Source: Candidatus Omnitrophota bacterium (GTDB taxonomy: Bacteria > Omnitrophota > Gorgyraeia > JABMRG01 > JAFGKX01). From it: a DNA stretch of 64,000 bases. The stretch covers positions 3,098 through 67,097 of the forward strand of contig JAZDPX010000023.1 in NCBI GenBank assembly GCA_043797125.1. Reading direction: 5' to 3'. How positions within the stretch are numbered: the stretch's first letter is position 1; each line of letters opens with the position of its first letter. The position numbers were made by a program, and so were the translations under genes. The notes beneath the pieces were generated by a model, which saw only the letters and a program-made list of their open reading frames with translations, did no database searches and was not told the origin of the DNA. This document shows, in pieces, positions 1 to 64,000 of the stretch.

Positions 1-1
1 A

Positions 2-625
2 AAAAATGTGGATTGTCTTGGAATAAAGGCAGATGTTATGATTGAGACAGATATAAAAAGGGTCGTAGAGGCTATCATAAAAAAATGGGGGACCATTCAT
101 ATTTTAGTTAATAATGTAGGCGGAGGGGGAAGATGGGGAAGCGAGATTGTCGAAGAGACGCCAGAGCAGGTTTGGACAGATGTTTTTAATAAGAACGCTT
201 TAGCAGCCATACGTTTTACCATGCTTGTAATTCCATATATGCGAAAACAAAAATGGGGGAGAGTGATTACTATTAGTTCGATAGTTGGTCGTGAGGGCGG
301 AGGAAGGCCATGGTATAACATGGCAAAGTGCGCAGAGATTAGTTTGATGAAGACTTTAGCGATGAATCATAGTCTATCCAGGGATGGTATAACATTTAAT
401 AGCATTGCTCCAGGGGTTATTAGCATTCCTGATGCAGGGCTGGAGGAAAACCGCAAGAAAGACCCAGAAGGTTTTCAGAAGTTAATCGATACGCAATTAC
501 CTTTAGGCCGGCCTGGTACGCCAGAGGAAGTAGCCTTTGTGGTAGCTTTTGTTTGTTCTGAGAAAGCAACCCTAGTTAACGGAGCATCAATTCCTGTGGA
601 TGGCGCTGAAGGGAGGAGTTTTTGA
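2..625 (+). CDS. short-chain dehydrogenase/reductase (classical SDR), 5'-truncated at window edge
   Basis: ORF 8..625 translation has the SDR mid-region motif HILVNNVG and no N-terminal Rossmann TGxxxGIG segment, so the true start lies upstream of position 1. The frame is continuous to base 2. Confidence 0.55.
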   Translation, partial: KNVDCLGIKADVMIETDIKRVVEAIIKKWGTIHILVNNVGGGGRWGSEIVEETPEQVWTDVFNKNALAAIRFTMLVIPYMRKQKWGRVITISSIVGREGGGRPWYNMAKCAEISLMKTLAMNHSLSRDGITFNSIAPGVISIPDAGLEENRKKDPEGFQKLIDTQLPLGRPGTPEEVAFVVAFVCSEKATLVNGASIPVDGAEGRSF

Positions 626-1593
626 TTGCTAATGAAAAAATGGATTTTCTTAAAGACAAGAAGATTTTGATAACCGGAGCCACAGGATTAGTAGGAACAA
701 ATGCCTTGATGAGGTTTAAAAGAAGGCCTGATATTAAGGTGAGGGCCGTATATCATGCCAGAGAACCGCATGTTTTCTCAAATAACATATCCTATGTGAA
801 AGCAGACCTAACTAATTTTGCAGACTGCAAGAGAGTTGTCGAAGGCATTGACTATGTAATGATGTTTGCAGCAAAAATTAACAGGAGAGGTTCGGACCCA
901 ACCTATCTAGTGCCAAATTTTCTTATGAATTTTTGCATGTTAGAAGCAGCTTATCAAGAAGGCGTTAAGAAACTTCTTTGGTTAAGCAGCGTTACTGCCT
1001 ATCCTCCTTCGGATAAGCCACTGAAGGAAGAGCAGATGTTTAAGTCCGATCCCTGCGACTTTTATTTTCCTTTGGGCTGGATGACTAGATATATTGAAAT
1101 TTTATGCAGGATGTACGCCACAAAGCTTAAAAGACAAATGACGACAATCATATTTCGCTCAACAGCTATTTACGGTGAATATGGAGACTTTGAACTTTCT
1201 ACTTGTCATGTTCTTTCCGCATTAATTAGAAAGGTGGTTGAAAGGCATAGGCCTTTAGAAATCTGGGGGACAGGCGAGGCAAAAAGGGATTTTATCTATG
1301 TTGGCGATGTTGTAGACGCCTGTTTTTTAGCATTAGAGAAAGTAAATACTTTTAATGAATTTAATATTGGTCTTGGTCAATCTTATAGCGTAAAGGAAAT
1401 TTTAGACCTAATTTTAGATATTGATAATTATAATAATGCATCAATAATATTTGATAAATCGAAGAGCGAAAAAGATATTTCTATTTTTGTTGACTGTACA
1501 AAAACAAAAGAGGTGCTTGGTTTTGAGGCAAAGACTGCTATAATAGAAGGCGTGCGTAAAACGATAGAATGGTACAAGGAATCCATCGGGTAG
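622..1593 (+). CDS. NAD-dependent epimerase/dehydratase (extended SDR, GDP-L-fucose synthase-like)
   Basis: N-terminal ILITGATGLVG Rossmann motif. The YGEYGDF...HVLSALIRK block is paralogous to the Fcl-like block of ORFs 3656, 7637 and 8620. TTG at 622 has a GGAGG 5 nt upstream; alternative ATG at 640. Confidence 0.7.
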   Translation: MIANEKMDFLKDKKILITGATGLVGTNALMRFKRRPDIKVRAVYHAREPHVFSNNISYVKADLTNFADCKRVVEGIDYVMMFAAKINRRGSDPTYLVPNFLMNFCMLEAAYQEGVKKLLWLSSVTAYPPSDKPLKEEQMFKSDPCDFYFPLGWMTRYIEILCRMYATKLKRQMTTIIFRSTAIYGEYGDFELSTCHVLSALIRKVVERHRPLEIWGTGEAKRDFIYVGDVVDACFLALEKVNTFNEFNIGLGQSYSVKEILDLILDIDNYNNASIIFDKSKSEKDISIFVDCTKTKEVLGFEAKTAIIEGVRKTIEWYKESIG

Positions 1594-1622
1594 AATTCTG
1601 GAAGAAAGAGGCGCGATAATAC

Positions 1623-2933
1623 ATGTTTTCAGTTGGCATTATTATTCCGAGTTGGCATTACTGGAATAGCCCTTGCCGCATACAGCCGTTGTATGAACTG
1701 TATTTTGCCACTATAATAGATTCTCGCCTTTCGGCAGAGAACGTGGATACGGGTATCATCGATTTACGCGGCATCCGATTAGATCAACAGATTTATCATA
1801 TACCCGAACGCGATTTATATCTTTATTGGATTGCTAAAACAGCAGATTACAGTGGGATTCAAACAATAGTCACGCAACTTAAATTAATCTATCCAAAAGC
1901 AAAACATGTTGCAGGGGGCACGCATATTGATGTGTTCCCAGAAGAAAGTTCTCAGGATTTTGATGCGGTAGTTGTGGGTCCTGGCGAAGAATCCTTTATT
2001 AATATTATAAATGATTGTCGCAAAGGTTTGTTAAATAAAATATATAAAACGGATTATAAAAATGTTCAATATAATGATTATCCATATATAAGGCGCCATT
2101 ACCTTCCCGAGTCGGCCATTGTGAACAATTTGCTCTTTGAGAGATACGGTGAAAACATTAGAAGCACCTGCGTGCTTTTTTCACGCGGTTGCTGCTTTAG
2201 GTGCAAATTTTGTGCTTATAATATTCCTTCATTTATTCAGATGCGAAGCCCAAAATCAATTAAAGAAGAAATAAAATATCTTAAGGAAGAATATAATGTC
2301 CAGGCAATCAATTTAAAAGATGAGATATGTATTCCCGTTTCCCGTGAAGTTGCCATTCCTTTTCTAGAGTCAATTAGGGACTCGCAAATTATGTGGAGAG
2401 GCCAGACTGCCATTGTAGGAATAACTGAAGAAAAAATAGCCTTAGCGAGGAAATCCGGATGCGTAGAACTTGCTGTGGGAGTAGAGAGTGTATCGCAACA
2501 GGTTTTGGATATTATAGATAAGAAAATTAGCATTCAAGATGTAAAAAACTTTATCAAGCTTTGCAAAAAATACAGCATCAAAGTAAAAATGTGCCTTATT
2601 TTTGGCCTGCCCGGCGAACCGCGGGACATTGTAGAAATGACGCGCTCATTTATTGAAGAGAACAAACCCGATTATGTAAGCCTATCAGGATTGTCTCCGA
2701 TGCCGGGTTCGGAAATATACAACAACTATCGCTATTATGGCATTAAATGTATAGAAACCGATTGGGATAAATATGCGCACTTGCTTTATAGGTTTTCTGA
2801 TTATGAAGAAGTTGGACTTCCTTATGAATACGAAGAAAGCAACAGGTGGGGCAAGACATTTTTTAGGGAAGAGATAATTGAAAATATTCGCCAGCTACAA
2901 CGATACTGCAGAGAACGCAATATGGCATATTAG
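1623..2933 (+). CDS. B12-binding domain radical SAM enzyme (class B-like)
   Basis: CxxxCxxC cluster in SRGCCFRCKFCAYN, preceded by an N-terminal Rossmann-like B12-binding region. 436 aa. Confidence 0.7.
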   Translation: MFSVGIIIPSWHYWNSPCRIQPLYELYFATIIDSRLSAENVDTGIIDLRGIRLDQQIYHIPERDLYLYWIAKTADYSGIQTIVTQLKLIYPKAKHVAGGTHIDVFPEESSQDFDAVVVGPGEESFINIINDCRKGLLNKIYKTDYKNVQYNDYPYIRRHYLPESAIVNNLLFERYGENIRSTCVLFSRGCCFRCKFCAYNIPSFIQMRSPKSIKEEIKYLKEEYNVQAINLKDEICIPVSREVAIPFLESIRDSQIMWRGQTAIVGITEEKIALARKSGCVELAVGVESVSQQVLDIIDKKISIQDVKNFIKLCKKYSIKVKMCLIFGLPGEPRDIVEMTRSFIEENKPDYVSLSGLSPMPGSEIYNNYRYYGIKCIETDWDKYAHLLYRFSDYEEVGLPYEYEESNRWGKTFFREEIIENIRQLQRYCRERNMAY

Positions 2934-2969
2934 TTATTAAAAGAGAAAGTGTTTTTTGTTAATTACATT

Positions 2970-3638
2970 ATGAAAACTTCATTGGTTATTTATACATTAA
3001 ATGAAATAGATGGAATGAGAGTCATTATGCCGGAGATTAAAAAGGACTGGTATGATGAATTGATCATCTTTGACGCCGATTCAAGTGACGGCACAATTGA
3101 ATACGCAAAAGAACATGGTTACCCTATATTTATCCAGAAGGAGAAAGGCGCAGGTGCAGCCTTTTTGGAGTCATTACAGCAGGTAACCGGCGACATAATT
3201 ATTGCTTTTAGCCCTGACGGAAATTCAATTCCTGAAAAAATACCGGAGCTGGTTACGAAGATTAAAGAAGGTTACGATATAGTTATTGCCTCTAGGTATT
3301 TCAAAGATGCAAAAAGTTATGATGACAATGCTGTTACCGCCTTTGGGAACCATATGTTTACTTGGCTAATAAATTTTTTATTCGGTTCAAATATAACAGA
3401 TTCTTTGGTGATGTTTCGCGCTTATAGGAAAGACGCGCTGAATAAACTGCATATAGATGCGAAGAATACATCATGTGGCACTCAGATTTTACTCAGGGCG
3501 ATAAAGAAGAAATTGAAAATAGCGGAAATTCCAGGAGATGAACCGCCAAGGATAGGCGGGAAAAGCAAGATGAGTCCTATAAGAAACGGGTTGCGTGAGT
3601 TATGGGCCATCTTAAAAGAATTTTTTATTCGGGGTTAA
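2970..3638 (+). CDS. family 2 glycosyltransferase (polyprenyl-phosphate sugar synthase / DPM1-like)
   Basis: DADSSDGT DxD-type motif and the GT2-A fold order. Track start 2949 is GTG; ATG at 2970 follows the purine-rich aagagaaag. Confidence 0.65.
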   Translation: MKTSLVIYTLNEIDGMRVIMPEIKKDWYDELIIFDADSSDGTIEYAKEHGYPIFIQKEKGAGAAFLESLQQVTGDIIIAFSPDGNSIPEKIPELVTKIKEGYDIVIASRYFKDAKSYDDNAVTAFGNHMFTWLINFLFGSNITDSLVMFRAYRKDALNKLHIDAKNTSCGTQILLRAIKKKLKIAEIPGDEPPRIGGKSKMSPIRNGLRELWAILKEFFIRG

Positions 3639-3655
3639 TGCGCGGGGATTATACG

Positions 3656-4597
3656 ATGGAAAAAAAGGCAAAAATTTATATTGCGGGTCACGAAGGCTTA
3701 ATCGGGTCCGCAATCGTTAATAAATTAAACAAGGAAGGCTGCCGTAACCTGATTACAAGACCCCACAAGAAACTTGATTTGGTTTGCCAACAGGATGTAG
3801 AGAAATTTTTCCGAAAAGAACAACCCGAATATGTTATTATGGCAGCGGGAAAAGTCGGCGGAATCAATGCAAACATTAATTATCCTGCGCAGTTTATCTA
3901 TGAAAACCTTGCTATTCAGAACAATATCATTCATTTCTCTTATAAATACAAAGCGAAAAAACTCCTGTTTCTCGCAGGCGCCTGTTGCTATCCGCGTGAG
4001 TGCCCACAGCCCATAAAGGAAGAGTTTTTGCTCTCAGGAAAACTTGAGCCTACCAGCGAACCTTACGCAATTGCTAAAGTTGCTGGAATAACAACGTGTC
4101 AGGCATATAATACGCAGTATGGAGCAAACTTTATATCGGCCGTATCAACCAACGCCTACGGGCCCAATGATAATTTTGACCCCGAAGATTCCCATGTGAT
4201 TGCTGGCCTGATACGCAGATTCTATGAGGCCAAAATAAGCCGGCAGGATACCATAACAGTTTGGGGGACAGGGGAGCCGCTAAGAGATTTTATATATGTT
4301 GAGGACCTTGCAGATGCCTGCTTTTTTTTGTTGCGTAATTATAACGAACCGGAAATTATTAACATAGGCAGCGGCAAGGGCACATCGATAAAGGAACTTA
4401 GCTTTACCGTAAAAGAGGCGGTCGGATATAAGGGAAGGGTTGTCTTTGATGCATCAAAGCCCGACGGTGTGCCTCAAAAGGTACTTGATGTTTCCAAATC
4501 GAAGAATCTTGGCTGGCAGGCTAATATATCATTGAAGGAAGGCATTGCCAGAACATATGATTGGTTTCTTAAACATCCGGAGGCTGTTTCAAAATGA
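3656..4597 (+). CDS. GDP-L-fucose synthase-like NDP-sugar 3,5-epimerase/4-reductase
   Basis: KIYIAGHEGLIGSAIV N-terminus and NAYGPNDNFDPEDSHVIAGLIRRFYEA block match the Fcl/WcaG family. ATG at 3656 is in frame with track ORF 3602..4597. Confidence 0.75.
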   Translation: MEKKAKIYIAGHEGLIGSAIVNKLNKEGCRNLITRPHKKLDLVCQQDVEKFFRKEQPEYVIMAAGKVGGINANINYPAQFIYENLAIQNNIIHFSYKYKAKKLLFLAGACCYPRECPQPIKEEFLLSGKLEPTSEPYAIAKVAGITTCQAYNTQYGANFISAVSTNAYGPNDNFDPEDSHVIAGLIRRFYEAKISRQDTITVWGTGEPLRDFIYVEDLADACFFLLRNYNEPEIINIGSGKGTSIKELSFTVKEAVGYKGRVVFDASKPDGVPQKVLDVSKSKNLGWQANISLKEGIARTYDWFLKHPEAVSK

Positions 4598-5553
4598 TGG
4601 AAAACTTTGATTCTAATCTGTCAGAAAGACTTTACCGCTCCTTATATCGGATACGCAGGACAGAAGAAGAGATAGCCCGTATCTATCCGATGGATAAAAT
4701 TAAAAGCCCTGTCCATTTATCAATTGGCCAGGAGGCTGTGTCTGTAGGTGTTTGCGAAACATTAAGGCCTGATGATGTGGTTTTCGGAACTTATAGAGGC
4801 CATGCGCTGTATCTTGCCAAAGGCGGGGATTTGAAGAAAATGCTCGCAGAGCTTTACGGAAAATTTACCGGCTGCGCAAAAGGCAAAGGCGGCTCCATGC
4901 ATCTTATTGATACTGACGCCGGAGTTGCCGGGACTTCGGCGATAGTAGCAACAACAATTCCCGTTGCCGTCGGCTACGCCTACGGATTAAAATATAAAAA
5001 TTCAGATTCCGTGACAGTAATCTTCTTTGGCGACGGCGCAGTAGATGAAGGCGCCTTTCATGAAAGTATGAATTTCGCCGCCCTTAAAAAGTTACCGGTC
5101 CTATTTGTTTGCGAAAATAACCTTTACGCGATACATTCTCATCACCTAAGCCGGCATCAGTCTGATAATATACCTGAGCGTGTAAGGATTTACGGAATGC
5201 CGGCTGAAAGGATAGAAAGCGGTGATATATTCAAAATATACGAAGCAGCAAAAAAATATGTCAAAAAGATAAGAAGCGGAGACGGTCCCGCATTTCTTGA
5301 GTGCGTGACCTGTAGGTGGAAGGAGCACGTCGGCCCTGGCGATGATTTTCATTTAGGATACAGGAGCGAAGAGGAAGTGCTCTTATGGAAGAGTAAAGAT
5401 GAGTTAGAAAGGCTAAGGAAACTTCTGGATGCAGAAGTTTTAAAAACAATAGAGCGCTCCGTTAAAGATGAAATAAGAGAGGCCTTTGAGTTTGCAGAGG
5501 AAAGCCCATTCCCTGAACAGGGAGCCCTCTACGAAGATTATTTTAAGGAATGA
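4594..5553 (+). CDS. thiamine-diphosphate dependent 2-oxoacid dehydrogenase E1 alpha-subunit homolog
   Basis: HLSIGQEAV...YRGH..., GDGAxxEG and CENNLYAI motifs of the PDH/acetoin-dehydrogenase E1-alpha family. ATGA overlap with the upstream gene. Confidence 0.75.
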   Translation: MMENFDSNLSERLYRSLYRIRRTEEEIARIYPMDKIKSPVHLSIGQEAVSVGVCETLRPDDVVFGTYRGHALYLAKGGDLKKMLAELYGKFTGCAKGKGGSMHLIDTDAGVAGTSAIVATTIPVAVGYAYGLKYKNSDSVTVIFFGDGAVDEGAFHESMNFAALKKLPVLFVCENNLYAIHSHHLSRHQSDNIPERVRIYGMPAERIESGDIFKIYEAAKKYVKKIRSGDGPAFLECVTCRWKEHVGPGDDFHLGYRSEEEVLLWKSKDELERLRKLLDAEVLKTIERSVKDEIREAFEFAEESPFPEQGALYEDYFKE

Positions 5554-5556
5554 AAT

Positions 5557-6600
5557 ATGGAACGAACCTTAAGTTATCCTGAGGCAATCTGCGAAGCAAT
5601 AGAGCAGGAAATGGCGCAGGATGCGTCGGTAATTGTGCTAGGCTTAGGCGTGGATGACCCCAAGGCAATCCTCGGGACAACTAAAGGGCTTGTGGGAAAA
5701 TTCGGCGCTAAGAGGGTTTTTGATACTCCTTTATCAGAAGATGGCATGACAGGAGTTGCTATCGGAGCTTCTTTGGCAGGTTTGCGGCCGATTCATGTCC
5801 ACTCCAGAATGGATTTTTTACTTCTTGCTATGAATCAAATTGTTAATATGGCTGCCAAGATGCATTATATGTTTGGCGGAAAGGTTTCTGTCCCTGTCGT
5901 TATCCGTTCGATAATTGGCAAAAGCTGGGGCCAGGGGCCACAGCACTCCCAGAGCCTATATCCTTTATTTATGAATATCCCCGGGCTTAAAATAGTGGCT
6001 CCTTCTACTCCATATGATGCAAAGGGATGCCTGATAGCCTCCATAAGAGATAACAATCCGGTTATCTTTATCGAGCATAGGCTTCTATACTATCAGAAAG
6101 GTTTCGTGCCACAGGAAGCCTATGCTGTGCCCTTTGGCAAGGCACGGATTTTTACCAAAGGTAATGATATTACCCTCGTGGGTGTTTCCTATATGGCGCT
6201 TGAGTGCTTGAGAGCTCATCGCTATTTGCGGGAGGTCGGCATAAAGGCCGAAGTTATAAATCCCGTATCTCTTGCCCCCCTAGATATAGACACAATTCAA
6301 AAATCGGTTTTAAAAACAAAAAGACTTATTGTTGTGGATAATGCGTGGATGAAATGCGGCGCAGGCGCAGAAATCATTACTCAGCTTTTTGAGAAAGACA
6401 TAGACAAGAATGTGGCTGTCCATAGAATGGGTTTTGCATTTGTTAGTTGCCCTACCACGCCGGCGCTTGAGGAACATTTTTATCCCAATGCGAAAAAGAT
6501 TGCCGCTAAGGCATACCAGATGCTTTATCCTGATAAAAAACCATGGCAGCCAACCTGCAAATTAGAGATAGAGGAGATAGAATTTAAAGGCCCATTTTAA
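5557..6600 (+). CDS. 2-oxoacid dehydrogenase E1 beta-subunit homolog (transketolase-like pyrimidine-binding and C-terminal domains)
   Basis: Typical E1-beta features: MDFLLLAMNQIVNMAAKMHYMFGG and a C-terminal transketolase-C-like region. Confidence 0.75.
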   Translation: MERTLSYPEAICEAIEQEMAQDASVIVLGLGVDDPKAILGTTKGLVGKFGAKRVFDTPLSEDGMTGVAIGASLAGLRPIHVHSRMDFLLLAMNQIVNMAAKMHYMFGGKVSVPVVIRSIIGKSWGQGPQHSQSLYPLFMNIPGLKIVAPSTPYDAKGCLIASIRDNNPVIFIEHRLLYYQKGFVPQEAYAVPFGKARIFTKGNDITLVGVSYMALECLRAHRYLREVGIKAEVINPVSLAPLDIDTIQKSVLKTKRLIVVDNAWMKCGAGAEIITQLFEKDIDKNVAVHRMGFAFVSCPTTPALEEHFYPNAKKIAAKAYQMLYPDKKPWQPTCKLEIEEIEFKGPF

Positions 6601-6625
6601 CAGCCAAACAGGAGGAAGCGGTATT

Positions 6626-7609
6626 ATGAAAATCTTGATTACAGGAGTAACGGGTTTTGTGGGGAGCCATCTGGCAGAATATATACTTAATCTTAATGAA
6701 AGGCATAAGGTGTATGGTTTATGCAGATGGCGAAGCCCTAAAGACAATCTGAAAGAAGTTCATGATAAGATTGTTCTGGCCGATGCGGATCTTTGCGATT
6801 TGGGTGTTTTGATATGCCGCCTTAAGTCCATAAAACCCGATATCATTTTTCATCTAGCTGCCCAAAGCGATGTATCAACCAGCTTTAGCTCCCCAATCCA
6901 GACACTATGGACAAATGTTATCGGGACGGCAAATCTTCTTGAGGCAGTAAGGATAGTGGAAATCGACCCCATTATCAATATCTGCAGTTCGTCGGAGGTT
7001 TACGGCCAGGTGAGTGAAACTGATGTGCCTATTAAGGAGACATGCCCTTTCAAGCCTGCCTCTGCTTATGCTGTGAGTAAAGTCGGTGAAGACATGATCG
7101 GTTTGCAATATTGGATTTCGTACAAGATTCGCACCATCCGCACGAGGATGTTTTCCCATACAGGTCCGAGAAGAGGCAGCGTATTTGCAATCTCTTCTTT
7201 TGCAAAGCAGATTGCAGCAGCAGAATTGGGCTTAGGAAAACAGGTTATTTATGCGGGTAATCTGGATTCTATTCGGACATTTTGCGATGTCAGAGATGCG
7301 GTAAGGGCATACTGGCTTCTGGTCAATAAATGCAGGCCCGGAGAGGTTTATAATATCGGCGGGAACAAGTCAGTGACAATAAAGGAGGCGTTGGATATAC
7401 TGCTATCTTTTTCTGATAAGAAATTCGAGGTTAAGGTTGACCCTCAACTTCTAAGGCCCTCAGATGTAACATTGCAGATACCCTGCGTGGATAAATTTAA
7501 GAACGAAACAGGATGGGAGCCGGAAATTCCCTTGGAGAAAACATTCAAGGACCTGTTAAATTACTGGAGAGAGGAAATTTCACACTGTCCATGGAAAGCC
7601 TCGTTTTGA
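6626..7609 (+). CDS. NDP-sugar 4,6-dehydratase/reductase (Gmd/Rmd-like extended SDR)
   Basis: ILITGVTGFVGSHLAEYIL Rossmann motif, SSSEVYG and YAVSK (YxxxK) catalytic motifs. AGGAGGA SD upstream. Confidence 0.6.
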   Translation: MKILITGVTGFVGSHLAEYILNLNERHKVYGLCRWRSPKDNLKEVHDKIVLADADLCDLGVLICRLKSIKPDIIFHLAAQSDVSTSFSSPIQTLWTNVIGTANLLEAVRIVEIDPIINICSSSEVYGQVSETDVPIKETCPFKPASAYAVSKVGEDMIGLQYWISYKIRTIRTRMFSHTGPRRGSVFAISSFAKQIAAAELGLGKQVIYAGNLDSIRTFCDVRDAVRAYWLLVNKCRPGEVYNIGGNKSVTIKEALDILLSFSDKKFEVKVDPQLLRPSDVTLQIPCVDKFKNETGWEPEIPLEKTFKDLLNYWREEISHCPWKASF

Positions 7610-7636
7610 ATAGATAATAGAGGAATTAATAAGAAG

Positions 7637-8623
7637 ATGTATAAAAATAAAAAGATATTGGTAACAGGCGGAACAGGCCTTATTGGTATCCCGCTCGCGG
7701 AGATGCTGATTAAGCAGGGAGCCAGGGTAAGGATTGCCTCTCTGGATAATCCTTCAAGAGCCCACCCTGAGGCAGAATTTATGCAAATCGATCTTACGAG
7801 TTTTGAGAATTGCAAAAGGGCCTGCAAAGGAATGGATTTTGTTTTTCATCTTGCCGGAATTAAAGGCTCTCCGGCAATGGCGTCAAAGAGACCCGCTAGT
7901 TTTTTTGTTCCGCTTTTACAGATGAATACCAGTATGATGGAGGCTGCCAGGCAATGTGGCGTAAAAAGATATCTTTACACCAGCACAATCGGCGTCTATT
8001 CTCCCGCCGAAGTTTTTTATGAAGATGACGTATGGAAGACATTCCCGTCGGAAAATGACAGATTCGCCGGATGGGCTAAGCGGATGGGTGAGCTTCAGGC
8101 AGAGGCATATAAAATTGAATATGGCTGGAGCGATATTGCCATTGTCAGACCGGCGAATGTCTATGGGCCCCATGACAACTTCAACCCGGACAATGCCATG
8201 GTCATTCCTTCTTTAATAAAACGCGCCATGGATGGCGAAAATCCCCTTAACGTATGGGGAGACGGCTCTGCTGTAAGAGATTTTATTCACGCAAAAGATG
8301 CTGCCAGAGGGATGTTGATTGCTCTTGAGAAGGGCATAGGCTGCGCCATAAACCTTGGCAGCGGCAAAGGTTTCTCCATCAGGGAAATTGTTGATATTAT
8401 TGTTAATAATATGAGGGCTAAGCCGGATGTGGTCTGGGACGCTTCAAAACCATCGGGCGATAAGAAAAGGGTAATGGATATATCAAAAGCCAGATCTATC
8501 GGGTTTCATCCCGAGATATCCATTAGCGATGGAATCAAAGAGACGATGGACTGGTATCAGAAAAACAAGTATAATGCGCATAAGAGATACAATATATTTA
8601 CGAAGGGACAAAGAAAGGGATGA
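7637..8623 (+). CDS. NAD-dependent epimerase/reductase (Fcl-like paralog)
   Basis: ILVTGGTGLIG plus PANVYGPHDNFNPDNAMVIPSLIKR, paralogous to 3656..4597. Confidence 0.65.
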   Translation: MYKNKKILVTGGTGLIGIPLAEMLIKQGARVRIASLDNPSRAHPEAEFMQIDLTSFENCKRACKGMDFVFHLAGIKGSPAMASKRPASFFVPLLQMNTSMMEAARQCGVKRYLYTSTIGVYSPAEVFYEDDVWKTFPSENDRFAGWAKRMGELQAEAYKIEYGWSDIAIVRPANVYGPHDNFNPDNAMVIPSLIKRAMDGENPLNVWGDGSAVRDFIHAKDAARGMLIALEKGIGCAINLGSGKGFSIREIVDIIVNNMRAKPDVVWDASKPSGDKKRVMDISKARSIGFHPEISISDGIKETMDWYQKNKYNAHKRYNIFTKGQRKG

Positions 8624-9576
8624 AAAAAAAGATTCTAATATGCGGTGCCACAGGTTTTATTGGCAGAAATATTGCCGAGTTTTTTGCAAGAAAAGATAAT
8701 TTCCAAATTTACGGAACCTATCTTAAGTCAGAACCTTTAGATAATCCCAAAATCAAAATGATAAAAGCCGACCTTACCAATAATAATGATGTCAATAAGG
8801 CAATACGCGGAATGGATATTATTATTCAAGCGGCTGCGACTACTTCAGGCGCCAAGGATATCATTAACAGGCCATATTATCATGTTAGCGATAATGCTGT
8901 TATGAATTCGCTCATCTTCAGGTCTGCATACGAACATAAGGCATCGCATATAGTGTTTTTTAGCTGCACAGTTATGTATCAGTCAGGTGATAAGCCTGTT
9001 AAAGAAAGCGATTTTAACGCAAATAAGGAGATTTTCCCAAGTTACTTCGGTGTTGGATGGACAAAGGTTTATATCGAGAAAATGTGCGAGTTTTACTCGC
9101 GAATAGGGAATACCAAATTTACAGTAATCAGGCACTCCAACATATACGGACCGTATGATAGGTTTGACTTGGAGAGGTCTCATGTATTTGCAGCTACCAT
9201 TACCAAGGTTATGACTGCTGAAGAGGGAGAAAAGATTATTGTTTGGGGAAAAGGCGAAGAAAAAAGGGATTTGCTATACATTTCGGACCTCCTTCATTTC
9301 GTTGAGCTCGCCGTTGATAAACAGGAACCTAAATTCCAACTCTATAATGTAGGTTATGGCAGCTCTGTTTCGGTAAGCGAACTGGTCAAAAAGATTATTT
9401 CCTGCTCGGGCAAGAATATTAAGATACAATATGACCTTTCCAAACCAACCATTAAAACAAGCCTTTGCCTTGATATAACCAAAGCCAAGAAAACTCTGGG
9501 ATGGCTCCCTGAGGTTTCTTTGGATGAGGGGATACAGAAAACAATGCGGTGGTATAAATCTTATATCTCAGATTAG
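8620..9576 (+). CDS. NAD-dependent epimerase/dehydratase (Fcl-like paralog)
   Basis: ILICGATGFIGRNIA plus NIYGPYDRFDLERSHVFAATITK. ATGA overlap with the upstream gene. Confidence 0.65.
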   Translation: MKKKILICGATGFIGRNIAEFFARKDNFQIYGTYLKSEPLDNPKIKMIKADLTNNNDVNKAIRGMDIIIQAAATTSGAKDIINRPYYHVSDNAVMNSLIFRSAYEHKASHIVFFSCTVMYQSGDKPVKESDFNANKEIFPSYFGVGWTKVYIEKMCEFYSRIGNTKFTVIRHSNIYGPYDRFDLERSHVFAATITKVMTAEEGEKIIVWGKGEEKRDLLYISDLLHFVELAVDKQEPKFQLYNVGYGSSVSVSELVKKIISCSGKNIKIQYDLSKPTIKTSLCLDITKAKKTLGWLPEVSLDEGIQKTMRWYKSYISD

Positions 9577-9585
9577 GAGAAAGCT

Positions 9586-10590
9586 ATGATTATTAGCAGA
9601 ACACCTTTTCGCATATCATTTTTTGGAGGAGGAACAGATTATCCTGCCTGGTATGAAGAAAATGGCGGCATGGTGCTGGCAACCACCATAAACAAATATT
9701 GTTATATCTCATGCAGATATCTGCCTCCCTTTTTTGAATATAAATCAAGAATCCTCTATTCTCAGACAGAGAATATTAACCGCATTTCTGAAATTCGGCA
9801 CCCGTCTGTAAGGGAATGCTTACGATTTATGAAAATTAAAAAAGGGGTGGAGATTCATCAAGACGGAGATTTACCTGCCCGCACCGGCCTTGGTTCAAGC
9901 TCCTCTTTTACCGTCGGGCTGCTCCATACGCTATATGCCCTTAAAGGTATTATGCCCACAAAGAGACAGCTGGCGCTCGACGCCTTTCATCTTGAGCAGC
10001 ATGTGCTGAAGGAGAACGTAGGTTCTCAGGATCAGGTTTTGGCTGCCTTCGGCGGATTTAATCTGATAGAGTTTGGGGGGCCGCAACATTTTCATGTCCG
10101 GCCCGTTACCGTCTCGCCTCACAGATTAGTTTTGCTCCAGAAGCACCTGATGCTTTTTTTTACCGGTTTTACACGGAAGGCCTCTGAGATTGCCGCAGAG
10201 CAGATTAAAAACATGCCGCGAAAAAAGAAAGAATTAAAAGCGATGCTTCAATTGTTAGAGAGAGCCTTGAAAGTTTTAAACAGCGATACCGATATCGCCA
10301 AATTCGGAAAAATTTTGCATGAGAACTGGCAAATCAAGCGCCGCCTATCAGCAAAAATATCCACTCCGGCCATAGATGAGATTTACTCTACTGCTTTGCG
10401 CGCAGGCGCTTTAGGCGGAAAGCTATTAGGCGCCGGAGGCGGCGGTTTTATGTTGCTCTTTGCAGAGCCGGATGCCCAGCCTAAAATAAGGAAAAAACTA
10501 AAGGATATTCTGTATGTGCCTTTTCGGTTTGAGAACTTAGGCACCCAAATTATTTTTAACACTCCATATGAGCTTTTGGGAGAGGCTTAA
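9586..10590 (+). CDS. GHMP-family sugar kinase (D-glycero-D-manno-heptose 7-phosphate kinase HddA/WcbL-like)
   Basis: N-terminal RTPFRISFFGGGTD, GHMP motif II PARTGLGSSSS and C-terminal GAGGGGF. This resembles the heptose kinases of GDP-heptose pathways. Confidence 0.6.
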   Translation: MIISRTPFRISFFGGGTDYPAWYEENGGMVLATTINKYCYISCRYLPPFFEYKSRILYSQTENINRISEIRHPSVRECLRFMKIKKGVEIHQDGDLPARTGLGSSSSFTVGLLHTLYALKGIMPTKRQLALDAFHLEQHVLKENVGSQDQVLAAFGGFNLIEFGGPQHFHVRPVTVSPHRLVLLQKHLMLFFTGFTRKASEIAAEQIKNMPRKKKELKAMLQLLERALKVLNSDTDIAKFGKILHENWQIKRRLSAKISTPAIDEIYSTALRAGALGGKLLGAGGGGFMLLFAEPDAQPKIRKKLKDILYVPFRFENLGTQIIFNTPYELLGEA

Positions 10591-11784
10591 ATGAAGATTC
10601 CGTTTGGGACAGTATCCATTACTAATAAATCAAAGGAGTTAATAAAAAAAATCCTTGATTCAAAAAGGGTTTCCAGCGGTAAATATGTAAGAGAATTTGA
10701 AGAGAAATTCGCCGGATTAATCGGAGCAAAAGAGGCGGTGGCTTTAAGTAGCGGGACCGATGCGGACGCCCTTGCCTTAGCCGTGCTTTATGATTTCGGC
10801 GCTAAACGCGCAGATGAAGTTATTGTTCCTGCGTTGTCCTTTGTCTCTACGGGGAACGCCGTTTTACAGGCTGGGTTTAAGCCCGTCTTTGTGGATGTTG
10901 ACAAAAACACCTTGAATATTGATCCGGAGAAAATTAAAAATGCAATTACGGAAAAAACAAGAGCGATAATGCCAGTTCATCTTATGGGTAAGCCGGCAGA
11001 GATGGATTCAATTAACAAAATAGCCAAACAGTGCAATTTATATGTAATTGAGGATGCCGCAGAAGCGCACGGCGCCGTTTATAAAAATAAAAATGCCGGA
11101 ACTCTCGGAGATATGGGGGCGTTCAGTTTGTATGTCGCCCATATTATCACGACGGTAGAAGGCGGAATTGTTACAACTGACAAAAAAGATTTTGCAGAAA
11201 TTTTAAGATCGCTCCGGTCTCACGGAAGGGCCTGTAAATGCAGGGTATGCGTGCTGAATACGGCTTCCAGCTACTGCCCCGAAAGATTTAGGTATAAGGA
11301 AAACGTTGACACGAGGTTTATTTTCGAAAGAATCGGCTATTCTGCTAAAATGAATGAATTAGAAGCAGCCGTCGGGCTTGGCAATATCGAAATATATCAA
11401 AGCATCCTTAAAAAGCGAAGGGAAAATCTTAAGTATTTAATGGAGAGATTCAAAAAATTTAGGCCTTATCTTGCAAGCGCGGAAGAAGAACAATATGAAA
11501 CAATCGGTCCCCACGCATTTTACGTTATCCTTCAGGAAAGAGTTAAGTTCAGCAGAGACGAATTTGCAAGTTTTTTAGAAAAACGCGGCATTGATACAAG
11601 GACATTATTTTCATCCATACCAACACAATGCGCCGGTTTTAAGTTCTTAGGGTATCGTCTGGGCGATTTTCCAAATGCAGAGTATATAGGAAACAACGGG
11701 CTTCACATCGGAGTGCATCAGGATTTGGGAAAAAAAGAACTCGATTATTTTATTAAGGCCGTGGAGGATTTCTTAAAAGAGTGA
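10591..11784 (+). CDS. DegT/DnrJ/EryC1-family PLP/PMP enzyme, probably an NDP-4-keto-6-deoxy-sugar 3-dehydrase (E1/ColD-like) rather than an aminotransferase
   Basis: DegT fold (VIVPALSFVSTGNAV). In the SFxxxK-NIT-EGG active-site block the Schiff-base Lys is replaced by His (SLYVAHIITTVEGG). There is a Cys-rich insertion CKCRVCVLNTASSYC. Confidence 0.55.
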   Translation: MKIPFGTVSITNKSKELIKKILDSKRVSSGKYVREFEEKFAGLIGAKEAVALSSGTDADALALAVLYDFGAKRADEVIVPALSFVSTGNAVLQAGFKPVFVDVDKNTLNIDPEKIKNAITEKTRAIMPVHLMGKPAEMDSINKIAKQCNLYVIEDAAEAHGAVYKNKNAGTLGDMGAFSLYVAHIITTVEGGIVTTDKKDFAEILRSLRSHGRACKCRVCVLNTASSYCPERFRYKENVDTRFIFERIGYSAKMNELEAAVGLGNIEIYQSILKKRRENLKYLMERFKKFRPYLASAEEEQYETIGPHAFYVILQERVKFSRDEFASFLEKRGIDTRTLFSSIPTQCAGFKFLGYRLGDFPNAEYIGNNGLHIGVHQDLGKKELDYFIKAVEDFLKE

Positions 11785-12974
11785 AGATACTACATATTAC
11801 AGATAATTATGCGCCTGCCGGCGGCGCCGAATATTATATCTACAGTGTTTGCAACGAATTAGAGAAGCGCGGCCACACAAATATAATTATCTATAGCAAT
11901 AAGCAGGATACGACATGGCAGGATGCCGGTCGGCAGGCTTTTTTAATGGAAGGGATAGCCAATTTTAATTCTTCGCAAAATATTATTTCTAAAGCGCTAT
12001 CTGTAGTAAAAAGGGAGAATCCCGATATTATATATTTGCATATTATTAACAATGTTTTGCTAACGAAAGAATTAATAAGATTAAAACCCACGATTCAATA
12101 TATCCATAATCATAATCTATATTGTCCATCCGCAATTATGTCAAACAGGTTTTTTAGATGCCCTGGAAAATTTGGTTTTTTGTGCTTTATTTTCTGTTTG
12201 CTATGCAATTGCAGAGGCTGTAAGTCGCCCAATGCATTAAGACGGTTTAGAATTGTAAAGGCAAACCTTGACAATTCTAAAAGCTTAAATGCGCTTATAG
12301 TCGCAAGTGGATATATGAAGCAAAGATTAATAAACAACGGAATAAACGCGGATAAAATTTTTGTAATACCGTACTTTACCTATCCCAAGAAAGCTTATGA
12401 GCCTACTGCTACGGGAAATATGCCGATTATACTTTTTGCCGGCAGGGTCTGCAAATTTAAAGGTTTGGATTATTTAATAAAAGCGTTGGCGTGTATAAAG
12501 CAGCCTTATAGGCTGATAATAGCCGGGGATGGATATTATATGAATCATATAAGAAAATTAGCAGAAAAGCTAAGGGTGTATAATAACATTGAATTTCTAG
12601 GATGGTTAAACCGCGAAGAGCTAGAAAATGTTTATAGGAGAGCGACTATAATCGTCGTGCCATCCGTATGGCCGGAGCCTTTTGGAATTGTCGGCATCGA
12701 AGCTATGAGCTACGCGAAACCTGTAGTTGCATTTGACACGGGTGGGGTAAGAGAATGGCTTAGAGACGGAGAAAATGGGTTTTTAGTGCCGGCAAAAAAT
12801 GTGCATTTATTATCCGAAAAAATAACAGAAATTATAGAAAATAAAACGTTAGCTGAAAAATTGGGGGAAAAAGGCAAGATGATTAGCGAAGAGAAATTTT
12901 CACCGCAAAAGCATCTTAACTTGCTGGAAAATATATTTCTAAATTTATCCATGTCAGAAAAACATGGGCTATAA
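11781..12974 (+). CDS. family 4 (GT-B) glycosyltransferase
   Basis: C-terminal EPFGIVGIEAMSYAKPVVAFDTGG motif of the GT4/GT1 family. A Cys-rich segment CFIFCLLCNCRGC lies in the N-domain. Confidence 0.7.
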   Translation: MKILHITDNYAPAGGAEYYIYSVCNELEKRGHTNIIIYSNKQDTTWQDAGRQAFLMEGIANFNSSQNIISKALSVVKRENPDIIYLHIINNVLLTKELIRLKPTIQYIHNHNLYCPSAIMSNRFFRCPGKFGFLCFIFCLLCNCRGCKSPNALRRFRIVKANLDNSKSLNALIVASGYMKQRLINNGINADKIFVIPYFTYPKKAYEPTATGNMPIILFAGRVCKFKGLDYLIKALACIKQPYRLIIAGDGYYMNHIRKLAEKLRVYNNIEFLGWLNREELENVYRRATIIVVPSVWPEPFGIVGIEAMSYAKPVVAFDTGGVREWLRDGENGFLVPAKNVHLLSEKITEIIENKTLAEKLGEKGKMISEEKFSPQKHLNLLENIFLNLSMSEKHGL

Positions 12975-14025
12975 TCCATTGGTTTCGGTAATTATTTTAA
13001 ACTACAACGGCATAAAAGATACTATAGAATGCCTAGATTCTTTAATACATACTGCCTATAGCAATTATGAGATAATTGTGGTTGATAACGCCTCTTCCGA
13101 TAATTCGTCGAAAATATTAAAAGCAAGAGACGATATAAAACTCATAGAGTCTGATAAAAATTATGGTTTTGCCGAAGGCAACAACATAGGCGTAAGACAT
13201 GCGAAGGGTGAGCTTATTTGTTTTTTAAACAACGACGTTGTGGTTGACAAAAACTGGCTTAACGAGTTGGTGCAAACCATGCAGAATATAAGCATTGGTG
13301 AAACATACTCCTCCTTTTTTGATTATTCGGAAAGGCTTGACAGGCAGGCCAATATGCAAAAGGTTAAGCATATGCGCAGCGGCACTTATACGCTTTTGGG
13401 GCGCCGAATATTGTATAATTTTTTTCAAAATTATACTAAAACAAGCATAGATGCCAGCGCATGCTGTTGTATCTACAGAAAAGATATTGTAGATGAGCCG
13501 TTTGATAGGGATTACTTTCTATATTTTGAGGATGTATACTTAGCGTGGAGAATTAGGCTTAAAGGGCATAATATAGTAAGATCGCCATATTCGCTTATTT
13601 ATCATAAGGGCACACAGACAACCGGAAAAGGAAAGGGCATAACAACATTTTACCAGGAAAAAAACAGGATTATGAATTTGCTAATTTTTTACAACCGAAG
13701 CACCATATTTAGATTAATCCCGCTTCTTGTATTTGATGGCATTGAAAATGTATTTATTGTATTGGGGTGCATTTTTATAAGGACAGAACGCGTTTTAAAT
13801 TTATTAAAAGCCCAAATATGGATACTTTTAAATTTAGGAAAAATATTAAGGAAGAGAAGACGTATCCAGGCTGAGAGAAGAGTTAATGATTCCGAAATTA
13901 TTTCGTTGCTGAGCTATAAATGGGATGATAAAAAAGGTATTTATGCACACATACTAAATAATTTCTTTTGCGCATATTGTAAAGCGGCAGGATTAAAAAC
14001 GTACGATATTATTGATAAAGGATAG
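12964..14025 (+). CDS. family 2 glycosyltransferase
   Basis: SVIILNYNG...VVDNASSDNS and CFLNNDVVV (GT2 DxD region). Confidence 0.7.
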   Translation: MGYNPLVSVIILNYNGIKDTIECLDSLIHTAYSNYEIIVVDNASSDNSSKILKARDDIKLIESDKNYGFAEGNNIGVRHAKGELICFLNNDVVVDKNWLNELVQTMQNISIGETYSSFFDYSERLDRQANMQKVKHMRSGTYTLLGRRILYNFFQNYTKTSIDASACCCIYRKDIVDEPFDRDYFLYFEDVYLAWRIRLKGHNIVRSPYSLIYHKGTQTTGKGKGITTFYQEKNRIMNLLIFYNRSTIFRLIPLLVFDGIENVFIVLGCIFIRTERVLNLLKAQIWILLNLGKILRKRRRIQAERRVNDSEIISLLSYKWDDKKGIYAHILNNFFCAYCKAAGLKTYDIIDKG

Positions 14026-14356
14026 TAGCATACAGAATAATGCCGATAATAAATTAGAAGATACAGCCTGTCTGCTTTGTAAAAGCAAGGATTTTTCGGT
14101 TTTGCACAGAGTATCGAATGCGGAGTTTTTGGAATCCAACGAGTTTCAAATTGTAATATGTAAAAACTGCCGTTTTATTTATTTAAATCCGAGGATCAAA
14201 TTTGAACCATGTCCGAGAACAGAGCTTCCTGCAGCTAAAATTTTATTGCTTAATGGACTTAAACTGATTATGGCAGTATTGAGTTGCGGTGAGATGGTAT
14301 TAGGCTGCGGTGGCAGTATTACCGTAGTGGCAGAGAAATTAAAAAGGCGCAGATAA
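14012..14356 (+). CDS. hypothetical small protein with two CxxC pairs (possible zinc-ribbon; possible remnant of a methyltransferase N-terminus)
   Basis: CLLCKSKDF...CKNCRFIYLNP resembles the Zn-ribbon preceding some sugar C-/O-methyltransferases, but no methyltransferase domain follows. Confidence 0.25.
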   Translation: MIKDSSIQNNADNKLEDTACLLCKSKDFSVLHRVSNAEFLESNEFQIVICKNCRFIYLNPRIKFEPCPRTELPAAKILLLNGLKLIMAVLSCGEMVLGCGGSITVVAEKLKRRR

Positions 14357-14357
14357 C

Positions 14358-15971
14358 GTGGAAACTGCTCGAGATTTTAAAAATTCATTTTTTTATTTAA
14401 CATTGGCAGTCGTGTTATTCTGTATATTCTGGGTTTATAGCTCTACGCTAAGCAAAAATTGGTCGGAAGATGCTATAGCCAATGTTTGTTTAGTAGAAAA
14501 TGCTAAAAATGCCCTTTCGCCCTCATTATACCATCCTCATCATATGTTTTATCATGTTTCGGGATTTTTGTTCAGCCGCTTTGTGCAAATATTTTTACCT
14601 CAGGTTTTAACAATCACCTGTTTGCAGATATTCAATAGTATTTTAGCAGTTTTTACAATAGCCGTATTTTTTATAGGATTAAGGATGCTGGATATAGACA
14701 GGTTTATATCTTTATGCGTGTCAGCAGGTCTGGCGTATACTTATACAATGTGGTATTGTGCAACCAGCATAGAAGCAAGAATGAGTCCACTTGCATTTTT
14801 GCTTTTATGCTTTATTTTCATTATTAAGATTGAAAAGGTGAAGTTTACTTATATTCTGGTTGTTGCTATGGGTCTTTGTCATGCACTATCTATACTTTTA
14901 CACCAATTAAGCACCCTTTTTGCAGCTGTAAGCATTGCCGGTTTTTTTATCTTTCTTAAAGGCAAAGGACGTTATAAATGCCTATTGTTATATATCGCCT
15001 CTACAGGGTTTTTTACCGTAACTACATATGCCTTAATAGCACGGTACATATTGGGCGTAAAAGGCATAAAAGGATTTCTTTTGTTCGTTACTAGCTATAT
15101 GCATCTTGGAACGTGGGGTTTTGACTTTTTTGAAACCCTAAATATTCCAAGGGCAGCATATGGTTTTCTTAATGCTCAGCTTTATCTGCCGCTAAGAACG
15201 TTAAAAGAGTTCCTTAAGAGCAGTTTTTCCTTAATGGGGCTTGCCAACACGATAGCTTTTATAGCAGTGGTTTCAATGTTGGTTTTGCCGCTTCTAAGTT
15301 TCAGAAAAACAACCAATGCGATAAATAAACAGCGTATAATATTTATTGGATGGATTTGGATTATCTTTTATCTGGTTTTGTACGTTACGACTGAGGCGCC
15401 ACAGGCACAATATGTAATAGTAAATTATCCGTTCATGGTTATTCCCTCGTGGATTATGATAGCTGTTTGCGCAGATAATTTTTCCAGCATGATTAATAAA
15501 AGGCTCGTATATTTAATTGCAATCATGGTGCCGCTATATATATTTTTCTGGAATTATTCTTTTATAATTACGGAATCTACCGATATAAATAATAATTTAA
15601 AATTTAAAAACGCTGTTTTCTGGCAACGTAATAGCAGCCCAAAAACCGTTTTTCTTTCAATGGATTGGGAGCCGTATATTGAATATTTTGCCAAAAGGCG
15701 CGTTGTGTCAATTGCAAAGTATTTTCCTGATTCCGAAGAAGACCTTGAAGAGGCCAATGCCCAGCTTTATCATTTACTTGATGCAGAGCTTGAAAACGGC
15801 AATGATATTATTATGCTGGATTTGGATACTGCCGAACACGCCCAGGAATATATGAGCAAGCTGAGCAAGACATATACGTTTTATAATATTAAGATTTTTT
15901 TTTCGCGTTATGAGCTACAGCCCCTTTCCACTGAATTTGGGCTTGCTTATAAAATAAAAGCCAAATCATGA
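14358..15971 (+). CDS. polytopic integral membrane protein with C-terminal soluble domain (GT-C-like glycosyltransferase/polymerase candidate), paralog A
   Basis: More than 10 predicted TM helices followed by a ~130-aa hydrophilic tail. Shares SKNWSEDAI, YHPHH, WYCATS(I)E and LLHQ blocks with the next gene. Confidence 0.5.
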   Translation: METARDFKNSFFYLTLAVVLFCIFWVYSSTLSKNWSEDAIANVCLVENAKNALSPSLYHPHHMFYHVSGFLFSRFVQIFLPQVLTITCLQIFNSILAVFTIAVFFIGLRMLDIDRFISLCVSAGLAYTYTMWYCATSIEARMSPLAFLLLCFIFIIKIEKVKFTYILVVAMGLCHALSILLHQLSTLFAAVSIAGFFIFLKGKGRYKCLLLYIASTGFFTVTTYALIARYILGVKGIKGFLLFVTSYMHLGTWGFDFFETLNIPRAAYGFLNAQLYLPLRTLKEFLKSSFSLMGLANTIAFIAVVSMLVLPLLSFRKTTNAINKQRIIFIGWIWIIFYLVLYVTTEAPQAQYVIVNYPFMVIPSWIMIAVCADNFSSMINKRLVYLIAIMVPLYIFFWNYSFIITESTDINNNLKFKNAVFWQRNSSPKTVFLSMDWEPYIEYFAKRRVVSIAKYFPDSEEDLEEANAQLYHLLDAELENGNDIIMLDLDTAEHAQEYMSKLSKTYTFYNIKIFFSRYELQPLSTEFGLAYKIKAKS

Positions 15972-17596
15972 AAACTGTTTCTGTAGTTAAAGATAATTAC
16001 AGGGGTTTGAGATTTTCTTATACAATAGGCATATTTATTTTTTTATATGCTTTGGTTCTATATATTTTTACCTTAACTAAAAACTGGTCCGATGATGCCA
16101 TATCGTATGCGTATATGACAAAGTTAGCAGATAATATTTTTTCAGCTGCGCTTTATCATCCCCACCATTTACTATATAGTGCTGTAGGTTTTATCGCATA
16201 TAAAACAATAACTGTTTTCTTGCACTGCACCAATGTACTTTTTATTCTTCAAACACTCAACAGTATTCTTGCAGCATCGACGCTGGTAGCATTTTTTGTA
16301 TTGCTACGCTCTGTAGGAATAAATAATTTTTTATCATTTTTGTTTTGTATAGGGCTTTCTTTTACACACACCTTTTGGTTCTGTGCCACAGATGTTGAGC
16401 CGCAGATGGCGCCTTTAACGTTTTATATATTGGCAATTATACTTTTGGTTAAGATAGACAAGACGCGCTTTGCATATTTATATTCGTTTATTATCGGATT
16501 GTTTTGTGCTATGACTGTACTTTTGCATCAAAGCAGCGCACTTTTTTGCCTCAGCATATTAATCGGATTTTTTCTTTTTCTTCAATCGCGCAAGAGATAC
16601 ATATGTGTGGTTTTATACCTGATGTCCGCTACCATAATAACAACCTCTGTTTATTTGGCTGTGGCAATACATATATACGGCATAAAAAAAATAGAAGAAT
16701 TTATACATTTTGTGACATATTATCATTACATAAACATTGCAGGCTTACGTTTTTTTACCCCAGCCAATTTCATTAGAGGGATTTATACATTGTTTAAAAT
16801 AATGCTTTATATGCCGCTTACTTCTATAAGAGGGTTTTTAGAAAGCCCATTTTCTTTTTATGGCCTATTGAATATAACCGTTATTTTATTAACCGGTTTT
16901 GTTTATGTTGTTTCTTTTGCTTCCCTGTTTAAGGAGCAGTTACCTTCTATGCAAAAAAATCTAAAGATAATTTCTATATCTTGGTTCAGCATATATCTAA
17001 TTTATATAAATATTAATGAAGCCCCCTATTTTATTGAACAATACCTTAATGTGCTTCTTCCGCTCTGGATTATCTTTGCGATTTTATCAAACAGTTTATA
17101 CTTGCGGGTGAATAGTAAAAAGATATTTTACGCAACCATGGCAACTTTTATATTGTTTTTATTTTTATGGAATTACTTTATTTTTGCCAGAGCTTCTGCT
17201 GACATTAGGAATAATACAAGGTATAAAAATGCTGTTATGTGGAAAGGGAAAAGTTTACCTGGAGATATTTTTCTTACTTTTAGCTGGAATCCGTATTTTG
17301 AATATTTTGCGCAAAGAAAAGTTATAAAAATTGGAAACTACTTTCCCAATAGGGCAGAATATTTTAAGGCCTATAATCTTAGGCTCAAGAGGCGGATAGA
17401 TAAGGAACTTAAGAAAGGCAGCAATATTTATTTATTGGGACTAGATGTTGTTTTAGAAAGTCAGCATGTGCAGGATTATTTACGTAAGGTTAGTAAGACA
17501 TGTACTGTTGCCAATATTGAAAACTTTTTTTCGCGGTATAATCTAAATCCGATTGAGACGGAGTTCGGCATGGTTTACAAGATAGAAACAAGATAA
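15968..17596 (+). CDS. polytopic integral membrane protein, paralog B of 14358..15971
   Basis: Same architecture and conserved blocks (TKNWSDDAI, YHPHHLLY, FWFCATDVE, LLHQSSALF). ATGA overlap with paralog A. Confidence 0.5.
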   Translation: MKTVSVVKDNYRGLRFSYTIGIFIFLYALVLYIFTLTKNWSDDAISYAYMTKLADNIFSAALYHPHHLLYSAVGFIAYKTITVFLHCTNVLFILQTLNSILAASTLVAFFVLLRSVGINNFLSFLFCIGLSFTHTFWFCATDVEPQMAPLTFYILAIILLVKIDKTRFAYLYSFIIGLFCAMTVLLHQSSALFCLSILIGFFLFLQSRKRYICVVLYLMSATIITTSVYLAVAIHIYGIKKIEEFIHFVTYYHYINIAGLRFFTPANFIRGIYTLFKIMLYMPLTSIRGFLESPFSFYGLLNITVILLTGFVYVVSFASLFKEQLPSMQKNLKIISISWFSIYLIYININEAPYFIEQYLNVLLPLWIIFAILSNSLYLRVNSKKIFYATMATFILFLFLWNYFIFARASADIRNNTRYKNAVMWKGKSLPGDIFLTFSWNPYFEYFAQRKVIKIGNYFPNRAEYFKAYNLRLKRRIDKELKKGSNIYLLGLDVVLESQHVQDYLRKVSKTCTVANIENFFSRYNLNPIETEFGMVYKIETR

Positions 17597-17605
17597 CCAT
17601 AAAAT

Positions 17606-18877
17606 ATGAAAAAAGACATTTCTGTAATTATACCTGCTATAAACGAAGAAGGAAATATTGGCAGTGTTATAAATAGGGCCAAATTAGTTATTGAAAAATT
17701 AGGAGCAAGTTATGAAATTATTATTGTCGACGGCGGTTCAACCGACAACACCGTATTAGAGGCATATGCTCATGGCGTACGTGTATTAAAGCAGAGAGAA
17801 AAGGGGTTTGGGGCAGCAATAAAGCAGGGTGTATTTGTTTCAGCCGGAGACTTTATAGTGACTATGGATGCGGACTTGTCCCATGAGCCGGATTATATAT
17901 ATGATATGTGGGTTAACAGGGAAAAGGCGGATATGATAATAGCCTCCCGTTATGTACGCGGGGGCAGCGCTGATATGCCATGGTTTAGATATATATTAAG
18001 CGCGGTACTTAACAAAACCTTTTGCGCAGTTCTCTCATTGCCTTTTAAGGATATATCAAGCGGCTTTAGAATGTATAAAGCCGATGTTTTTAAAAATATG
18101 GAGTTTACAGCTTCAGGTTTTAATATATTAGAGGAAGTTATTATAAAATTTTATTTAGAAGCGTTTGAAATTTTAGAAGTCCCTTTTCACTACAAGCCGC
18201 GTAAAAAGGGGCGTAGCCACGTGCATTTTTTGAAATTCAGTTTCTCGTTTGCCAAAACGCTGTTTTCTATGTGGCAGTTAAGAAATTCAGTCCTTTCAGC
18301 AGATTATGACTCACGGGCATATGATAGTAAAATTCCGCTGCAAAGATATTGGCAACGCAAACGTTTCTCTATAATTAAAAATTTCATAGGCAACGCAGAG
18401 AACGACATTTTAGATATAGGTTGCGGCTCAAGCAGGCTTATTAAGAGCTTGCCGAATGCCGTCGGGCTTGATATAAAACTGAAGGTTTTAAGGCATTTGA
18501 GGAAAACCAACGCAAGGTTAGTGCAGTGCACCATAGAAAAGCTTTGTTTTAAGAGAGGCTGTTTTGACCAAGTCGTAATTTCGGAAGTGATAGAGCATAT
18601 ACCAAAGCCTTATTTTAAATTAAGCGATTTGAAAGAGATGTTGAGCGAGAACGGCATCATTATATTAGGGACCCCGGATTACTCAAGTCGTATCTGGCGC
18701 ATAATCGAGTATTTTTATATCAAATTGCTGCCTCGCGGCTACGGCAGTGAGCATATGAGCCGTTATACTTTTTCGGAACTCATAAATATGCTTGAGCGGG
18801 AAGGGTTTGATATAATTGAATATAAATATATATGCGCTAGCGAACTAATTATCAAGGCAAAAATAACAAAACGTTGA
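17606..18877 (+). CDS. bifunctional GT2 glycosyltransferase (DPM1-like) / class I SAM-dependent methyltransferase fusion
   Basis: N-terminal SVIIPAINEEGNIGSV...IIVDGGSTDNT (GT2). C-terminal ILDIGCGSSRL (SAM motif I) and a downstream methyltransferase fold. Confidence 0.6.
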   Translation: MKKDISVIIPAINEEGNIGSVINRAKLVIEKLGASYEIIIVDGGSTDNTVLEAYAHGVRVLKQREKGFGAAIKQGVFVSAGDFIVTMDADLSHEPDYIYDMWVNREKADMIIASRYVRGGSADMPWFRYILSAVLNKTFCAVLSLPFKDISSGFRMYKADVFKNMEFTASGFNILEEVIIKFYLEAFEILEVPFHYKPRKKGRSHVHFLKFSFSFAKTLFSMWQLRNSVLSADYDSRAYDSKIPLQRYWQRKRFSIIKNFIGNAENDILDIGCGSSRLIKSLPNAVGLDIKLKVLRHLRKTNARLVQCTIEKLCFKRGCFDQVVISEVIEHIPKPYFKLSDLKEMLSENGIIILGTPDYSSRIWRIIEYFYIKLLPRGYGSEHMSRYTFSELINMLEREGFDIIEYKYICASELIIKAKITKR

Positions 18878-18892
18878 TGGCGGAATAACACT

Positions 18893-20032
18893 ATGAAGAT
18901 CGCTTTTATAGTTCATGACGTTAGTGATTTTAGGGGGCATGACAGATATACCGCCGAATTAATAAGGCATTTTTGTCATGAGCATGAAATTTCCATATTT
19001 ACCGCTAACCTTTTTGGCATCGACAGTGACAAGGTTAAATTTTATAAATGCCCCTACTTTAAATCACCCGTTCTGCTTAAGATAATTACATTTTTTATAA
19101 CTTCATATTTTAGGCTTTTATTTAAAAAAAGAGAGGGCTACGACTTAATCCATATGCAGGGTGTATGCACGCTACCACCGAAAAATACGATTATTACAGC
19201 TCATTTTTGCGCAGCTAGTTATTATAGATTATATAAAAAATATGTATTTAATCGCATAACGCCACTGCGAAAACTTTATCAATATATTTATCTTAAAACG
19301 TGTATATTATTAGAGATGTGGGTGCTATGTAGCAAAAACATTAAGAAAATAATAGCACCTTGTGAAAGCGTAAAAAAGGAAATTATCAAATATTATAAGA
19401 TTGATCCGGATAAAATTATAGTTTTGTATGAAGGGGTTGATACAGAAATATTTAAGCCTTATGTCAACACAGGACATAAAACCAAAGAAAAAAAGCAAAT
19501 GTATCTAATAGGTGACTGCGAGAGAAATAGTCTTTTTCACGTCCTCAGGGCTTTAAGGCACACGAAAGAGGTAACCCTTACTGTTATAGGCAGCCGCTCT
19601 GTCGAATATTATAAGGAGCTGGTTTTTAAACTTGGAATTGCAGATAGGGTAATATTTGAGGAAGGCAAGAAACAGATGTCCTCTATTTTTGCCGTATGTG
19701 ATATTTTTATATGCACTTCCATCTACGAGACCTTTGGCCTTACTGCATTAGAAGCCATTTCCTGCGGTATCCCTACCCTGCTAAGTAGGCTAACCGGTGT
19801 TTCTGAATTGGTTGAGGACGGAAAAAACGCGGTCTTGATTAACGACCCTGCGGATGAAGACGAAATCGCCAGCAAAATAAACTTACTTTTAGAAAACGCG
19901 GCCCTGATGAAGAATCTATCAGAAGGCGCGAGAGAATTAGCTCTATTGCATACGTGGGATAAAGTTGCCGCAGAAACCTTCGGCGTATATAAAAAGGTTT
20001 TAGAGAATAGAAATGTGGGTAAGGATATTTAA
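18893..20032 (+). CDS. family 4 glycosyltransferase
   Basis: GT-B C-terminal ETFGLTALEAISCGIPTL motif. Confidence 0.65.
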   Translation: MKIAFIVHDVSDFRGHDRYTAELIRHFCHEHEISIFTANLFGIDSDKVKFYKCPYFKSPVLLKIITFFITSYFRLLFKKREGYDLIHMQGVCTLPPKNTIITAHFCAASYYRLYKKYVFNRITPLRKLYQYIYLKTCILLEMWVLCSKNIKKIIAPCESVKKEIIKYYKIDPDKIIVLYEGVDTEIFKPYVNTGHKTKEKKQMYLIGDCERNSLFHVLRALRHTKEVTLTVIGSRSVEYYKELVFKLGIADRVIFEEGKKQMSSIFAVCDIFICTSIYETFGLTALEAISCGIPTLLSRLTGVSELVEDGKNAVLINDPADEDEIASKINLLLENAALMKNLSEGARELALLHTWDKVAAETFGVYKKVLENRNVGKDI

Positions 20033-21062
20033 AAATATTAAATCCGAATATAATCCGAGCATGCACGTCTACGCGCAGCAGCTTTTAAAATATATGCCCT
20101 CCAATGTCGATGACTTTTCCGTCAAAGCAAAGAATTACCATTTTTTGAGATATTACTTTGCCAAAGAATTCGTTTATCCTAAGGAAGCCGCTAAAAATCA
20201 GGCGGATGTAAATCATATAAGCGACCACAGCTATTCAGGCCTGTTAAGAGGATTAGATCCAGAAAAAACAGCGGTTACCTGCCACGACATAATTCCGCTA
20301 ATAGACATAGGCGCAATCTCGTGGTTGGGGAAAAAAAGATTTTGGTTTAATGTAAAACTTATGCCGAAGGCAAAAAAGATTATCGCTGTTTCTGAATTTA
20401 CGAAAGGCTTAGTATTAGAAAAGTTTAGAAATATAAGTAGAGATAAAATATCTGTCATTCCTTACGGCGTGGATGAAACGTTCAGGCCTGTTGAGCAAAA
20501 AGAGGCCTTAAGGCAAAAATATAACATCAGCAAAAAGTCGGTTTTGCACGTAGGCAGTTCGTATCCGCGCAAGAATGTCGAATTAATTTTGGAAATATTG
20601 ACCAAAAGAAAGGATTGGCAGTTCGTGAAAGTCGGGCCCTTTAGCAAAAGGCAGTGTTCTTATATAAGGAAGAATAACCTGAACAAAAGAATTTTACATT
20701 TTCCTCGCATAGATTTAAACGAAAGAGAGAAACTAACCGAAGTATACAACAGTGTTTCTGTTCTAGCATACCCTTCTTTTTATGAAGGGTTCGGGATGCC
20801 GGTTTTGGAAGCCATGGCCTGTGGTTGCCCCGTTGTGTGTTCTGATATACCTCCGTTTTTTGAAATAGCAGAAGGTTCAGCGGTTTTTGTAGACCCGAAA
20901 AACGCAAAATTGTTTGAACATTCTGTCGATAAAATATTTGAAGATGCAGAGTTTAGGCTGCGTAGTATTCAAGAAGGTTTTTGCAAGGCAAAACACTACA
21001 GCTGGAAGGATTCTGCTGAAAAAACGTATAAGATATATGAAGAAATTTATAGAGCGGAATAA
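20013..21062 (+). CDS. family 4 glycosyltransferase
   Basis: EGFGMPVLEAMACGCPVVCSDIPPFFEIAEG (GT4 EX7E region). Confidence 0.65.
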   Translation: MWVRIFKNIKSEYNPSMHVYAQQLLKYMPSNVDDFSVKAKNYHFLRYYFAKEFVYPKEAAKNQADVNHISDHSYSGLLRGLDPEKTAVTCHDIIPLIDIGAISWLGKKRFWFNVKLMPKAKKIIAVSEFTKGLVLEKFRNISRDKISVIPYGVDETFRPVEQKEALRQKYNISKKSVLHVGSSYPRKNVELILEILTKRKDWQFVKVGPFSKRQCSYIRKNNLNKRILHFPRIDLNEREKLTEVYNSVSVLAYPSFYEGFGMPVLEAMACGCPVVCSDIPPFFEIAEGSAVFVDPKNAKLFEHSVDKIFEDAEFRLRSIQEGFCKAKHYSWKDSAEKTYKIYEEIYRAE

Positions 21063-21069
21063 ATACTCA

Positions 21070-22575
21070 ATGTTAGCTATTTTAATCATAGCCCTTATTT
21101 ACCATATTTTTTCTATAATTACAGCGCCGGTCAGTTCGTTTTATCGGTCAGACGAACCTTTTTACGCGTGTATAACTAAATCTTTAGCCAGCGGCGAAGG
21201 CAATAAGGCAATATATACATCAGGTAATCCAGCTTATAAAAAATATCCGCCAGTTTATCCTTTTATGCTTTCTTTGTTATGGCGTATTTCTCCAAATTTT
21301 CCCGAGAATATGTTTTTACTGAGGCAGCTTAATATCTGCCTGGGGCTGCTTATTATTTTTTTGTATTTTTCCCTTTTGAAGAAATGGCTTAATTCGAGTT
21401 TAAAGGTTTTCTTAGTCCTGCTTCTTTTCGTCAGCAATCCTTTTTTTATTATGTTTTCAAACTCCATCCTTAGCGATGTGCTATATATGTTGTTACTCTT
21501 ACTGTTATTTTACAAAATTGAGGATTATAAGAAAGGAAAGGTTTTTTTGCTAATTACTGCATTAGCGCTTATTTTATTTTTTACGCGCACTTTAGGTTTA
21601 GTAGTGGCAGGTTCTATTGGCGCAGTTTTTTTATTGAAAAAAGATTTTAAAAGAGCCGGTTATTTTTCTGCAGCCGTTTTCCCCTGCATTCTTGCATGGC
21701 TTATTTATACAAATTCAGGAGATGGATATGGGTACATTAATGAATTCCTGTCACATCATCATAATCTTTTAGAATTTTATTTTACAATAGCGCACAACTT
21801 AAGGGACGTATGCGTACGCACTCTGCCTCTGAACGTTTTCCCGGCTTTGCAAAGCAAAACAATTTTGGGATTTTTTATCGAGAATAACCTTATTTTTCTA
21901 CATAGATTTTTTTGCGTGGTGCTTTCTTTCGTTGTTATATTTGGCTGTTATGCGTTTCTTAGAAAAAACAGGTCCCATTTTTTAACGCTCTACGTAATTT
22001 TTTATGCTGCAATCTTAATTTTCTGGCGCTGGGATTCCACACGATATGTTTTTGGCCTTCTTCCGTTTCTATATGTATTTCTTTTTTCCGGAATAGGAAA
22101 ACTGTTTTCAAAAACATGGATCACTGTTCTTGTTTTCGTTGTTATACTCACTGGAAATTTAAAAAGAGATGTCCATATGTTAATTGATGTAAAGCAATAT
22201 GGTCATCCGACAGGCAAGTGCGTGGCCGATGGCTGGAAAAAAGACAGCTGCCTTTTAGATTGGATAAAGAGAAATACGGACAAGGATGAAATCTTAGCTA
22301 GCACGCCTCGGTATATAGAGTATTATCTTTATTGCGAAAGAAGGACAGTTGATTATACCTGCAGAGAAGGTGAAAACCTCGGTTTTTACATAAAGCACAA
22401 TGTTAGATATATAATTCAGCATCCCTACGAAGATGTTTTGACTTCGGAAGATATAGGCATAACAAAGATGGAACGGTTTAGGCAGAAATATCCCGAGAAT
22501 ATAAAATTAGTTTTTAAATGCGAAGATTCCAGGTATGCTGTCTATGAAATTATACACAAAGAGGGGGCGCTATGA
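21070..22575 (+). CDS. polytopic integral membrane protein (GT-C / ArnT-PMT-like glycosyltransferase candidate)
   Basis: ~12 hydrophobic segments. The start is moved to ATG 21070 (MLAILIIALIYHIF) because the track ORF 20914 start overlaps the upstream GT4 gene by ~150 nt. Confidence 0.5.
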   Translation: MLAILIIALIYHIFSIITAPVSSFYRSDEPFYACITKSLASGEGNKAIYTSGNPAYKKYPPVYPFMLSLLWRISPNFPENMFLLRQLNICLGLLIIFLYFSLLKKWLNSSLKVFLVLLLFVSNPFFIMFSNSILSDVLYMLLLLLLFYKIEDYKKGKVFLLITALALILFFTRTLGLVVAGSIGAVFLLKKDFKRAGYFSAAVFPCILAWLIYTNSGDGYGYINEFLSHHHNLLEFYFTIAHNLRDVCVRTLPLNVFPALQSKTILGFFIENNLIFLHRFFCVVLSFVVIFGCYAFLRKNRSHFLTLYVIFYAAILIFWRWDSTRYVFGLLPFLYVFLFSGIGKLFSKTWITVLVFVVILTGNLKRDVHMLIDVKQYGHPTGKCVADGWKKDSCLLDWIKRNTDKDEILASTPRYIEYYLYCERRTVDYTCREGENLGFYIKHNVRYIIQHPYEDVLTSEDIGITKMERFRQKYPENIKLVFKCEDSRYAVYEIIHKEGAL

Positions 22576-23591
22576 TAAATATAGGCATTATAGGTTGTGG
22601 AGAGTGGGGCCCTAACCACTTAAGGGTTTTTTCGCAGCTGCATAATTCGTGTGTACGGATGGCCGCTGACCTAAACAGCGTAAGGCTTGAGTCGATGCAG
22701 AAGCTGTATCCAAACACCATATTTACTAAAGATTACAAAGAGATTTTGGATAATGATGCAATTGATGCAGTTTGTATAGCGGTTCCTACCTCTGCGCATT
22801 ATAGAATCGCAAGGGAGGCATTATCGCGAGGAAAACATGTTTTATGCGAAAAACCATTAGCATTAAAAATTGGGCATTGTGAGGATTTAATCAAAATTGC
22901 AGGAAAAAAGAAACTTATATTGATGGTAGGATATATATATCTGTTTAACGAGAGCATTAGAAAAATTAAAGATTATATAGACCAAGGAAAACTAGGAGAC
23001 ATTCAGTATATGCACTCGGAAAGGGCAAATCTTGGTCCGTTCCGTTATGATATAAATGCCCTTTGGGATTTAGCTCCGCACGATGTTTCTATCTTTAACT
23101 ATCTTTTAGGCTCTATGCCTATTGAAGTTTCAGCATGCGGCGCTAAGTATTTATTTAAAGACAGAGAAGATTTGGCGTTTATCACCTTGAGGTATAAAAA
23201 CAATGTTACTGTGAATATACATGTTAGCTGGTTAAGCCCCAGAAAGGTTAGGGATATAACAATCATAGGAGACGAAAAAATGCTTGTCTTTAATGATATA
23301 GACGAAAAAATCCCTATTATGATTTATAACAAACATGTAGAAAAAACAAAGAAATATTATAGTACATTTAAAGAATTTTTGATTTTAGCTAAATGGGGCA
23401 GGACAATAAGGCCAGCAATAAAGATATCAGAGCCGCTCTTAGTGCAGGATTTATATTTCTTAGAGTCCATAAGAAACAAGGAACAGCCTGAGATAGCGAA
23501 TGGCGAGTTCGCATTAAATGTAACAAAAATTTTAATTGATATTCAAAAATCAATGGATAAAAATGGTACGCCGATAAAAATTATTAAATGA
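22572..23591 (+). CDS. Gfo/Idh/MocA-family NAD(P)-dependent oxidoreductase (NDP-sugar dehydrogenase candidate)
   Basis: INIGIIGCGEWG Rossmann N-terminus and EKPLA motif typical of the family. Confidence 0.7.
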   Translation: MINIGIIGCGEWGPNHLRVFSQLHNSCVRMAADLNSVRLESMQKLYPNTIFTKDYKEILDNDAIDAVCIAVPTSAHYRIAREALSRGKHVLCEKPLALKIGHCEDLIKIAGKKKLILMVGYIYLFNESIRKIKDYIDQGKLGDIQYMHSERANLGPFRYDINALWDLAPHDVSIFNYLLGSMPIEVSACGAKYLFKDREDLAFITLRYKNNVTVNIHVSWLSPRKVRDITIIGDEKMLVFNDIDEKIPIMIYNKHVEKTKKYYSTFKEFLILAKWGRTIRPAIKISEPLLVQDLYFLESIRNKEQPEIANGEFALNVTKILIDIQKSMDKNGTPIKIIK

Positions 23592-23628
23592 CGCAAAAGA
23601 AACAATAAAGCGTCAAAAGAGGGATCAT

Positions 23629-24780
23629 ATGGCTTATAAAGTAATACTTCCTAAATTAGGAACTAATGCCGAAAGGGCAACTGTAGTTTCGTGGCTTAAA
23701 AAAGAAGGCGAGAGTGTGTTAAAAAATGAGGTGTTAGCAGAGGTAAGTACGGATAAGGCAACATTTGAAGTGGAAGCAGAATATAGTGGTATATTAAGAA
23801 AGATTTTATGCCCGGTTGATTCCGAGATTGATATTACAAAAACCATTGCCATCATAGCAGAGCCAGGAGAAGATATAACCGAAATAGAAGAGCAGGTGAA
23901 AAAAGAAAAGGCTGACACGGCTCAGCAGTTTGCTAAACAGGTCTGGAGAATCTGGTTTGAAGGCAAAGCCCAGCCAAGCGTTAAGTTATCAGAACCGAAT
24001 ATTAGAATGTCTCCCGCCGCAAGGGAATTAGCCAGAACCAAAAATATAGATTTGGAAACATTAACTACGCACTACAGAAATAAAAAGGAAACACTTGAGG
24101 TTAAAGATATAGTTAATTTTATCGACTCTGAAAAAATAGTTGTCTACGGTGCAGGCCTTGGTCTAAAACAGGCTTTGGAAATAATACGCAATTATTACGA
24201 TATTAAAATAGTGGGCCTGATCGATGATAACCCTGAGCTGAAAAACAAAATCATCTGCGGTTATAAGGTGTTAGGAGGATTTGATGACCTTGCAAAAGCC
24301 TACAAAAATCAAGAGTTCTCAGGCGTGGCATTATCATTTCATTCCGAAACAAGAAGAAAAATTTTTATAAAGCTAAAAAATGAAATACCGCAGATTCGTA
24401 TAAAAACCCTTATAGACTCAAAGGCCATTGTTTCTCCAGACGCAGAAATAGGGGACGGTGTATTTATTGAGGCCGGTACCATAATAGGCCCCGGAGTAAA
24501 AATAGGAGATGGCTCAGTAATAGACTTAGGCGCTGTTGTTTGCCATGATTGTTTCATAGGAGAGTTTTCGCATCTCTCCCCAGGTTGCGTGCTATCAGGG
24601 ATAGTTTGCTTAAAAGAAAATGTTTTGATAGGTGCCGGGGCCAGCGTTAATTCCACCGTAACTATAGGGAAAAATGTAATTATTACTCCTGGGTCAGCGG
24701 TTATGAACGATGTGCAAGACAAAACAATAGTTAATGGCATACCGGCAGTAGTTATAGGAGAGAGCAGGCGTGGAGAATGA
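23629..24780 (+). CDS. lipoyl-domain / E3-binding (PSBD) domain / NeuD-PglD-type hexapeptide sugar N-acyltransferase fusion protein
   Basis: N-terminal EVSTDKATFEVEAEYSGIL has the lipoyl-lysine TDKA signature. MSPAARELARTKNIDLETL matches the peripheral-subunit-binding domain. The C-terminal ~210 aa have a NeuD-like Rossmann half (KIVVYGAGLGLKQ) and a left-handed beta-helix hexapeptide half. Confidence 0.7.
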   Translation: MAYKVILPKLGTNAERATVVSWLKKEGESVLKNEVLAEVSTDKATFEVEAEYSGILRKILCPVDSEIDITKTIAIIAEPGEDITEIEEQVKKEKADTAQQFAKQVWRIWFEGKAQPSVKLSEPNIRMSPAARELARTKNIDLETLTTHYRNKKETLEVKDIVNFIDSEKIVVYGAGLGLKQALEIIRNYYDIKIVGLIDDNPELKNKIICGYKVLGGFDDLAKAYKNQEFSGVALSFHSETRRKIFIKLKNEIPQIRIKTLIDSKAIVSPDAEIGDGVFIEAGTIIGPGVKIGDGSVIDLGAVVCHDCFIGEFSHLSPGCVLSGIVCLKENVLIGAGASVNSTVTIGKNVIITPGSAVMNDVQDKTIVNGIPAVVIGESRRGE

Positions 24781-25708
24781 TGTCCAGATTAATTTAAAAT
24801 ATTTTTCAAAAATGCTTCTTATAAGGTATTTTGAGGAGAAAATTGACTGGCTGTTTAGCCGCGATATGCTTGCAGGAACAGCGCACCTATGCATCGGCCA
24901 GGAAGCAGTAGCGGTGGGAGCTGTATCAGCAATCAATTCAGATGATTTTGTTATCAGCACCCACAGGGGGCATGGGCATTTATTGGCAAAAGGAGCAGAC
25001 CCAAAGCTCCTTTTTTGCGAAATAATGGGCAAAGAGACGGGGTATTGCAAAGGTAGGGGCGGAACGCAGCATCTCTGCGTAAGGGATATTAACTTTTTGG
25101 GCACAAACGGCATAACGGGTGGCGGCATGCCTATTGCAACTGGAGTTGGCATGGCTTTAAAATTACAGAAAAGACAACAAGTAGTCTTATGTTTTTTCGG
25201 AGACGGAGCTGCTAACCAGGGCACATTCCATGAATCTTTAAATATGGCAAGCATATGGAAAGTGCCGGTCGTATATATTTGCGAAAATAACTTGTATGCT
25301 ATGTCAGTATCTGTAAAAGAATCGATGAATATAACAGATATAGCTGTGCGAGCTGGAAGCTATGGCATACCCGGCGAAATAGTTGACGGCATGGATGTGG
25401 TAAAGGTGAAAAGTTTAGTAGCAGCTGCTGTGCAACGCGCCAGGGAAGGGGAGGGCCCGACTTTAATCGAAGCAAAAACTTACAGATTTTGCGGACACTC
25501 TAAGAGCGATGCGCAAACATATCGCTCAAAAGAAGAAAAGGAATTATGGAAAATGAGGGATCCTTTGACAACACTCGAAAACAATCTTATTAGCAGCGGA
25601 TTAAACGCGCAGACTTTAAATTCTTTAAAAGAAAAAGCCAAAAGCGCCATAGAGGAATCTTATAATTTTGCAGTATCAGATACCCTCCGCAACAACGAGA
25701 AAATATGA
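24770..25708 (+). CDS. 2-oxoacid dehydrogenase E1 alpha-subunit homolog (TPP-binding)
   Basis: HLCIGQEAV, HRGHGH, GDGAANQG and CENNLYAMS motifs. Second E1-alpha paralog in the window. Confidence 0.75.
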   Translation: MENDVQINLKYFSKMLLIRYFEEKIDWLFSRDMLAGTAHLCIGQEAVAVGAVSAINSDDFVISTHRGHGHLLAKGADPKLLFCEIMGKETGYCKGRGGTQHLCVRDINFLGTNGITGGGMPIATGVGMALKLQKRQQVVLCFFGDGAANQGTFHESLNMASIWKVPVVYICENNLYAMSVSVKESMNITDIAVRAGSYGIPGEIVDGMDVVKVKSLVAAAVQRAREGEGPTLIEAKTYRFCGHSKSDAQTYRSKEEKELWKMRDPLTTLENNLISSGLNAQTLNSLKEKAKSAIEESYNFAVSDTLRNNEKI

Positions 25709-26679
25709 AGACAATAACTTACGGCCAGGCAATAAATGAAGCATTATATGAGGAAATGCAAAGAGACAGTGCAGTTGTCCTTTTGGGCGAGGATATTACG
25801 ATTTACGGTGGGGCATTCGGCGTTACTAAGGACCTATGGAAGATTTTTGGAAAAGATAGAGTTATAAATACCCCAATATCTGAAAATAGTTTCGTCGGCG
25901 CAGCCACAGGAATGGCGATGATGGGGTTGCGCCCCGTAGTTGAGATTATGTTTATGGATTTTATAACATTAGCGTGCGATCAAATCATCAACCAAGCTGC
26001 AAAATTACCCTATCTTTATGCCGGTCAAGTAAGCGTACCGATGGTCATACGTACGCCAGCAGGTGCAGGCAGAGGCTATGGCGCTAGCCACTCGCAAAGC
26101 TTAGAGCGCCTATTTATGGGGATACCAGGCATAAAAATAGTCTCTCCTTATACGCCTTACGAAGCAAAGGGGCTTTTAAAGTCCGCGATAAGGTCTGATA
26201 GCCTGATTATTTTCGTCGAACATAAATTATTGTATTCAAGACAGGGGCAAGTGCCTGAAACAGAATGTCTTTTAGAGATTGAGAAGGCCCAGGTTTTAAA
26301 AGAAGGCAAAGACGTTACGCTTATTTCTTATTCAAAGATGCTTGATTGCTGTCTGGAAGCGGCAGATGCGTTGTCAGGCGATGTAGACCTGGAGATTATT
26401 AATTTGCGTAGTTTGCGGCCCATAGATATCGATACTATAGCAAAATCCGTTAAGAAGACAGGGCGCGTTGTAATTGTTGAGGAAGGCCATAAGGCGGGCG
26501 GGGTAGGTTCTGAAATTTGCAGCCAGATTGCCGAAAGCTGCCTTGAATATTTGAATGGGAGAATAGTTAGAGTAGCATCCGAGGAAACGCCTATACCCTC
26601 TTCGAGGGTCCTTGAGGATGCAATATTGCCGAATAGAGACAAAATCATCGATGCCGTGAAAAAAACTTTTGTTTGGTAG
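25705..26679 (+). CDS. 2-oxoacid dehydrogenase E1 beta-subunit homolog
   Basis: MDFITLACDQIINQAAKLPYLYAG and a C-terminal transketolase-C-like domain. ATGA overlap with the alpha subunit. Confidence 0.75.
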   Translation: MKTITYGQAINEALYEEMQRDSAVVLLGEDITIYGGAFGVTKDLWKIFGKDRVINTPISENSFVGAATGMAMMGLRPVVEIMFMDFITLACDQIINQAAKLPYLYAGQVSVPMVIRTPAGAGRGYGASHSQSLERLFMGIPGIKIVSPYTPYEAKGLLKSAIRSDSLIIFVEHKLLYSRQGQVPETECLLEIEKAQVLKEGKDVTLISYSKMLDCCLEAADALSGDVDLEIINLRSLRPIDIDTIAKSVKKTGRVVIVEEGHKAGGVGSEICSQIAESCLEYLNGRIVRVASEETPIPSSRVLEDAILPNRDKIIDAVKKTFVW

Positions 26680-26694
26680 TTTGCTAAAGACAGC

Positions 26695-27405
26695 ATGAAA
26701 ATAGAAAAAAAGTTAGACGTCATAGCCAGAAATTATAAACCAGAAAAAGATTTTGATAAATATCTGATAAGGTACGGAGCGGGCTATATTATAAAAAATA
26801 TTCGCAGAACAAATGTTCTTGAAATAGGTTGCGCATCCGGGATTATGACGGATATTTTAGTGCGTAATTTCAAGAAAGTGGCCATAGTAGAGGGAGCCCA
26901 AAAATATGCTCAGCAGATGAAAAGAAAATATGGCAGCAAGATAAAATGTTACATTAGCGTAGTTGAACGTTTTGAAACAAAGGAAAAATTTGATAATATA
27001 ATTGCTGCTCATTTAATTGAGCACCTGCACAACCCCATAAAGCAGCTTAAAAGAATGAAAAAATGGTTAAAGCCAAACGGTTTTTTACACATTATTGTGC
27101 CTAATGCAAACTCACTAAATCGTTTATTCGGACTTAAGCTGGGGATTATAAGAAATGTAAACGAACTTACTCCTCGCGATATTAAACTCGGCCACAAGAG
27201 AGTATATAATAAAAAAATGTTATTTCAGCATATCAGACGGGCGGGCTTGAGCGTCGCTGAGATAAAAGGTATTTATTTAAAGCCTTTGCCTAATAATCGC
27301 ATGATAAGATATAGCAAAAAGACAATACACGCATTTTATGAAATTGGAAACATGGTGCCCAGCGATTTATGCAATGAACTGTATGCGAGGTGCGCGGTCT
27401 CATGA
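26695..27405 (+). CDS. class I SAM-dependent methyltransferase
   Basis: VLEIGCASGIMTDIL motif I. 236 aa. Confidence 0.6.
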   Translation: MKIEKKLDVIARNYKPEKDFDKYLIRYGAGYIIKNIRRTNVLEIGCASGIMTDILVRNFKKVAIVEGAQKYAQQMKRKYGSKIKCYISVVERFETKEKFDNIIAAHLIEHLHNPIKQLKRMKKWLKPNGFLHIIVPNANSLNRLFGLKLGIIRNVNELTPRDIKLGHKRVYNKKMLFQHIRRAGLSVAEIKGIYLKPLPNNRMIRYSKKTIHAFYEIGNMVPSDLCNELYARCAVS

Positions 27406-28115
27406 AATGTCTTTTAACTATGTTTTGTTATAACGAAAAAGGCAAAATTGAAAAGGTCCTTGAAAAATTCAGCGATTATGGCATCTACGATGCTGCGGTA
27501 ATGGATGATGGTTCAACAGATGGCAGCTTAGCCGATATAGGCAATTTTTTTCCCAAGGTTACCGTATTAAAGAACTCCGTTAACATGGGAGCAGGTTACA
27601 GCGTAAGAAAAGTCTTGTATTATGCCAGAGATAAGGGCTATGATGCTGCTATTTTTGTTGCCGGCAACGATAAGGACAACCCGAATGACGTCAAAAAATT
27701 AATAGCGACCATGGAAGAAGGCTTCGATTTTGTTCAGGGATCCAGGTATTTGCCGGACGGCAAATACGGTAATATGCCACTTCATAGAACAATTGGAACT
27801 AAGCTTATTCATCCCATGATTTTTTCGTTATTTACAGGAAGAAAGCTTACGGATACTACTAATGGTTTTCGTGCGGTAAAATTGTCTATTCTCGAAGATA
27901 AAAGAATTAATTTGGATCAAGAGTGGCTTGACAGATACGGACTAGAACCCTATTTGTATTATAAAGCTATTGTTTTAGGCTATAGAGTGAAGGAAGTTCC
28001 TGTTACAAAAATTTATCCTGAAGGCCAAAAGAAGTATACCAAGATGCGCCCCATAGTTGACTGGTGGAGTATTTTAAAACCTTTATTTTATTTAAAGCTA
28101 GGGATAAAAAATTAG
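27390..28115 (+). CDS. family 2 glycosyltransferase (polyprenyl-phosphate sugar synthase-like)
   Basis: MDDGSTDGS DxD region; short GT2-A protein. Sits directly upstream of a GT-C-like membrane protein. Confidence 0.6.
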   Translation: MRGLMKCLLTMFCYNEKGKIEKVLEKFSDYGIYDAAVMDDGSTDGSLADIGNFFPKVTVLKNSVNMGAGYSVRKVLYYARDKGYDAAIFVAGNDKDNPNDVKKLIATMEEGFDFVQGSRYLPDGKYGNMPLHRTIGTKLIHPMIFSLFTGRKLTDTTNGFRAVKLSILEDKRINLDQEWLDRYGLEPYLYYKAIVLGYRVKEVPVTKIYPEGQKKYTKMRPIVDWWSILKPLFYLKLGIKN

Positions 28116-28134
28116 ATTAGGACTAGATTAAGAT

Positions 28135-29544
28135 ATGTACACCAATAGAAATTCTATATTTATAGCATTAAATGTCACTTTTCTTATTGCCTTATTTATT
28201 GTTTTTTACCCGCCAATATATGCTATTCAGGATGAAGCCGATTACTTTGGTTTTGCCTATAAGCTAAAATGCGGCACTATGTTTTTTGACCCTTTAAGTT
28301 CCCATAAGATTTTTTTTAATGGAGAACACTATGTTGATATGTATCCTCCCGGCATGGCGATTCTGCTTTTGCCATTTGCGTTGATTTACCTGAAGGCGTT
28401 TTTTCTTTTAAATCCTCTTTTGCATTTTATTGGTTTTGTTTTTTTTACCAAATCCTTGAGGCTGCTTAAATTGGATATCAGGCTTTCTCTGCTTTATTTA
28501 TTTTTTCCAACAGTTATTTTGTACAGCCGCACCATAATGCCAGACGCCGCAATAGGCTCGTTGATTTCCATAGCAGTGTATTTTTATTTAAAAGGCGGCA
28601 GGCGTTGCAATTTTTTTTCAGGGCTTATTTTTGGTTTCCTTGTTTTAATAAAGAATGCGTTGTTGATTATCCCGGTTATATTTCTCTTATGTCTTACGTA
28701 CAAACAATATTTTAAAAAGCAAACCGGCCAAAATAGCGCATCGAGTTTTTTTATTGGGCTTTTGCCGTTTACCCTCGCAGCTGTAATTTATAATTTAGCC
28801 ATGTTTAAAAATATAATAAGCACCATGGTGGCCGGCGGCGGCACGCTGTCACCCATGTTTTTACCTGGTCATTTTTTATTTTATTTTATTTTTTTGGTTT
28901 TGTTTTACCCGTTCATGTTTTTTGCCCCGCTTATGTACAAGCGGGAGGGAAGGTTGGAATTCATTTTGTCTGCCCTGATATATGTTATTTTTATAAGTAT
29001 GTGGTCTTTTATACAGCCTGCAGATGGAAATTTAGCTAGGCTGATAGTAGGCAGCAGATACCTGACGGCAGTATTGCCTATATATTTATTAACTTATTCA
29101 GATTTTATAGATAGGATGTTTTCTAAGCTTGAGGAAAATATAAAAACTCCCATTTTTATAGTGGCAACTCTAATGCTTATCTATTCCGCATATCAAATAA
29201 ATGCGCATCACCAGAGATATCTTGAACAGCAGCTTCATTACAAAGATACGCTGTATAATAATACCCGCGAAGGCGCTTTTATCGTGTGCAACGGCCAGGC
29301 CAAAGAATTACTGCAAAAGGCATGGGGGGATAGAAAATGGCTCACCTTTACGGATTCTCAGCTTTCAAAATATGTCAAACTATACGATGAATTTTATATA
29401 GTTGCGTTCTTAAGAAAAGATAAGTTGAAGGGATTTGCAGAAGACGCAAAAAGGAAAAATGCTTTAGTCAAGGAATATAATGCTATGCTTGTAGCAGAGA
29501 TCAAGCAGCCTTATATGCTTCAGATATACAAAGCGAACAAGTAA
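28135..29544 (+). CDS. polytopic integral membrane protein (GT-C-like glycosyltransferase candidate)
   Basis: Multiple TM helices and a C-terminal soluble tail. Paired with the upstream GT2, like GtrB/Gtr-type or ArnC/ArnT-type pairs. Confidence 0.45.
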   Translation: MYTNRNSIFIALNVTFLIALFIVFYPPIYAIQDEADYFGFAYKLKCGTMFFDPLSSHKIFFNGEHYVDMYPPGMAILLLPFALIYLKAFFLLNPLLHFIGFVFFTKSLRLLKLDIRLSLLYLFFPTVILYSRTIMPDAAIGSLISIAVYFYLKGGRRCNFFSGLIFGFLVLIKNALLIIPVIFLLCLTYKQYFKKQTGQNSASSFFIGLLPFTLAAVIYNLAMFKNIISTMVAGGGTLSPMFLPGHFLFYFIFLVLFYPFMFFAPLMYKREGRLEFILSALIYVIFISMWSFIQPADGNLARLIVGSRYLTAVLPIYLLTYSDFIDRMFSKLEENIKTPIFIVATLMLIYSAYQINAHHQRYLEQQLHYKDTLYNNTREGAFIVCNGQAKELLQKAWGDRKWLTFTDSQLSKYVKLYDEFYIVAFLRKDKLKGFAEDAKRKNALVKEYNAMLVAEIKQPYMLQIYKANK

Positions 29545-30932
29545 TGAATATTTTATTAATGATACCCATAAACAAAAGCTATGTAATCGCTCCAAGTTTA
29601 GGTTTGGGTTATTTAGCGGCTGTATTAAGAAAAGGTAATTCAGTAAACATACTACATTGCATAAAAGAAAGCTTTAATTTCAATAAGTTTAGAAAATATT
29701 TGAACGAAAGCAACTTCGATTTAATAGGAATGCAGATGATGTCTTACGACCTTTTGCCGGCCAAAACGCATATAGATATAATTCGTAATTCTAAGTGTAA
29801 AAATAGCATTATTGTTGTGGGCGGCCCACATCCTTCAGGTGACCCAAAAGGCACTTTGAATTATTTGCAGGGAGCAGATTTCGCTTTTAAAGGAGAGGCA
29901 GAAATAGGATTAAACCGTTTTGCAGAATTAGCCAAAGGCAAAAACTTAAAAGAAGATAGGCTGGAAGGTATATCTGGTTTAGTATGGCGAAAAGACAATG
30001 GCGTTGCGATTAATGAAGTTGAATATATTGATGACCTTGATTCAATACCGTTTCCTGCGTGGGATATTATAAAGCCGCAAGAATATCCGCCAGCCCCGCA
30101 CGGCGCCTTTTTTAAAAGCCTTCCCGCAGCGCCGATTATAATAACCCGCGGTTGCCCTTTTATTTGCACATTTTGTGCAGGTAAATGCATAACAGGAAAT
30201 AAGGTTAGAAAGAGAAGCGCTAATAATGTTATGGAAGAGATAAAATATCTGATAAAAGATTTTGGTATTTATGAATTTATGATAGAAGATGAAAACTTTA
30301 CGCTGCATAAAAATTTAGTATTAGAATTCTGTGAGGCGCTAATAAAAAATAATTTGAGCATCGGTTGGAGTTGTCCATCGGGAGTTAGATTAGATACATT
30401 AGATCTAGAGATGATAAAAATGATGGAGAAATCAGGATGTCATTCTTTAAGCGTTGGCATAGAGTTTGGAAGTCAGCGCATGCTCGATTTTACTAAAAAG
30501 AATATAACGCTAGATAAAATAAAGGAAAAAATAACGCTGATAAGGAAAACCAGCATAAAAATAACTGGGTTTTTTATGATGGGAATGCCAATGGAGACAG
30601 AACAGGATATGAAGCGAACAGCGGTATTTTCCAGGGAGCTTGACATAGACAGAGCCCAGTTTAACAACTTTATGCCTCTTCCGGGCAGTGCTTTATATGA
30701 AAACTTGCTTGGAGCTGATGCATTGGACGCAGAGGCTACAAAACATTTTTTTGTCCACGATGTAGGATATGTGCCGGAATGCCTTACGGCTAAAAAATTA
30801 AAAGCCCTGCAAAGGCAGGCATATCTTAAATTTTATTTAAGGCCTAAAACGATGTGGAATATTCTAAAAGAAATAAAGGATTATAACCACCTAATGAAGC
30901 TTTTGTATCGTTTTTACGATGCTATAATATGA
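29544..30932 (+). CDS. B12-binding domain radical SAM enzyme
   Basis: ITRGCPFICTFCAG (CxxxCxxC) after an N-terminal B12-binding-like domain. 462 aa. Confidence 0.7.
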   Translation: MNILLMIPINKSYVIAPSLGLGYLAAVLRKGNSVNILHCIKESFNFNKFRKYLNESNFDLIGMQMMSYDLLPAKTHIDIIRNSKCKNSIIVVGGPHPSGDPKGTLNYLQGADFAFKGEAEIGLNRFAELAKGKNLKEDRLEGISGLVWRKDNGVAINEVEYIDDLDSIPFPAWDIIKPQEYPPAPHGAFFKSLPAAPIIITRGCPFICTFCAGKCITGNKVRKRSANNVMEEIKYLIKDFGIYEFMIEDENFTLHKNLVLEFCEALIKNNLSIGWSCPSGVRLDTLDLEMIKMMEKSGCHSLSVGIEFGSQRMLDFTKKNITLDKIKEKITLIRKTSIKITGFFMMGMPMETEQDMKRTAVFSRELDIDRAQFNNFMPLPGSALYENLLGADALDAEATKHFFVHDVGYVPECLTAKKLKALQRQAYLKFYLRPKTMWNILKEIKDYNHLMKLLYRFYDAII

Positions 30933-32104
30933 GGATTATGAAAAAACGCATTCTTTTTATCGATCATCATGCAGAGTTAGGTGGAGGGGAGATAGCCCTG
31001 CTGGAAATTATGAAAAATCTAAACAGAGATAGATTTTCACTGCTGGCGCTCTTAGGAAACAGCGGAGAATTTGCCAATCAGTTAACAAAAGCCGGCGTAG
31101 AGGTAATAGTTGATAAATTGCCAAGTTATTTTAGGAATTTAGACAGGGACCCGGCAAAAAGAAATGGGCTGTTCTTATTCATGAAATCTGCTTTTTCGTT
31201 AGGTTCTTTTATCAAAAAAACTAAAAATGCCATTATAGAAAAAGACATAGATATTGTATATATCAATTCGATAAAAAGCTCTCTCTACGGCGTGCCTGCG
31301 GCAAAACAAACAAAGCGAAAAATAGTTTGGCATTTGCATGATTGTTTAAGCAGGGAATTTTATTCGCCATGGGTAATGCCTATAATTGTCCGGTTATCAC
31401 ATGCGGCAGATAGGATTATTTGCGTTTCAGAGACAGTAAAGGAATATTTTACAGCAGCAGGCGGCAGAGCAGAAAAAGTAGCTGTTATATACAACGGAGT
31501 TGATATTGAAAAATTTAATCCCGCCATTTCTACAGAGGCCGTAAAAAGGGAGTTTAATATTGCAGATAGGAAAGTAGTTTCTGTTGTCGGCAGGCTAGAA
31601 CCATGGAAAGGCCAAAGAGTTTTTATAAAAGCAGCGAAAATAATATGCCAAAAACGTGATGACGTTATCTTTTTAATTGCGGGGGCTCCCTTTTTTGGCT
31701 TTTACGATTATGAAAGAGAAATTAAAGACATGGTGAATCAGTTAGGACTTAAAGAAAGGGTGATTTTCCTGGGCTTTAGGCCAGATGTAGAACAGATTTA
31801 TGTTGTTTCAGATATTATAACCCATTGTTCCCTTAGGCCTGAGCCTTTCGGAAGAGACATAATAGAGGCCTTTGCCTGCGCGAAAGCGGTAATTTCAACT
31901 AATTTAGGCGCGCCGAAGGAGATCATATCCGAAAAAGAAGGTATTTTGATAGAGCCTGATAATCCCGAAATCTTAGCAGCTGGGATAATGGCGCTGTTGG
32001 ATGACACGCGCAGGCTTAAGCAGTTAGGTGAAGGCTCAAGAAATAAGGCAAAATGTTTGTTCAACATTACTGAAATCGCTAAACATATTGAACGGCTTTT
32101 ATAG
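30929..32104 (+). CDS. family 4 glycosyltransferase
   Basis: GT-B architecture with EPFGRDIIEAFACAKAVIST in the C-domain. Confidence 0.6.
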   Translation: MRIMKKRILFIDHHAELGGGEIALLEIMKNLNRDRFSLLALLGNSGEFANQLTKAGVEVIVDKLPSYFRNLDRDPAKRNGLFLFMKSAFSLGSFIKKTKNAIIEKDIDIVYINSIKSSLYGVPAAKQTKRKIVWHLHDCLSREFYSPWVMPIIVRLSHAADRIICVSETVKEYFTAAGGRAEKVAVIYNGVDIEKFNPAISTEAVKREFNIADRKVVSVVGRLEPWKGQRVFIKAAKIICQKRDDVIFLIAGAPFFGFYDYEREIKDMVNQLGLKERVIFLGFRPDVEQIYVVSDIITHCSLRPEPFGRDIIEAFACAKAVISTNLGAPKEIISEKEGILIEPDNPEILAAGIMALLDDTRRLKQLGEGSRNKAKCLFNITEIAKHIERLL

Positions 32105-32165
32105 AGAATACAAGTGGACAAAGACGTTTTATATGCTATTATTTTAGGCAGGAGACATTGGCGCT

Positions 32166-33593
32166 ATGTTTAGAGAAAGAATAAGATTCTTTATTGAGCT
32201 GGATATTGTTTTTGACATAATATTGGTGGCACTTTCTTTTATCGTGGCCATTATAGCGAGAGAAGGATATCTATACGGCAACGTAGGCGTAAGAGAATTA
32301 TTTATGTTGTTTGGCCAGCAGGCGTGGATTTTACTTATAGCATACCCATTTATTATGGTTTCCTTATTTTTAGGCAAGGCCTACGGCCCGCTTCGGTTTA
32401 GGCCTTTGCATTCCATAAGCTGGATGATAATCAAAAGTTTTATTTTTACCGTTGTCGCCTTGGCTTTTATACTTTTTATATTCAAGGTTCAGCTGGTAAG
32501 CAGGTTGTTTTTAGTCAGCTTTGGGGTTATAGGAAGCTGTATTTTTATATTAAAAAAATTTCTTGAAATCTCATTCTTGCAATTCTTTCGCCAAAAAGGC
32601 CTGAATCTTAAATATATCGCGCTGGCCGGGCAGAAAGATGATTTTGACAATATAATAAATAAGATTAAACAGAATCCGGAATATGGCCTGGAGATAGTAG
32701 CGCTTATTAAATTAGGCCAAGATAAAAGCCCGAACAAGAGCGAAGACCCGCGTTTGTATTATGGTCTGGAAGGGCTGGAAGCCGCCTTAAAAGAAAAGGT
32801 AATAGATTATATATTGTTTGCAGGCTACAAAGGCATGGAGGATGAAATAGAAAAAGGGTTGTTTATATGTGAGGAACACGGCGTTGAAACCTGGCTGGTT
32901 ACGGATTTTTTTCATATGAATATTGCCCAGCAGGATATTGATGATTTTTTTGGAATGCCGGTTATTATTTTTAGATCATCGCCGCAATTCAGTAAAGCAA
33001 TTGTTGTAAAAAGGCTTATAGATATTTTAGTATCAGCGGCGGTGTTAGTATTATGCATTCCGTTATTCGTTTTGATAGCGCTAATTACCAAAGCCGAATC
33101 CCTGGGCCCTGCTATATTTTCTCAAAAAAGGTCGGGTTTAAACGGCCGCGTATTTACGCTCTATAAATTCAGGTCTATGGTTTCTGAAGCTGAACAAGAG
33201 AAGCAGGAGCTGGAAAAGTTTAATGAAATGAGCGGCCCAGTATTTAAGCTCACAAACGACCCGCGCGTTACAAGATTTGGCAGGTTCTTGAGAAGGTGGA
33301 GTTTAGATGAATTTCCGCAACTCATTAATGTTTTAAGAGGCGAAATGAGTTTAGTTGGCCCCAGGCCTTTGCCTGTATATGAGGCAGAAAAACTAAAAGG
33401 CTGGCAGAAAAGAAGGCTGCGTATGAGGCCAGGCTTGACCTGCTTGTGGCAGATAAGGGGCAGGAGTAAAGTAGATTTTGGTAAATGGATGGAGTATGAT
33501 TTAGAATATATTGATAACTGGCGCCTATGGCTTGACTTTAATATTTTATTCAAAACCATATTTGTAGTATTTTCCAGCAAAGGCGCATATTAA
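32166..33593 (+). CDS. polyprenyl-phosphate sugar-1-phosphate transferase (WbaP/EpsB-type initiating glycosylphosphotransferase)
   Basis: N-terminal TM helices. C-terminal bacterial sugar transferase domain with RVFTLYKFRSM and DEFPQLINVLRGEMSLVGPRP. Confidence 0.8.
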   Translation: MFRERIRFFIELDIVFDIILVALSFIVAIIAREGYLYGNVGVRELFMLFGQQAWILLIAYPFIMVSLFLGKAYGPLRFRPLHSISWMIIKSFIFTVVALAFILFIFKVQLVSRLFLVSFGVIGSCIFILKKFLEISFLQFFRQKGLNLKYIALAGQKDDFDNIINKIKQNPEYGLEIVALIKLGQDKSPNKSEDPRLYYGLEGLEAALKEKVIDYILFAGYKGMEDEIEKGLFICEEHGVETWLVTDFFHMNIAQQDIDDFFGMPVIIFRSSPQFSKAIVVKRLIDILVSAAVLVLCIPLFVLIALITKAESLGPAIFSQKRSGLNGRVFTLYKFRSMVSEAEQEKQELEKFNEMSGPVFKLTNDPRVTRFGRFLRRWSLDEFPQLINVLRGEMSLVGPRPLPVYEAEKLKGWQKRRLRMRPGLTCLWQIRGRSKVDFGKWMEYDLEYIDNWRLWLDFNILFKTIFVVFSSKGAY

Positions 33594-33604
33594 CATGATT
33601 TTGC

Positions 33605-33634
33605 TTGACATTAGTATCTATAACTCATTATAAT
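33605..33634 (+). promoter_or_regulatory. sigma70-type promoter (TTGACA-N18-TATAAT)
   Basis: TTGACA at 33605-33610 and TATAAT at 33629-33634, about 45 nt upstream of the GGAGGG SD and ATG at 33682. Confidence 0.5.
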
Positions 33635-33681
33635 AAACTATAGTTATAAGAAGTAGCATTATAAAAACAAGGAGGGTGTGA

Positions 33682-33867
33682 ATGGAAAAAATGGGCGGAT
33701 TACTTATATTATTAGGCGTATTAGTTATTGTTTATGCGCTTCTAGGAGCTTTTGTAGGTAGCTGTTTTGTGTTTTCTTTTATAAGGCCTATAAAGCCGGC
33801 CACGGCATTAACCTTGGCAAATAGCCTATTGCTATTAGGCCTGGTAGTTAAAGCAACGAAGAAGTAA
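33682..33867 (+). CDS. small hydrophobic membrane protein (61 aa, two predicted TM helices)
   Basis: Strong SD (GGAGGG, 5-nt spacer), its own consensus promoter and an immediately downstream terminator. Sequence MEKMGGLLILLGVLVIVYALLGAFVGSCFVFSF... Confidence 0.5.
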   Translation: MEKMGGLLILLGVLVIVYALLGAFVGSCFVFSFIRPIKPATALTLANSLLLLGLVVKATKK

Positions 33868-33900
33868 GAAAAATTATAATATTTTTTATAGCTATATAAA

Positions 33901-33940
33901 AAAGGGCCCAAATTTTTTGCAATAGGGCCCTTATTTTTTA
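33901..33940 (+). terminator. rho-independent terminator
   Basis: AAGGGCCC-N14-GGGCCCTT stem followed by the ATTTTTTA T-run. Confidence 0.6.
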
Positions 33941-33961
33941 AATTTATTTTATGAGGAATTA

Positions 33962-35284
33962 ATGAAAGTAAGCCTGCAAACGCGCCTTATTACTCTAATG
34001 GTTATATTTTCAGTCCTTTTTATCGCTATATTTACCAGCATACAGGTATATAATCAGCTAAACAGGACCACTGATTTTAATTATCACAGAGCCAGGACAG
34101 GAGCGCTGCTTTTGCAGCTTAACCTTCAGAATGCCATAAAAGATATTAGCGAACAAAATGCGCAGCAAAGGGCAGAGAGGGTAAAACAGATAGTAAACGG
34201 GTTGTACAGTTCTAATATAATTGGCGAGACTTTAATAATAGATAAAGACGGTAAAGTCGCATATTCTACAGACAGGTTCGCCGGTTTAGATCAAGATGAC
34301 ATCCAGATAATAAAAAAGAATTTTATTCCTCCTTATTCACTTGATAAGATTTACTCAGACGTCGATAAAAAAACAAAAACCATAAGGCTCTTTATACCTT
34401 TTACAGATGTTCTTCTGGCAAAAGTAAAATACGATTTGGGCAATATATACAGGGCATTAGGAGAAGTTTACATACCGATTATGATTACGGTCCTTGCGGT
34501 AATATTTGCCAGTATGTTCATAGGCGCATTTTTGTCGCGCAGCATAATATATCCCATAAGCGCCTTAAACACAGTTACGAGCGAAGTGGCAGCAGGCAAT
34601 TTGGACCGCCGCGTAAACATAAAATCCGGGGACGAGTTAGAGGAATTGGCGAATACCTTTAATTATATGACCATAGAGTTGAAAAAAATGAAAGAGAAAG
34701 CTGAAAACGCAAATCCCCTGACAAAGCTCCCCGGCAACATAATAATCCGCGAGGAAGTGGAAAGAAGAATAAGGGATAATGAAATGTTTTTGGTTATATA
34801 TTGCGACCTTGATAATTTCAAGGCCTTTAATGATAAATATGGCATTGAAGCCGGAGATGAAGCTATAAAATTGATCGCCACCATATTAAAGGAAGCTGTT
34901 GCAAAAAAAGGAAAACCCGGCGATTTTATCGGCCATGAGGGCGGCGATGATTTTATTCTGTTGACGCGACCTGAAAGAGCGCAGGATATAGCGGATTTCA
35001 TAATAACAGAATTTGACAGAAGAATCAGGATATTATACAAAAAGGAAGATTTAGAGCGAGGCTATATTGAAGCGAAATCAAGGCAGAATGAATTATTGAA
35101 GTTTCCGATAATGAGCATTTCATTGGCAGGCGTGACCAACGAAATCAGGCCGATAAATTTATACGGCGAGGTTACCAACATAGCCGCTGAAATGAAAACC
35201 AAAGTTAAGGCCACGGGCGGAAGCTGTTTTCTTATAGACAGAAGAAGTATGCCTTGGCCTGAAGGCGCGCAAAGGCCTGCATAA
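33962..35284 (+). CDS. membrane sensor GGDEF-domain protein (periplasmic domain, HAMP, GGDEF variant GGDDF)
   Basis: TM1, a ~150-aa periplasmic region, TM2, a HAMP-like segment, then DLDNFKAFND...GHEGGDDF. The signature is GGDDF, not GG(D/E)EF, and no RxxD I-site is seen. Confidence 0.65.
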   Translation: MKVSLQTRLITLMVIFSVLFIAIFTSIQVYNQLNRTTDFNYHRARTGALLLQLNLQNAIKDISEQNAQQRAERVKQIVNGLYSSNIIGETLIIDKDGKVAYSTDRFAGLDQDDIQIIKKNFIPPYSLDKIYSDVDKKTKTIRLFIPFTDVLLAKVKYDLGNIYRALGEVYIPIMITVLAVIFASMFIGAFLSRSIIYPISALNTVTSEVAAGNLDRRVNIKSGDELEELANTFNYMTIELKKMKEKAENANPLTKLPGNIIIREEVERRIRDNEMFLVIYCDLDNFKAFNDKYGIEAGDEAIKLIATILKEAVAKKGKPGDFIGHEGGDDFILLTRPERAQDIADFIITEFDRRIRILYKKEDLERGYIEAKSRQNELLKFPIMSISLAGVTNEIRPINLYGEVTNIAAEMKTKVKATGGSCFLIDRRSMPWPEGAQRPA

Positions 35285-35290
35285 AATAGA

Positions 35291-35803
35291 TTATTGCTGT
35301 TGTTCTTGCTGAGTTTCTTGCTGTTCTTGCTGTCTTTTAAAACCGCCATCCAGGTTACTATTATAAGTTCCTTCCATAAAAACTGAAGGTGAAACAAACC
35401 CTATATCCTCGGTAGCGGGCGGCGTTACGCTGGTTAAACCATCCTGCGACTTATTTCTATATCTATATTCACCGGTAGGGGTTTTTTGCAAATTGCCGGT
35501 TGCTATATTGTCTGCGTTATAGAACGTATAGGTGTTTTTAGCTTTATCCTGTTTTAAAGCCCCAAGCTTATTGCCTTCATTATCATAGTATTCATAATCC
35601 CCGCTGTAGGTCTTCTTGGAGTAGCCGGTCTTATTGCCGTTTGCATCAAAATAGTCATAGCCGCCAAGCTCATTTTTCTTGGTATTGCTCATTTGGCCAT
35701 AATCTGCCTGCTGATAATACTGGGCAAATACAGGTGCCTCGTGCACGAATATCATGCATGCCAATATGGTCAATAATATAATACATAGTGTTATTTTTCT
35801 CAT
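35291..35803 (-). CDS. secreted repeat protein, hypothetical
   Basis: N-terminal signal peptide, three Y-x-Y-x-D-x-x-G-N-K-x-G repeats, and a Q/E-rich C-terminal tail. Convergent with the GGDEF gene. Confidence 0.45.
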   Translation of the reverse strand: MRKITLCIILLTILACMIFVHEAPVFAQYYQQADYGQMSNTKKNELGGYDYFDANGNKTGYSKKTYSGDYEYYDNEGNKLGALKQDKAKNTYTFYNADNIATGNLQKTPTGEYRYRNKSQDGLTSVTPPATEDIGFVSPSVFMEGTYNSNLDGGFKRQQEQQETQQEQQQ

Positions 35804-35899
35804 ACTATAATGTTACCATATAAGCCGCGCAAAGTAAAGAGGCCTGTATTTACTTCTTGATAAATCCGTATTTATTGGTTATTATATAGAAGATAAATA

Positions 35900-35960
35900 A
35901 GCACAGATTACACTGATTTTTAATAGATTACACAGATTAAAAAATATATGTAATCACATC
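35900..35960. promoter_or_regulatory. putative operator / regulatory repeats (GATTACAC direct repeats plus inverted GTAATC)
   Basis: ACAGATTACAC at ~35903, AGATTACAC at ~35925 and an inverted TGTAATCAC at ~35949, in the divergent intergenic region just upstream of the AAAGGAG SD and ATG at 35976. Confidence 0.3.
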
Positions 35961-35975
35961 CCAAAGGAGTCGCCC

Positions 35976-36257
35976 ATGCCAAAAGATGTTATTTTAAAGA
36001 AAAATCCGGATATTGTAACCCGCACCATAGATGATGAGACGATACTTTTGCCTATTTATAAGAGCTCGGATGAAATAAACTGCATATATACACTAAATGA
36101 ATCAGCCTCAAAAGTATGGGATCTAATAGACGGAAAGCGCACATTGTCGGCGATTAAAAAGGAAATTGTGGAAAAATTTGACACCACAACCAAAGAAGTT
36201 GATAAGCAAATAAGTCTTTTGCTGAAAGATCTAAGGCAGATAAAGGCATTAGAGTAA
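35976..36257 (+). CDS. PqqD-family peptide chaperone (RiPP recognition element, RRE)
   Basis: 93-aa protein with the PqqD-like pattern (IVTRTIDDETILLP...ASKVWDLIDGKRTLSAIKKEIVEKFD). AAAGGAG SD upstream. Confidence 0.6.
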   Translation: MPKDVILKKNPDIVTRTIDDETILLPIYKSSDEINCIYTLNESASKVWDLIDGKRTLSAIKKEIVEKFDTTTKEVDKQISLLLKDLRQIKALE

Positions 36258-36319
36258 CAGATAGCCTTAAAAGGGCTTTATGGACTATTTTATAAAATGC
36301 ACACGCCGTGAGGTGATGC

Positions 36320-36772
36320 TTGCTTTTCGTAAAAAAAATTCTTGCGAAAATTATTTTATTCCTGCAATCATACGCCCCGTATCGTAAATTAACAAAATTT
36401 ATTTTATATAGAAATATAACCTTCAGGGTAACTGTAGAGGCTGATGGCTATAAGGCCGTGGCTATGAAGAACAATCGGGCTATCGCCAAGGTATTTTTAG
36501 GTTTCAGCGATAAGTATTCTCCGGAAGGGTGGTGGTTGCAAGCTTTAGGGGTAAAGGTTTTATATCGGCGCTTAGGTATCGGCAGGCAGTTGGTTATAAG
36601 ATGCATCGATTTTATTAAAGCGCAGAAGGGGGCATGCATTGTTTTCAGCAATGTGCATAAAGATAATATTGCTTCAATGAAATTATTTAGCGGATTAAAT
36701 TTTAAAATAATGCCGTGGCCGCAGGAATCATTATCCAAAACGCAAAACAGATACGCATATATAATAAAATAA
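36320..36772 (+). CDS. GNAT-family N-acetyltransferase
   Basis: LYRRLGIGRQLV (acetyl-CoA binding motif A-like) and the GNAT fold order. The track start is TTG, so the true start is uncertain. Confidence 0.5.
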   Translation: MLFVKKILAKIILFLQSYAPYRKLTKFILYRNITFRVTVEADGYKAVAMKNNRAIAKVFLGFSDKYSPEGWWLQALGVKVLYRRLGIGRQLVIRCIDFIKAQKGACIVFSNVHKDNIASMKLFSGLNFKIMPWPQESLSKTQNRYAYIIK

Positions 36773-37819
36773 ATGGCAATAAAAAAACAAGGTTATGCAG
36801 TTTTTTCCAACAGAATTCACCGGCTGGCAAACGAAGAACGTTTTCCGTTGCGGGCGATGTTTGAATTGACTTACCGCTGTAATTTTAAATGCATCCATTG
36901 CTATAATACTGAAACGCAGAAGAAGACAAAGCCCCAGAATGAGTTAACTACCAGGCAAGTATTCGATATTCTTACGCAGCTTAAAAGAATAGGATGTCTT
37001 TACTTAGGCTTTACGGGTGGCGAGATATTTTTGCGCCATGATATACTGGATATTATTATATATGCGCGTAAATTAGGCTTTGAGCTTATTCTTTTGACCA
37101 ACGGCTCGCTTATAAATAGAAAGGTAGCCGACAGGTTAAGTAAGCTTAGATTGAATAAAATAGATATAACCGTGCATGCTATGAATGATGGTATTTTTGA
37201 TAAGATTACACAAATACCCGGTTCTGCTAAAAAGGTATTTCGGGCAATAAAGTTGCTTTACAAAAGAAATATTCCGTTGGGTCTTAAAAGTTGCGGAATG
37301 CGCGAAAACAAAGATGAAGTTGTCAAAATACAGAAATTTGCCAGCGGTATAAAAGCCATTTACCGATTAAATACAGAGTTATTAGCCTGCAATGACCGCG
37401 GCAAGACGCCGTTTGAACATCGTCTTTCTGCCGTAGAACTTTATTCTCTATACAAGGATTACTATCCAGAAGGTTTTGCTTTTAGGGCCGTAAAAAAAGA
37501 AAAATCAGGGCATATTTTTCCCTGCGGGGTAGGCAAAACAGATTTGACCATTAACCCTTTCGGAGGATTACAGTTATGTTTGGCAATAGATTATCCAAAA
37601 TATGATATATTGAAAGGCGGATTAGCCTTAGGCTGGCAAAAGATAAAAGAATTTGTTGATGAGCTCAAAGCGCCAGCAGGCTGGGTATGTGCCAAATGTG
37701 ATTTGGTTCCTTTTTGCAGGCGGTGTCCGGCCAAAGGATATTTGGAAGACGGAAATTTTTTTAGCTGTAATCATTATAGCCGCCAGCAAGCAGAATTCAT
37801 CAAGGAAATGCAGGCATAG
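36773..37819 (+). CDS. radical SAM / SPASM-domain peptide-modifying enzyme (paralog 1 of 3)
   Basis: FELTYRCNFKCIHCYN (CxxxCxxC) and a C-terminal Cys cluster CAKCDLVPFCRRCPAKGY (SPASM/twitch auxiliary cluster). Confidence 0.7.
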   Translation: MAIKKQGYAVFSNRIHRLANEERFPLRAMFELTYRCNFKCIHCYNTETQKKTKPQNELTTRQVFDILTQLKRIGCLYLGFTGGEIFLRHDILDIIIYARKLGFELILLTNGSLINRKVADRLSKLRLNKIDITVHAMNDGIFDKITQIPGSAKKVFRAIKLLYKRNIPLGLKSCGMRENKDEVVKIQKFASGIKAIYRLNTELLACNDRGKTPFEHRLSAVELYSLYKDYYPEGFAFRAVKKEKSGHIFPCGVGKTDLTINPFGGLQLCLAIDYPKYDILKGGLALGWQKIKEFVDELKAPAGWVCAKCDLVPFCRRCPAKGYLEDGNFFSCNHYSRQQAEFIKEMQA

Positions 37820-37851
37820 CAGTAGTAAAACTAAAAAACGGAGGTGGTATT

Positions 37852-38064
37852 ATGGCAAATAAAAAGAAATTTAAGCCGCAAGTTACGCGGGTTAAGCTTA
37901 ACCCTGAACAGGCAGTGTTGGGATGCAGCTGTTATGATATTGGGATATACCATATTGACCATTTAGAAACACGAAGTTTTAATGCGTGCATCCCTGAAGC
38001 AAAAGAGTATGATACGCGCGCTACTCATTGCGTAGGAGACCCTGCGGGGATTCTTACAAGCTAA
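37852..38064 (+). CDS. candidate RiPP precursor peptide (70 aa, 4 Cys, C-terminal Ser)
   Basis: Strong SD GGAGGTGG 5 nt upstream of ATG. Lys-rich leader-like N-terminus MANKKKFKPQVTRVKLNPEQAVLG. Core CSCYDIGIYHIDHLETRSFNACIPEAKEYDTRATHCVGDPAGILTS. Sits between two SPASM radical SAM genes. Confidence 0.5.
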   Translation: MANKKKFKPQVTRVKLNPEQAVLGCSCYDIGIYHIDHLETRSFNACIPEAKEYDTRATHCVGDPAGILTS

Positions 38065-38065
38065 A

Positions 38066-39142
38066 TTGATGAAGGAGATAGACAAATTTAAATTTTATAG
38101 CCATCTTAGAAGCAGGAGTAGCCACCAGCCCCTAATTGGGCAACTGGAGCTTACGTATAGGTGTGGGCTTAATTGTATTCATTGCTATTGCAAAGGAAGT
38201 GAAGATAAAGAAAAGGAATTGGCTACTCGAGACTGGAAGCAAATATTGGATATGCTGCAGAAAGAAGGCTGTGTTTGGCTTAATCTTACCGGAGGAGATC
38301 CTTTAATTCGGGATGACTTTCTGGAAATTTACTCTTATGCCAAAGCTAAATGTTTTATTGTTTCAATTTTCAGCAGCGGATATGGTTTTAACTGTGAAAC
38401 TATCGAATATCTGGTCAAAATACCGCCCCATTCCATAGAGATTACATTAAACGGCATTACTCAAAGCACTTATGAATCCATAACACAGACAAAAGGTTCT
38501 TTTTTCGCGGCTATGCGCAACATAAGGTTATTGGCCTCAAAAAACTTACCGCTTATTATAAAAACGAACTGCATAAAGCAAAACCGGCATGAATTAGTGA
38601 GGATAAAACATTTCACTGAAGAGCTTTTAGGCAAACCATACAATAAGCATTTTTTTAGATATGATCATACTATACATCCAAGACTAAACGGAGACAAAAC
38701 ACCGTTAAGTTACAGGCTTTCTTTTGAAGAAATAGCCGAAACGAAAAAAGAGGATAAGGATATATGGCAGGAGTATCACAAGGCGTTAAAAGCCCGCACT
38801 CACAGTTTACCAAGAGAGGCAGATTTTCTTTACCAGTGCAATTCCTGGAAGCGGCAATTTATTATAGACCCTTACGGTAAGCTAAGACTATGTACCTTGT
38901 CAAAAAAACATAATATCGATTTAAAAATCGTATCCTTTAGGGAGGGATTTTATAATATACTTCCCGGGGTTTTAGAAGAGAGGTTTAAAACACCCTCCAA
39001 ATGCCGCTTATGCCATTTAAGGTCTTTATGCTATAATTGCCCTGCCAGAGCGTATCTTGAAACAGGTAACGAAGAGTTGCCGGTGGAATATTTTTGTCAA
39101 TTCGCGGAACAAACATACAGATACGAAAAGAATGAATTATAG
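38066..39142 (+). CDS. radical SAM / SPASM-domain peptide-modifying enzyme (paralog 2 of 3)
   Basis: LELTYRCGLNCIHCY and C-terminal CRLCHLRSLCYNCPARAY. The track start is TTG 38066; the ATG is at 38069. Confidence 0.7.
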   Translation: MMKEIDKFKFYSHLRSRSSHQPLIGQLELTYRCGLNCIHCYCKGSEDKEKELATRDWKQILDMLQKEGCVWLNLTGGDPLIRDDFLEIYSYAKAKCFIVSIFSSGYGFNCETIEYLVKIPPHSIEITLNGITQSTYESITQTKGSFFAAMRNIRLLASKNLPLIIKTNCIKQNRHELVRIKHFTEELLGKPYNKHFFRYDHTIHPRLNGDKTPLSYRLSFEEIAETKKEDKDIWQEYHKALKARTHSLPREADFLYQCNSWKRQFIIDPYGKLRLCTLSKKHNIDLKIVSFREGFYNILPGVLEERFKTPSKCRLCHLRSLCYNCPARAYLETGNEELPVEYFCQFAEQTYRYEKNEL

Positions 39143-40055
39143 GATTAGATTAAAAATAGCCGGCGTCTTAATTCAGATGGAAAGCAAGCACCCGTTGCAG
39201 AAGTTTAATCTTAAGCAGCAGAGACAAAGAAGACATGGACGCTTCCATAATTTTTTCTATCATGGTAGGCAAAAGCCGCAAGTCAGGATTAAGATAGAAA
39301 TAAAAGATAAATTACCAAAAATAAGCAAAAAGGCAAAAGAGCTTTTTCTTACTAAAAATTTTGACGGAATAGGAACGAATTGGCGCCTTCTAACATACAA
39401 GGGCGGTTATATTTACAAAAATTTTGTTAAGGCCAAAAAACAGATTATGACGATGGACAAAAATTTTAAAAGCATAACCGTTTTTCTTTTGCCAAAAAAC
39501 AAACAACGCGTGTGGGATATGGCGGACATCGTATATGATTTTTTGCAAATTTTGCTAATAAATTATTTTGCGCGTTATAAATTAGGCATTTTTGCGCATG
39601 CCATGGGAGTGAAAGATGTTAATAAAAACGGCTTTCTTTTTTTAGGAGAGTCTGGCGCAGGCAAAAGCACAATGGCCAGAATATGGCACAAGCATACAAA
39701 GGCGCAGATTTTAAACGATGATCGCGTAATTATACGGCGGGAAAACAACGGCAATTTTTTTATTTATGGCACGCCGTGGCATGGAAATTTTAGCGATTAT
39801 CTTGGCGCGCGCATGGAAAAAGCCAGGCTGGTCAAATTATTTTTTATATATCATAACTCCCATAACGAAGCAAAGCGCATTGTTCAGAAGGCGGCATTTA
39901 GATTTTTTTATCCTGCAATATTTCCCACATTTTGGGATAAGGAATATTTGGAAAACATCGCCTCATTATCCTGTGATTTGTTGGATAGGGTGCCTTGTTT
40001 TCGTTTAGGATTTGTTAATGATAAAAATATAATTGAATTTGTAAGAAAGAAATGA
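39132..40055 (+). CDS. HPr-kinase-related P-loop kinase (lasso-peptide-kinase-like)
   Basis: Walker A FLGESGAGKST and the HprK C-terminal-domain-like fold order. The start is moved to the in-frame ATG 39132 (or 39177) because the track ORF 39057 start overlaps the upstream gene. Confidence 0.5.
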   Translation: MNYRIRLKIAGVLIQMESKHPLQKFNLKQQRQRRHGRFHNFFYHGRQKPQVRIKIEIKDKLPKISKKAKELFLTKNFDGIGTNWRLLTYKGGYIYKNFVKAKKQIMTMDKNFKSITVFLLPKNKQRVWDMADIVYDFLQILLINYFARYKLGIFAHAMGVKDVNKNGFLFLGESGAGKSTMARIWHKHTKAQILNDDRVIIRRENNGNFFIYGTPWHGNFSDYLGARMEKARLVKLFFIYHNSHNEAKRIVQKAAFRFFYPAIFPTFWDKEYLENIASLSCDLLDRVPCFRLGFVNDKNIIEFVRKK

Positions 40056-41116
40056 GAGAAATCCCTTATAAAGATTTTAGCTTTACCACACATAAGAAGA
40101 ACTGGCAAAGAGACGCATTAAATGTTTGTAAATTAGAATTAACTTTTAAATGCGGCTTACATTGCCGGCATTGCTATTCGGATTGCTATAATCGTGATTC
40201 TTGTATAAAAGAAGAGTTAAAAACGCAGGATGTAAAATATACCCTAGATAAGCTTTATGCAAGCGGTATAATATGGCTATGTTTTACCGGCGGCGATCCG
40301 TTAACAAGGAACGATTTTTTAGATATTTACACTTATGCTAAAACTAAAGGCTTTATCATCTCAATATTCAGTAATGGTTATTCCATGACGGAGACAATAG
40401 CCGCTTATTTGCAAAAAACTCCCCCGTTTTCATTTGAAATTACCTTAAACGCAGTAACACGGAAAAGATATGAAGAGATCTCACAAGTCAAAGGTTCCTT
40501 TGGCAGGACAATGGCTGGCATAGATATGTTGATAGAAAAAAAATTACCTCTTAAGATAAAAACTCAGATTACCCAACAAAACTTTGACGAATTAAAACAA
40601 ATTGAACATTTTATAATTGGCTTAAGGCTGAAACCCACGATGAATTTTGCGCTGTGCCCGCGTTTAAACGGCGATTTAGAGCCTACACGACTTAGAATAC
40701 CACCCGAACAAGTAAGGAGTTTAAAGGTGCGGGAAAATACCTCAAGTGAATATTGTAAGAAAAACCAGAATGGAAATAGCAAACCAAAGCACACAGGCCT
40801 TTTTCTCTGCGCTATAGACGGGGATGGAATACATATTGACCCCTACGGCAATGCCTTTCCCTGCAATTTAATAAGAAAACCTAATTTTAATTTGCTCAAA
40901 ACAAACATTGAGTTAGTGCGTGCTGAGCTGCTGTCACTGGCGCGCGGTAAAAAATTCACTACAAGTTCAGGATGCAGGTTCTGCAATTTAAGGCAGAATT
41001 GCTTAAATTGCCCCGGCAATTCATATTTAGAGACAGGTGACCAGGAAAGGCCGGTTGATTATTATTGCAAGTTGGCGAAAGAGGTCTTGCATGTTAACAA
41101 AATGGACGCGGTTTAA
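40052..41116 (+). CDS. radical SAM / SPASM-domain peptide-modifying enzyme (paralog 3 of 3)
   Basis: LELTFKCGLHCRHCY and C-terminal CRFCNLRQNCLNCPGNSY. Confidence 0.7.
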   Translation: MREIPYKDFSFTTHKKNWQRDALNVCKLELTFKCGLHCRHCYSDCYNRDSCIKEELKTQDVKYTLDKLYASGIIWLCFTGGDPLTRNDFLDIYTYAKTKGFIISIFSNGYSMTETIAAYLQKTPPFSFEITLNAVTRKRYEEISQVKGSFGRTMAGIDMLIEKKLPLKIKTQITQQNFDELKQIEHFIIGLRLKPTMNFALCPRLNGDLEPTRLRIPPEQVRSLKVRENTSSEYCKKNQNGNSKPKHTGLFLCAIDGDGIHIDPYGNAFPCNLIRKPNFNLLKTNIELVRAELLSLARGKKFTTSSGCRFCNLRQNCLNCPGNSYLETGDQERPVDYYCKLAKEVLHVNKMDAV

Positions 41117-42785
41117 TCATTATCTTTATCCGCATTGGAAACGCCTGGCGTTAACCATCTTTTTGGGTTTGGTCAGTATGTTTCTAGCTTTAATTAATCC
41201 ATATCTAATCAAATTAATGATTGATAAGGCTTATCCTCAGCACAACTTGAAATTATTTTTACTTTTTGCTTTAACAGGAGGCATTATTTTCGCTCTTATA
41301 ACGATAATCAATTCGTATAGCGGTTATCTAAACCAGCGCGTTAACTCACTTGTCAAATTCAGGCTGACAAATGATATCTTCCGGTGTTTACAGCAAAAGG
41401 ATTTGGCCTTTTTCAGGGATAAATCCGCAGCCGAACATCTTTACAAAGTAAACAGCGATGTTGGCATGGTGAGCAATTTTATTTGCGTATATATGCCGCA
41501 ACTGATTATTTTAGTGCCCAGGAGTTTTTTTATTTTAGCAATTGTATTTTTTCTTAATTGGAAGATAGCTTTATTATCGGTTTTGATTGTTCCGTTATGC
41601 TGTATTAACCCATATTTCTTTAAAAGATGGCTTAGGGACGCGCAGAAGCGGCTGGTAGATAAAGCGCAGAAGGCATTTTTTAGCCTTCATGAAGCATTCA
41701 GCCATATTTTATTGACCAAGGTTTTCCACAAAGAGAAGCAATGTGCGGAAAAGTTAGAGAAAGAAATAGAAAAAGTTATGTACTTTGAATGCAGAAATTC
41801 AAGATTATTAGCCATAAGCGGCCTTTCTAATTCTTTATTGAATAAAACCTGTAGCGGCATAATTGTGATATATTGCGGATACCAGGTAATAAGCGGCAAT
41901 ATGACCTTGGGGGATGTGTCGGCAGTAATGATATACCTTATGCAATTTTTCGCCCTGGCGATTGCATTAGCCAGGTTTTCTGACTCATTGGCTATAAATT
42001 CAGTTTCACAGAATCGTTTAGATGAGATTTTTCAGGCACAGCCGCTTATAAAAGATTATCCGGGCGCTAAGGACTATTCTATTTTACGCCCCAGCATCGA
42101 ATTCAAGGATTTAACTTTCGGATACGCAGAAAAGAAAGTGATCCTGCGTGGAATAGGTTTTTACATAGAGCCCTGCCAGAAAATAGCCTTAACAGGGCCA
42201 TCAGGCTGTGGGAAAACCACACTGCTTAACTTGCTTTTGAGGCTTTACGAACCTTGGCGTGGAGAAATTTTTATTGATGGTCATGAACTCAAGGATTTTA
42301 GGATAGGGTCATTGCGTGAGCAAACAGGCATAGCGTTGCAGGAACCTTTTTTGTGGGATAGCACCGTTAAAGATAATATTCTTTATGGAAACGAGAATGC
42401 AACCATAGATGAGCTTATTGAAGCCTCAAAGATTGCCCAGGCGCATGACTTTATTTTAGGTTTGCCACAGCAGTATGATACGCAGATCGGTGAGATGGCA
42501 TGTAAGATTTCGGAGGGCCAGAAACAGCGTATTGCCATAGCGCGTGCTGTAATTAAAAAGCCAAAAATATTGATTTTAGATGAAGCAATGGCGTCTATTG
42601 ATTCCGAGACCGAAGGTAAAATTGTGGAAAATCTGAAAAACAACTTAAAAAATTCTACAATTATTGTGATTTCGCATAATTCCGCTACTTTGCGAAAGAT
42701 GGATTCGGTATATTTTTTTAAAAATCCATCAGAAATAATACCTTGCCATGACGAAAAACTTCAGGAAAAATATATTATTAATTAA
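41091..42785 (+). CDS. ABC transporter, fused permease/ATP-binding protein (peptide exporter type, no N-terminal C39 peptidase domain)
   Basis: Six N-terminal TM helices, then Walker A GPSGCGKTT, signature ISEGQKQRIAIARA and Walker B ILILDEA. The start is moved to ATG 41091. Confidence 0.75.
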   Translation: MLTKWTRFNHYLYPHWKRLALTIFLGLVSMFLALINPYLIKLMIDKAYPQHNLKLFLLFALTGGIIFALITIINSYSGYLNQRVNSLVKFRLTNDIFRCLQQKDLAFFRDKSAAEHLYKVNSDVGMVSNFICVYMPQLIILVPRSFFILAIVFFLNWKIALLSVLIVPLCCINPYFFKRWLRDAQKRLVDKAQKAFFSLHEAFSHILLTKVFHKEKQCAEKLEKEIEKVMYFECRNSRLLAISGLSNSLLNKTCSGIIVIYCGYQVISGNMTLGDVSAVMIYLMQFFALAIALARFSDSLAINSVSQNRLDEIFQAQPLIKDYPGAKDYSILRPSIEFKDLTFGYAEKKVILRGIGFYIEPCQKIALTGPSGCGKTTLLNLLLRLYEPWRGEIFIDGHELKDFRIGSLREQTGIALQEPFLWDSTVKDNILYGNENATIDELIEASKIAQAHDFILGLPQQYDTQIGEMACKISEGQKQRIAIARAVIKKPKILILDEAMASIDSETEGKIVENLKNNLKNSTIIVISHNSATLRKMDSVYFFKNPSEIIPCHDEKLQEKYIIN

Positions 42786-44169
42786 TCCTAGGGTAATAAG
42801 ATACAGAAGCTATCCTTCGGTAGCATTAGCCAGCATAGGGTCTTATCTGCGTAGTAATGGTTGTAATGTAAGAATAGTTGATAGCAATTTTACAAATGAA
42901 GACCCATACCGCGTTTTGGCAAAGACAAACGGAGAATATTTAGTCGGTATAAGTTGCGAATCTAAAAATATCGAAGAGGCCCTTAAGATAGCGGTATACG
43001 CCAAAGAAAAACAAAATATTGTTGTAATGGGGGGGTTGCATGTTTCCCTGGCGAAAGAGAAGATACTGGACAATATTTGCGTGGATTACGGAATATATGG
43101 AGACGGCGAATTATCACTCCTTAAATTGATTGAGGCTCTGGATGAAGGCCTTCCTTTGGAAGATGTGCCTGGATTAATATACAAATTCACCGGGCAGATA
43201 AAGGTTAATGAAAAGGGACAGGCGGCAAATTTAGATGAGTTGCCCTTTCCCGATTATAAGCTGGCAGGAATTAACAGAATATCCCAATATCCGCTTATAA
43301 CGAGCAGGGATTGCCCTTATAAATGCACTTATTGCACTGTCGGGGCGATTTCGCACGGAAGTTGGCGTATACGCAGCCCAAAAAACGTAATAGCTGAATT
43401 GAAATACGCAAAAGAAACTTACAATATTAAGAGTTTCATTATATTTGATGAAAACTTTTCTCATGATATGGAGCGGGTTAAGATGTTTTGTCTGATGCTG
43501 CTTAAAGAAAATCTTATTTTGCCTTGGGCCGTTATAGAGGGTATGCGCGCCGATAAAGTTGATAGGGAGTTTCTTAGGCTGCTAAAAGTCTCAGGGTGTA
43601 AGGATATTATTTACGGGGTTGAAAGCGCGGATGAGAAGGTTTTTGAGAATATATCGAAAGGGGGAAAATTTTTAACGATAGAAAAAGCGATTGATTTGGC
43701 AAAAGACGAGGGCCTTGAGGTGGGAGCCTATTTTGTTATAGGGCTGCCGGGAGCGACTTTTGAATCGGAAATGAAATCTATTGAATTCGCAACAAAACAC
43801 AATCTTAGCCCTTGCGTATTCTGGATGGCAATACCATATTACAATACGCAGCTTTATGAATGGGTCCTGAAAAACGCCAAGCTTTTAAGAGAGCCTACGG
43901 GTGAGAACCTGGTAAATTCCCTGAGCACAGAGCCGTTTTTTGAAACAGAAATCTTCCCAAAGGATAAAGTGAAAAAGGCATTTGTCATGGCTCAATTAAG
44001 TATCGGAAACTATAGTTTTTATGAAGACCACGACGGCAAAAAAATCTCAAAAATCTTTAGGTTTTTACTTGTGTGTCTGTATATGTTGAGATATGACTTA
44101 TGCAGTTTGTGGAGTTTTCTGGCCTCTGGTAGGCGGCTGAAACAAGAAAGTTTTGCATATGGTAAATAA
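42748..44169 (+). CDS. B12-binding domain radical SAM enzyme
   Basis: ITSRDCPYKCTYCTV (CxxxCxxC) after an N-terminal B12-binding-like domain. Third such enzyme in the window. Confidence 0.7.
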   Translation: MTKNFRKNILLINPRVIRYRSYPSVALASIGSYLRSNGCNVRIVDSNFTNEDPYRVLAKTNGEYLVGISCESKNIEEALKIAVYAKEKQNIVVMGGLHVSLAKEKILDNICVDYGIYGDGELSLLKLIEALDEGLPLEDVPGLIYKFTGQIKVNEKGQAANLDELPFPDYKLAGINRISQYPLITSRDCPYKCTYCTVGAISHGSWRIRSPKNVIAELKYAKETYNIKSFIIFDENFSHDMERVKMFCLMLLKENLILPWAVIEGMRADKVDREFLRLLKVSGCKDIIYGVESADEKVFENISKGGKFLTIEKAIDLAKDEGLEVGAYFVIGLPGATFESEMKSIEFATKHNLSPCVFWMAIPYYNTQLYEWVLKNAKLLREPTGENLVNSLSTEPFFETEIFPKDKVKKAFVMAQLSIGNYSFYEDHDGKKISKIFRFLLVCLYMLRYDLCSLWSFLASGRRLKQESFAYGK

Positions 44170-45103
44170 AATAAAAAATGAAAAAATAAATAGGGTGAAC
44201 CGATGGTCTGATTTAAGAGCGCATGAGATTATGATAAGGGATAAGCTAAGGACCCTTTCCTACAAAAAGGCCATAGAAGATAATATTAAATCCGGTGATG
44301 CGGTTTTGGATGTCGGCTGCGGCACCGGCATATTATCTTTTTTTGCGGCAAAAAAAGGATGCAAAAAAGTTTATGCAATAGATAAATCCGCCATTATAGA
44401 TGATGCCAAAAAGACAGCGCAGCTAAATAATCTCCAAGATTGCGTTGAATTTATTAAAATAGATATACTAAAATTTAAACCAAAAGAGAAGATGGATGTA
44501 ATACTGCATGACCAGATAGGCAACTTTGTATGGGATGAAGGCCTTATTTCTAAAATAACTTATGCAAGAGACAGGTTTCTTAGTCAGGGCGGCACGATGA
44601 TTCCTTATAAAATAGATTTATGCTTTGTGCCCGTGGATTATGAATCGGCTTTTGAGAAATCCATTTTGTTTTGGTCTAAAAAGAAATACGCGTTAAATTT
44701 CAATAATCTTGCCAAGAAAATGCTTATACAGCAGATTTACAATTCGCTCCATCCGTATATAATTAAGCTTAAAAATAAGAAAGTTTTTTTGTGTAAAGAA
44801 AAGCTAATTTATAGTATCGATTTAAAAAAAGAAAAACGCCTGCCTGAAAAATTGACAGCAAATTTTAACTTAAAAAAAGGCTCAAGGCTTACTGGTATGT
44901 GCATATATTTTAAGGTACACCTGGATAAAAAAAATATTTTCTCTACGGCGCCTAGAGCTGTAAACAGCCACTGGGGCCAGATATTTTTGCCGTCTTTTGA
45001 GCAAAAGCAAATAAAGCAGGATTCTGTTTTAAATTTCACATTATTTCCCCAAATTTCTCCTAAAAAATGGAAGTTCGAATTTAAGATAATAAAAAAGACA
45101 TAA
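44153..45103 (+). CDS. SAM-dependent methyltransferase, protein-arginine-methyltransferase (PRMT)-like
   Basis: VLDVGCGTGILSFFAAKKG motif I, the post-I acidic motif and a C-terminal beta-barrel-like region, as in the PRMT fold. Confidence 0.45.
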   Translation: MHMVNKIKNEKINRVNRWSDLRAHEIMIRDKLRTLSYKKAIEDNIKSGDAVLDVGCGTGILSFFAAKKGCKKVYAIDKSAIIDDAKKTAQLNNLQDCVEFIKIDILKFKPKEKMDVILHDQIGNFVWDEGLISKITYARDRFLSQGGTMIPYKIDLCFVPVDYESAFEKSILFWSKKKYALNFNNLAKKMLIQQIYNSLHPYIIKLKNKKVFLCKEKLIYSIDLKKEKRLPEKLTANFNLKKGSRLTGMCIYFKVHLDKKNIFSTAPRAVNSHWGQIFLPSFEQKQIKQDSVLNFTLFPQISPKKWKFEFKIIKKT

Positions 45104-45114
45104 GAAAACTTGCC

Positions 45115-46743
45115 TTGGGAAAAACCCTTAAAGAAACAGATACAAGAATACACAGAGATATGCTAATTTCATCCATAGCTAAAAAGGGCAGCGTGTGGGT
45201 GCAGGCATATGGAGCTAGTATGTCCCCGTTAATAAAAGAAGGTGACTGGCTGGAAATTTCCTCAATTTCCTATACTAAATTGAAACCAGGAGACGTAGTA
45301 GCAATAAAGCCCGAGGGTTATCAGGATAAATCAATAGTGCATAGGCTCATTAAAATAATAAATAGCCCAAATTCGTTGCTCATAAAGGGCGATAATCAGA
45401 TTTTAACCAATTCCCCTGAACCTGTAAGCGCAGATTTTCTGATCGGAAAAATAATAGCCATAAAACGCTCAAGCAAATGCATAAGAGTGGATAATTTTGT
45501 GTGGGATATCATTGGTTATATTGTAGTGAAACTTTCTACAGCTTCCCCGGGATTTGCAAGGATATTTTTATTAACAATAAGTCTTTTTTCTGCGCCAAAA
45601 GAGATTCCATCAAAAATACTCAAACGAATTAAAAAAAATTGTTTTCGCAGTGGACAAATTCCTAAAAAAGAGGATTTGTTCATCCTGCAGCATTGTAGCC
45701 CTGCCCCAGAGGTAAACTCTCATGCGCCGAAAGCCCTTGATTGGGAATATATATATCAAAAAAGCATGAAAACCCAATCAGTTGCCCTGTTATACCGCAA
45801 CTTAAAGCTAAAAGGCATTGAGAATATGATTCCCGGCAGCATGCTTAGGCGTTTAAAAGATATATACATCACAAACTCACTGCGCAATTTAAGTCTTTTA
45901 GATGAATTTGAGAAGATTATGGCAGTTATTAATGAACGAAAAATAAAAGCAATGCCAATAAAGGGGTTTTCCCTGCTTCTCGATATATATGAAGATGCAG
46001 GCGCGCGCGGCATTACAGATTTGGATTTATTCATAGATAGAAAAGATATGGATGCCGTATCCGGGATATTTCAGGGACTTGGGTATAGGAGACTACAGGA
46101 ACATGAAAAAATAAGTTACTATAGCCATCATCATATATTGACTTCAAAAGAAAAAGCAATACGCGTCGTAGAGATACACACAAGGCTTTTCCCGTGGTAT
46201 GTTGAGGAATTTTTTATTAAGATAGAAAGTTACGATTTTTTAGCAAGGGCACAAAAGATAAAATGGCGCAATATCGAAATATGCAAAATGGAGAAAACAG
46301 ATGAATTTATTTTCTCTCTTTTGAGTTATTATGCAAATAATTTTGCAGGCCTTAAATACCTTTTGGATGCAGATGCGATATTGAAGAAAGCCATAGATTT
46401 TGACTGGCAAGGATTTCTAAAAAGAATAAAAGAATACGATATAATGACCCAAATTTCTTATGGTATTTTCTTTTGCAAAAAATACTTAAACAGCCCTATC
46501 CCCTCAAATATTATCGATGAAATTTCATTTACTTCAGGAAAGACGTATTTCGTTCTAAATCGGGTATTTCCTATAACGCTTATGCATAAACAATTCCCGA
46601 AATGGCAAAGCCGCATTATGAGGTTTAAGGAAATGAACAATATCAGAGACAGAAGCTCCTTGATAAAAGAAGCTATTGTATGGCATTTGTATAAAAAGTT
46701 TGGAATTTTTTCTAATTATGTAACTCAAAAAAATTATAGTTAG
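45115..46743 (+). CDS. S24/S26-family serine peptidase domain fused to a nucleotidyltransferase-like (PF14907-like) domain
   Basis: N-terminal GASMSPLIKEGDWL...VHRL...KGDN (Ser nucleophile GxSM and Lys of signal-peptidase/LexA-type peptidases). C-terminal ITDLDLFIDRKDMDAVSGIFQGLGY nucleotidyltransferase-like region. The track start is TTG; alternative ATG at 45160. Confidence 0.45.
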   Translation: MGKTLKETDTRIHRDMLISSIAKKGSVWVQAYGASMSPLIKEGDWLEISSISYTKLKPGDVVAIKPEGYQDKSIVHRLIKIINSPNSLLIKGDNQILTNSPEPVSADFLIGKIIAIKRSSKCIRVDNFVWDIIGYIVVKLSTASPGFARIFLLTISLFSAPKEIPSKILKRIKKNCFRSGQIPKKEDLFILQHCSPAPEVNSHAPKALDWEYIYQKSMKTQSVALLYRNLKLKGIENMIPGSMLRRLKDIYITNSLRNLSLLDEFEKIMAVINERKIKAMPIKGFSLLLDIYEDAGARGITDLDLFIDRKDMDAVSGIFQGLGYRRLQEHEKISYYSHHHILTSKEKAIRVVEIHTRLFPWYVEEFFIKIESYDFLARAQKIKWRNIEICKMEKTDEFIFSLLSYYANNFAGLKYLLDADAILKKAIDFDWQGFLKRIKEYDIMTQISYGIFFCKKYLNSPIPSNIIDEISFTSGKTYFVLNRVFPITLMHKQFPKWQSRIMRFKEMNNIRDRSSLIKEAIVWHLYKKFGIFSNYVTQKNYS

Positions 46744-46797
46744 CCAAATAACTTTTCTGTCAACTCCTTTTTGCCCCTTAAAATGCCCCCTATTTTC

Positions 46798-46828
46798 TTG
46801 ACTTTATATAATTTTGTATGTTAATATA
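46798..46828 (+). promoter_or_regulatory. possible sigma70-type promoter (TTGACT-N18-TAATAT) for the export operon
   Basis: In the AT-rich 140-nt intergenic region before the Wzc-like gene. Weak. Confidence 0.3.
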
Positions 46829-46885
46829 TTAAATTATGTAATAATATTTCTAAGACTTACTAGTTTTAAAAAAAAGGATATAAAA

Positions 46886-49030
46886 ATGGTGGATAATATT
46901 GCAGATAAAACTTTAAGAAAGCCTCCTATTGAAGAGGAGGCTTTCGTCGATCTTTTTTTTAAGTATATTTACATTATATTAAAATACAAAATATTAATAA
47001 TTCTAGCTGTGTTGTTGGTCGCCCCTATTGCTTTTAGGACATTAAAGGCGAGGGAGCCGGTATTTCAGCCTAAATATAAGACAACGGCAAGGATAAGGGT
47101 GATGGCTGAGGGAATAGTGCAAAGAAGCGGCGATACAGCCAACACAATATATGCTGAAGACATGGCGCTAAGAAGGAAAGTGATGGATTTGACCAATTTA
47201 ATGAAGAGCTCTGTTGTGCTTGAAAATGCCGTTGAAAAAACATTTAATTTGACAGATAAGGATCAGATTGTATCATACGCTAGTGGATTTCAGGATCCTA
47301 AATCAGAGGTGTTTATTGTGACGGAGGAAATGAATTATATAAATATGTCAATTATTGAGTCGGATCCTAAAGTAGTCGTGGATTTTATTAATGCGGTGAT
47401 TGAATTTACCAGGGAAGAACTGTTAAACAGCAAAAGGCTTGTAGCAAAAGAAGCGCTTGAATCTTTGGAAAAGCAGCTAAAAGAAGCTCGTTACGATTTA
47501 GAGCAGGCTAAACTGCAATTAACTAAATTTATCGTTGAAAATAAAGTATTGTCCGAAGCCATGGAAGTGGAGGAGGGTAAGATCAAGGGCACATTGACTG
47601 AAGATGTTGATAAACTAGCCTTGCAACTGGTTGACATAAGGTCTCAGAGAGCCGGGATAGAAGAGTTTATAGCAGACATAAAAGATACCAGAGATACAAG
47701 AGGTGAAGTTGAAGCCTTCAGGCTGGTAATGCGTAAACATCCCGAACTGGTAAATGCAGATTTGCTTAACGATTTATCTAAACAGGAGGCGGAACTAAAA
47801 GAACTTTTACTTGTAAATAAAGAGGCGCATCCCGATGTTGTAAAAGCGGCGGAGAGATTAGAACAGGCAAAGCGTTTGATACAAAATGAAATAAACGCAG
47901 CCACAGATTCGTTAGTGAAGAATAACGACACATTAAACATGCGCGAAGAGAAAATGAGCAGTTTAATAGAAAAAGGTTTAAGCGATGTAATGATAGAGTA
48001 TTCGCACCTGCAAAGAAATGTGCGAATTAAAGAAAATTTAGCCGATAAGGTTGTGGATTCTTTGCAGGAACTGAGCCTGGCAACCAAATTAATTAGTACA
48101 GGCACATTTACAGTGGTAGACCCCCCGCTATTACCTGCAGCGCCCTTTAACCTTTATGAAAAGCAAAGAACCACTGTAAATTTTTTGTTATTTTCGCTAA
48201 TTTTTGGATTGGCGGCAGGTATAGGGCTGGCTGCTGTGATTGAACAGCTTAGCACAACAGTAAGAGATTTACAGGAAATAGAGAAAAGCTTAGATTATTC
48301 TATTTTAGGCGAGATACCGCTTTATAAAGCTAGCCATAAAGGAAGTAAATATTCGCTGCCGCTAAAAGAAGACCCTAACTGCATTGTAAGCGAAGCATTC
48401 AGAGGATTGCGCACAAATATAAAATTTCGTTGCGCTGATAAGGAAATCAAGACTATTTTAATAACCAGCCTGGTTCCTAAAGAAGGTAAAACCTTTATCT
48501 CTTCTAGTTTAGCAGTGGCCTTTGCGCAAACAGGTAAGGATGTGCTAATCATTGATTGCGACCTAAGAAAATCTACTTTGCATAAGTATTACGGAGTTGA
48601 AAATAAAAACGGCATAACACAGTTAGTTCAGGGTGAAGAAGGCATTCAGCCGGTTAATGCAGGGATACCGCACCTGGATATTTTACCCGCAGGCAAGCAC
48701 GCTCAAAACCCTGCAGAGCTTTTATCCTCCGATGCATTTGATAAGATTTTGAAAGAGCTAAAACAAAAATACGATCTTATCATTATTGATTCTGCCCCTT
48801 TATTTGCAGTAACTGACTCTACAATTTTAATCAAAAAATCGGACATAGCGATATTAGCAATAAGGGCTGATGTGACGCCTAAAAAAGCAATTCGCAGGTT
48901 AGCAAGGTTTTCCGAGGATATATATTCAAAAATATTGGGCGTGGTGTTTAATGGCATAGGAAGCCAAAAAAGCAGATATGGTTCGTATTACTACTACAAA
49001 TATAATTACTATGGCAAAGGCAAAGGATAA
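46886..49030 (+). CDS. polysaccharide co-polymerase / BY-tyrosine kinase (Wzc-like, PCP-2a)
   Basis: N-terminal Wzz-like periplasmic coiled-coil domain between two TMs. C-terminal Walker A PKEGKT, Walker A'/B and the terminal Tyr cluster RYGSYYYYKYNYYGKGKG. The start is moved to ATG 46886. Confidence 0.75.
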   Translation: MVDNIADKTLRKPPIEEEAFVDLFFKYIYIILKYKILIILAVLLVAPIAFRTLKAREPVFQPKYKTTARIRVMAEGIVQRSGDTANTIYAEDMALRRKVMDLTNLMKSSVVLENAVEKTFNLTDKDQIVSYASGFQDPKSEVFIVTEEMNYINMSIIESDPKVVVDFINAVIEFTREELLNSKRLVAKEALESLEKQLKEARYDLEQAKLQLTKFIVENKVLSEAMEVEEGKIKGTLTEDVDKLALQLVDIRSQRAGIEEFIADIKDTRDTRGEVEAFRLVMRKHPELVNADLLNDLSKQEAELKELLLVNKEAHPDVVKAAERLEQAKRLIQNEINAATDSLVKNNDTLNMREEKMSSLIEKGLSDVMIEYSHLQRNVRIKENLADKVVDSLQELSLATKLISTGTFTVVDPPLLPAAPFNLYEKQRTTVNFLLFSLIFGLAAGIGLAAVIEQLSTTVRDLQEIEKSLDYSILGEIPLYKASHKGSKYSLPLKEDPNCIVSEAFRGLRTNIKFRCADKEIKTILITSLVPKEGKTFISSSLAVAFAQTGKDVLIIDCDLRKSTLHKYYGVENKNGITQLVQGEEGIQPVNAGIPHLDILPAGKHAQNPAELLSSDAFDKILKELKQKYDLIIIDSAPLFAVTDSTILIKKSDIAILAIRADVTPKKAIRRLARFSEDIYSKILGVVFNGIGSQKSRYGSYYYYKYNYYGKGKG

Positions 49031-49910
49031 AATCGGCGCAAGGCGCCATTTTCTAAAATTGGCGCCGGGTGTAATTTTATTATTTTTTTTATGCGGCTGC
49101 CAAACCATTCCTGTGAAGAAAGTTTCGGATAATTCCAATACCCCTGTCTTGCCGCAAGAACAAGGGTATATCAACGAAGCGGAAATAGTCTATGCTGCTG
49201 ATATACAGGATAGAGGATGGGAACTTAAAGATTATAGCATGGAGACAGGAGATGTTTTAAACATTTCAGTCTGGCAGGTTGAAGATTTGCAAAAGACCGT
49301 AGTCGTGAGGCCCGATGGGAAAATATCTTTTCCTCTGATAGGTGACATCCAGGCTAAAGACGTTACTATTGAAAACTTGAGGCTTGCGCTAGAGGAAAAA
49401 TTAGGCAAGTATATAAGAGTGCCGCAGGTTTCTGTTATAATCGAGACCTTTGGAGGCAAAAGAGCCATAGTAATAGATGAAGCAGGAGGAGGCGGCATAA
49501 TAAGATTTGCAGAACCAATTAGAGCCATAGAAGCTTTGGCAATGGCCGGAGGTTATAGCTCCGACGTGAATCTGCATAAGATTTATATTATAAGAGGAGG
49601 CATGGAAAAGGGTAAGCCATCGCAGATAATTATTGCTGATGCGCATAAGATATTCAGGGAAGGTGATATGAGCCAAAATATATTAATTCAATCAGATGAT
49701 ATTATATTTTTAGCTAGAGGATGGCTTTCCACTCTTACTAATTTTGTAGGGCAGATGGATGCTCTTAAAAATCAGATAGGCAATGTTGTAACTCAGGCAA
49801 ATTATTATAGAAACATGGATAATGTAATGCCTTGGAATTATAAGACGACAGACGTAGACCTTCGAAAAGGCGACTTTGTCAAGGGTGACTGGGATACAGG
49901 CACGCAATAG
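49011..49910 (+). CDS. polysaccharide export outer-membrane lipoprotein (Wza-like)
   Basis: Lipobox LLFFLCGC. Poly_export domain GDVLNISVWQ...PDGKISFPLIGDIQAKDVT plus an SLBB-like region. Confidence 0.7.
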   Translation: MAKAKDKIGARRHFLKLAPGVILLFFLCGCQTIPVKKVSDNSNTPVLPQEQGYINEAEIVYAADIQDRGWELKDYSMETGDVLNISVWQVEDLQKTVVVRPDGKISFPLIGDIQAKDVTIENLRLALEEKLGKYIRVPQVSVIIETFGGKRAIVIDEAGGGGIIRFAEPIRAIEALAMAGGYSSDVNLHKIYIIRGGMEKGKPSQIIIADAHKIFREGDMSQNILIQSDDIIFLARGWLSTLTNFVGQMDALKNQIGNVVTQANYYRNMDNVMPWNYKTTDVDLRKGDFVKGDWDTGTQ

Positions 49911-49924
49911 GACAAACAAATTTT

Positions 49925-51640
49925 ATGAAAATTTTTTTTATAAGGTTAAGGAGAAATATTGTATTTTATCTAGCGGTAGGCTTGATTGTTGGTTTCTGGG
50001 CCGGCGCTGTTTTCTTACTTTATAACCCAATACTTTATGCAACTTCAGTCAAGCTTACCCTTTCAGATATAGGCAGGGATATTTTTGAAAAGCTAGGATT
50101 TACCGATAAGCCCGAAAAAATCCTATACGATGAAAAATTTGATTTTTTAAGCCAGCAGCAAAAAGAAAAGATAGACTTTTTTGTCGCATTTGACCATAAA
50201 GGTCTGACTATAGAGACAAAAGGACAAGACCCCGCAGAAATATTTAAGCTTACAAATGATGTTGCGGAAAGTTACGCCGCATTGATAAATAATGAGTCAA
50301 AAAACCTTAAAGAGCAAAGGGATAGCCAGGGCTTAGAGAAGATTCAAGCTGAATATAATAAATATAAAGAAGAGTCTGACAAGCTGCAAGAAGAATTAAA
50401 CAGGCTGGAGCCTAAATTAGATACGCTTGAAAAGCAGGAAAAAATGGTTGGCGATTCTCAAAAAGCCTTGGAAGAAAGGGTAGCAAGCCTGGAAATAAGA
50501 AAGTCAAACCTGCTAAGAATATATACTGAATCACACCCGGAGGTTATAGGGATTAATTTAGAGCTGGATACTTTAAATAAGAAACTGGGCGAATTGCCTG
50601 TTGTTGAAGGAGTAAATAACTTAAGACGCGACATACTGCAGAAGAAGGCAAGGTATGTCGAACTAAAAGAAACAATTGGCCAGATAAGCAAGCAGAAGGA
50701 GTATTTTCTACAGACGGTCATCCAGCCGCTAATCAGTATTGAACGATATGAAGCAGAACCGGCAAATCCCGTAGGCAGTTTAAGCATGAGCAACGTTTAT
50801 AAAATATCTATTTTGTCGGGGCTTTTAATCAGCTTAATATTTTCCATAATCATGGCAGGGGTTAAGGATGTTATAGTTTTTGAATCCGAAATTTCTAATA
50901 TACCAAACCTGCCGCTTATAGCGACAGTCCCGTTTTTAAAGCCAAAAAGAGGAATTGATATTGGCGCCCATTTGCTTTTTCTGTACGACGATTCTTCCGA
51001 ATATGTTAATGCTTACCGCAACCTAACAACACATATAAAACTAGATGCCTTTAAAGACAATATTGAAAAAAAAGCAATTGTAATCAGTAGCCCAAGGGAT
51101 AAAACAGGCAAAAGCACTGTTTCTGCAAATTTAGCTCTTACGCTGGCGCGCTTAGGGAAAAGCGTTGTTCTTGTAGACGCAAACCTTAATAAGCCGTCTG
51201 TTTCCAAATTTTTCGGAATAAAGCCGAAAGAACCCGGCATTTCAGATATTTTAACGGGTAAATCCAGTTTAGAAAGTTCATTAAAAGGCATCACAGATAT
51301 GCTTTTGGCAGGCATAGATTGGAATATAGCCACTAAAACCTATGGATTAGACAGATTAATGATTCTGCCTTCAGGCGGCAGAGTGTCTAACCCAGCCGGT
51401 TTATTAGAATCCAATAAAGTGTCAGAGCTTTTTAAGCAGTTGCGCGAAAGATTCGAATGTATTATTGTTGATTCTCCGAGTCTATTAAAAAATCCCGATT
51501 CGATTATTCTTTCAGCCAACGCAGACGGGATATTTTTGGTTTGCAAGATAAGCTCTACATCATACAGGGATGTGGTAAAATGCAGCAGGAAACTTACGGA
51601 ATTAAAAATACAATCTAAAGGTTGTATCTTGGCGGCTTGA
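49925..51640 (+). CDS. chain-length-determinant (Wzz-like) protein fused to a MinD/ParA-type P-loop ATPase domain, without a C-terminal tyrosine cluster
   Basis: N-terminal TM plus coiled-coil, second TM, then ISSPRDKTGKSTVSANLA (Walker A). No Y-rich tail. Confidence 0.6.
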   Translation: MKIFFIRLRRNIVFYLAVGLIVGFWAGAVFLLYNPILYATSVKLTLSDIGRDIFEKLGFTDKPEKILYDEKFDFLSQQQKEKIDFFVAFDHKGLTIETKGQDPAEIFKLTNDVAESYAALINNESKNLKEQRDSQGLEKIQAEYNKYKEESDKLQEELNRLEPKLDTLEKQEKMVGDSQKALEERVASLEIRKSNLLRIYTESHPEVIGINLELDTLNKKLGELPVVEGVNNLRRDILQKKARYVELKETIGQISKQKEYFLQTVIQPLISIERYEAEPANPVGSLSMSNVYKISILSGLLISLIFSIIMAGVKDVIVFESEISNIPNLPLIATVPFLKPKRGIDIGAHLLFLYDDSSEYVNAYRNLTTHIKLDAFKDNIEKKAIVISSPRDKTGKSTVSANLALTLARLGKSVVLVDANLNKPSVSKFFGIKPKEPGISDILTGKSSLESSLKGITDMLLAGIDWNIATKTYGLDRLMILPSGGRVSNPAGLLESNKVSELFKQLRERFECIIVDSPSLLKNPDSIILSANADGIFLVCKISSTSYRDVVKCSRKLTELKIQSKGCILAA

Positions 51641-51641
51641 T

Positions 51642-52442
51642 ATGTATTTAGAGCATTGGGGAATTTATGAGAAACCGTTTGAGAACACTCCGGATCCTCG
51701 GTTTGTATATTATTCCCCTATTCACGAAGAAGCTTATGCGCGTTTAAGATATGTAATTGACCAGAAAAAAGGCGCAGGCATGTTGACAGGAGAATATGGG
51801 GCAGGCAAGACCCTTCTTTCAAGAGTCTTGGTAAAGGAACTTCTTGACGGGAAGAATTGCGATATTGCTTTAGTGGTAAACCCCATGCTGCCTAATATAG
51901 ATTTATTGCGGGAGATATTGTTTCAGCTAAAAGCCGAGAAAATCCCGGGTTCTAAACTGGAATTACTGCACGCATTAAATGACCTTTTATATCAAAACTA
52001 TGAGCATCAAAAAGCCACTGTTATTATAATAGACGAGGCGCAGGCTATTGACAGCATCGATGTTTTTGAAGAATTGCGGCTTTTATTAAACTTCCAATTA
52101 AATGACTCATTTTTACTGACGTTGATTTTAATCGGGCAGCCCGAGCTGCAGGTAAAGATAGATAACATGCCCCAGCTAAAACAAAGGCTGGCAATGACAT
52201 ATCATTTAAACGGATTAGACGACGCAGGAGTCGGCGAATACATACGATATAGATTAAAAGTAGTAGGAGCCACAAGAAATATCTTTCTTGATGAGGCCAT
52301 AGACAAAATAAATGCTTATGCGCAAGGCATACCAAGGAAGATAAATAATGCATGCGAGGTTGCGCTTTTGCAGGGTATGTTTGAAAAAAAAGCAGAAATA
52401 GACGAAGCATTGATAGATAAGGTGATAAAGGATTTGTCATAA
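51642..52442 (+). CDS. AAA-family ATPase, GspA/ExeA-like (as in exosortase/PEP-CTERM-associated EPS loci)
   Basis: Walker A GEYGAGKT and the ExeA-like fold order. Confidence 0.6.
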   Translation: MYLEHWGIYEKPFENTPDPRFVYYSPIHEEAYARLRYVIDQKKGAGMLTGEYGAGKTLLSRVLVKELLDGKNCDIALVVNPMLPNIDLLREILFQLKAEKIPGSKLELLHALNDLLYQNYEHQKATVIIIDEAQAIDSIDVFEELRLLLNFQLNDSFLLTLILIGQPELQVKIDNMPQLKQRLAMTYHLNGLDDAGVGEYIRYRLKVVGATRNIFLDEAIDKINAYAQGIPRKINNACEVALLQGMFEKKAEIDEALIDKVIKDLS

Positions 52443-53497
52443 TGATTAGAATAAGCGATATTATGAAGATGCATCCCGCCGGCGGCCCCGGCAAGAAAGA
52501 TCAGTTTAGGGAAACCCCGTCGCTTTTAGAAAAGGCTATTAAGGGCGATGTCAGCGGAGGGATAAAAAACTCCTACATGCAGGGAATGAATTTATTAGAC
52601 GATGTTTTTAAAAAAGCCAGGCGCGCGAGGGATTTAGGGGTTGGGGAGGCAGAGGAGTTCATAGCAAATACAGTGGATTTTAAATCTATAACAAGATATT
52701 TAAACCAGCTTGTTGACTCTCTATTGCTGGATAAGGGAGAGATGTTTGATTATTTTTATAACTACAGGCACACGGGTTATGTATATGAGCATTCGCTTAA
52801 TGTGTGTTTATTAACCGTCAAAATAGGCATGTGGCTGGATATGAACAAATCTAATTTAATTGATATGGCGTTAGGCGGCCTGCTGCACGACATAGGATTA
52901 ATAAGCGTAGAAGATATTATTTCTTCTCCGCGAAGGTTAAGACACAAGGAAAGGTTAAAAGTTAAAGCCCATCCTTTATATGGTGCGGATATATTAAAAA
53001 AGATAAGAGATTTTACAGATGAGGCGCTTAGCGCTGTCAGGGCCCACCACAGAAGATTGAGCGATAAAGATTTTACCAGGGAAGTCGGCGACCAAAAGAT
53101 ACAGCAGATGGTTCAGGTAATTGGATTAGCGGATGTTTATGAGGCTATTACCCATCCGCGCAGTTATAAACCAGCCAAACTGCCTCACGAAGCAATAAAG
53201 GAGCTTGTAGAAAAAGAGTCAACCAATTTTCAATCAACAATAATAAAGTCTTTAATCGAAAACATAGGCATTTATCCGATAGGCAGCTGGGTAAGGATTA
53301 CTAACGGAGAAATTGGTATCGTAGTCCACATTAATAAAAACTATCCGCTTAGGCCTCGGGTGAATATTGTATTTGATGTAAGGGGCAATAGGTTGCCTGA
53401 GACAAAACAGATGGATTTGCTGACCGAACCGCATCTTCATATCGAGTCACCTGTGGATTTAGATAAAAATAAAGAATTGATAGATAAACTAAAATAG
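52442..53497 (+). CDS. HD-domain phosphohydrolase, HD-GYP-family-like with a degenerate GYP motif
   Basis: LLHDIG and ADVYEAITHPRSYKP match HD-GYP. The HHExxDGxGYP position reads HHRRLSDKDFT. Confidence 0.5.
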   Translation: MIRISDIMKMHPAGGPGKKDQFRETPSLLEKAIKGDVSGGIKNSYMQGMNLLDDVFKKARRARDLGVGEAEEFIANTVDFKSITRYLNQLVDSLLLDKGEMFDYFYNYRHTGYVYEHSLNVCLLTVKIGMWLDMNKSNLIDMALGGLLHDIGLISVEDIISSPRRLRHKERLKVKAHPLYGADILKKIRDFTDEALSAVRAHHRRLSDKDFTREVGDQKIQQMVQVIGLADVYEAITHPRSYKPAKLPHEAIKELVEKESTNFQSTIIKSLIENIGIYPIGSWVRITNGEIGIVVHINKNYPLRPRVNIVFDVRGNRLPETKQMDLLTEPHLHIESPVDLDKNKELIDKLK

Positions 53498-53506
53498 GCC
53501 AAAAAA

Positions 53507-55297
53507 ATGAAAATCCCATTTTCTATCAGCCTAATAGCAAAGATAGCATTGATAGTAGTGTTTTTTATAATATTATTTATTGTTTATAACAATTTTGTGC
53601 TGGACAAATCATTAGCAGCCCTGGATGCATCTTTGCAAACCATGGGTACGGGGGAGGCTTCAGGCATAGGGCTGTTATTAAATGTTGATAGTATCAGCGA
53701 AGTAGTTAAGGGCAATTTTGACGAGTCTCGCTTAGCTACGCTGGATTATTTAGATACAAGCATCCAAGAAGGCGGCGGATCAGTTGATACGCAGATAATC
53801 CTATCGAATTTAATAAATGAAAAGGCCGGGGACAGGCCGGAGTTTTTAAGGGCGCTTGATAATTATGCGCTCGTTATTAAGCGCGGCATAAGAAATATAT
53901 TCGGGCTTAAAGATGAAAAAGAGCAGGAATTAAAGGAGAGCTTAGTTGAAGCAGTAGAAGCCCACCACGAGGGAGATGTTAATAAGGCCGCAAGTTTATA
54001 TGCGGATATTATCAGATCAGCCGGCGTAAGCCAATACGGAGACATAGCCAAGGCCCTTTTAGAAAATTTGAACAAACAGGCACTCTTAAGAGAACAGCGG
54101 GATAAATTAGCCGCTGAACTTAAGCAGTTAAGCGATTCCGACGAGATCTCAAATGCGTATTTAGAAATCGGATTAGTGGAAACCCAGCTGCTGGATTTTG
54201 ACCAAGCCAAATACTATTTTAATAAAGTTTTGGAAACAACACCAAGTTCCCCATTGGTTACAAAGGCGAAATTTTATTTAGGCTGGATAAGCAAACAGAC
54301 AGGGCAGTTAGAAGAGAGTATGAAATATTTTCAAGAGCTTCTTAACGAATCTACCGATGAAAAAATGGTTTTGAGCAGCAAGCTTCAGATAGCGGATGCC
54401 TTCAAGCGAAAAGGCGACGTAGTAAAAGCCGCGCAGTTATACAGAAGCGCAGCGCACGAACACGGCGATTCTAAAGTTGCCTCAGAGTCTTTGACGCTTT
54501 CAAAATTCGCATATCTTTTTAATTTAAAAGACCCTAAAAAGGCAAATGAGGTATCAGCTGAGCTTATGACCCAATACCCAAACTCATCATTATCAGCATC
54601 GGCAGGAAAGATAAATACAGGGCGAGTTTCTCTCGAGGGCTTGCCAATGCCGGAGAAAGGCTTTAAGGAAAAGGCGCTCCAGCAAATACGCGCAACAGTT
54701 CCTGCAGTTGATAAGGCATTAATATGGGGGGAGGATGTTTCTTCAAAATTTGCACTTAATATTATCAAAGATGGTATTGATAAAGCAATTAAAAAGAACA
54801 TATCCAAGGGTTCTCGATTAACTATTGATGTGGATCCAAACTTTATAGTTGAGAGTCTTGAGCAGACGCTAAAGTCCGCTGCCAGCTCTAAGGGTTTTGG
54901 TTTTACTGGATTCACGCTTAAGTTTCCAAAGCCAAATTATCTTGAAGCTGATGGGTTTCTTAAGATAGGCCCAACAAATTTTAAATTTTACACATTAATT
55001 AAACTAAGCTTTGTAGACAATTCTAAAATATATTTTGCCGATAAGTTAGAGTACAATCCCAAAAATTGGACCATAGCTACTATATTGGAAGCTAAATTAG
55101 GGTTAATTCCAATACCAGTCAATTCAGCTAATAATGTGCTCATCAAGGCTCATAAAATATTTAATCAAAAGCAGATATTCGTAATAGATGATTTTTCCTT
55201 GACGCAGAGCAGAATGTATTTTACGGGTATATTGCGTTTGACCCAGGAAGAATTATTAATAGAATTAAATTCTTTAAACGAATATTCAAACAGCTAA
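53507..55297 (+). CDS. TPR-repeat protein with N-terminal membrane anchor, hypothetical
   Basis: N-terminal TM helix. Several TPR-like helical repeats (YLEIGLVETQLLDFDQAKYYFNKVL etc.). Confidence 0.45.
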   Translation: MKIPFSISLIAKIALIVVFFIILFIVYNNFVLDKSLAALDASLQTMGTGEASGIGLLLNVDSISEVVKGNFDESRLATLDYLDTSIQEGGGSVDTQIILSNLINEKAGDRPEFLRALDNYALVIKRGIRNIFGLKDEKEQELKESLVEAVEAHHEGDVNKAASLYADIIRSAGVSQYGDIAKALLENLNKQALLREQRDKLAAELKQLSDSDEISNAYLEIGLVETQLLDFDQAKYYFNKVLETTPSSPLVTKAKFYLGWISKQTGQLEESMKYFQELLNESTDEKMVLSSKLQIADAFKRKGDVVKAAQLYRSAAHEHGDSKVASESLTLSKFAYLFNLKDPKKANEVSAELMTQYPNSSLSASAGKINTGRVSLEGLPMPEKGFKEKALQQIRATVPAVDKALIWGEDVSSKFALNIIKDGIDKAIKKNISKGSRLTIDVDPNFIVESLEQTLKSAASSKGFGFTGFTLKFPKPNYLEADGFLKIGPTNFKFYTLIKLSFVDNSKIYFADKLEYNPKNWTIATILEAKLGLIPIPVNSANNVLIKAHKIFNQKQIFVIDDFSLTQSRMYFTGILRLTQEELLIELNSLNEYSNS

Positions 55298-55305
55298 GGA
55301 CAAAA

Positions 55306-56568
55306 ATGCGAACATTAGAACAGATCAAAAAAAGAAAAAAGGTAATTATAATATCCGTTATTTTAGCAGGTTTACTGGGGCTGTTTTCTTATTTAATTAT
55401 ACAGCCAGTATATAAAGCAACCGTAGAAATTGCAGTTAACGCTACCGATAAAATTGACGGGCTTTCCAAAGATAATATTAGCGCTGCAGAATATCTTAAA
55501 TATCAGGCAGGCATTGTGAAAAGTAACGATGTGGTAGATGATGTAATTGAGAAATTACATTTACGTATGAGTAATATTCTGGATCAGAAACACCCGAGAG
55601 AAAGCTTTTTAGGGCATATAAATGTCGAGGCCGTCGGAAATAACCTTATTAAAATAACGGCAATTGCGGATACCCCACAGTTGGCAGTCGGCATGGCTTT
55701 CGGACTTGCAAATTCATTTTTAGAGTTTCATAAAGATAATAGTTTTTTTATTGCAGAAGAGGCTATTAAATGGCTTTCCACAACCAGTATGTTGGCTAAA
55801 GAACTATCAGCCGCAGAGAATAATTTTTTAAATTTTCTAAAAGAAAATAATATGCAGGACCCGCAGGAAGTAATAAACGTATATCCTGAAACAATAAAAA
55901 GATTAGATGATGAAAAAATACAAGTTTCAGCTGCCTTGCAGGAAAGTAAAGGCATTTTAGAAAAACTTAACGAGCTCACCTCTCAAAATGATCTGGTAAT
56001 CACTGTTGCCGGAAGCTCTGACCAATTAATAAAAAATTTGTTGGGTAATTATGCGGAGGAATATAATAAGATACAATTTGAGATGGATAACTTGTTAAAG
56101 ACATACCAGCCAAACCATCCCAAAATTGTTGAATTAAGCCAGCAAAGAGATTTTATAAATAAAGATGTAAATGCCAAGATGCAGGATTTGCTTAAAAAGT
56201 CTAAAGACGGCATAGATTATGCGGAAAAAAGAATTCCTGAAATTGATTCAGAGGTTGAGAAGAAAAACAAAGAGTATTCTGAATTATTAGCAAAAAAGAA
56301 AGAGTTTGATATGCTGAAGGCAGGTTTGGAAAACGCAACAAGCCTGTATGAAAAAGCGCAAGAACAGCTTAAAAGCGGCGGCATTTCTGTCATTTCTGTT
56401 TCAATGATAGGTTCCGCGCAAACCGGCAGCGTTCCTGTTGCCAAAATCAAGCCGTTTAAACTGCTTTTTGTTATATTTTTGTTAAGCGGTTTTATTATAG
56501 GCGTTTTAATGGCCCTCTTTCTTGAGCGTTCAAGTATGCAGCATAGGGTTCCTGCAGCTACAAATTAG
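55306..56568 (+). CDS. polysaccharide chain-length determinant protein (Wzz/GumC-like PCP)
   Basis: N-terminal TM, a long coiled-coil periplasmic domain and a C-terminal TM (LLFVIFLLSGFIIGVLMALFL). Confidence 0.6.
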   Translation: MRTLEQIKKRKKVIIISVILAGLLGLFSYLIIQPVYKATVEIAVNATDKIDGLSKDNISAAEYLKYQAGIVKSNDVVDDVIEKLHLRMSNILDQKHPRESFLGHINVEAVGNNLIKITAIADTPQLAVGMAFGLANSFLEFHKDNSFFIAEEAIKWLSTTSMLAKELSAAENNFLNFLKENNMQDPQEVINVYPETIKRLDDEKIQVSAALQESKGILEKLNELTSQNDLVITVAGSSDQLIKNLLGNYAEEYNKIQFEMDNLLKTYQPNHPKIVELSQQRDFINKDVNAKMQDLLKKSKDGIDYAEKRIPEIDSEVEKKNKEYSELLAKKKEFDMLKAGLENATSLYEKAQEQLKSGGISVISVSMIGSAQTGSVPVAKIKPFKLLFVIFLLSGFIIGVLMALFLERSSMQHRVPAATN

Positions 56569-56570
56569 TA

Positions 56571-56630
56571 AGGTCCCTCCAATGTTCCTGTCCGTCGCAT
56601 TGTCGGGACAAAATTTTCTCCGAAAATTTT
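56571..56630 (+). repeat. conserved tRNA-Ser upstream leader element, copy 1
   Basis: ~58 nt GTCCCTCCAATGTTCCTGTCCGTCGCATTGTCGGGACAAAATTTTCTCCGAAAATTTTGGAGAG is about 85% identical to 57681..57739. It contains the imperfect palindrome GTCCC...CAATG / CATTG...GGGAC. Confidence 0.6.
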
Positions 56631-56720
56631 GGAGAGATGGCTGAGCGGTTGAAAGCGGTCGCCTCGAAAGCGATTAGGCCTTAACAGGTCTCGGGGGTTC
56701 AAATCCTCCTCTCTCCGCCA
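56631..56720 (+). tRNA. tRNA-Ser (anticodon CGA)
   Basis: Hand-folded. Acceptor GGAGAGA/TCTCTCC, anticodon loop CU-CGA-AA, long variable arm, T-loop GGTTCAAATCC, discriminator G and encoded CCA. Confidence 0.8.
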
Positions 56721-56772
56721 TTCTGCTTCGCCGTGCTACTTGCGTGCACGGCTTCGCAGGAATGAAGCAGAA
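56721..56772 (+). terminator. long GC-rich hairpin directly after tRNA-Ser (terminator or processing structure)
   Basis: TTCTGCTTCGCCGTGC-N7-GCACGGCTTCGC...GAAGCAGAA nested inverted repeats, followed by TGTTTCT. Confidence 0.4.
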
Positions 56773-56838
56773 TGTTTCTACGAAGCCCTACCATAATTTT
56801 TCATACGGAAGGGCGAAGTTGAACAATATATTTTTACA

Positions 56839-57678
56839 ATGAGATTCTATCGTATAATAGTTCTGTCATTCTATGCTATTTTCATAAGTGGTTGCGCGAC
56901 TAGTTATGTTGCAAAGACCAGCGAAGTTTTTAAAACAGATACCGGAGAAAAATTTTATTCCAAAGAAATTGAAATTAAACCGCCGCCAATCAAATTACCG
57001 TTGGGCGAAAAATTAACATATCAGGTCAAGTGGCTCGGCATAAACGCAGGGACTATCGTTGCCAATATTGCGCCACAACTTGAGCAGATAAATGACCGTA
57101 GCGCTTGCAAAGTCAGGGTTACTGTGCGCACCAGTGATTTCTGTTCCGCTATTTACAGGATAGAGGATGAATATACCTCATATATAGACGCTGAAACCAT
57201 GGCTACGTTGAGGCATGAAGTCCACAGAAGAGAAGGCAGATACAAAAAGGATGCAATTACCGACTTTGACCAACAGCAGCACATGGCCTATTTTGAAAAC
57301 TTGCTTGATAAATCAAAGAAATCCTTTAAAATACCGGAGAATGCGCAGGATACCTTAAGCGCCTGTTATTATTTCAGGACGCTAAAATTAAAACTTGGCG
57401 AACGCATAAAATATTTTGTTGTGAATAACGAACAAAATTACGAACTCTTTGGCGTAATAGAAGATAAAAAGTTTATAAGAATTAAAGAATTAGGCAATTT
57501 TGAAAGCTTTTTTATCCAGCCGTACGCTAAGGAATTAAACGGCGAAAAGGTAAAAAAGGGAAAAGTAAGCGGCTATTTTAGCGCTGATGAAAAAAGGCTG
57601 CCCCTTTTGGCAGTTGTAGAAGCGCCGCTTTTTACGAAAGTTACCGCGACGCTGAGCAAGGTTGAAAAGATTGAATAG
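56839..57678 (+). CDS. hypothetical lipoprotein
   Basis: Signal peptide with lipobox-like FISGC. No recognisable catalytic motif. Sits between the two tRNA-Ser genes. Confidence 0.5.
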   Translation: MRFYRIIVLSFYAIFISGCATSYVAKTSEVFKTDTGEKFYSKEIEIKPPPIKLPLGEKLTYQVKWLGINAGTIVANIAPQLEQINDRSACKVRVTVRTSDFCSAIYRIEDEYTSYIDAETMATLRHEVHRREGRYKKDAITDFDQQQHMAYFENLLDKSKKSFKIPENAQDTLSACYYFRTLKLKLGERIKYFVVNNEQNYELFGVIEDKKFIRIKELGNFESFFIQPYAKELNGEKVKKGKVSGYFSADEKRLPLLAVVEAPLFTKVTATLSKVEKIE

Positions 57679-57680
57679 TT

Positions 57681-57739
57681 TGTCCCTCCAATGCTCCTGT
57701 TCGTCACATTGTCGGGACAAAATTTGCTTCGCAAATTTT
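57681..57739 (+). repeat. conserved tRNA-Ser upstream leader element, copy 2
   Basis: See copy 1. Confidence 0.6.
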
Positions 57740-59257
57740 GGAGAGGTGCGAGAGCGGCTGAATCGGAGCGCCTGGAAAGCGCTTAGGCTTGAAAGAGCCT
57801 CCAGGGTTCGAATCCCTGCCTCTCCGCCAAGTAAGATACGGAGCGTTGGTTAAGTAATGTCGGAAGGTACCTTCCGACGAGAAATTTAATCGGCGCTCTT
57901 TTACTATAAAGTTCGAACCGATTTTCTCGAGATATTGCCTCTGCAACTCTAAATTTCCGTCTTGAAGCGCGTAACTTACTCTATTTAAATCGGTTACGAA
58001 ATCTTTCGCCCGTTCGAACCAATTATCGTCTCGCCCGTCAAAAAATTGCAATCGTTCCTGTAACTCTTTCTTTCTGTTAAGCAAATCTTCCTTTTTCTTT
58101 CTATACTCATCCAGCGATAAATTACCCTCTAAGTATAAATCTATTAGCTTGCTAACTTTACCATCTATATCGGTAATACACTCGGCAATTTTTTGACGAG
58201 GCGGACGCGATGACTGGACGGCCTCATTTTTGTCTTTTTCAAGCTCTCTTAAAATTTTTGCCGTCCAGTCATCACACAAAGAAACTTTTTGAAGAGTAGC
58301 CCTGATTTGAGTGGCAAGAGCTTCTTCTCTAACATACTTCTGCGAGCAATTTGTGAGACGCTTGGTACACCGATAATATGTATGACCCTTTTGTGTTTCA
58401 GCAGTAATCATACGTCCGCACTCACCGCACCTCATAAGCCCGCGCAAAATGAAACGCCTTACGGCTTTCTTTGGCTTGCCTCTACGAGCCATAACCTCCT
58501 GACACTTGTCAAAAAGTTTCTTTGTGATAATTGGTTCGTGAGTACCTTCGTATGTCTCGCCCTTGTAGCGAAACATGCCATAATAGAGAGGGTTGCTAAG
58601 GATATGCTGATATTGGCTGGCGCTTAGAGGCTTACTTTTTCTGCCTGTCATGCCGAGAGAGTTTATCTTATCTCGTATCTCGGCCAGCGCATATCTGCCG
58701 GCAGCATAAAGGGCGAAAGATTTCGTTATGAAAGGAGCTTTGCCCTCATCCTTGATAATAGTCCGTGTAGCGCGGTCATTTAGATAGCCTATCGGCGCCC
58801 ACTGTGGCCATATGCCCTTGCTAAGCTTTAACCGGATGCCTCGTCTTATATTCTCTGATAGCGCATCGATGTAATACTTGCTCTGCCCAAAGGTGATCGA
58901 CAGCATGAATTTGCCTTGTGCATTATTATCAAAGCGATATGTAGGAAATCGCAACTCCTTTATAATACCTCGATCTACTAAGTAGATTATCTTGCCCCCA
59001 TCGACGCTGTTACGAGCAAGACGATCGGGATGCCAGGCAAGTATGCCCTCTGCCTCATTAGCTTGTATTCGTGCAAGCATATCATTGAAGATAGGCCTGC
59101 CGGGTTTTTTGGCGGTTTTGGCCTCCACAAGCTCAGTAATGACTGTAAGATTCTCACGCTTGGCATACTGACGAAGCTCCACAAGTTGAGCTTCTATAGA
59201 TAAGATTTGACGATCATCGTCATCTGTAGACTTACGGGCATATATAAAATATTTCAT
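57704..59257 (-). CDS. large serine recombinase (resolvase catalytic domain, recombinase domain, zinc-ribbon, coiled-coil)
   Basis: N-terminal YARKST catalytic-Ser motif, recombinase domain and zinc ribbon CGECGRMITAETQKGHTYYRC. The ORF-track 3' end runs antisense through the inverted repeat and the tRNA-Ser(GGA), so the true C-terminus may be shorter. Confidence 0.75.
   Translation of the reverse strand: MKYFIYARKSTDDDDRQILSIEAQLVELRQYAKRENLTVITELVEAKTAKKPGRPIFNDMLARIQANEAEGILAWHPDRLARNSVDGGKIIYLVDRGIIKELRFPTYRFDNNAQGKFMLSITFGQSKYYIDALSENIRRGIRLKLSKGIWPQWAPIGYLNDRATRTIIKDEGKAPFITKSFALYAAGRYALAEIRDKINSLGMTGRKSKPLSASQYQHILSNPLYYGMFRYKGETYEGTHEPIITKKLFDKCQEVMARRGKPKKAVRRFILRGLMRCGECGRMITAETQKGHTYYRCTKRLTNCSQKYVREEALATQIRATLQKVSLCDDWTAKILRELEKDKNEAVQSSRPPRQKIAECITDIDGKVSKLIDLYLEGNLSLDEYRKKKEDLLNRKKELQERLQFFDGRDDNWFERAKDFVTDLNRVSYALQDGNLELQRQYLEKIGSNFIVKERRLNFSSEGTFRHYLTNAPYLTWRRGRDSNPGGSFKPKRFPGAPIQPLSHLSKICEANFVPTM
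57740..57829 (+). tRNA. tRNA-Ser (anticodon GGA)
   Basis: Hand-folded. Acceptor GGAGAGG/CCTCTCC, anticodon loop CU-GGA-AA, long variable arm, T-loop GGTTCGAATCC and encoded CCA. Confidence 0.8.
57824..57918. repeat. inverted repeat IR-L (~93 bp) flanking the recombinase gene; contains the 20-bp perfect palindrome GTCGGAAGGTACCTTCCGAC
   Basis: The reverse complement of 57824..57918 matches 59277..59369 with one mismatch. IR-L begins inside the 3' end (GGCGG/CCGCC) of tRNA-Ser(GGA). Confidence 0.8.
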
Positions 59258-59276
59258 GAGGGCAAAGCTCCTTTCA

Positions 59277-59369
59277 TCGAACTTTATATTAAAAGAGCGC
59301 CGATTAAATTTCTCGTCGGAAGGTACCTTCCGACATTACTTAACCAACGCTCCGTATCTTACTTGGCGG
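59277..59369. repeat. inverted repeat IR-R (partner of IR-L), immediately upstream of the recombinase start codon
   Basis: See IR-L. The same 20-bp palindrome is at ~59318..59337. Confidence 0.8.
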
Positions 59370-59723
59370 TGTGTTCTCCGCCTTGTTCGAACTATCTTCA
59401 GGGGTACCCCTGAAGAAAAAATTTAAACAGTGTCATTCCCGCGAAAGCGGGAATCTTACACTACCTACTAAGGGCTCGTCCGCCTGCTGCCTTTTAAGCG
59501 TAAACTTGTGGACGGCAGCAGTGCCGAGCCCTCAACCGAAAGACGCAGGCAAAAAGGCAATTTTGGGCGGGGGCAAAATTGCCTTTTTGCCAAAAGAACG
59601 GACAAAGATCAAAAATGCCTCGAGGGAAGATTTTGCTTTAAAAAATTAATTGATGTGGTAAAATAATATGAGGTTACTACCTCAGTATAACCACTAAAAC
59701 TATACTACTAAAGTTATAGTACA

Positions 59724-59936
59724 ATGTCAAGGATAAATATGCTATCAAAAAGACTTAAAGAATTAAGAAAAGAACGTAATTGGACTCAACAAGAGCTGGC
59801 TCAAAAGGCCAGCCTTTCGTTTAATGCTATTACAAAAATAGAACAAGGCGCGGCGAAACATCCTACGCTGAAAACATTGATTAAGTTGGCAGAAGTGTTT
59901 GGCATAAGTATCGATGAATTAGTAGGAAGGAAATAA
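59724..59936 (+). CDS. XRE-family helix-turn-helix transcriptional regulator (possible R-M controller C-protein)
   Basis: 70 aa with the Cro/C1-type HTH (LRKERNWTQQELAQKASLSFNAITKIEQG). Located immediately upstream of a DNA methyltransferase gene. Confidence 0.6.
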   Translation: MSRINMLSKRLKELRKERNWTQQELAQKASLSFNAITKIEQGAAKHPTLKTLIKLAEVFGISIDELVGRK

Positions 59937-59939
59937 CAT

Positions 59940-61148
59940 TTGGCAAACAGTAATCTTTTTAACGCAAAAAGGGTAAAGAACGATGAGTTCTATACCCAGT
60001 ACGATGATATTCAGATGGAGATTGAAGCGTATCTAGAGTACGACTCGGATGTATTTCGCGGCAAGGTAGTGTATTGCAACTGTGATGATCCATTCGAGAG
60101 CAATTTCTTTCGCTATTTCGTGTTAAATTTTAACAAGCTCGGATTGAAACAGCTTATCACAACTAGCTACAAGCCCTCGCCCGTAGCCAATACACAACTG
60201 GAATTGTTTGCTGAATACAAAACCGTCACAAAATCGAAAGGTCGTTCAAAGGTAACCGCCAATAAGTTTATTATCAACGAGGTGCACGACATAGACGGTG
60301 ACGGCGAATTTAACTTGAAAGACGTTGCTAAGCAGTTAAAGGCAAACAAGCATAACGAATGGACACCGTTAGAAGGCGACGGCGACTTCCGTAGTGATGA
60401 ATGTGTAAAGCTACTTAAACGATCAGACGTTGTGGTAACAAATCCGCCGTTCAGTCTATTTCGCGAATATGTTAAACAGCTTTTTGATTACAATAAAAAG
60501 TTTGTCATTATCGGCAACATGAATGCGATTACCTATAAAGAAGTTTTTCCAAAGATTAAAGAAAACAAGATGTGGCTTGGCGCGACAAATTTTAATACAG
60601 GTATGTATTTTCAAGTCTCCAATGATTTTGTTTATGCTGATACATACAAATTTGAACGTGAACAGAATGGGGTAAAAGTGAATCGTGTCCCAGGTGTTTG
60701 TTGGTTCACAAACCTTGATCATGGTCGACGTCATAAACCTTTACCATTGATGACCGAAGCAGAAATTATTAAGTTTGGCGCAAAAAAACCATTTCAAAAA
60801 TATGACAACTATGACGCTATAGAGATTCCATTGACTAAGCATATCCCGAGTGATTATAGGGGTGTGATGGGCGTCCCTATTAGTTTCCTTGATAAATATA
60901 ATCCTGACCAGTTTGAAATTTTAGGAGCCACTCAAAGAGGTTGCCACGATGAGGTTCCGGACACAAAAAAATATGATGATTACTGGGAAGTAAGGCAGGA
61001 TGGAAAGAAAACAGGATCATCTGGTGGAAAAACAAATGAAAATGCCAATTTGGTTGGCAATGACGGGAAAAAGAATTATTTCATAAATAGTAAAGGCCGA
61101 ATAATTCAATCCGCTTATCAAAGAATTTTTATAAGGCATAAAAAATAA
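59940..61148 (+). CDS. N6-adenine DNA methyltransferase, EcoRI-methylase family
   Basis: DEFYTQY, KVVYCNCDDP, GDFRSDE, VVTNPPFSLFREY (motif IV NPPF), ITYKEVF and KYDNYDAI blocks resemble M.EcoRI-like enzymes as recalled from memory. Confidence 0.65.
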   Translation: MANSNLFNAKRVKNDEFYTQYDDIQMEIEAYLEYDSDVFRGKVVYCNCDDPFESNFFRYFVLNFNKLGLKQLITTSYKPSPVANTQLELFAEYKTVTKSKGRSKVTANKFIINEVHDIDGDGEFNLKDVAKQLKANKHNEWTPLEGDGDFRSDECVKLLKRSDVVVTNPPFSLFREYVKQLFDYNKKFVIIGNMNAITYKEVFPKIKENKMWLGATNFNTGMYFQVSNDFVYADTYKFEREQNGVKVNRVPGVCWFTNLDHGRRHKPLPLMTEAEIIKFGAKKPFQKYDNYDAIEIPLTKHIPSDYRGVMGVPISFLDKYNPDQFEILGATQRGCHDEVPDTKKYDDYWEVRQDGKKTGSSGGKTNENANLVGNDGKKNYFINSKGRIIQSAYQRIFIRHKK

Positions 61149-61149
61149 T

Positions 61150-62358
61150 ATGAAACCAACTTTAAAAACCGAAATTACTGTCAAAGATATTTGCGAAGGG
61201 TTCGTCTATAGCGAACTGGAGGGCAAGGGGCTATTCGGTTTATCTGGGAAACTTACTATTCAGCCTGAGTATCAGCGCAACTATATCTATGCTTCTCTTG
61301 ACGGCGGCAAAAAAGAAAAGGCCGTCATCGAATCAGTCATCAGGGGATATCCAATAGGGTTGATTTATTTTACTAAAGTAAACGAAAACAAATTGGAAGT
61401 TTTGGATGGACAACAACGCATTACCAGTCTCGGACGTTTCATAACTGATAAATTTGCTATTAAAGATGAAAATGGTATGGAGCAATATTTTCGCGGTATG
61501 GCAAAAAATAAAAAAGATAAGATATTAGAAACCAAACTTCTCATTTATGAATGCGAAGGTACAGAAAGTGAGATAAAAGAGTGGTTCAAGACAATCAATA
61601 TTGCCGGGGTTCCGCTCAGTGATCAGGAATTGCTTAACGCTGTGTATTCAGGGCCATTTGTAACACTTTGTAAGGAGGAGTTCAGCAATAGCCAAAACGC
61701 TAACATCCAAAAATGGAGCGCTTATATATCAGGTAGCGCCAATCGGCAGGATTTTCTGGAAAGAGCGTTTGATTGGGTCAGCAAGGATTGGGAAGACAAG
61801 AATTATGATCCAAGACATACTAGGCCGATCGGAAAATATATGAGTAGCCATCGTTATGACAAAAATATCACTGAGTTAAAAAAATATTTCAACAGTGTAA
61901 TCAATTGGATTTCTAGTGTATTTCCCGACGTTGAGAGCGAGATGCGCGGATTAGAATGGGGACGGCTATACGAAGAGTATCACAAGAAAACATATAATCC
62001 TGCTAAAGTATCAGGCGAAGTACAAAAGCTCTACGCTGATCCGTATATTAAAAATCGTAAAGGTATTTTTGAATATATTCTGGGTGGCTCGGTCGACACA
62101 AAATTGCTTGAGGTTAGAGTCTTTGACGAAGCAACTAAAAAAGCGGTTTATGCAACACAAACTGCTAAAGCAAAGAAAAAAGGCAAATCAAACTGCTCGC
62201 ATTGTGCTATTGGACACGATGCCAACAAGAGTAAGATTTGGAATTTTGTCGAAATGGAAGCTGATCATGTTGCAGCATGGAGTAAAGGTGGCAAAACAAC
62301 ATCTAAAAACTGTGAAATGTTATGTAAGACACATAATCGGGCAAAAGGTAATCGATAA
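61150..62358 (+). CDS. DUF262 (ParB/Srx-like, DGQQR motif) plus C-terminal HNH nuclease protein (GmrSD-like architecture), candidate restriction endonuclease
   Basis: LEVLDGQQRITSL (DUF262 signature) and a C-terminal HCAIGH...ADHVAAWSKGG...HNRAKGN (HNH). ATAA overlap with the methyltransferase gene. Confidence 0.55.
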   Translation: MKPTLKTEITVKDICEGFVYSELEGKGLFGLSGKLTIQPEYQRNYIYASLDGGKKEKAVIESVIRGYPIGLIYFTKVNENKLEVLDGQQRITSLGRFITDKFAIKDENGMEQYFRGMAKNKKDKILETKLLIYECEGTESEIKEWFKTINIAGVPLSDQELLNAVYSGPFVTLCKEEFSNSQNANIQKWSAYISGSANRQDFLERAFDWVSKDWEDKNYDPRHTRPIGKYMSSHRYDKNITELKKYFNSVINWISSVFPDVESEMRGLEWGRLYEEYHKKTYNPAKVSGEVQKLYADPYIKNRKGIFEYILGGSVDTKLLEVRVFDEATKKAVYATQTAKAKKKGKSNCSHCAIGHDANKSKIWNFVEMEADHVAAWSKGGKTTSKNCEMLCKTHNRAKGNR

Positions 62359-62432
62359 AGCGCGATTGTGTTGAGATCGGTGCCGCCCTCGAAGGAAATG
62401 GGGAAGGTAGCGCGTTAAAGTGAGAGGTATAT

Positions 62433-63203
62433 ATGAAAACAAAAGACCTGCTATTGCCAAAAATTGTTTTTGAAGCTAAGTACAAACAGGGATATCGATA
62501 TCTTGATAGATGTGGTGAAACAATGATCGAAGTAGAAAATAAATTAAAAAATTGGAATGCCAAAGAAGCTAATATTTCTTCTGGCCAAATGCAAAATATA
62601 TCAGAAAATATGATTTTTAATTTTAGCAGTCTAAAATTGGATCTAAACCAAAATAATGTCAAAGATTTAGATTGCACTAACTTTTTTACTTATTCAAAAG
62701 AAATATTTAAAATTGTATCAAAAAATCTCGGAATTAAAGATTACATTAGATTTGGGTTGCGATATTGGTTATTATATCCAATAGATTCGGTAAAAACCGG
62801 ACGTCGCATATTGTCAACAAACGGATTTTTTAAAATTGATAATAAAATAGAGAAAATGTTTGATAAGGAAATTAAGGATAGGAATTTTATAGCCGTCCTT
62901 GAAAAAGATAAAGAAGGACACAGGATATCTTTAGCAATGGTTTTTAAAGAGGGGACGAATATAGAAAAAGAGGAAAATAAATTCTTAACGACAGCTCCTC
63001 ACAAATTACCAACAAAACAAAAAGAAGCTCTGATTGCTCAGCTAGAACGGAAGCAGAAACAAGCAGAAAATCCTGACGTAGCTCTGCTTATAGATATAGA
63101 TAGTTATATCAATGATCCTAAGACCGAGCAGCTAGATGGTTTTATTAAGTCGGCAGCAGATGTTACAATAAAAAATGCCATTAGTTTGATCGAGGAGAAA
63201 TAA
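62433..63203 (+). CDS. hypothetical protein
   Basis: 256-aa ORF with AT-rich codon usage and no recognised motif. Confidence 0.35.
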   Translation: MKTKDLLLPKIVFEAKYKQGYRYLDRCGETMIEVENKLKNWNAKEANISSGQMQNISENMIFNFSSLKLDLNQNNVKDLDCTNFFTYSKEIFKIVSKNLGIKDYIRFGLRYWLLYPIDSVKTGRRILSTNGFFKIDNKIEKMFDKEIKDRNFIAVLEKDKEGHRISLAMVFKEGTNIEKEENKFLTTAPHKLPTKQKEALIAQLERKQKQAENPDVALLIDIDSYINDPKTEQLDGFIKSAADVTIKNAISLIEEK

Positions 63204-63205
63204 TT

Positions 63206-63793
63206 ATGGACGACATGACAGAGGAACTTGATTTTAATGATTTAGATGATACGAAATTTTTCGAAAATAGAGATCTTCTATACGCCAATGATATATTAAT
63301 GAGGAAAACAACGGATATAAGTGGAAGAGTGCCTGGTTATATAACAGCATATAAGACCGGAGAATATGTTAAAGACATTGAGCCAGCTAAGACTGCAGTA
63401 GTCAAGAAAGAAGAAGTTGATAAAAGAATCGAAGATGTTACAAATATAGCAGATGAAATTTTAGAAAATATAGATGATGCAGTTGTTATTGCAAATCTAG
63501 TAGAGGCTCTTGGCGAAGCGTTAAATGAGTTATGGGCGATAAAAGAAAGCAGAGAACGTGAATTTGCAAAAGCCCTAGTAATGTTTCAAGCGGTAATAAG
63601 AAAAGACGGCGTAGATGTTACTAATAAGGAGCAATTGGCAGGTCTGGTTGAGGCTGTACAAATATTTCGAATACCAAACATAGCCGAAATTGATGTTACG
63701 AACTGTACGAGAAAACTTGAGGAAGCTCATCTAGATATATACAAACCTTTTAAAGAAAATCCTAAATTAAAAATAATTATTCAAGAGGAATGA
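63206..63793 (+). CDS. hypothetical acidic protein
   Basis: 195-aa ORF tightly coupled to the upstream ORF (3-nt gap). Asp/Glu-rich. Confidence 0.35.
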   Translation: MDDMTEELDFNDLDDTKFFENRDLLYANDILMRKTTDISGRVPGYITAYKTGEYVKDIEPAKTAVVKKEEVDKRIEDVTNIADEILENIDDAVVIANLVEALGEALNELWAIKESREREFAKALVMFQAVIRKDGVDVTNKEQLAGLVEAVQIFRIPNIAEIDVTNCTRKLEEAHLDIYKPFKENPKLKIIIQEE

Positions 63794-64000
63794 TGGCTAC
63801 AACTACCCTTTTTCTAGATACAAGTATACAAGTTTCGCGAAAAGGCCATGATGATGCTGAAGTTGCAAAAATTGAAGGCATAATTGATAAATATGATTTT
63901 ATTAGTACCTCATCTTATGTTCGGCTAGAATTCAAGCAGTCGTATATTCAAGATTTGGTTTACTTACACAAAAATTTGGTTAAGGAAAAATCTTTTTGCA
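63793..64000 (+). CDS. hypothetical protein, 3'-truncated at window edge
   Basis: ATG at 63793 overlapping the upstream stop (ATGA), with an open frame to the end of the window (MATTTLFLDTSIQVSRKGHDD...). Confidence 0.3.
   Translation, partial: MATTTLFLDTSIQVSRKGHDDAEVAKIEGIIDKYDFISTSSYVRLEFKQSYIQDLVYLHKNLVKEKSFC

Follow-up and report, generated by a model that had tools for sequence, protein, structure and literature searches.

The window (the whole stretch of DNA analyzed, 64 kb of a 134 kb contig) carries a gene whose product joins a lipoyl domain to a sugar N-acyltransferase domain, and this gene is followed directly by genes for the two subunits of a ThDP-dependent E1 enzyme. These genes, their neighbors, and the features of the fusion protein are as follows:

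22572..23591, + strand: Gfo/Idh/MocA NAD-dependent sugar oxidoreductase (Pfam GFO_IDH_MocA, E 1e-26)
23629..24780, + strand: lipoyl / PSBD-like linker domain / PglD_N / left-handed beta-helix N-acyltransferase fusion, 383 aa
23629..23859, + strand: lipoyl domain, aa 1-77 (PF00364 Biotin_lipoyl, residues 5-76, E 3.4e-15)
23755..23757, + strand: codon of Lys43, the predicted lipoyl-lysine, within VSTDKATFEV (TDKA)
24001..24123, + strand: degenerate peripheral-subunit-binding domain (PSBD), aa 125-165, IRMSPAARELARTKNIDLETL... (PF02817 sub-threshold)
24133..24777, + strand: PglD_N nucleotide-sugar-binding domain (aa 169-248) and hexapeptide beta-helix (aa 249-383) (TIGR03570 above cut-off)
24544..24546, + strand: codon of the catalytic His306 of the fusion, aligned with PerB His141
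24770..25708, + strand: ThDP-dependent E1 alpha (PF00676, E 1e-86)
25705..26679, + strand: E1 beta (Transket_pyr and Transketolase_C; NF006667, 366 bits versus a cut-off of 321)
26695..27405, + strand: SAM-dependent methyltransferase (Pfam Methyltransf_23, E 2e-16)
27390..28115, + strand: small GT2 glycosyltransferase (Pfam Glycos_transf_2)
28135..29544, + strand: polytopic membrane protein (no Pfam match; weak match to the NCBIfam LA_3751/LA_3752 putative glycosyltransferase, E 4e-8)

The initial annotation had described a three-domain fusion with a Gfo/Idh/MocA gene directly upstream and an E1 alpha/beta pair directly downstream. Profile searches with Pfam and NCBIfam uphold its coordinates, its domain calls, and both sets of neighbors. 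A ribosome-binding site (AGAGGG) lies 7 nt upstream of the fusion start. The GTG start of the E1 alpha gene overlaps the fusion stop by 11 nt, E1 alpha is translationally coupled to the fusion, and the E1 beta gene overlaps that of E1 alpha by 4 nt. Adjacent, coupled genes of this kind are also typical of 2-oxoacid dehydrogenases.

Domains of the fusion and the adjoining E1 pair

The AlphaFold2 model of the fusion has a mean pLDDT of 90.2, with low confidence only in the linker at about residues 96-125, and the protein is presumably trimeric. Its N-terminal part resembles a 2-oxoacid dehydrogenase E2 in having a TDKA lipoyl domain, a PSBD-like segment, and a probably trimeric acyltransferase domain thereafter. 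The lipoyl domain had been called canonical, and the PF00364 match, the presence of Lys43, and pLDDT values of 79-96 agree with this description; lipoylation itself is inferred. The PSBD that had been claimed stands only in part. Similarity to PF02817 E3_binding is present at residues 125-146 (E 2.5e-4), but the segment is degenerate, and its 21.6 bits fall just short of the gathering score, 23.7. The model shows two helices here (129-137 and 142-148). The PAAR motif of the segment occurs in only about half of the family, and the segment is canonical in a distant member (P0120, locus L046). We presume that this segment is a docking site for E1 and/or E3.

The C-terminal half is a PerB/PglD-class hexapeptide N-acetyltransferase domain in which the catalytic His is kept. 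Matches to the Pfam families PglD_N (residues 169-248, E 4e-6) and Hexapep (E 5.5e-16) are accompanied by a match to the NCBIfam NeuD/PglB/VioB model TIGR03570 over residues 169-373 (169.7 bits versus a cut-off of 160.8). Superposition of the model on PerB (4ea7) gives a TM score of 0.89 and an rmsd of 2.1 Å over 207 columns, and the corresponding sequence match has an E of 2e-22. His306 lines up with PerB His141, which is mutated in the entries 4eaa (H141N) and 4eab. This catalytic His, His141 in PerB and His125 in PglD, serves as the general base. The earlier proposal that a NeuD/PglD domain replaces the E2 core is consistent with the lack of any match to 2-oxoacid_dh PF00198 (E2 catalytic, CAT fold, DHRxxDG) in the fusion at E <= 0.01; E2 equivalog models match residues 1-165 only and fall far under their cut-offs. 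A normal E2 catalytic domain is ruled out by this absence and by the PerB-like fold of residues 169-383.

The fusion shares its two-domain fold (TM 0.83-0.89) with PglD, PerB, VioB, Neisseria PglB-ATD, and WeeI, all of the TIGR03570 group. As in these enzymes, the catalytic His belongs to an H-D/E-C motif, the N-terminal domain carries the DD motif of the family, and the position in amino-sugar pathways is the same. However, enzymes of the PglD/PerB/VioB type are stand-alone proteins of about 200 aa that use acetyl-CoA, whereas the fusion has an attached lipoyl carrier and its own E1. Two further features of the window clade, an FHSExRR motif and an S-R-R-G tail conserved at the C-terminus, are found in neither PerB nor PglD.

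The E1 pair is of the heterotetrameric ThDP type seen in alpha2beta2-E1 2-oxoacid dehydrogenases (Geobacillus and mitochondrial PDH, BCKDH), with the same catalytic residues. Among solved structures, human PDH E1 alpha is the nearest to E1 alpha (E 4e-66). The ThDP motif GDG-(X26)-NN is present (GDGAANQG...ENN), His243 lies in a GHS motif aligned with human YHGHSMSD, and in E1 beta the counterparts of human beta Glu59 and beta His128 in the alignment are Glu60 and His129. In the human enzyme, beta Glu59 activates ThDP and beta His128 is a proton donor in the reductive acylation of lipoate, and these two residues together with alpha His263/271 are the ones assigned to these steps (PMC2663715). 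Judged from these alignments, the E1 retains its ThDP motif as well as the residues that reductive acylation of lipoate requires. Its PDH-like character makes acetyl the default acyl group. Pyruvate specificity is not supported by the equivalog score, since E1 alpha reaches 364.6 bits with TIGR03182 (PDH E1 alpha equivalog), under the cut-off of 393.85, and the E1 alpha of the distant locus L050 reaches only 251 bits.

A role of the E1 pair in central metabolism or acetoin catabolism, which the initial annotation had raised as a possible objection, is ruled out by its location in a single-strand glycan cluster of about 33 kb and by its linkage to the fusion. A second E1 pair, without a lipoyl domain, is present at 4594..6600 among deoxysugar genes of the window. 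The two pairs are only 37-42% identical.

Gene context across the family

The same full-length architecture was observed in 114 relatives, about 110 more distant representatives, and 120 relatives of the distant clade. Because independent assemblies all show the full-length fusion, it is not an assembly artefact. The family comprises more than 200 sequence clusters, every one of them from metagenomes or MAGs, and the fusion is real and common.

Conservation of the lipoyl Lys, on which the initial annotation had made its proposal depend, is met in all 114 close members of the family and in 107 of the 110 distant ones. His306, His315, and Asp199/Asp200 are likewise invariant in 114/114 close members, and the catalytic His is kept in 108/110 distant representatives at a median identity of 28%. 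Furthermore, genes for lipoate-protein ligase or lipoyl synthase adjoin the fusion in three loci. In L046, LplB-LplA-LipA genes lie between E1 beta and the fusion (LplB 73 bits versus a cut-off of 65; LipA 391 versus 203), and in L007 and L008 an LplA-type ligase gene is directly upstream of the fusion. Near-invariance of this Lys in more than 220 diverged sequences, together with these adjoining genes, points to a chemically active lipoyl group. We detected no E3/Lpd-like gene in the window or in 48 records (646 kb), using a probe without a positive control. Thus, the route by which the arm is re-oxidized is open, especially in likely anaerobes.

A database search for the fusion beside E1 genes in other glycan loci, as had been suggested, recovered this linkage in both close and distant clades. 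The gene order Gfo–fusion–E1a–E1b–DegT is kept in about 20 close relatives from at least 10 lineages (loci L001-L019, L046, L048, and L049). The source MAGs belong to Spirochaetota, Planctomycetia, Chloroflexota/Thermomicrobiales, Ignavibacteria, Zixibacteria, Deltaproteobacteria, Thermodesulfobacteriota, Gemmatimonadota, and Rubrobacter. Among close loci with enough flanking sequence, 20/21 have the E1 pair with the fusion, and a Gfo orthologue (36-47% identity) borders the fusion in almost every close locus. The DegT protein of the module is closest to the C3-aminotransferases QdtB, DesV, and WbpE (in L001, QdtB with E 3e-110 and WbpE with E 2e-83).

A Gfo dehydrogenase, a DegT C3-aminotransferase, and a hexapeptide N-acetyltransferase are also found together at WbpB/WbpE/WbpD (WlbA/WlbC/WlbB) and GnnA/GnnB loci. 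The WbpB/WbpE/WbpD route leads to UDP-2,3-diacetamido sugars. By sequence similarity, the close-clade module would be a WbpB/WbpE/WbpD-like route with the cassette standing in for the acetyltransferase. It differs from that route in that the acetyltransferase step falls to the lipoyl fusion and E1, and in that the window itself lacks an aminotransferase.

The Gfo/Idh/MocA protein of the window is predicted to be a nucleotide-sugar 3-dehydrogenase that makes the keto group for amination. It is only distantly related to characterized 3-dehydrogenases, and its best NCBIfam match (archaeal UDP-GlcNAc 3-dehydrogenase, 193 bits) is under the cut-off of 450. No cognate C3-aminotransferase was found in the 64 kb window. 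In the sole DegT-family protein there (10591..11784), His replaces the catalytic Lys and a Cys-rich insert is present, and its best matches are RfbH, ColD, and E1-dehydrase; these features mark it as a putative 3-dehydrase-like protein and not an aminotransferase. The methyltransferase gene occupies the position of the C3-aminotransferase gene of relatives, and its membership in the module is uncertain.

In the distant clade, the cassette occurs in pseudaminic-acid operons that are complete except for the N-acetyltransferase, PseH. We assessed 22 metagenome loci flanked by 2.2 kb or more on each side, and the E1 pair accompanies the fusion in 22/22: in 20 of them both E1 genes are within 2.5 kb of the fusion, and in the remaining two they are within 3.6 kb or cut by a contig end. 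PseI/NeuB-like and PseB+PseC-like genes are present within 9 kb in 8/11 distant loci with at least 6 kb of flank. Locus L050 is a contiguous PseB-PseC-PseF-PseG-E1a-E1b-fusion-PseI operon in which all Pse genes score above NCBIfam cut-offs and from which a PseH or GNAT gene is absent, and L052 and L053 are similar. The cassette is thus observed to substitute for a missing acetyltransferase, at the PseH slot between the PseC and PseG steps and with PseB, C, F, G, and I present. Unlike PseH, which is a GNAT enzyme, it has an unrelated fold and a different predicted acyl source. The N-acetyltransferase slot is therefore filled by the cassette in two amino-sugar pathways, the 3-dehydrogenase/C3-aminotransferase and pseudaminic-acid routes. 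The predicted product of the Pse operons is Pse with an N7-acyl group, whose acyl identity is undetermined.

Proposed acyl transfer and competing explanations

We consider it likely that the products of the three genes form a self-contained apparatus that N-acylates a nucleotide-activated amino sugar independently of CoA. Lipoyl-mediated acyl transfer onto an amino sugar was the central suggestion of the initial annotation; comparative genomics supports it, and there is no biochemical evidence. An alpha2beta2 E1 with ThDP would decarboxylate a small 2-oxoacid, most likely pyruvate, and the acyl group would be passed reductively from E1 to the lipoyl-Lys43 arm of the fusion, a transfer that we infer. 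The arm would then swing to the PglD/PerB-type beta-helix active site, about 300 residues downstream in the same protein, where His306 would deprotonate the sugar amine and the amine would attack the thioester. In this inferred lipoyl-to-amine transfer, the S-acyl-dihydrolipoyl arm would take the place of the acetyl-CoA used by PglD, PerB, and VioB. Re-oxidation of the dihydrolipoyl arm, also inferred, would presumably be carried out by the housekeeping E3, which along with E1 is presumably recruited via the PSBD-like segment. The acceptor in the window clade would probably be a 3-amino sugar produced by the Gfo/Idh/MocA 3-dehydrogenase and a C3-aminotransferase, for example UDP-GlcNAc3N, and the product would proceed to the downstream small GT2 and membrane transferase. 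The identities of the acyl group and the sugar are inferences as well.

This scheme departs from 2-oxoacid dehydrogenases in that the CAT-fold PF00198 domain is swapped for PglD_N and a left-handed beta-helix, the predicted acceptor is a nucleotide amino sugar and not CoA, no E3 is linked, and the context is glycan biosynthesis. The beta-helix acyltransferases LpxA and LpxD accept carrier-protein-tethered thioesters, and enzymes of this type are among the remote matches of the fusion. A precedent for a repurposed E1/lipoyl system is QncN/QncL/QncM (NapB/NapD; SclQ1-4), in which a ThDP E1/transketolase-like pair and a lipoyl domain serve biosynthesis and the acyl group on the lipoyl arm goes to a non-CoA acceptor, yielding glycolicacyl-ACP for tetrahydroisoquinoline antibiotic pathways (PMC6335953). 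However, QncL has an E2-type acyltransferase, an ACP acceptor, and a ketose-phosphate donor, whereas the fusion has a beta-helix and a predicted sugar-amine acceptor. Our literature search found no description of lipoate-armed sugar N-acylation with its own E1. Direct amino-sugar acylation with lipoate appears to be undescribed and spread over many uncultured bacteria.

Should the transferred group be simply acetyl, it is unclear what selective benefit the system would have over the use of acetyl-CoA. We do not exclude, as a tentative extension that we hold to be doubtful, that the cassette is a general modular route to non-acetyl groups on amino sugars, with the E1 clade setting acyl identity. 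Candidates would include glycolyl, propionyl, formyl, and hydroxyacyl groups, made from 2-oxoacids or ketols without a CoA-thioester pool. Such a route would account for orphan N-acyl groups on pseudaminic and legionaminic acids and diamino sugars, and glycan biosynthesis would join a very short list of lipoate-dependent processes.

An unlikely alternative to lipoyl-mediated transfer is that the beta-helix is an ordinary PglD/PerB-type N-acetyltransferase using acetyl-CoA, and that the lipoyl and PSBD regions form only a scaffold or regulator tethering an E1 with a separate role, much as E3BP, a catalytically inert, lipoyl-bearing protein, organizes PDH. The domain exceeds the NeuD/PglB/VioB cut-off and superposes on CoA-bound PerB (TM 0.89), no CoA-excluding residue change was identified, and no E3 is linked; from sequence comparison the domain is too similar to acetyl-CoA-using enzymes for acetyl-CoA to be excluded as a possible donor. 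Against this stand the near-invariant lipoyl Lys, the embedded genes for lipoate ligase or lipoyl synthase, and an E1 that retains lipoyl-acylation residues, and the compact Pse operon shows no other evident job for E1.

We give little credence to the possibility that the system operates as proposed and carries out O-acylation of a hydroxyl, or acts on a non-sugar acceptor, at least in the window. NeuD O-acylates sialic acid, and its branch includes O-acetyltransferases (by family name and source names). Although the window lacks an aminotransferase, it covers only part of the contig, its Gfo protein is orthologous to those at C3-aminotransferase loci (about 40-47% identity), and the best structural relatives of the domain are all N-acetyltransferases with the same catalytic His.

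The least credible alternative is that the E1 is an AviB1/AviB2-type enzyme that branches a keto-sugar with a two-carbon acetyl unit taken from pyruvate, while the fusion acylates separately: E1alpha/beta-like pairs without E2 have been proposed to form the C-4 acetyl branches of deoxysugars (PMC4753412), the lipoyl-less pair of the window would fit this role, and the Gfo enzyme would supply a keto-sugar, but the module E1 always adjoins a lipoyl domain, its canonical second substrate, the divergence of the two window pairs fits different roles, and in Pse operons PseC uses up the sole keto intermediate, and what these operons lack is N-acetylation and not branching.

If N-acylation from a lipoyl arm is correct, it would represent a new cofactor role and a widespread lipoate-dependent step in cell-surface glycan synthesis. 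To our knowledge, lipoate is a cofactor in only a few systems, namely PDH, OGDH, BCKDH, acetoin dehydrogenase, glycine cleavage, and rare QncL-type enzymes. The swinging-arm logic of 2-oxoacid dehydrogenases would prove attachable to a wholly different transferase fold, providing a CoA-independent route to N-acylated nucleotide sugars, including pseudaminic-acid derivatives, which are determinants of virulence and immune recognition. Hundreds of proteins whose present annotation goes no further than 'NeuD family acetyltransferase' or 'biotin/lipoyl-containing protein' would gain a function, and the absence of PseH from some pseudaminic-acid operons would have a reason. With such a compact three-protein tool, variants of N-acyl sugars could be made chemo-enzymatically, starting from cheap keto acids.

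Genes downstream of the module

The best NCBIfam matches of the small GT2 protein, all under cut-off, are AglJ, dolichyl-P hexose transferase, and PpgS, and the protein may be a polyprenyl-phosphate glycosyltransferase with the modified sugar as its substrate. The membrane protein that follows may be a GT-C type transferase that handles the lipid-linked sugar, and its association with the module is inferred. A similar small GT2 gene follows the module in L001, L002, L008, L048, and L049, and PMT_2/GT-C genes do so in L002, L046, and L048.

Domain architecture and distribution of the fusion protein

The initial annotation described a protein in which a lipoyl domain and a peripheral-subunit-binding domain (PSBD) are joined to a NeuD/PglD-type acyltransferase domain in the place of an E2 catalytic core. 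Domain searches bear out this architecture, with only a weak match for the PSBD. The fusion is encoded within the following module:

22572..23591, Gfo/Idh/MocA oxidoreductase
23629..24780 (+), fusion protein (383 aa; lipoyl Lys43, transferase His306)
24770..25708, E1 alpha
25705..26679, E1 beta

A Biotin_lipoyl match covers residues 5-76 (E 3e-15), an E3_binding match at residues 125-146 falls short of the gathering score (21.6 versus 23.7 bits), and PglD_N is found at residues 169-248 along with hexapeptide repeats; the same searches found no E2 catalytic domain. The fusion passes the NeuD/PglB/VioB sequence test, in that residues 169-373 meet the cut-off of NCBIfam model TIGR03570, and E2 models from this collection reach only the first ~165 residues with scores far under their cut-offs. 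Because the CAT-fold domain is missing, the protein falls outside the E2 family. Among solved structures, its C-terminal half is most similar to a set of N-acetyltransferases: PerB, Neisseria PglB-ATD, VioB, PglD, and WeeI. An AlphaFold2 model with a pLDDT of 90.2 fits the PerB structure at a TM score of 0.89, and His306 aligns with PerB His141, the residue mutated in two crystal forms of that enzyme (H141N and H141A). Fold comparison revealed no PDB entry with the whole architecture, and the exact protein is named in the databases only as a "NeuD/PglB/VioB family sugar acetyltransferase" (Omnitrophota MAG, 133,936-bp contig).

The fusion represents a real, large family. A homolog search with the protein from the window yielded about 110 full-length relatives at 40-65% identity, and a distant member used as query returned another 120. 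When 1.84 billion representatives were searched with a profile, the last of the 150 best matches still scored 212 bits; about 110 of these 150 are 340-415 aa long, and most align end to end in one stretch. All sources are metagenomes or MAGs, with environmental names throughout three homolog searches. Likewise, a scan of GTDB species representatives with two peptide patterns, which cover the close clade only, gave full-length matches in MAGs alone, and 72,556 plasmids contained only ordinary homologs of the C-terminal domain and no full fusion.

Conservation of the lipoyl lysine had been named as a point of doubt. Lys43, His306, His315, and Asp199/Asp200 are invariant in 114 close members, and of 110 distant representatives (median 28% identity), 107 retain Lys43 and 108 retain His306. 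About half of the family has a degenerate PSBD. Two further features of the window's clade are present neither in PerB/PglD nor in the pseudaminic-acid clade described below:

24763..24777 (aa 379-383), C-terminal S-R-R-G tail, with Ser379 and Arg381 in 112 of 114 members
24334..24357 (aa 236-243), FHSExRR motif in place of the family's usual GDN-type motif

Their role is unexplained, and perhaps they serve docking of the lipoyl domain or binding of a 3-amino sugar. Stand-alone family members such as P0115 initially resembled a natural split form of the fusion, a reading that was not kept. The locus concerned is as follows:

L045, 5959..11720, separate lipoyl and PglD-like proteins, with a 247-aa Gfo, an 82-aa Bac_transf, and an E1 chimera

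Since all genes of this locus are fragmented, the split is probably an artifact of a long-read assembly with many frameshifts.

Genomic context in two clades

The TPP-dependent E1 alpha/beta genes reported directly downstream of the fusion are confirmed as an alpha2beta2-type pair, which among solved structures is closest to PDH E1 of human and archaeal origin. E1 alpha begins before the fusion ends, its start overlapping the stop codon of the fusion, and the two E1 genes share 4 nt, which indicates an operon with translational coupling. A promoter and terminator scan gave counts at chance level, which is compatible with a long operon and proves nothing. The closest E1 alpha homologs (54-77% identity) are again environmental, and by hand count at least 27 of the top 120 come from contigs of the same length as one that carries a relative of the fusion. 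This suggests that the E1 lineage is dedicated to the cassette.

The initial annotation had proposed searching other glycan loci for the same fusion beside E1 genes, and this association recurs in both clades. In the window's own clade (clade 1), the order Gfo/Idh/MocA, fusion, E1 alpha, E1 beta, and DegT, or a near permutation, is found in about 20 independent loci. The MAGs are labeled Spirochaetota, Planctomycetia, Thermobaculum, Thermomicrobiales, Chloroflexia, Ignavibacteria, Zixibacteria, Deltaproteobacteria, Thermodesulfobacteriota, Gemmatimonadota, and Rubrobacter. The exception is a Rubrobacter MAG (L010, 2958..7451) that carries Gfo and the fusion with no E1 genes in 3.3 kb downstream; the sequence past the fusion looks non-syntenic, and rearrangement or misassembly may be responsible. 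The DegT protein of the module is nearest to the C3-aminotransferases QdtB, DesV, and WbpE, and the best named relatives of the Gfo enzyme are UDP-GlcNAc 3-dehydrogenases, with sub-threshold scores only. By these affinities, the module follows the WbpB/WbpE/WbpD route to 3-acetamido sugars in its logic, except that the fusion and E1 occupy the acetyltransferase position. The cognate C3-aminotransferase was not found in the 64-kb window, whose only DegT-family protein has a Cys-rich insert and carries His where the catalytic Lys would be; its best matches are RfbH, ColD, and E1-dehydrase. Therefore, either the acceptor-making gene lies outside the 64 kb or the acceptor is different.

Fusions of the distant clade (clade 2) sit in nonulosonic-acid clusters, as in this example:

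L050, 3146..11178, contiguous operon of PseB, PseC, PseF, PseG, E1 alpha, E1 beta, fusion, and PseI

The Pse proteins of this operon all score above the NCBIfam cut-offs (PseB 571, PseC 571, PseF 346, PseG 289, and PseI 506 bits), and the operon contains neither PseH nor any other GNAT gene. Two further loci (L052 and L053) have a similar arrangement. In a metagenome scan for this clade, 22 full-length loci had flanks of 2.2 kb or more on each side. Both E1 genes lie no more than 2.5 kb from the fusion in 20 of them; in the remaining two the distance is up to 3.6 kb or the genes are truncated where the contig ends. Of the 11 loci whose flanks reach at least 6 kb, 8 have PseI/NeuB-like and PseB- plus PseC-like genes within 9 kb of the fusion. 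The sole canonical function absent from these operons is N-acetylation of the 4-amino sugar, which is what a PglD-class domain does. Taken with the context in clade 1, this implies that the cassette replaces the N-acetyltransferase in two unrelated amino-sugar pathways; no other evidence on its function is as strong. The PseH-less operons with the cassette (L050, L052, L053, and L055-L122) predict pseudaminic acid with an unidentified N7-acyl group in uncultured marine and freshwater bacteria.

A proposed lipoyl-dependent acyl transfer and its rivals

We propose that E1 would decarboxylate a small 2-oxoacid and load the acyl group onto lipoyl-Lys43. The lipoyl arm would then carry this group to the beta-helix active site, where His306 would activate the sugar amine, and the reduced arm would presumably be re-oxidized in trans. 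Consistent with the initial proposal of a CoA-free route, such a system would be like a 2-oxoacid dehydrogenase except for the last transfer to a sugar amine. E1 beta Glu60 and His129 align with human beta Glu59 and beta His128, and E1 alpha retains the ThDP motif and His243 in GHS. In Geobacillus E1p, the corresponding residues activate ThDP and catalyze reductive acetylation of the lipoyl arm (PMC2663715). The PDH equivalog score of E1 alpha is 364.6 in the window (cut-off 393.85) versus 251 in the pseudaminic-acid clade, so the acyl specificities of E1 may differ between clades.

Lipoate genes accompany the fusion inside glycan biosynthesis operons of three relatives:

L046, 6113..8004, lipoate genes beside the fusion in the operon Gfo, DegT, E1 alpha, E1 beta, LplB, LplA, LipA, fusion
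L007 (Ignavibacteria), 214..939, LplA-type ligase gene directly before the fusion
L008 (Zixibacteria), 7170..7988, LplA-type ligase gene directly before the fusion

The L046 fusion is 33% identical and has a canonical PSBD, and LplB and lipoyl synthase of this locus score above cut-offs. The lipoyl group of the fusion appears to be meant for use, with lipoylation itself being inferred, and the host bacteria may retain lipoate metabolism chiefly, or even exclusively, to serve the glycan pathway. No linked E3/Lpd-like gene for re-oxidation was found in the window or any fetched locus with a probe that lacked a positive control.

On sequence grounds, it cannot be excluded that acetyl-CoA would still be used as donor. 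LpxA and LpxD are beta-helix acyltransferases that take carrier-protein thioesters, and a swap from CoA to lipoyl donors is thus chemically plausible. O-acylation rather than N-acylation is a further rival. A C-branching role for E1, as for AviB1/AviB2 (PMC4753412), fits a second E1 pair in the window better than the module pair:

4594..5553 and 5557..6600, second E1 alpha/beta pair, 37-42% identical to the module pair, with no lipoyl protein alongside
3602..11784, surrounding deoxysugar genes: GDP-fucose-synthase-like SDR, 4,6-dehydratase-like gene, two more SDRs, HddA-like sugar kinase, and RfbH/ColD-like 3-dehydrase (the DegT-family protein with the Cys-rich insert noted above)

This gene group seems to encode synthesis of a branched 3,6-dideoxy sugar of the yersiniose/eurekanate type via AviB1/AviB2-like two-carbon transfer. 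Lipoyl-acylation residues were uninformative as a discriminator of the two pairs, since both keep them in alignments judged by eye. Finally, both the invariant Lys and the presence of lipoylation genes in the operons contradict the idea that the lipoyl domain is merely an inert scaffold.

The nearest precedent for a lipoyl system repurposed like our proposed acyl transfer is QncN/QncL/QncM, in which a lipoyl-bound glycolyl unit is passed to an ACP (PMC6335953). In full-text literature searches, no paper connected PglD/NeuD-type transferases or nonulosonic-acid clusters with E1 genes or lipoyl domains. AviB1/AviB2 and QncL were the only precedents found, these searches gave no account of the fusion itself, and a paper on the Vibrionaceae nab cluster does not mention E1-type genes. 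The E1/lipoyl/PglD-type system appears to be undescribed so far as these searches reach, and its inferred biochemistry would make it a variant of 2-oxoacid dehydrogenase-type logic.

Other genes of the glycan cluster

The window has a GC content of about 38%, and almost every gene between 1 and about 33.6 kb is on the + strand. This region encodes glycosyltransferases, SDR epimerases/dehydratases, methyltransferases, B12-radical-SAM enzymes, and a Bac_transf priming transferase. Genes of note outside the module include the following:

26695..29544, downstream of E1 beta: methyltransferase (at the position of the aminotransferase in relatives), 241-aa GT2, and polytopic membrane protein
1623..2933, 29544..30932, and 42748..44169; 36773..41116, B12-binding radical SAM and other radical SAM genes, unusually dense in this glycan cluster
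45115..46743, ORF with a Peptidase_S24-like N-terminus and an "uncharacterised nucleotidyltransferase" (NTP_transf_5) domain

The best matches of the GT2 are polyprenyl-phosphate glycosyltransferases, all sub-threshold, and in relatives of the module a small GT2 and membrane protein recur beside PMT_2/GT-C genes. An ArnC/ArnT-like lipid-linked hand-off of the modified sugar by these two proteins is speculative. A radical SAM gene of ~500 aa adjoins the Gfo-fusion-E1 module in four relatives (L001, L002, L046, and L048), and its product may carry out C-methylation or other tailoring of the sugar or acyl group. The NTP_transf_5 ORF lies next to polysaccharide export genes encoding a Wzc-like ATPase (46814..49030) and Poly_export (48978..49910).

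Follow-up and report, generated by a model that had tools for sequence, protein, structure and literature searches.

A putative ScmC-type RiPP operon with three radical SAM/SPASM enzymes inside an exopolysaccharide locus of a Candidatus Omnitrophota bacterium

In the genome of a Candidatus Omnitrophota bacterium, eleven genes form an operon that very probably serves to produce, decorate and export a small Cys-containing peptide. Judged by its sequence, it is a real radical SAM RiPP system of a new variety, the chemistry of which is deduced. It belongs to an extensive family, neither named nor characterised so far, whose members usually adjoin polysaccharide-export genes. The stretch of DNA analysed, 64,000 nucleotides in length, is referred to below as the window.

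Organisation of the operon

Eleven co-directional genes had been predicted, and all were found on the plus strand, with gaps of -38 to +62 nt between them, and every domain call was reproduced in profile searches. The operon and its flanking features are as follows.

35857..35955, plus strand: possible promoter TTGATA-17-TATTAT, then operator-like repeats, AGATTACAC[T/A]GATT twice plus inverted GTAATC
35976..36257, plus strand: standalone PqqD-family peptide chaperone (RRE), 93 aa (PF05402, E 2.7e-11)
36320..36772, plus strand: GNAT acetyltransferase, a rare accessory (PF00583, E 1.3e-8)
36773..37819, plus strand: radical SAM/SPASM enzyme A (PF04055, E 1.5e-26)
37852..38064, plus strand: 70-aa putative precursor peptide with leader MANKKKFKPQVTRVKLNPEQAVL and core GCSCYDIG...C...C...GILTS
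38066..39142, plus strand: radical SAM/SPASM enzyme B (PF04055, E 8e-16)
39132..40055, plus strand: ScmC-family HprK-like P-loop kinase, 307 aa
40052..41116, plus strand: radical SAM/SPASM enzyme C (PF04055, E 2.8e-14)
41037..42785, plus strand: ABC exporter with transmembrane and nucleotide-binding domains (PF00664, ABC_membrane; PF00005, ABC_tran)
42748..44169, plus strand: B12-binding (class B) radical SAM enzyme (PF02310 and PF04055)
44153..45103, plus strand: PRMT-like SAM-dependent methyltransferase (PF22528 PRMT_C, E 4.4e-11; PF06325)
45115..46743, plus strand: SipW/Sec11-type S24/S26 serine peptidase (about residues 1-130) fused to a PF14907 nucleotidyltransferase (residues 208-459)
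46814..49910, plus strand: recurrent neighbour module of a Wzc-like tyrosine autokinase and a Wza-like polysaccharide export protein

A 170-aa minus-strand ORF (35291-35803) lies between the upstream GGDEF gene and pqqD. The promoter/operator element is the weak part of this map, since promoter-like sites were no more frequent in the region than in shuffled sequence. The kinase gene most likely starts at 39132 and not at 39057, as the resulting 307 aa match its homologues, and the exporter gene likely starts at 41091.

The matches listed bear out the calls of the original prediction for the standalone PqqD-like RRE, the GNAT, the PRMT-like methyltransferase, the fused S24/S26 peptidase::nucleotidyltransferase and the ABC exporter, for which the Pfam domain search gave, as predicted, no C39 peptidase match. 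Among 38 related loci, PqqD was present in 32, the exporter in 27 and the B12-binding radical SAM enzyme in 12, the GNAT in two and the PRMT-like methyltransferase in one; homologues of the latter adjoin ScmC in loci L035 and L054. The B12-binding enzyme had been called a C-methylation type; its class stands on the two domains found, and a methyltransferase role is probable, with no equivalog matched in NCBIfam. PqqD is 54% identical to its orthologue in locus L001 and scored under every NCBIfam equivalog cut-off.

Three paralogous radical SAM/SPASM enzymes

Enzymes A, B and C exceed the PF04055 cut-off of 29.5 bits with 94, 59.1 and 54.1 bits, respectively, carry the CX3CX2C motif at residues 36, 33 and 34, and are pairwise 26-30% identical, in agreement with the claim of three paralogous SPASM enzymes. 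Each has the seven-Cys signature Cx12Gx4C ... Cx2Cx5Cx2C ... C (in enzyme A at 251, 306 and C332), which denotes two auxiliary [4Fe-4S] clusters, with a Cx2C spacing where the canonical motif (Cx9-15Gx4C, Cx2Cx5Cx3C, C) has Cx3C. The SPASM assignment is by motif, the Pfam SPASM model giving no match in the three proteins at E<=0.01.

Orthologues of all three enzymes occurred together in 29 loci, with PqqD, the kinase and the ABC exporter recurring alongside, and each orthologue was separated from the next paralogue by a median margin of 136-215 bits. Enzyme A had an orthologue in 33 of the 38 related loci (ahead of the second-best paralogue by a median of 140 bits) and enzyme C in 35. Enzyme B, 46% identical to its orthologue in L001, appears to resemble the ancestral copy, since the tier-2 loci, which are simpler, have a single radical SAM enzyme of B-like type. 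In the PDB, its sequence is matched best by the thioether synthase SkfB (1.3e-18), and this proximity is the single pointer to sactipeptide/ranthipeptide-type thioethers. Thioether formation is the likeliest guess and only that, because in NCBIfam the enzymes come about as close to heme enzymes as to those for PQQ, mycofactocin or sactipeptides, and far under cut-off in every case.

A precursor family with a conserved leader and a variable core

The 70-aa ORF between enzymes A and B, predicted as a Cys-containing small ORF with a strong Shine-Dalgarno sequence, does have GGAGGTG 5 nt upstream of its ATG, and its core holds Cys at positions 2, 4, 23 and 37 and ends in Ser. As expected of RiPP precursors in general, it is a small ORF beside modifying enzymes that recurs in homologous loci with a conserved leader and a variable core; the original prediction would have fallen had no such ORF been conserved, and 51 distinct copies were found in 80 species-level loci, with up to six in one locus. 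A search of 5.8 billion proteins extended the family to at least 939 clusters, all annotated as hypothetical. The leader of 23 residues is near-invariant (KPKFKPxITRVKLNPEQAVL), and no obvious A-x-A signal-peptidase site was seen at its end. Cores of 33-65 residues start with the conserved [AST]-C-x-C-[YWF]-x-x-G, according to the core logo, followed by a hypervariable middle with one or two further Cys and a conserved small-residue tail ending in Ser or Thr. The conserved Cys are the C-x-C at the core start, a third near position 25 and a fourth about 12 residues from the end. Since precursors with three Cys coexist with all three radical SAM/SPASM enzymes, there is no rule of one enzyme per Cys.

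The C-terminal residue was Ser or Thr in 50 of the 51 locus precursors against a background of 17%, relatedness between sequences being ignored in this comparison, and in 121/121 of the best 121 of the at least 939 clusters, all of which also had xCxC after the leader; together, 171 of 172. Tier-2 precursors likewise end in Ser or Thr, mostly as GS, and their leader is homologous to that of tier 1 (hhalign probability 97.3%, E 2.6e-11). In reverse look-ups three of three precursors adjoined ScmC, radical SAM genes and an ABC exporter; these look-ups number only three, and as the loci were gathered via ScmC, its co-occurrence with terminal Ser is subject to ascertainment bias. On this comparative evidence the 70-aa ORF is the substrate of the operon.

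Kinase and nucleotidyltransferase

In the precomputed Pfam annotation, the identical protein P0003 and almost all of its 120 best homologues carry PF27840 (ScmC), and the kinase superfamily comprises 9,571 representatives at 50% identity. The predicted HprK-like P-loop kinase was upheld by this annotation, by an HprK/PEPCK-type P-loop fold with a Walker A motif and an acidic metal-binding pair, and by the invariance of Walker A and LNDDR. The assignment rests on fold and motifs, since Pfam Hpr_kinase_C scored 16.6 bits, under its cut-off of 33.3, and the HprK match in a PDB profile search was not significant (E 0.41). LNDDR corresponds to the D158/D159 metal site of PsmK, mutation of which abolishes phosphorylation of the terminal Ser (PMC6993621). 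The gene lies between radical SAM genes, with overlaps of stop and start codons, a position kept in dozens of loci.

In the fusion protein, PF14907 (NTP_transf_5) matched with E 6.5e-40 and 137.7 bits against a cut-off of 31.2, and the peptidase part matched PF00717 and TIGR02228 (E 3.1e-11); the motifs GASMSP, IVHRLI, KGDN and ITDLDLF, with its DxD metal site, are present. The S24/S26 peptidase and the nucleotidyltransferase are separate adjacent genes in other loci. PF14907 was present in 20/38 tier-1 and 15/22 tier-2 loci, and nucleotidyltransferase and S24 peptidase went undetected in about half of the tier-1 loci, searched with a single query sequence and with many contigs truncated.

Comparison with catalogued systems

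The closest catalogued relative is the SynChlorMet cassette (ScmC/ScmD/ScmE/ScmF; TIGR04249/04248/04250/04251), itself uncharacterised, which likewise combines a PqqD-family protein, an HprK-like ScmC and paralogous radical SAM/SPASM enzymes. Its NCBIfam models appear among the matches of the operon proteins, all well below the equivalog cut-offs: ScmC 15.3 against 125, ScmD 27.1 against 100, ScmE at most 75.4 and ScmF at most 61.1 against 400 each. Tier-2 loci were also under these cut-offs (ScmC 31.7 against 125). The operon differs in having three radical SAM orthologues where SynChlorMet has two, in the additional S24 peptidase, PF14907 nucleotidyltransferase and ABC exporter, and in the precursor family identified here. 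No SynChlorMet paper was found in the literature searched, and to our knowledge no product is known. The combination had not been recognised as a described RiPP class; in part it is known, since the set of PqqD, HprK-like and radical SAM/SPASM proteins is already catalogued, with no product known, as SynChlorMet and PF27840.

The systems of paeninodin (PadeK) and pseudomycoidin (PsmK/PsmN) offer an analogy: their components likewise include an HprK-family kinase, an uncharacterised nucleotidyltransferase, an RRE of the PqqD type and an ABC exporter, and their precursors have a C-terminal Ser. In both, the kinase phosphorylates the terminal Ser on its side chain; attachment of hexose(s) to the phosphate requires the nucleotidyltransferase (PMC6993621; PMC8498205). 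Fusions of nucleotidyltransferase and leader protease, noted in a review (PMC8498205), are analogous to the fusion in the operon. The invariant terminal Ser/Thr together with the kinase and PF14907 would mirror this phosphorylation and glycosylation, and the near-universal C-terminal Ser/Thr strengthens the claim that the two enzymes are lasso-type accessories. A lasso peptide as such was rejected: as predicted, domain searches of the eleven proteins found no Asn-synthase-like cyclase and no transglutaminase-like B2 protease, and the lasso PqqD models scored 29.2 against 80 and 18.8 against 70 on the operon PqqD. Unlike in lasso systems, the core-modifying machinery is of the radical SAM/SPASM type, and the cores contain Cys and are 33-65 residues long.

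Sactipeptide and ranthipeptide maturases (SkfB, AlbA, PapB, CteB/SCIFF) are likewise SPASM-type radical SAM enzymes acting on Cys-containing leader-core precursors, and the models AlbA, StsB, SkfB and PapB matched weakly, all far under cut-off. In contrast to these maturases, in which the RRE is an N-terminal fusion, the operon has a separate PqqD protein, and three conserved non-redundant enzymes serve only three or four Cys in a long core with a hypervariable middle. Loci of the XrtA/PEP-CTERM type for exopolysaccharide (EPS) contain an 'HPr-rel-A system' of PqqD and HprK-related kinase A, so that an HprK-like kinase and PqqD lie within an EPS locus as they do here. Neighbours in the window matched PEP-CTERM locus models, all below cut-off (ATPase TIGR03015 with 218.7 bits, TyrKin TIGR03018, export TIGR03027, ChnLen TIGR03007), no exosortase was found in the window, and HprK_rel_A reached only 15.6 bits on a tier-2 protein. 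The central place of the radical SAM enzymes sets the operon apart from these loci.

Exopolysaccharide neighbourhood and alternative explanations

The gene set had been described as self-contained, which it is not: the Wzc-like tyrosine kinase follows after 70 nt, and the whole set sits inside an EPS locus of about 56 kb. This kinase scored 173.5 bits with TIGR01007, above cut-off, with partial matches to TIGR03018 and TIGR03027 in the module. Wzc/Wza neighbours were also found in L001, L007, L016, L025, L039, L084, L086 and tier-2 loci, with the operon and Poly_export-Wzc-Wzy running divergently in L084 and L086. Among loci of at least 12 kb, EPS markers were no more than 10 kb away in 13/35 of tier 1 and 15/22 of tier 2, and the association recurs across phyla. 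Co-transcription of the operon with the Wzc/Wza export machinery, and a functional tie to it, are probable.

It is rather unlikely that the biosynthesis, running as proposed, yields an ordinary secreted antimicrobial or signalling peptide of bacteriocin-like kind, with the EPS position due only to shared regulation or chance insertion and not to a function in common. Bacteriocin-like RiPPs typically share with this system hypervariable cores, several precursors at one locus and an ABC exporter of their own, and several long loci (e.g. L005, L015, L018, L021 and L022) have no EPS marker within 10 kb. However, Poly_export, the Wzc-like kinase, a PEP-CTERM-type AAA_22 ATPase and an HD_5 protein recur in Omnitrophota, Elusimicrobia, Aminicenantes and Desulfobacterota, in many cases the EPS module directly adjoins the operon or has a divergent promoter region in common with it, far above the about 1% that we estimate for a random gene, and no immunity gene is evident.

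A division of labour in which the peptide is handled by the radical SAM enzymes and PqqD alone, and the ScmC kinase and PF14907 act on a non-peptide EPS substrate (sugar, lipid carrier or Wzc), is improbable. Against it stand the insertion of the ScmC gene between the radical SAM genes and the conserved C-terminal Ser/Thr; for the latter there is no other obvious explanation, and it is a terminal Ser that RiPP kinases of the HprK type are known to target (PMC6993621, PMC8498205). In its favour are the position of the two genes among glycosyltransferase and export genes, an HprK fold shared with PEPCK, which acts on small molecules, and the fact that PF14907 proteins are uncharacterised, direct activity of PsmN never having been shown in vitro (PMC6993621). 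Hardly credible is a cofactor- or protein-maturation system (PQQ, mycofactocin or anaerobic sulfatase maturase type) without a secreted peptide, the outcome under which the original prediction would have failed. The PqqD, PqqE and MftC models do match, but far under their curated cut-offs (35.7 against 46, at most 90.1 against 381 and at most 85.7 against 265), and no anaerobic sulfatase maturase family was among the NCBIfam matches listed. Cofactor precursors have an invariant core, in contrast to the multicopy precursors here, whose core has a hypervariable middle and no invariant cofactor motif, and an ABC exporter belongs to the conserved core of the system.

Proposed pathway and significance

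A ScmC-type RiPP operon following the full pathway outlined here is the probable reading. Standalone PqqD would bind the leader and present the peptide to the three non-redundant enzymes A, B and C, which would act on the conserved Cys positions, most likely forming Cys-derived thioether cross-links. The HprK-fold kinase would phosphorylate the side chain of the invariant C-terminal Ser/Thr, and the fused PF14907 nucleotidyltransferase may add a sugar or nucleotide to the phosphate, by analogy with PsmK/PsmN for pseudomycoidin. The B12-radical SAM enzyme, the PRMT-like methyltransferase and the GNAT could add optional methyl and acetyl groups, after which the SipW-type peptidase domain would remove the leader and the ABC transporter export the product.

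The large RiPP family defined here, with precursors in at least 939 clusters, was entirely unannotated, and candidate precursors are now supplied for relatives of the orphan SynChlorMet-type cassettes. Three radical SAM/SPASM enzymes are combined with C-terminal Ser machinery previously known only from lasso peptides, a pairing which suggests that phosphorylating the terminal Ser, and perhaps glycosylating it as well, is a tailoring module that can pass from one RiPP class to another. An improbable further proposal is that ScmC-type peptides, far from being free antibiotics, are dedicated partners of Wzx/Wzy/Wzc-type EPS machinery. The cross-linked peptide would be phosphorylated on its terminal Ser, and the PF14907 enzyme, perhaps together with glycosyltransferases of the locus, would lengthen the phosphate by sugars into a peptide-phosphoglycan conjugate priming, capping or anchoring the polysaccharide, the hypervariable core giving strain-specific surface diversity. 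If this were true, peptide-polysaccharide hybrids would occur widely among Omnitrophota, Elusimicrobia, Aminicenantes and Desulfobacterota. In several uncultivated phyla the family consistently lies next to polysaccharide-export genes, which raises the question of whether modified peptides may help to build or regulate the cell envelope or the matrix.

Gene content of the peptide operon

The window is part of a Candidatus Omnitrophota metagenome-assembled genome. Eleven open reading frames lie on its forward strand between positions 35976 and 46743, spaced −38 to +62 nt apart, and the domain calls originally made for them were all recovered by HMM scans.

Genes of the peptide operon (domains from HMM scans)
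Gene 1, +, PqqD-like protein (PF05402, 2.7e-11)
+, GNAT protein
36773..37819, +, Radical_SAM protein, enzyme A
37852..38064, +, 70-aa small ORF, candidate precursor
38066..39142, +, Radical_SAM protein, enzyme B
39132..40055, +, P-loop protein, weakly HprK-like, here called ScmC
40052..41116, +, Radical_SAM protein, enzyme C
+, ABC exporter, C39 domain absent
+, B12-binding radical SAM protein
+, PRMT-like methyltransferase (PRMT_C, 4.4e-11)
45115-46743, +, S24/S26 peptidase fused to PF14907 nucleotidyltransferase (NTP_transf_5, 6.5e-40)

Enzymes A, B and C are 26-30% identical to one another and each carries CX3CX2C together with the full seven-Cys SPASM signature (Cx12Gx4C ... Cx2Cx5Cx2C ... 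C), as expected of the three paralogous SPASM enzymes that had been proposed. In the fusion protein the peptidase domain shows the SipW/Sec11-type motifs GASMSP, IVHRLI and KGDN (TIGR02228 at 3.1e-11), and ITDLDLF supplies a DxD motif in the transferase part. The strong Shine-Dalgarno sequence ascribed to the small ORF was found as GGAGGTG, 5 nt ahead of its ATG. ScmC probably starts at 39132, giving 307 aa as in its homologues. Both the small ORF (V2A72_04295) and ScmC (V2A72_04305) are annotated by NCBI as hypothetical proteins. No second precursor copy was found in the window, an Rfam scan matched tRNA alone, and promoter and terminator scans performed no better than on shuffled sequence.

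Just upstream of pqqD, at 35905-35955, there are two direct copies of AGATTACAC[T/A]GATT, 20 nt apart, accompanied by an inverted GTAATC arm and preceded by a promoter-like TTGATA-17-TATTAT; the repeats and the arm may form an operator. A 170-aa ORF at 35291-35803 (-), which separates the GGDEF gene from pqqD, is matched by neither Pfam nor NCBIfam models.

The small ORF belongs to a conserved precursor family

An initial search with the single precursor sequence returned only 2 proteins and yielded one relative, which shares the N-terminus and is unrelated in its C-terminal part; its locus runs PqqD, small ORF, radical SAM, radical SAM, ScmC, radical SAM, ABC. Eighty species-level loci were then gathered through the ScmC alignment and scanned for small ORFs in all six frames, yielding 51 distinct full-length copies with the leader consensus M.RKPKF[KR]P.ITR[VI]KLNPEQAVL. 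The core that follows is hypervariable, 33-65 residues long and rich in S/G/T/A, and starts with x-C-x-C in 41 copies and with x-C-C in the other 10; a third Cys is found around position 25, and most copies have a fourth about 12 residues before the end. The last residue is Ser or Thr in 50/51, against a background of 17% for small ORFs of these loci (binomial P = 1.5e-37, which is overstated because the sequences are related). A locus holds from one up to six or seven copies.

To reach 939 clusters among 5.8 billion proteins, a profile built from 42 of the peptides was required; none of the clusters is named or assigned a Pfam domain. In the best 121 of the 939, xCxC follows straight after the leader without exception, and the last residue is Ser in 107 and Thr in 14. 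A logo over 150 cores shows a start of [AST]-C-x-C-[YWF]-x-x-G and a tail of small residues ending in S/T. The reading of the 70-aa ORF as a chance ORF was rejected, as the family recurs with a conserved leader; the conservation across homologous loci on which the original prediction depended was thus found, and the comparative evidence shows the ORF to be a genuine conserved precursor and the substrate of the system.

A sub-family whose core begins with C-C in place of C-x-C was found in locus L044 (JAQTSA010000030.1, 177-7978), which has the highest copy number, and in L041, L042, L043 and L047. Its cores are shorter (33-39 aa), its copies are tandem or dispersed, and one or two radical SAM orthologues only were detected in these loci.

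Conserved enzyme set and two tiers of loci

By best-hit assignment, enzymes A, B and C form three distinct orthologous groups (median margin over the next paralogue 136-215 bits), and the census of triple-enzyme loci that had been called for found all three together in 29 loci.

Components of the 38 tier-1 (window-type) loci of at least 12 kb; counts are lower bounds because contigs are incomplete and a single query sequence was used
ScmC, 38/38 (by construction)
Enzyme C, 35/38
Enzyme A, 33/38
PqqD, 32/38
Enzyme B, at least 31/38
ABC exporter, at least 27/38
PF14907, at least 20/38
S24 peptidase, at least 15/38
B12-radical SAM, at least 12/38
GNAT, at least 2/38
PRMT-like methyltransferase, at least 1/38

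This comparison shows a conserved core of PqqD, enzymes A, B and C, ScmC and the ABC exporter. Simpler tier-2 loci (L048-L083) occur in Aminicenantes, Desulfobacterota, Nitrospirota, KSB1 and others, in the order PqqD, one B-like radical SAM, precursor, ScmC, an optional PRMT-like methyltransferase, S24 peptidase and PF14907. Their precursors (consensus M..K.K.RK.YKKPQI.QVKL.IEEAVL.ACK...C...C...GS) have three Cys and an almost invariant C-terminal Gly-Ser, and their leader profile is homologous to that of tier 1 (hhalign probability 97.3%, E 2.6e-11). Judged by these single-enzyme loci and homologous leaders, the window operon is an expanded, triple-enzyme form of a broader system.

In the Desulfobacteraceae tier-2 locus L054, the gene for the PRMT-like methyltransferase (10837-11973) is flanked by those for ScmC and the S24 peptidase, and the C-terminal residues 332-361 of its product weakly resemble PqqD (E 0.0029), which suggests an RRE-fused, peptide-directed enzyme.

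Association with exopolysaccharide loci

The operon had been described as self-contained, which it is not: positions 1 to ~56,600 of the window form one exopolysaccharide (EPS) locus in which it is embedded, and a Wzc-like gene starts 70 nt past its end.

Other components of the EPS locus
Sugar-nucleotide enzymes, GT2 and GT4 glycosyltransferases, methyltransferases
32166-33593, priming polyprenyl glycosylphosphotransferase
After the peptide operon, two Wzc-like kinases, Wza, AAA_22 ATPase, HD_5 protein, TPR protein, Wzz

The AAA_22 ATPase scores 218.7 bits on TIGR03015, the XrtA/PEP-CTERM-associated ATPase model. The Wzc-like tyrosine autokinase paralogues (46814-49030 and 49925-51640) stand on either side of the Poly_export gene.

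Counting loci of 12 kb or more, genes that mark EPS export or priming occurred within 10 kb in 13/35 of tier 1 and 15/22 of tier 2, where the system also frequently adjoins AAA_22, HD_5 and Wzc genes. Three loci were reached inversely, from precursors and not from ScmC. In two of them the operon diverges from Poly_export-Wzc-Wzy-flippase-glycosyltransferase genes and is followed by PF14907, HD_5 and AAA_22, and in the third AAA_22 and HD_5 lie downstream. Such adjacency is estimated to be far above the level for a random gene, which we put roughly at ~1%, and argues for a functional tie of the peptide system to EPS production.

Two more radical SAM proteins are encoded among the glycosyltransferase genes of the locus, apart from the peptide operon (1623-2933 and 29544-30932). 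One of them is B12-binding, the second of this kind in the locus, and is best matched, below cut-off, by HpnJ and BchE-type models. Two E1 dehydrogenase alpha/beta pairs (TPP, transketolase-like; 4594-6600 and 23629-26679) are unusual among polysaccharide genes and may point to an uncommon side-chain modification of a sugar; ahead of one pair lies the gene of a protein that combines biotin/lipoyl and hexapeptide-acyltransferase domains. A large serine recombinase ORF (Resolvase, Recombinase, Zn_ribbon_recom; 57704-59257, -) overlaps tRNA-Ser(gga) (57740-57829, +), and genes for an EcoRI-like adenine methylase and for a GmrSD/HNH endonuclease come next (59940-62358, +). This region resembles an integrated element or a defence islet sited at tRNA-Ser, which would mark where the EPS locus ends.

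ScmC and the proposed maturation

Pfam PF27840 "ScmC" is assigned to the identical database protein and to nearly all of the best 120 of 525 homologues, which are mainly from Omnitrophota; an exhaustive profile search retrieved 9,571 representatives (E<=1e-3), of which 443 reach E<=1e-30. The call of an HprK-like P-loop protein was recovered, and GxSGxGK, like LNDDR, is invariant in the alignment. By sequence the match to HprK is weak (Hpr_kinase_C 16.6 bits) and was not significant in a PDB sequence-profile search (E 0.41), so that the kinase assignment draws on fold comparison and motifs.

PqqD-type RREs bind leaders, and SPASM enzymes acting on Cys-bearing precursors usually form thioether links. 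The standalone PqqD would by family resemblance bind the precursor leader, and enzymes A, B and C would form thioether links on its Cys residues; the best PDB match of enzyme B is SkfB. Three-Cys precursors co-occur with all three enzymes, so that enzymes and Cys are not one-to-one. The SipW-type peptidase is the obvious candidate for leader removal, but a clear A-x-A site is absent from the leader. By analogy with the PsmN-type scheme of lasso peptides, the terminal Ser/Thr would be phosphorylated by ScmC and then extended via the PF14907 transferase. In those systems, mutation of the DD pair of the kinase abolished activity, and PsmN, an uncharacterised nucleotidyltransferase, was required to add one or two hexoses to the phosphate (PMC6993621; PMC8498205). 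Nucleotidyltransferase-protease fusions, also on record there (PMC8498205), parallel the S24/S26-PF14907 fusion of the window. The invariant terminal Ser/Thr, the ScmC DD pair and the recurrent PF14907 fit the lasso phosphorylation/hexosylation scheme closely, and it is from such analogies and from family resemblance that we infer the chemistry of the system.

Relation to known systems

Despite this likeness a lasso peptide system was rejected because neither the cyclase nor the B2 protease is present in the operon, in agreement with the original prediction. Maturation of a PQQ or mycofactocin type of cofactor, named at the outset as the reading that would overturn a peptide product, was likewise rejected since the proteins score under the cut-offs of these families and the precursor core is hypervariable in its middle part. 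Sactipeptide and ranthipeptide pathways have the enzyme class and substrate type in common with the window system, which differs from them in its standalone RRE, its three conserved, non-redundant enzymes and its terminal-Ser kinase and transferase module.

Among catalogued entities the nearest is the NCBIfam SynChlorMet cassette (ScmC, ScmD, ScmE, ScmF), although the window operon and the tier-2 loci miss all its curated cut-offs by wide margins; the literature collection searched contains no description of it. Nor did the search find a paper uniting HPr kinase and PqqD with radical SAM enzymes and precursor peptides, or one linking PqqD and radical SAM enzymes to EPS tyrosine kinases. Nothing was found for ScmC with radical SAM or HprK-related/PEP-CTERM, nothing relevant for PF14907, and two surveys of Omnitrophota biosynthetic gene clusters treat RiPPs in generic terms only. 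The combination was predicted to be undescribed, which stands as far as no paper with this enzyme set was found, but must be qualified by SynChlorMet as a catalogued nearest relative. With SynChlorMet nearest, lasso and cofactor systems rejected, no such paper in the literature searched and the precursor families of both tiers lacking any Pfam or NCBIfam model, we regard the window operon as a variant of a ScmC-type radical SAM/SPASM RiPP system, which on comparative grounds is real, widespread and uncharacterised.

What the first reader, a model, noticed from the sequence alone, without database searches (positions are those of the whole stretch)
37852..38064. Candidate precursor peptide with four Cys and a C-terminal Ser, wedged between SPASM radical SAM genes
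The ORF has one of the best Shine-Dalgarno sites in the window (GGAGGTGG, 5-nt spacer). It has a Lys/Arg-rich N-terminal leader-like region (MANKKKFKPQVTRVKLNPEQAVLG) and a core with four Cys (C25, C27, C46, C60), which could be donors for sactionine/ranthionine-type thioether crosslinks. It ends in ...GILTS. In kinase-containing lasso clusters, HprK-like kinases phosphorylate the precursor's C-terminal Ser, which matches an HprK-like gene two genes downstream. Arg residues could be targets of the PRMT-like methyltransferase.
Basis: inference. Interest (0 to 1): 0.75.

Follow-up and report, generated by a model that had tools for sequence, protein, structure and literature searches.

The report
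Undescribed radical-SAM peptide precursor family
The 70-codon gene is real and belongs to a large, unnamed family of small peptides, mostly from the uncultured phylum Omnitrophota, that almost always sit beside the same set of peptide-modifying enzymes, so it is very probably the raw material of a new class of modified peptide.

Summary
The ORF (37852-38064, +) is exactly as described. It is a typical member of a large peptide family: 574 clusters at 50% identity, all called 'hypothetical', with no Pfam or NCBIfam model and no literature hit. Members share a near-invariant N-terminus (KF[KR]PxITRVKLNPEQAVLxCxCY[DN]xG), then a hypervariable 18-72 aa tail with at least one more Cys. The last residue is Ser or Thr in 148/148 database members and 75/77 genomic copies.

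In 28 loci with enough flanking DNA, the peptide co-occurs with PqqD (26), three SPASM radical SAM enzymes (24-25 each), a ScmC protein (25) and an ABC exporter (24), although gene order is shuffled. All four loci found starting from ScmC also carry the peptide. Two orthologues differ in the leader by 11 synonymous and 0 non-synonymous changes.

ScmC models as a PEPCK/HprK-type kinase with an invariant P-loop and Asp-Asp pair. Phosphorylation of the C-terminal Ser is supported by conservation only. The PRMT/Arg idea is not general, because the PRMT and GNAT genes occur only in this locus. This is not a lasso peptide, and no chemistry has been shown. I rate it a new variant of a known kind (RiPP), embedded in an exopolysaccharide locus.

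The parts
37840..37847 (+). Shine-Dalgarno GGAGGTGG, 4 nt before the ATG
   Evidence: It is the only GGAGGTG on the + strand of the window. The neighbouring enzyme genes have weak or no SD.
37852..38064 (+). Precursor peptide gene (70 aa plus stop). A typical member of the KF[KR]PxITRVKLNPEQAVLxCxCY[DN]xG...[ST] family.
37852..37923 (+). Leader, residues 1-24 (MANKKKFKPQVTRVKLNPEQAVLG). F7, P9, L16, E19 and Q20 are invariant. This is the presumed PqqD/RRE binding site. Cleavage after residue 24 is predicted, not shown.
   Evidence: Orthologues differ by 11 synonymous and 0 non-synonymous changes. V22 is present in 146/148 members and residue 24 is small in 111/148. The cleavage site is inference.
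37924..37944 (+). Conserved CxCY[DN]xG motif, residues 25-31 (CSCYDIG), with invariant C25 and C27
   Evidence: Residue 29 (C25+4) is D/N/S/T in 120/148 members.
37945..38058 (+). Hypervariable core, residues 32-69, with C46 (37987-37989), K51 and C60 (38029-38031) at the spacings most common in the family
   Evidence: C27 to the third Cys is 19 residues (the mode), K/R lies at +5 (the mode), and the third to the fourth Cys is 14 residues.
38059..38061 (+). Codon of the C-terminal Ser70, the family-wide conserved last residue and the candidate phosphorylation site
   Evidence: Its role is inferred (PMC6993621).
35976..36257 (+). PqqD-family protein (RRE-type peptide chaperone)
   Evidence: Pfam PqqD, 2.7e-11. 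Present in 26/28 loci. Fused in frame to the peptide in L021, L029 and L030.
36320..36772 (+). GNAT acetyltransferase, an accessory found only in this locus
   Evidence: Present in 0/28 related loci.
36773..37819 (+). Radical SAM/SPASM enzyme A
   Evidence: CX3CX2C plus the 7-Cys SPASM motif. Present in 24/28 loci.
38066..39142 (+). Radical SAM/SPASM enzyme B (likely ATG at 38069). It starts 2-5 nt after the peptide's stop codon.
   Evidence: Best PDB match is SkfB, 1.3e-18. It is the commonest gene immediately downstream of the peptide, in 33 cases.
39132..40055 (+). ScmC-family protein (PF27840), a predicted PEPCK/HprK-type P-loop kinase
   Evidence: invariant G172, S174, G177, K178, N195, D196, D197, R198; pLDDT 87.8. 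Present in 25/28 loci.
40052..41116 (+). Radical SAM/SPASM enzyme C
   Evidence: Present in 25/28 loci.
41037..42785 (+). ABC exporter (transmembrane domain plus ATPase, no C39 peptidase domain). The start is uncertain: GTG at 41037 or ATG at 41091.
   Evidence: Homologues in 24/28 loci. The L001 orthologue matches PF00664 and PF00005.
42748..44169 (+). B12-binding radical SAM enzyme, a frequent accessory and a probable C-methyltransferase
   Evidence: Present in 10/28 loci.
44153..45103 (+). PRMT-like SAM methyltransferase, an accessory found only in this locus
   Evidence: PRMT_C, 4.4e-11. Present in 0/28 related loci.
45115..46743 (+). Fusion of a signal-peptidase-I/S24-like domain (GASMSP, VHR and GDN motifs) with NTP_transf_5 (PF14907). 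It is the candidate leader peptidase plus an enzyme that may decorate the phospho-Ser.
   Evidence: The S24 part is present in 20/28 loci and the NTP_transf_5 part in 17/28, fused or as separate genes. The roles are inferred.

Best explanation
The ORF encodes the substrate (precursor) peptide of a conserved RiPP-type maturation cassette found mainly in Omnitrophota.

Shown:
- It is a translated, selected gene.
- It has a near-invariant 31-residue N-terminus, a hypervariable Cys-containing tail and a conserved terminal Ser/Thr.
- It is genetically locked to PqqD, three SPASM radical SAM enzymes, a ScmC kinase-fold protein and an ABC exporter.

Inferred mechanism:
1. PqqD binds the leader (about residues 1-24) and presents the peptide to the three rSAM/SPASM enzymes.
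2. These enzymes install crosslinks at the invariant cysteines (C25, C27, C46 and, here, C60). Thioethers are the most likely product. Because the acceptor residues are not conserved, alpha-carbon (sactionine-like) chemistry or a C25-X3-D29 ranthionine is favoured.
3. ScmC uses ATP to phosphorylate the hydroxyl of the last residue (Ser70), as HprK-type kinases do in paeninodin and pseudomycoidin.
4. The NTP_transf_5 domain may then decorate that phosphate.
5. The fused signal-peptidase-like domain removes the leader (predicted V22-L-G24|C25), and the ABC transporter exports the product.
6. The B12-rSAM, PRMT-like and GNAT enzymes add decorations that vary between loci or occur only here.
For: Family and invariant residues.

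Synteny despite shuffled gene order: (PqqD 26, rSAM_A 24, rSAM_B 24, rSAM_C 25, ScmC 25 and ABC 24, of 28 loci).

Reverse test: 4 of 4 loci found starting from ScmC contain the peptide.

Selection:
- In the leader, orthologues differ by 11 synonymous and 0 non-synonymous changes.
- In the core, pN/pS is 0.33, against 0.21 for the adjacent rSAM_B.
- Paralogues within one locus keep the leader but differ in the core.

The peptide alone is predicted to be disordered.

All three rSAMs have CX3CX2C and a full SPASM motif. Their nearest solved or curated relatives are peptide maturases: SkfB, PqqE, StsB, AlbA and PapB.

ScmC evidence:
- It matches PF27840.
- Its P-loop and NDDR motif are invariant.
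- A confident model matches ATP-PEPCK and HprK/P.

Precedent: an HprK-family kinase phosphorylates a C-terminal Ser, and an uncharacterised NTP-transferase adds hexose to the phosphate (PMC6993621).

Natural in-frame PqqD-peptide fusions exist.

Cores are Arg-rich where a peptide-arginase-family gene is present: 8.4% against 2.4% Arg, p=6e-4 (PMC12703449).

The peptide gene has the strongest SD in the cassette.
Against: - No chemistry has been observed. The type of crosslink, the phosphorylation and the cleavage site are all inferences.
- None of the rSAMs, PqqD or ScmC reaches the curated cut-off of any NCBIfam maturase family.
- ScmC's sequence similarity to HprK is weak: E of 0.2-0.9 against PDB sequences and 0.006 against Pfam Hpr_kinase_C. 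Its structural matches have low TM-scores (0.25-0.45).
- Only three Cys are invariant, and the acceptor residues are unknown.
- NTP_transf_5 and the S24 domain are missing from about a third of the loci.
- The Arg statistic is not corrected for phylogeny.
- The cassette's repeated placement inside polysaccharide-export loci is not explained by a simple secreted-peptide model.
Confidence: 0.7

Rival explanations
1. The modified peptide is not a free secreted natural product. It is part of the exopolysaccharide machinery. For example, its phosphorylated C-terminal Ser could be glycosylated by NTP_transf_5 or by glycosyltransferases, so that the peptide primes, caps or anchors a glycan. Alternatively, it could act as a signal controlling EPS production.
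For: The cassette lies inside a long polysaccharide locus containing glycosyltransferases, Bac_transf, a Wzz/BY-kinase, Poly_export and an XrtA/PEP-CTERM-type ATPase-like gene.

Poly_export or GNVR genes flank the cassette in many relatives, and glycosyltransferases sit within or next to it.

In pseudomycoidin, the phospho-Ser is extended with hexoses.
Against: Poly_export lies within 10 kb in only 7 of 28 loci and GNVR in only 3 of 28.

A dedicated ABC exporter and hypervariable cores fit diffusible or contact-dependent effectors better.

No enzyme is known to polymerise a glycan on a peptide phospho-Ser.
Confidence: 0.12
2. The peptide is a sacrificial scaffold for a small cofactor-like molecule, as PqqA is for PQQ and MftA is for mycofactocin. 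The molecule would be built from the conserved CxCY[DN]xG motif or from the terminal Ser, and the variable region would be a mere spacer.
For: The pairing of PqqD with a PqqE-like SPASM rSAM is the PQQ/mycofactocin logic, and PqqE and MftC rank high among the NCBIfam and PDB hits. The only invariant positions lie in the N-terminal 31 residues, and the only other position conserved family-wide is the last residue, Ser or Thr.
Against: - Loci carry 2-3 paralogues with different cores.
- The Cys spacing in the core is constrained and a K/R follows the third Cys.
- Core composition co-varies with an Arg-modifying enzyme.
- An ABC exporter is part of the cassette.
- All matches to the cofactor maturases fall far below their curated cut-offs.
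Confidence: 0.08
3. The small protein is an independent Cys-containing (for example metal-binding or regulatory) protein that merely travels with the cassette, and the rSAM enzymes act on another substrate such as a sugar, a lipid or a peptide encoded elsewhere.
For: Three or four Cys could bind a metal. Orphan copies exist away from any cassette (L028, L043 and L051). Other B12-rSAM and sugar-modifying genes are nearby.
Against: - The peptide is predicted to be disordered.
- Hypervariability of two thirds of the sequence is not expected of a folded regulator.
- The peptide is tightly coupled to PqqD, including in-frame fusions.
- No other candidate peptide is conserved in these loci.
Confidence: 0.04
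4. It is a kinase-type lasso peptide precursor.
For: A C-terminal Ser, a PqqD protein, an HprK-like kinase and NTP_transf_5 also occur together in the paeninodin and pseudomycoidin clusters.
Against: None of the cassette genes matches an asparagine-synthetase-like lasso cyclase or a transglutaminase-like B2 protease. Three SPASM rSAMs take their place. NCBIfam lasso_PqqD scores 29 bits against a cut-off of 80.
Confidence: 0.01

Closest known systems
Sactipeptides and ranthipeptides (thioether RiPPs made by rSAM/SPASM enzymes, e.g. subtilosin/AlbA, SKF/SkfB, streptosactin/StsB, freyrasin/PapB)
   Same: A small precursor has a leader and Cys donors. The maturases have CX3CX2C and a full SPASM motif, and an RRE is involved. 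The best PDB and NCBIfam similarities are to SkfB, StsB, AlbA and PapB. There is a conserved C25-X3-[D/N/S/T] motif like the CX3D of PapB substrates (the motif comparison is from my own knowledge).
   Different: Three separate SPASM enzymes serve one peptide. The RRE is a stand-alone PqqD protein rather than a fused domain. All scores are far below the family cut-offs. An obligatory kinase-fold partner and a conserved terminal Ser/Thr are present. The core is hypervariable. No thioether has been shown.
Phosphorylated lasso peptides (paeninodin PadeK; pseudomycoidin PsmK/PsmN)
   Same: The precursor ends in Ser. The cluster contains an HprK-family kinase with a catalytic Asp-Asp pair, an uncharacterised nucleotidyltransferase, PqqD and an ABC exporter (PMC6993621).
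   Different: There is no lasso cyclase and no B2 protease. rSAM chemistry takes their place. ScmC has an extra N-terminal beta-rich domain and only weak sequence similarity to HprK.
SynChlorMet (Scm) cassette of NCBIfam/TIGRFAMs (ScmC, ScmD PqqD-like, ScmE and ScmF rSAM/SPASM)
   Same: The architecture is the same: a PqqD homologue, a ScmC-family protein and several PqqE-like SPASM enzymes. The window's protein carries the Pfam ScmC domain PF27840. As I recall the TIGRFAMs description, no precursor was identified for that cassette.
   Different: The scores are far below the equivalog cut-offs: ScmC 15 against 125, ScmD 27 against 100, ScmE 66-75 against 400 and ScmF 50-61 against 400. There are three rSAMs rather than two. 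The lineage differs (Omnitrophota, Elusimicrobia). I did not check whether canonical Scm cassettes have a related peptide.
Prochlorosin-type combinatorial RiPP families (one conserved leader, many hypervariable cores)
   Same: Paralogues within one locus share a near-identical leader and have unrelated cores. In the L007 paralogue pair, the synonymous divergence of the leader is far lower than that of the core (0.08 against 0.37).
   Different: The enzymology is different (rSAM and a kinase rather than LanM), and the phylum is different.
Peptide-arginase RiPPs (OspR, FlmR, OhkR; pfam12640)
   Same: Most relatives of this cassette encode a PF12640 protein next to PqqD, and their cores are Arg-rich (PMC12703449).
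   Different: The window lacks this gene and has a PRMT-like methyltransferase instead. The arginase homologues here carry a C-terminal TPR domain. Their activity is untested.

Membership tests
RiPP precursor peptide (general definition) | A short ribosomal ORF with a conserved leader and a variable core | tested here: met
   Residues 1-31 are nearly invariant and the tail is hypervariable. Selection on the leader is shown.
RiPP precursor peptide (general definition) | Encoded next to maturases and a leader-recognition element (RRE) | tested here: met
   PqqD in 26/28 loci, rSAMs in 24-25/28; reverse test, 4/4.
RiPP precursor peptide (general definition) | A post-translationally modified product is detected | not testable with these tools
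   This requires mass spectrometry of native or heterologously produced material.
Sactipeptide / ranthipeptide | An rSAM maturase with CX3CX2C and SPASM auxiliary clusters | tested here: met
   All three enzymes have the 7-Cys SPASM pattern.
Sactipeptide / ranthipeptide | Conserved Cys donors in the core | tested here: met
   C25, C27 and a third Cys are invariant in the 100-sequence alignment. A further Cys is present in 147/148 members.
Sactipeptide / ranthipeptide | The maturase belongs to a curated sacti/ranthi maturase family (AlbA, SkfB, StsB, PapB) | tested here: not met
   Scores are 50-75 bits against cut-offs of 300-850.
Sactipeptide / ranthipeptide | A Cys-S to carbon thioether is demonstrated | not testable with these tools
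   This needs MS/MS or NMR.
SynChlorMet (Scm) cassette | ScmC-family protein | tested here: inconclusive
   Pfam PF27840 is precomputed for the window's own protein P0152. NCBIfam TIGR04249 scores only 15.3 bits against a cut-off of 125.
SynChlorMet (Scm) cassette | ScmD, ScmE and ScmF equivalogs | tested here: not met
   ScmD scores 27.1 against 100, ScmE 66-75 against 400 and ScmF 50-61 against 400.
Kinase-type lasso peptide cluster | Asn-synthetase-like lasso cyclase and transglutaminase-like B2 protease | tested here: not met
   No such Pfam or NCBIfam hit in any cassette gene.
Kinase-type lasso peptide cluster | The precursor ends in Ser, and the cluster has an HprK-family kinase and PqqD | tested here: met
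   terminal Ser/Thr; kinase fold, P-loop and Asp-Asp pair; PqqD. The kinase activity itself is untested.
PQQ / mycofactocin-type cofactor precursor | Invariant core residues that become the cofactor, and a PqqE or MftC equivalog | tested here: not met
   The core is hypervariable. PqqE scores 64-90 bits against a cut-off of 381, and MftC about 85 against 265.

The most novel reading that the evidence does not exclude
This family defines a new, phylum-wide RiPP class of Omnitrophota and neighbouring lineages. One leader drives hundreds of hypervariable, multiply crosslinked cores that carry a phosphorylated (and possibly glycosylated) C-terminal Ser/Thr. The class is made by a cassette of three SPASM enzymes, a ScmC kinase and PqqD, and is tied to the cell-envelope/EPS machinery. 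The peptides could be surface-linked or exported effectors of these ultra-small, possibly host-dependent bacteria. The family would also supply the long-missing substrate type for ScmC-type cassettes.
Probability: 0.3. Interest if true: 0.8.

Novelty: new variant of a known kind. Interest (0 to 1): 0.68.

Why it matters
If this is right, it gives a name, a sequence signature and a defined enzyme set to a large hidden peptide family. The family has at least 574 clusters at 50% identity, every member is annotated as hypothetical, and many copies are not called as genes at all. It comes from a phylum with no cultured, chemically studied members.

It pairs two chemistries not known together: maturation by several SPASM radical SAM enzymes, and HprK-type phosphorylation of a C-terminal Ser. 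It also proposes a concrete substrate for the uncharacterised ScmC family (PF27840).

It offers a leader-plus-enzyme set that tolerates almost any core, which is attractive for peptide engineering. Every step can be tested directly by heterologous expression. The recurring placement inside exopolysaccharide loci hints at a link between modified peptides and the cell envelope.

Tried and rejected
- Pfam and NCBIfam scans of the peptide, and of 100 family members, found no family. The only signal was marginal hits of 7 members to StsA (best E 0.014), which I treat as compositional noise.
- Literature searches for 'SynChlorMet', 'LNPEQAVL', Omnitrophota with radical SAM and RiPP, Omnitrophica with SPASM, PF14907, and HprK-related kinase found nothing describing this family.
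- A search for a second peptide copy in the window found none.
- An AlphaFold model of the peptide was disordered, so it gives no structural clue beyond that.
- A profile search of ScmC against PDB sequences gave only weak P-loop matches. A fold search was needed to place it.
- The lasso-peptide reading is rejected, because the cyclase and B2 protease are absent.
- PRMT-mediated Arg methylation as a feature of the system is rejected, because PRMT and GNAT occur in 0/28 related loci.
- The cofactor-precursor reading is judged unlikely, because of the hypervariable cores, the paralogues and the exporter.
- I did not manage to test whether canonical Scm cassettes (as I recall, in Syntrophobacter and Chlorobium) have a related peptide.
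Full report
**1. Observation**

ATG is at 37852 and TAA at 38062-38064, giving 70 residues with Cys at 25, 27, 46 and 60 and a C-terminal Ser.

GGAGGTGG lies at 37840-37847, 4 nt before the ATG. It is the only GGAGGTG on the + strand of the 64-kb window. The surrounding enzyme genes have weak or no Shine-Dalgarno sequences and are tightly packed or overlapping.

The ORF is flanked by two radical SAM genes. rSAM_A ends at 37819. rSAM_B starts at 38066/38069, 2-5 nt after the peptide's stop codon.

NCBI already calls the ORF a hypothetical protein (V2A72_04295). It comes from a Candidatus Omnitrophota MAG, on a 133,936-bp contig.

**2. The cassette in the window**

All genes below are on the + strand.

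| Coordinates | Gene |
|---|---|
| 35976-36257 | PqqD |
| 36320-36772 | GNAT |
| 36773-37819 | rSAM/SPASM A |
| 37852-38064 | peptide |
| 38066-39142 | rSAM/SPASM B |
| 39132-40055 | ScmC-family protein |
| 40052-41116 | rSAM/SPASM C |
| 41037-42785 | ABC exporter |
| 42748-44169 | B12-rSAM |
| 44153-45103 | PRMT-like methyltransferase |
| 45115-46743 | signal-peptidase/S24-like domain fused to NTP_transf_5 (PF14907) |

All three rSAMs carry CX3CX2C and the seven-Cys SPASM pattern. None of the enzymes reaches the curated cut-off of any NCBIfam family. The best similarities are to heme/NirJ-type enzymes and to the peptide maturases PqqE, MftC, SkfB, StsB, AlbA and PapB. The best PDB match of rSAM_B is SkfB (1.3e-18), followed by PqqE.

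**3. The peptide belongs to a large, unnamed family**

The word-indexed search found only the peptide itself and one relative. That relative sits in a syntenic locus with a different gene order: PqqD, peptide, rSAM_B, rSAM_A, ScmC, rSAM_C, ABC.

The exhaustive HMMER search found 574 cluster representatives at E<=1e-3, nearly all 63-99 aa long.

In 148 members the N-terminus is M-x-[KR]-K-P-K-F-[KR]-P-x-I-T-R-V-K-L-N-P-E-Q-A-V-L-x-C-x-C-Y-[DN]-x-G. F7, P9, L16, E19, Q20, C25 and C27 are invariant. The rest (18-72 aa) is hypervariable and rich in Gly, Ser and Thr. Even so, the tail shows these regularities:
- The last residue is Ser in 139 members and Thr in 9, so Ser/Thr in all 148.
- At least one further Cys is present in 147/148.
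- That Cys lies 16-27 residues after C27, with a mode of 19.
- A Lys or Arg follows it within 3-7 residues in 121/147.
- When a fourth Cys is present, it lies 9-19 residues further on.

The window's peptide has the commonest values at each point: spacing of 19, K at +5, spacing of 14, and 10 residues after the last Cys.

A profile search found 603 proteins. Every named one is 'hypothetical' and none has a Pfam domain. Pfam and NCBIfam have no model for the family. Full-text searches for the motif and for the cassette's names found nothing.

**4. Genomic linkage**

A scan of species-representative genomes returned 62 loci. Most are from Candidatus Omnitrophota MAGs and SAGs. A few records are labelled Elusimicrobia, Planctomycetales, NPL-UPA2, WOR-3 or other phyla.

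I classified the ORFs of these loci against the window's proteins. Of the 28 loci with at least 6 kb on both sides of the peptide:

| Component | Loci (of 28) |
|---|---|
| PqqD | 26 |
| rSAM_A | 24 |
| rSAM_B | 24 |
| rSAM_C | 25 |
| ScmC | 25 |
| ABC exporter | 24 |
| S24-like peptidase | 20 |
| NTP_transf_5 | 17 |
| B12-rSAM | 10 |
| Poly_export | 7 |
| GNAT | 0 |
| PRMT | 0 |

Gene order varies. The peptide is most often preceded by PqqD (28 cases) and followed by rSAM_B (33 cases).

The six-frame motif scan found the peptide in 60 of the loci fetched to that point; fifteen of them carry two or three paralogues with the same leader and different cores. Of the 77 complete genomic copies, 75 end in Ser or Thr. 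The two exceptions are truncated 38-39-aa remnants.

I also ran the test in reverse. Four loci fetched by starting from ScmC homologues all contain one to three copies of the peptide, and some of these copies were missed by the gene callers.

**5. Evidence that the gene is translated and behaves like a RiPP precursor**

Between the orthologous loci L004 and L005, the 24 leader codons differ by 11 synonymous and 0 non-synonymous changes. The core has pN/pS of 0.33, against 0.21 for the adjacent rSAM_B.

In paralogue pairs within one locus, the leader is nearly identical even at synonymous sites, while the core is highly diverged. In L007, pS is 0.08 in the leader and 0.37 in the core, and the core's pN/pS is about 1.5.

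AlphaFold predicts no structure for the peptide (pLDDT 58), as expected for a precursor.

In one Omnitrophota MAG the PqqD gene runs in frame into the peptide through a charged linker. In L030 the junction codon is TTA, which is not a start codon. This suggests a natural fusion of the recognition protein to its substrate.

**6. ScmC and the terminal Ser**

The window's protein carries Pfam ScmC (PF27840), and 521 homologues were found, all hypothetical.

In 36 aligned sequences, the P-loop (G172, S174, G177, K178) and N195-D196-D197-R198 are invariant.

A confident model (pLDDT 87.8) matches ATP-dependent PEP carboxykinases (3e-7) and HPr kinase/phosphorylases (2e-5 to 1e-4). These share one kinase fold. 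The TM-scores are low (0.25-0.45), and sequence-level similarity to HprK is weak.

In pseudomycoidin, the HprK-family kinase PsmK phosphorylates the precursor's C-terminal Ser. An Asp-Asp double mutant is inactive. The uncharacterised NTP-transferase PsmN is needed to add hexose to the phosphate (PMC6993621).

The family-wide terminal Ser/Thr, the near-obligatory ScmC and the frequent NTP_transf_5 make the same logic the most economical reading here. It remains an inference.

**7. Other inferred steps**

- Residue 24 is small (S/A/G/T) in 111/148 members and V22 is present in 146/148. This is a -3/-1 pattern compatible with the signal-peptidase-I-like domain, whose GxSMxP motif is conserved in 28 of the 30 S24-like homologues examined. 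I therefore predict cleavage at G24|C25.
- Residue 29 (C25+4) is D/N/S/T in 120/148 members. This resembles the CX3D motif of PapB substrates (my own knowledge).
- Because acceptor residues in the tail are not conserved, alpha-carbon thioethers, which do not depend on the side chain, are the most plausible chemistry there.

**8. Accessory enzymes**

The PRMT-like and GNAT genes are unique to this window.

Most relatives (26 distinct loci) instead encode a PF12640 protein with a TPR domain next to PqqD. PF12640 is the peptide-arginase family, which converts Arg to ornithine (PMC12703449).

Cores in loci with this gene contain 8.4% Arg, against 2.4% in loci without it (Mann-Whitney p=6e-4, not corrected for phylogeny).

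This is independent circumstantial evidence that the core is the enzymes' substrate. It also suggests that Arg is a preferred site of decoration in the family.

**9. Context**

The cassette is embedded in a long + strand polysaccharide locus.
- Upstream lie glycosyltransferases, sugar-modifying enzymes, a second B12-rSAM, Bac_transf and a HAMP-GGDEF protein.
- Downstream lie a Wzz/BY-kinase, Poly_export, a second BY-kinase, an XrtA/PEP-CTERM-type ATPase-like gene (218 bits against a cut-off of 324), an HD protein, a TPR protein, Wzz and DUF3108.

A similar AAA_22/HD/TPR/Poly_export set lies next to the cassette in L001. Poly_export and GNVR genes recur in other loci. This association is unexplained, and it motivates the main rival reading: a peptide tied to the envelope or EPS machinery.

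**10. Comparison and verdict**

By genomic criteria this is a RiPP precursor.
- It works like a sacti/ranthipeptide system combined with the kinase module of phosphorylated lasso peptides.
- It is not a member of any curated maturase family, is not a lasso system (no cyclase or B2 protease), and fails the equivalog cut-offs of the SynChlorMet cassette, although it shares that cassette's architecture and the Pfam ScmC domain.

I rate it a new variant of a known kind. My confidence that the peptide is the cassette's substrate is about 0.9. For C-terminal phosphorylation it is about 0.45, and for thioether crosslinks about 0.4.

Noticed in passing
L021 7151-7987; L029 11487-12233; L030 8847-9620 (also protein P0148): In one Omnitrophota MAG the PqqD gene continues in frame, through a Glu/Arg/Lys-rich linker, into the precursor peptide. 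In L030 the junction codon is TTA, so the peptide part has no start codon of its own. These are probably natural fusions of the RRE to its precursor.
   Followed up: partly
L001 8279-9715 and 25 other loci (e.g. L056 8116-9621); absent from the window: A peptide-arginase-family (PF12640/UPF0489) protein with a TPR domain sits next to PqqD in most related cassettes. Cores in those loci are Arg-rich (8.4% against 2.4%) and often contain no Lys. The window lacks this gene and carries a PRMT-like methyltransferase and a GNAT instead.
   Followed up: partly
window 14343-33593 and 46814-57675: The cassette is inserted in a long polysaccharide locus. This includes glycosyltransferases, Bac_transf, two BY-kinase/Wzz proteins, Poly_export, an XrtA/PEP-CTERM-type ATPase-like AAA_22 gene (218 bits, below the cut-off of 324), an HD protein, a TPR protein, Wzz and DUF3108. 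No exosortase was recognised. A similar AAA_22/HD/TPR/Poly_export set flanks the cassette in L001.
   Followed up: partly
window 29544-30932: A second B12-binding radical SAM gene lies among the glycosyltransferases, outside the peptide cassette. Its substrate (sugar or peptide) is unknown.
   Followed up: no
window 33962-35284: A HAMP-GGDEF diguanylate-cyclase-type protein is encoded between the sugar transferase and the cassette. This may indicate c-di-GMP control of the locus.
   Followed up: no
window 35291-35803 (-): This is the only minus-strand gene in this stretch. It encodes a 170-aa protein with a signal-peptide-like N-terminus, Tyr/Asp/Asn/Gly-rich repeats (YDYFDANGNKTGY, YEYYDNEGNKLG, ...) and a Gln/Glu-rich tail. 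It has no Pfam match.
   Followed up: no
window 57707-62355: The 3' end of the window carries a large serine recombinase (minus strand), an EcoRI-type adenine methyltransferase and a GmrSD_N+HNH protein. This looks like a mobile or defence islet next to the EPS locus.
   Followed up: no
L028 10001; L043 6341; L051 9986: Full-length family members occur as orphans, with no cassette gene within 10 kb. Some precursors are therefore encoded away from their presumed maturases.
   Followed up: no
L026 2576; L054 3377: There are two truncated copies (38-39 aa) that keep the leader but lack the core and the terminal Ser. They are probably decaying paralogues.
   Followed up: no
L066 6953-7744; L067 105-3862; L068 6813-7664: AbiEii-type toxin genes and transposases (Transposase_mut, Y1_Tnp) are inserted inside or beside the cassettes in several metagenomic loci. 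Glycosyltransferases are interleaved with the rSAM genes in L066 and L067.
   Followed up: no
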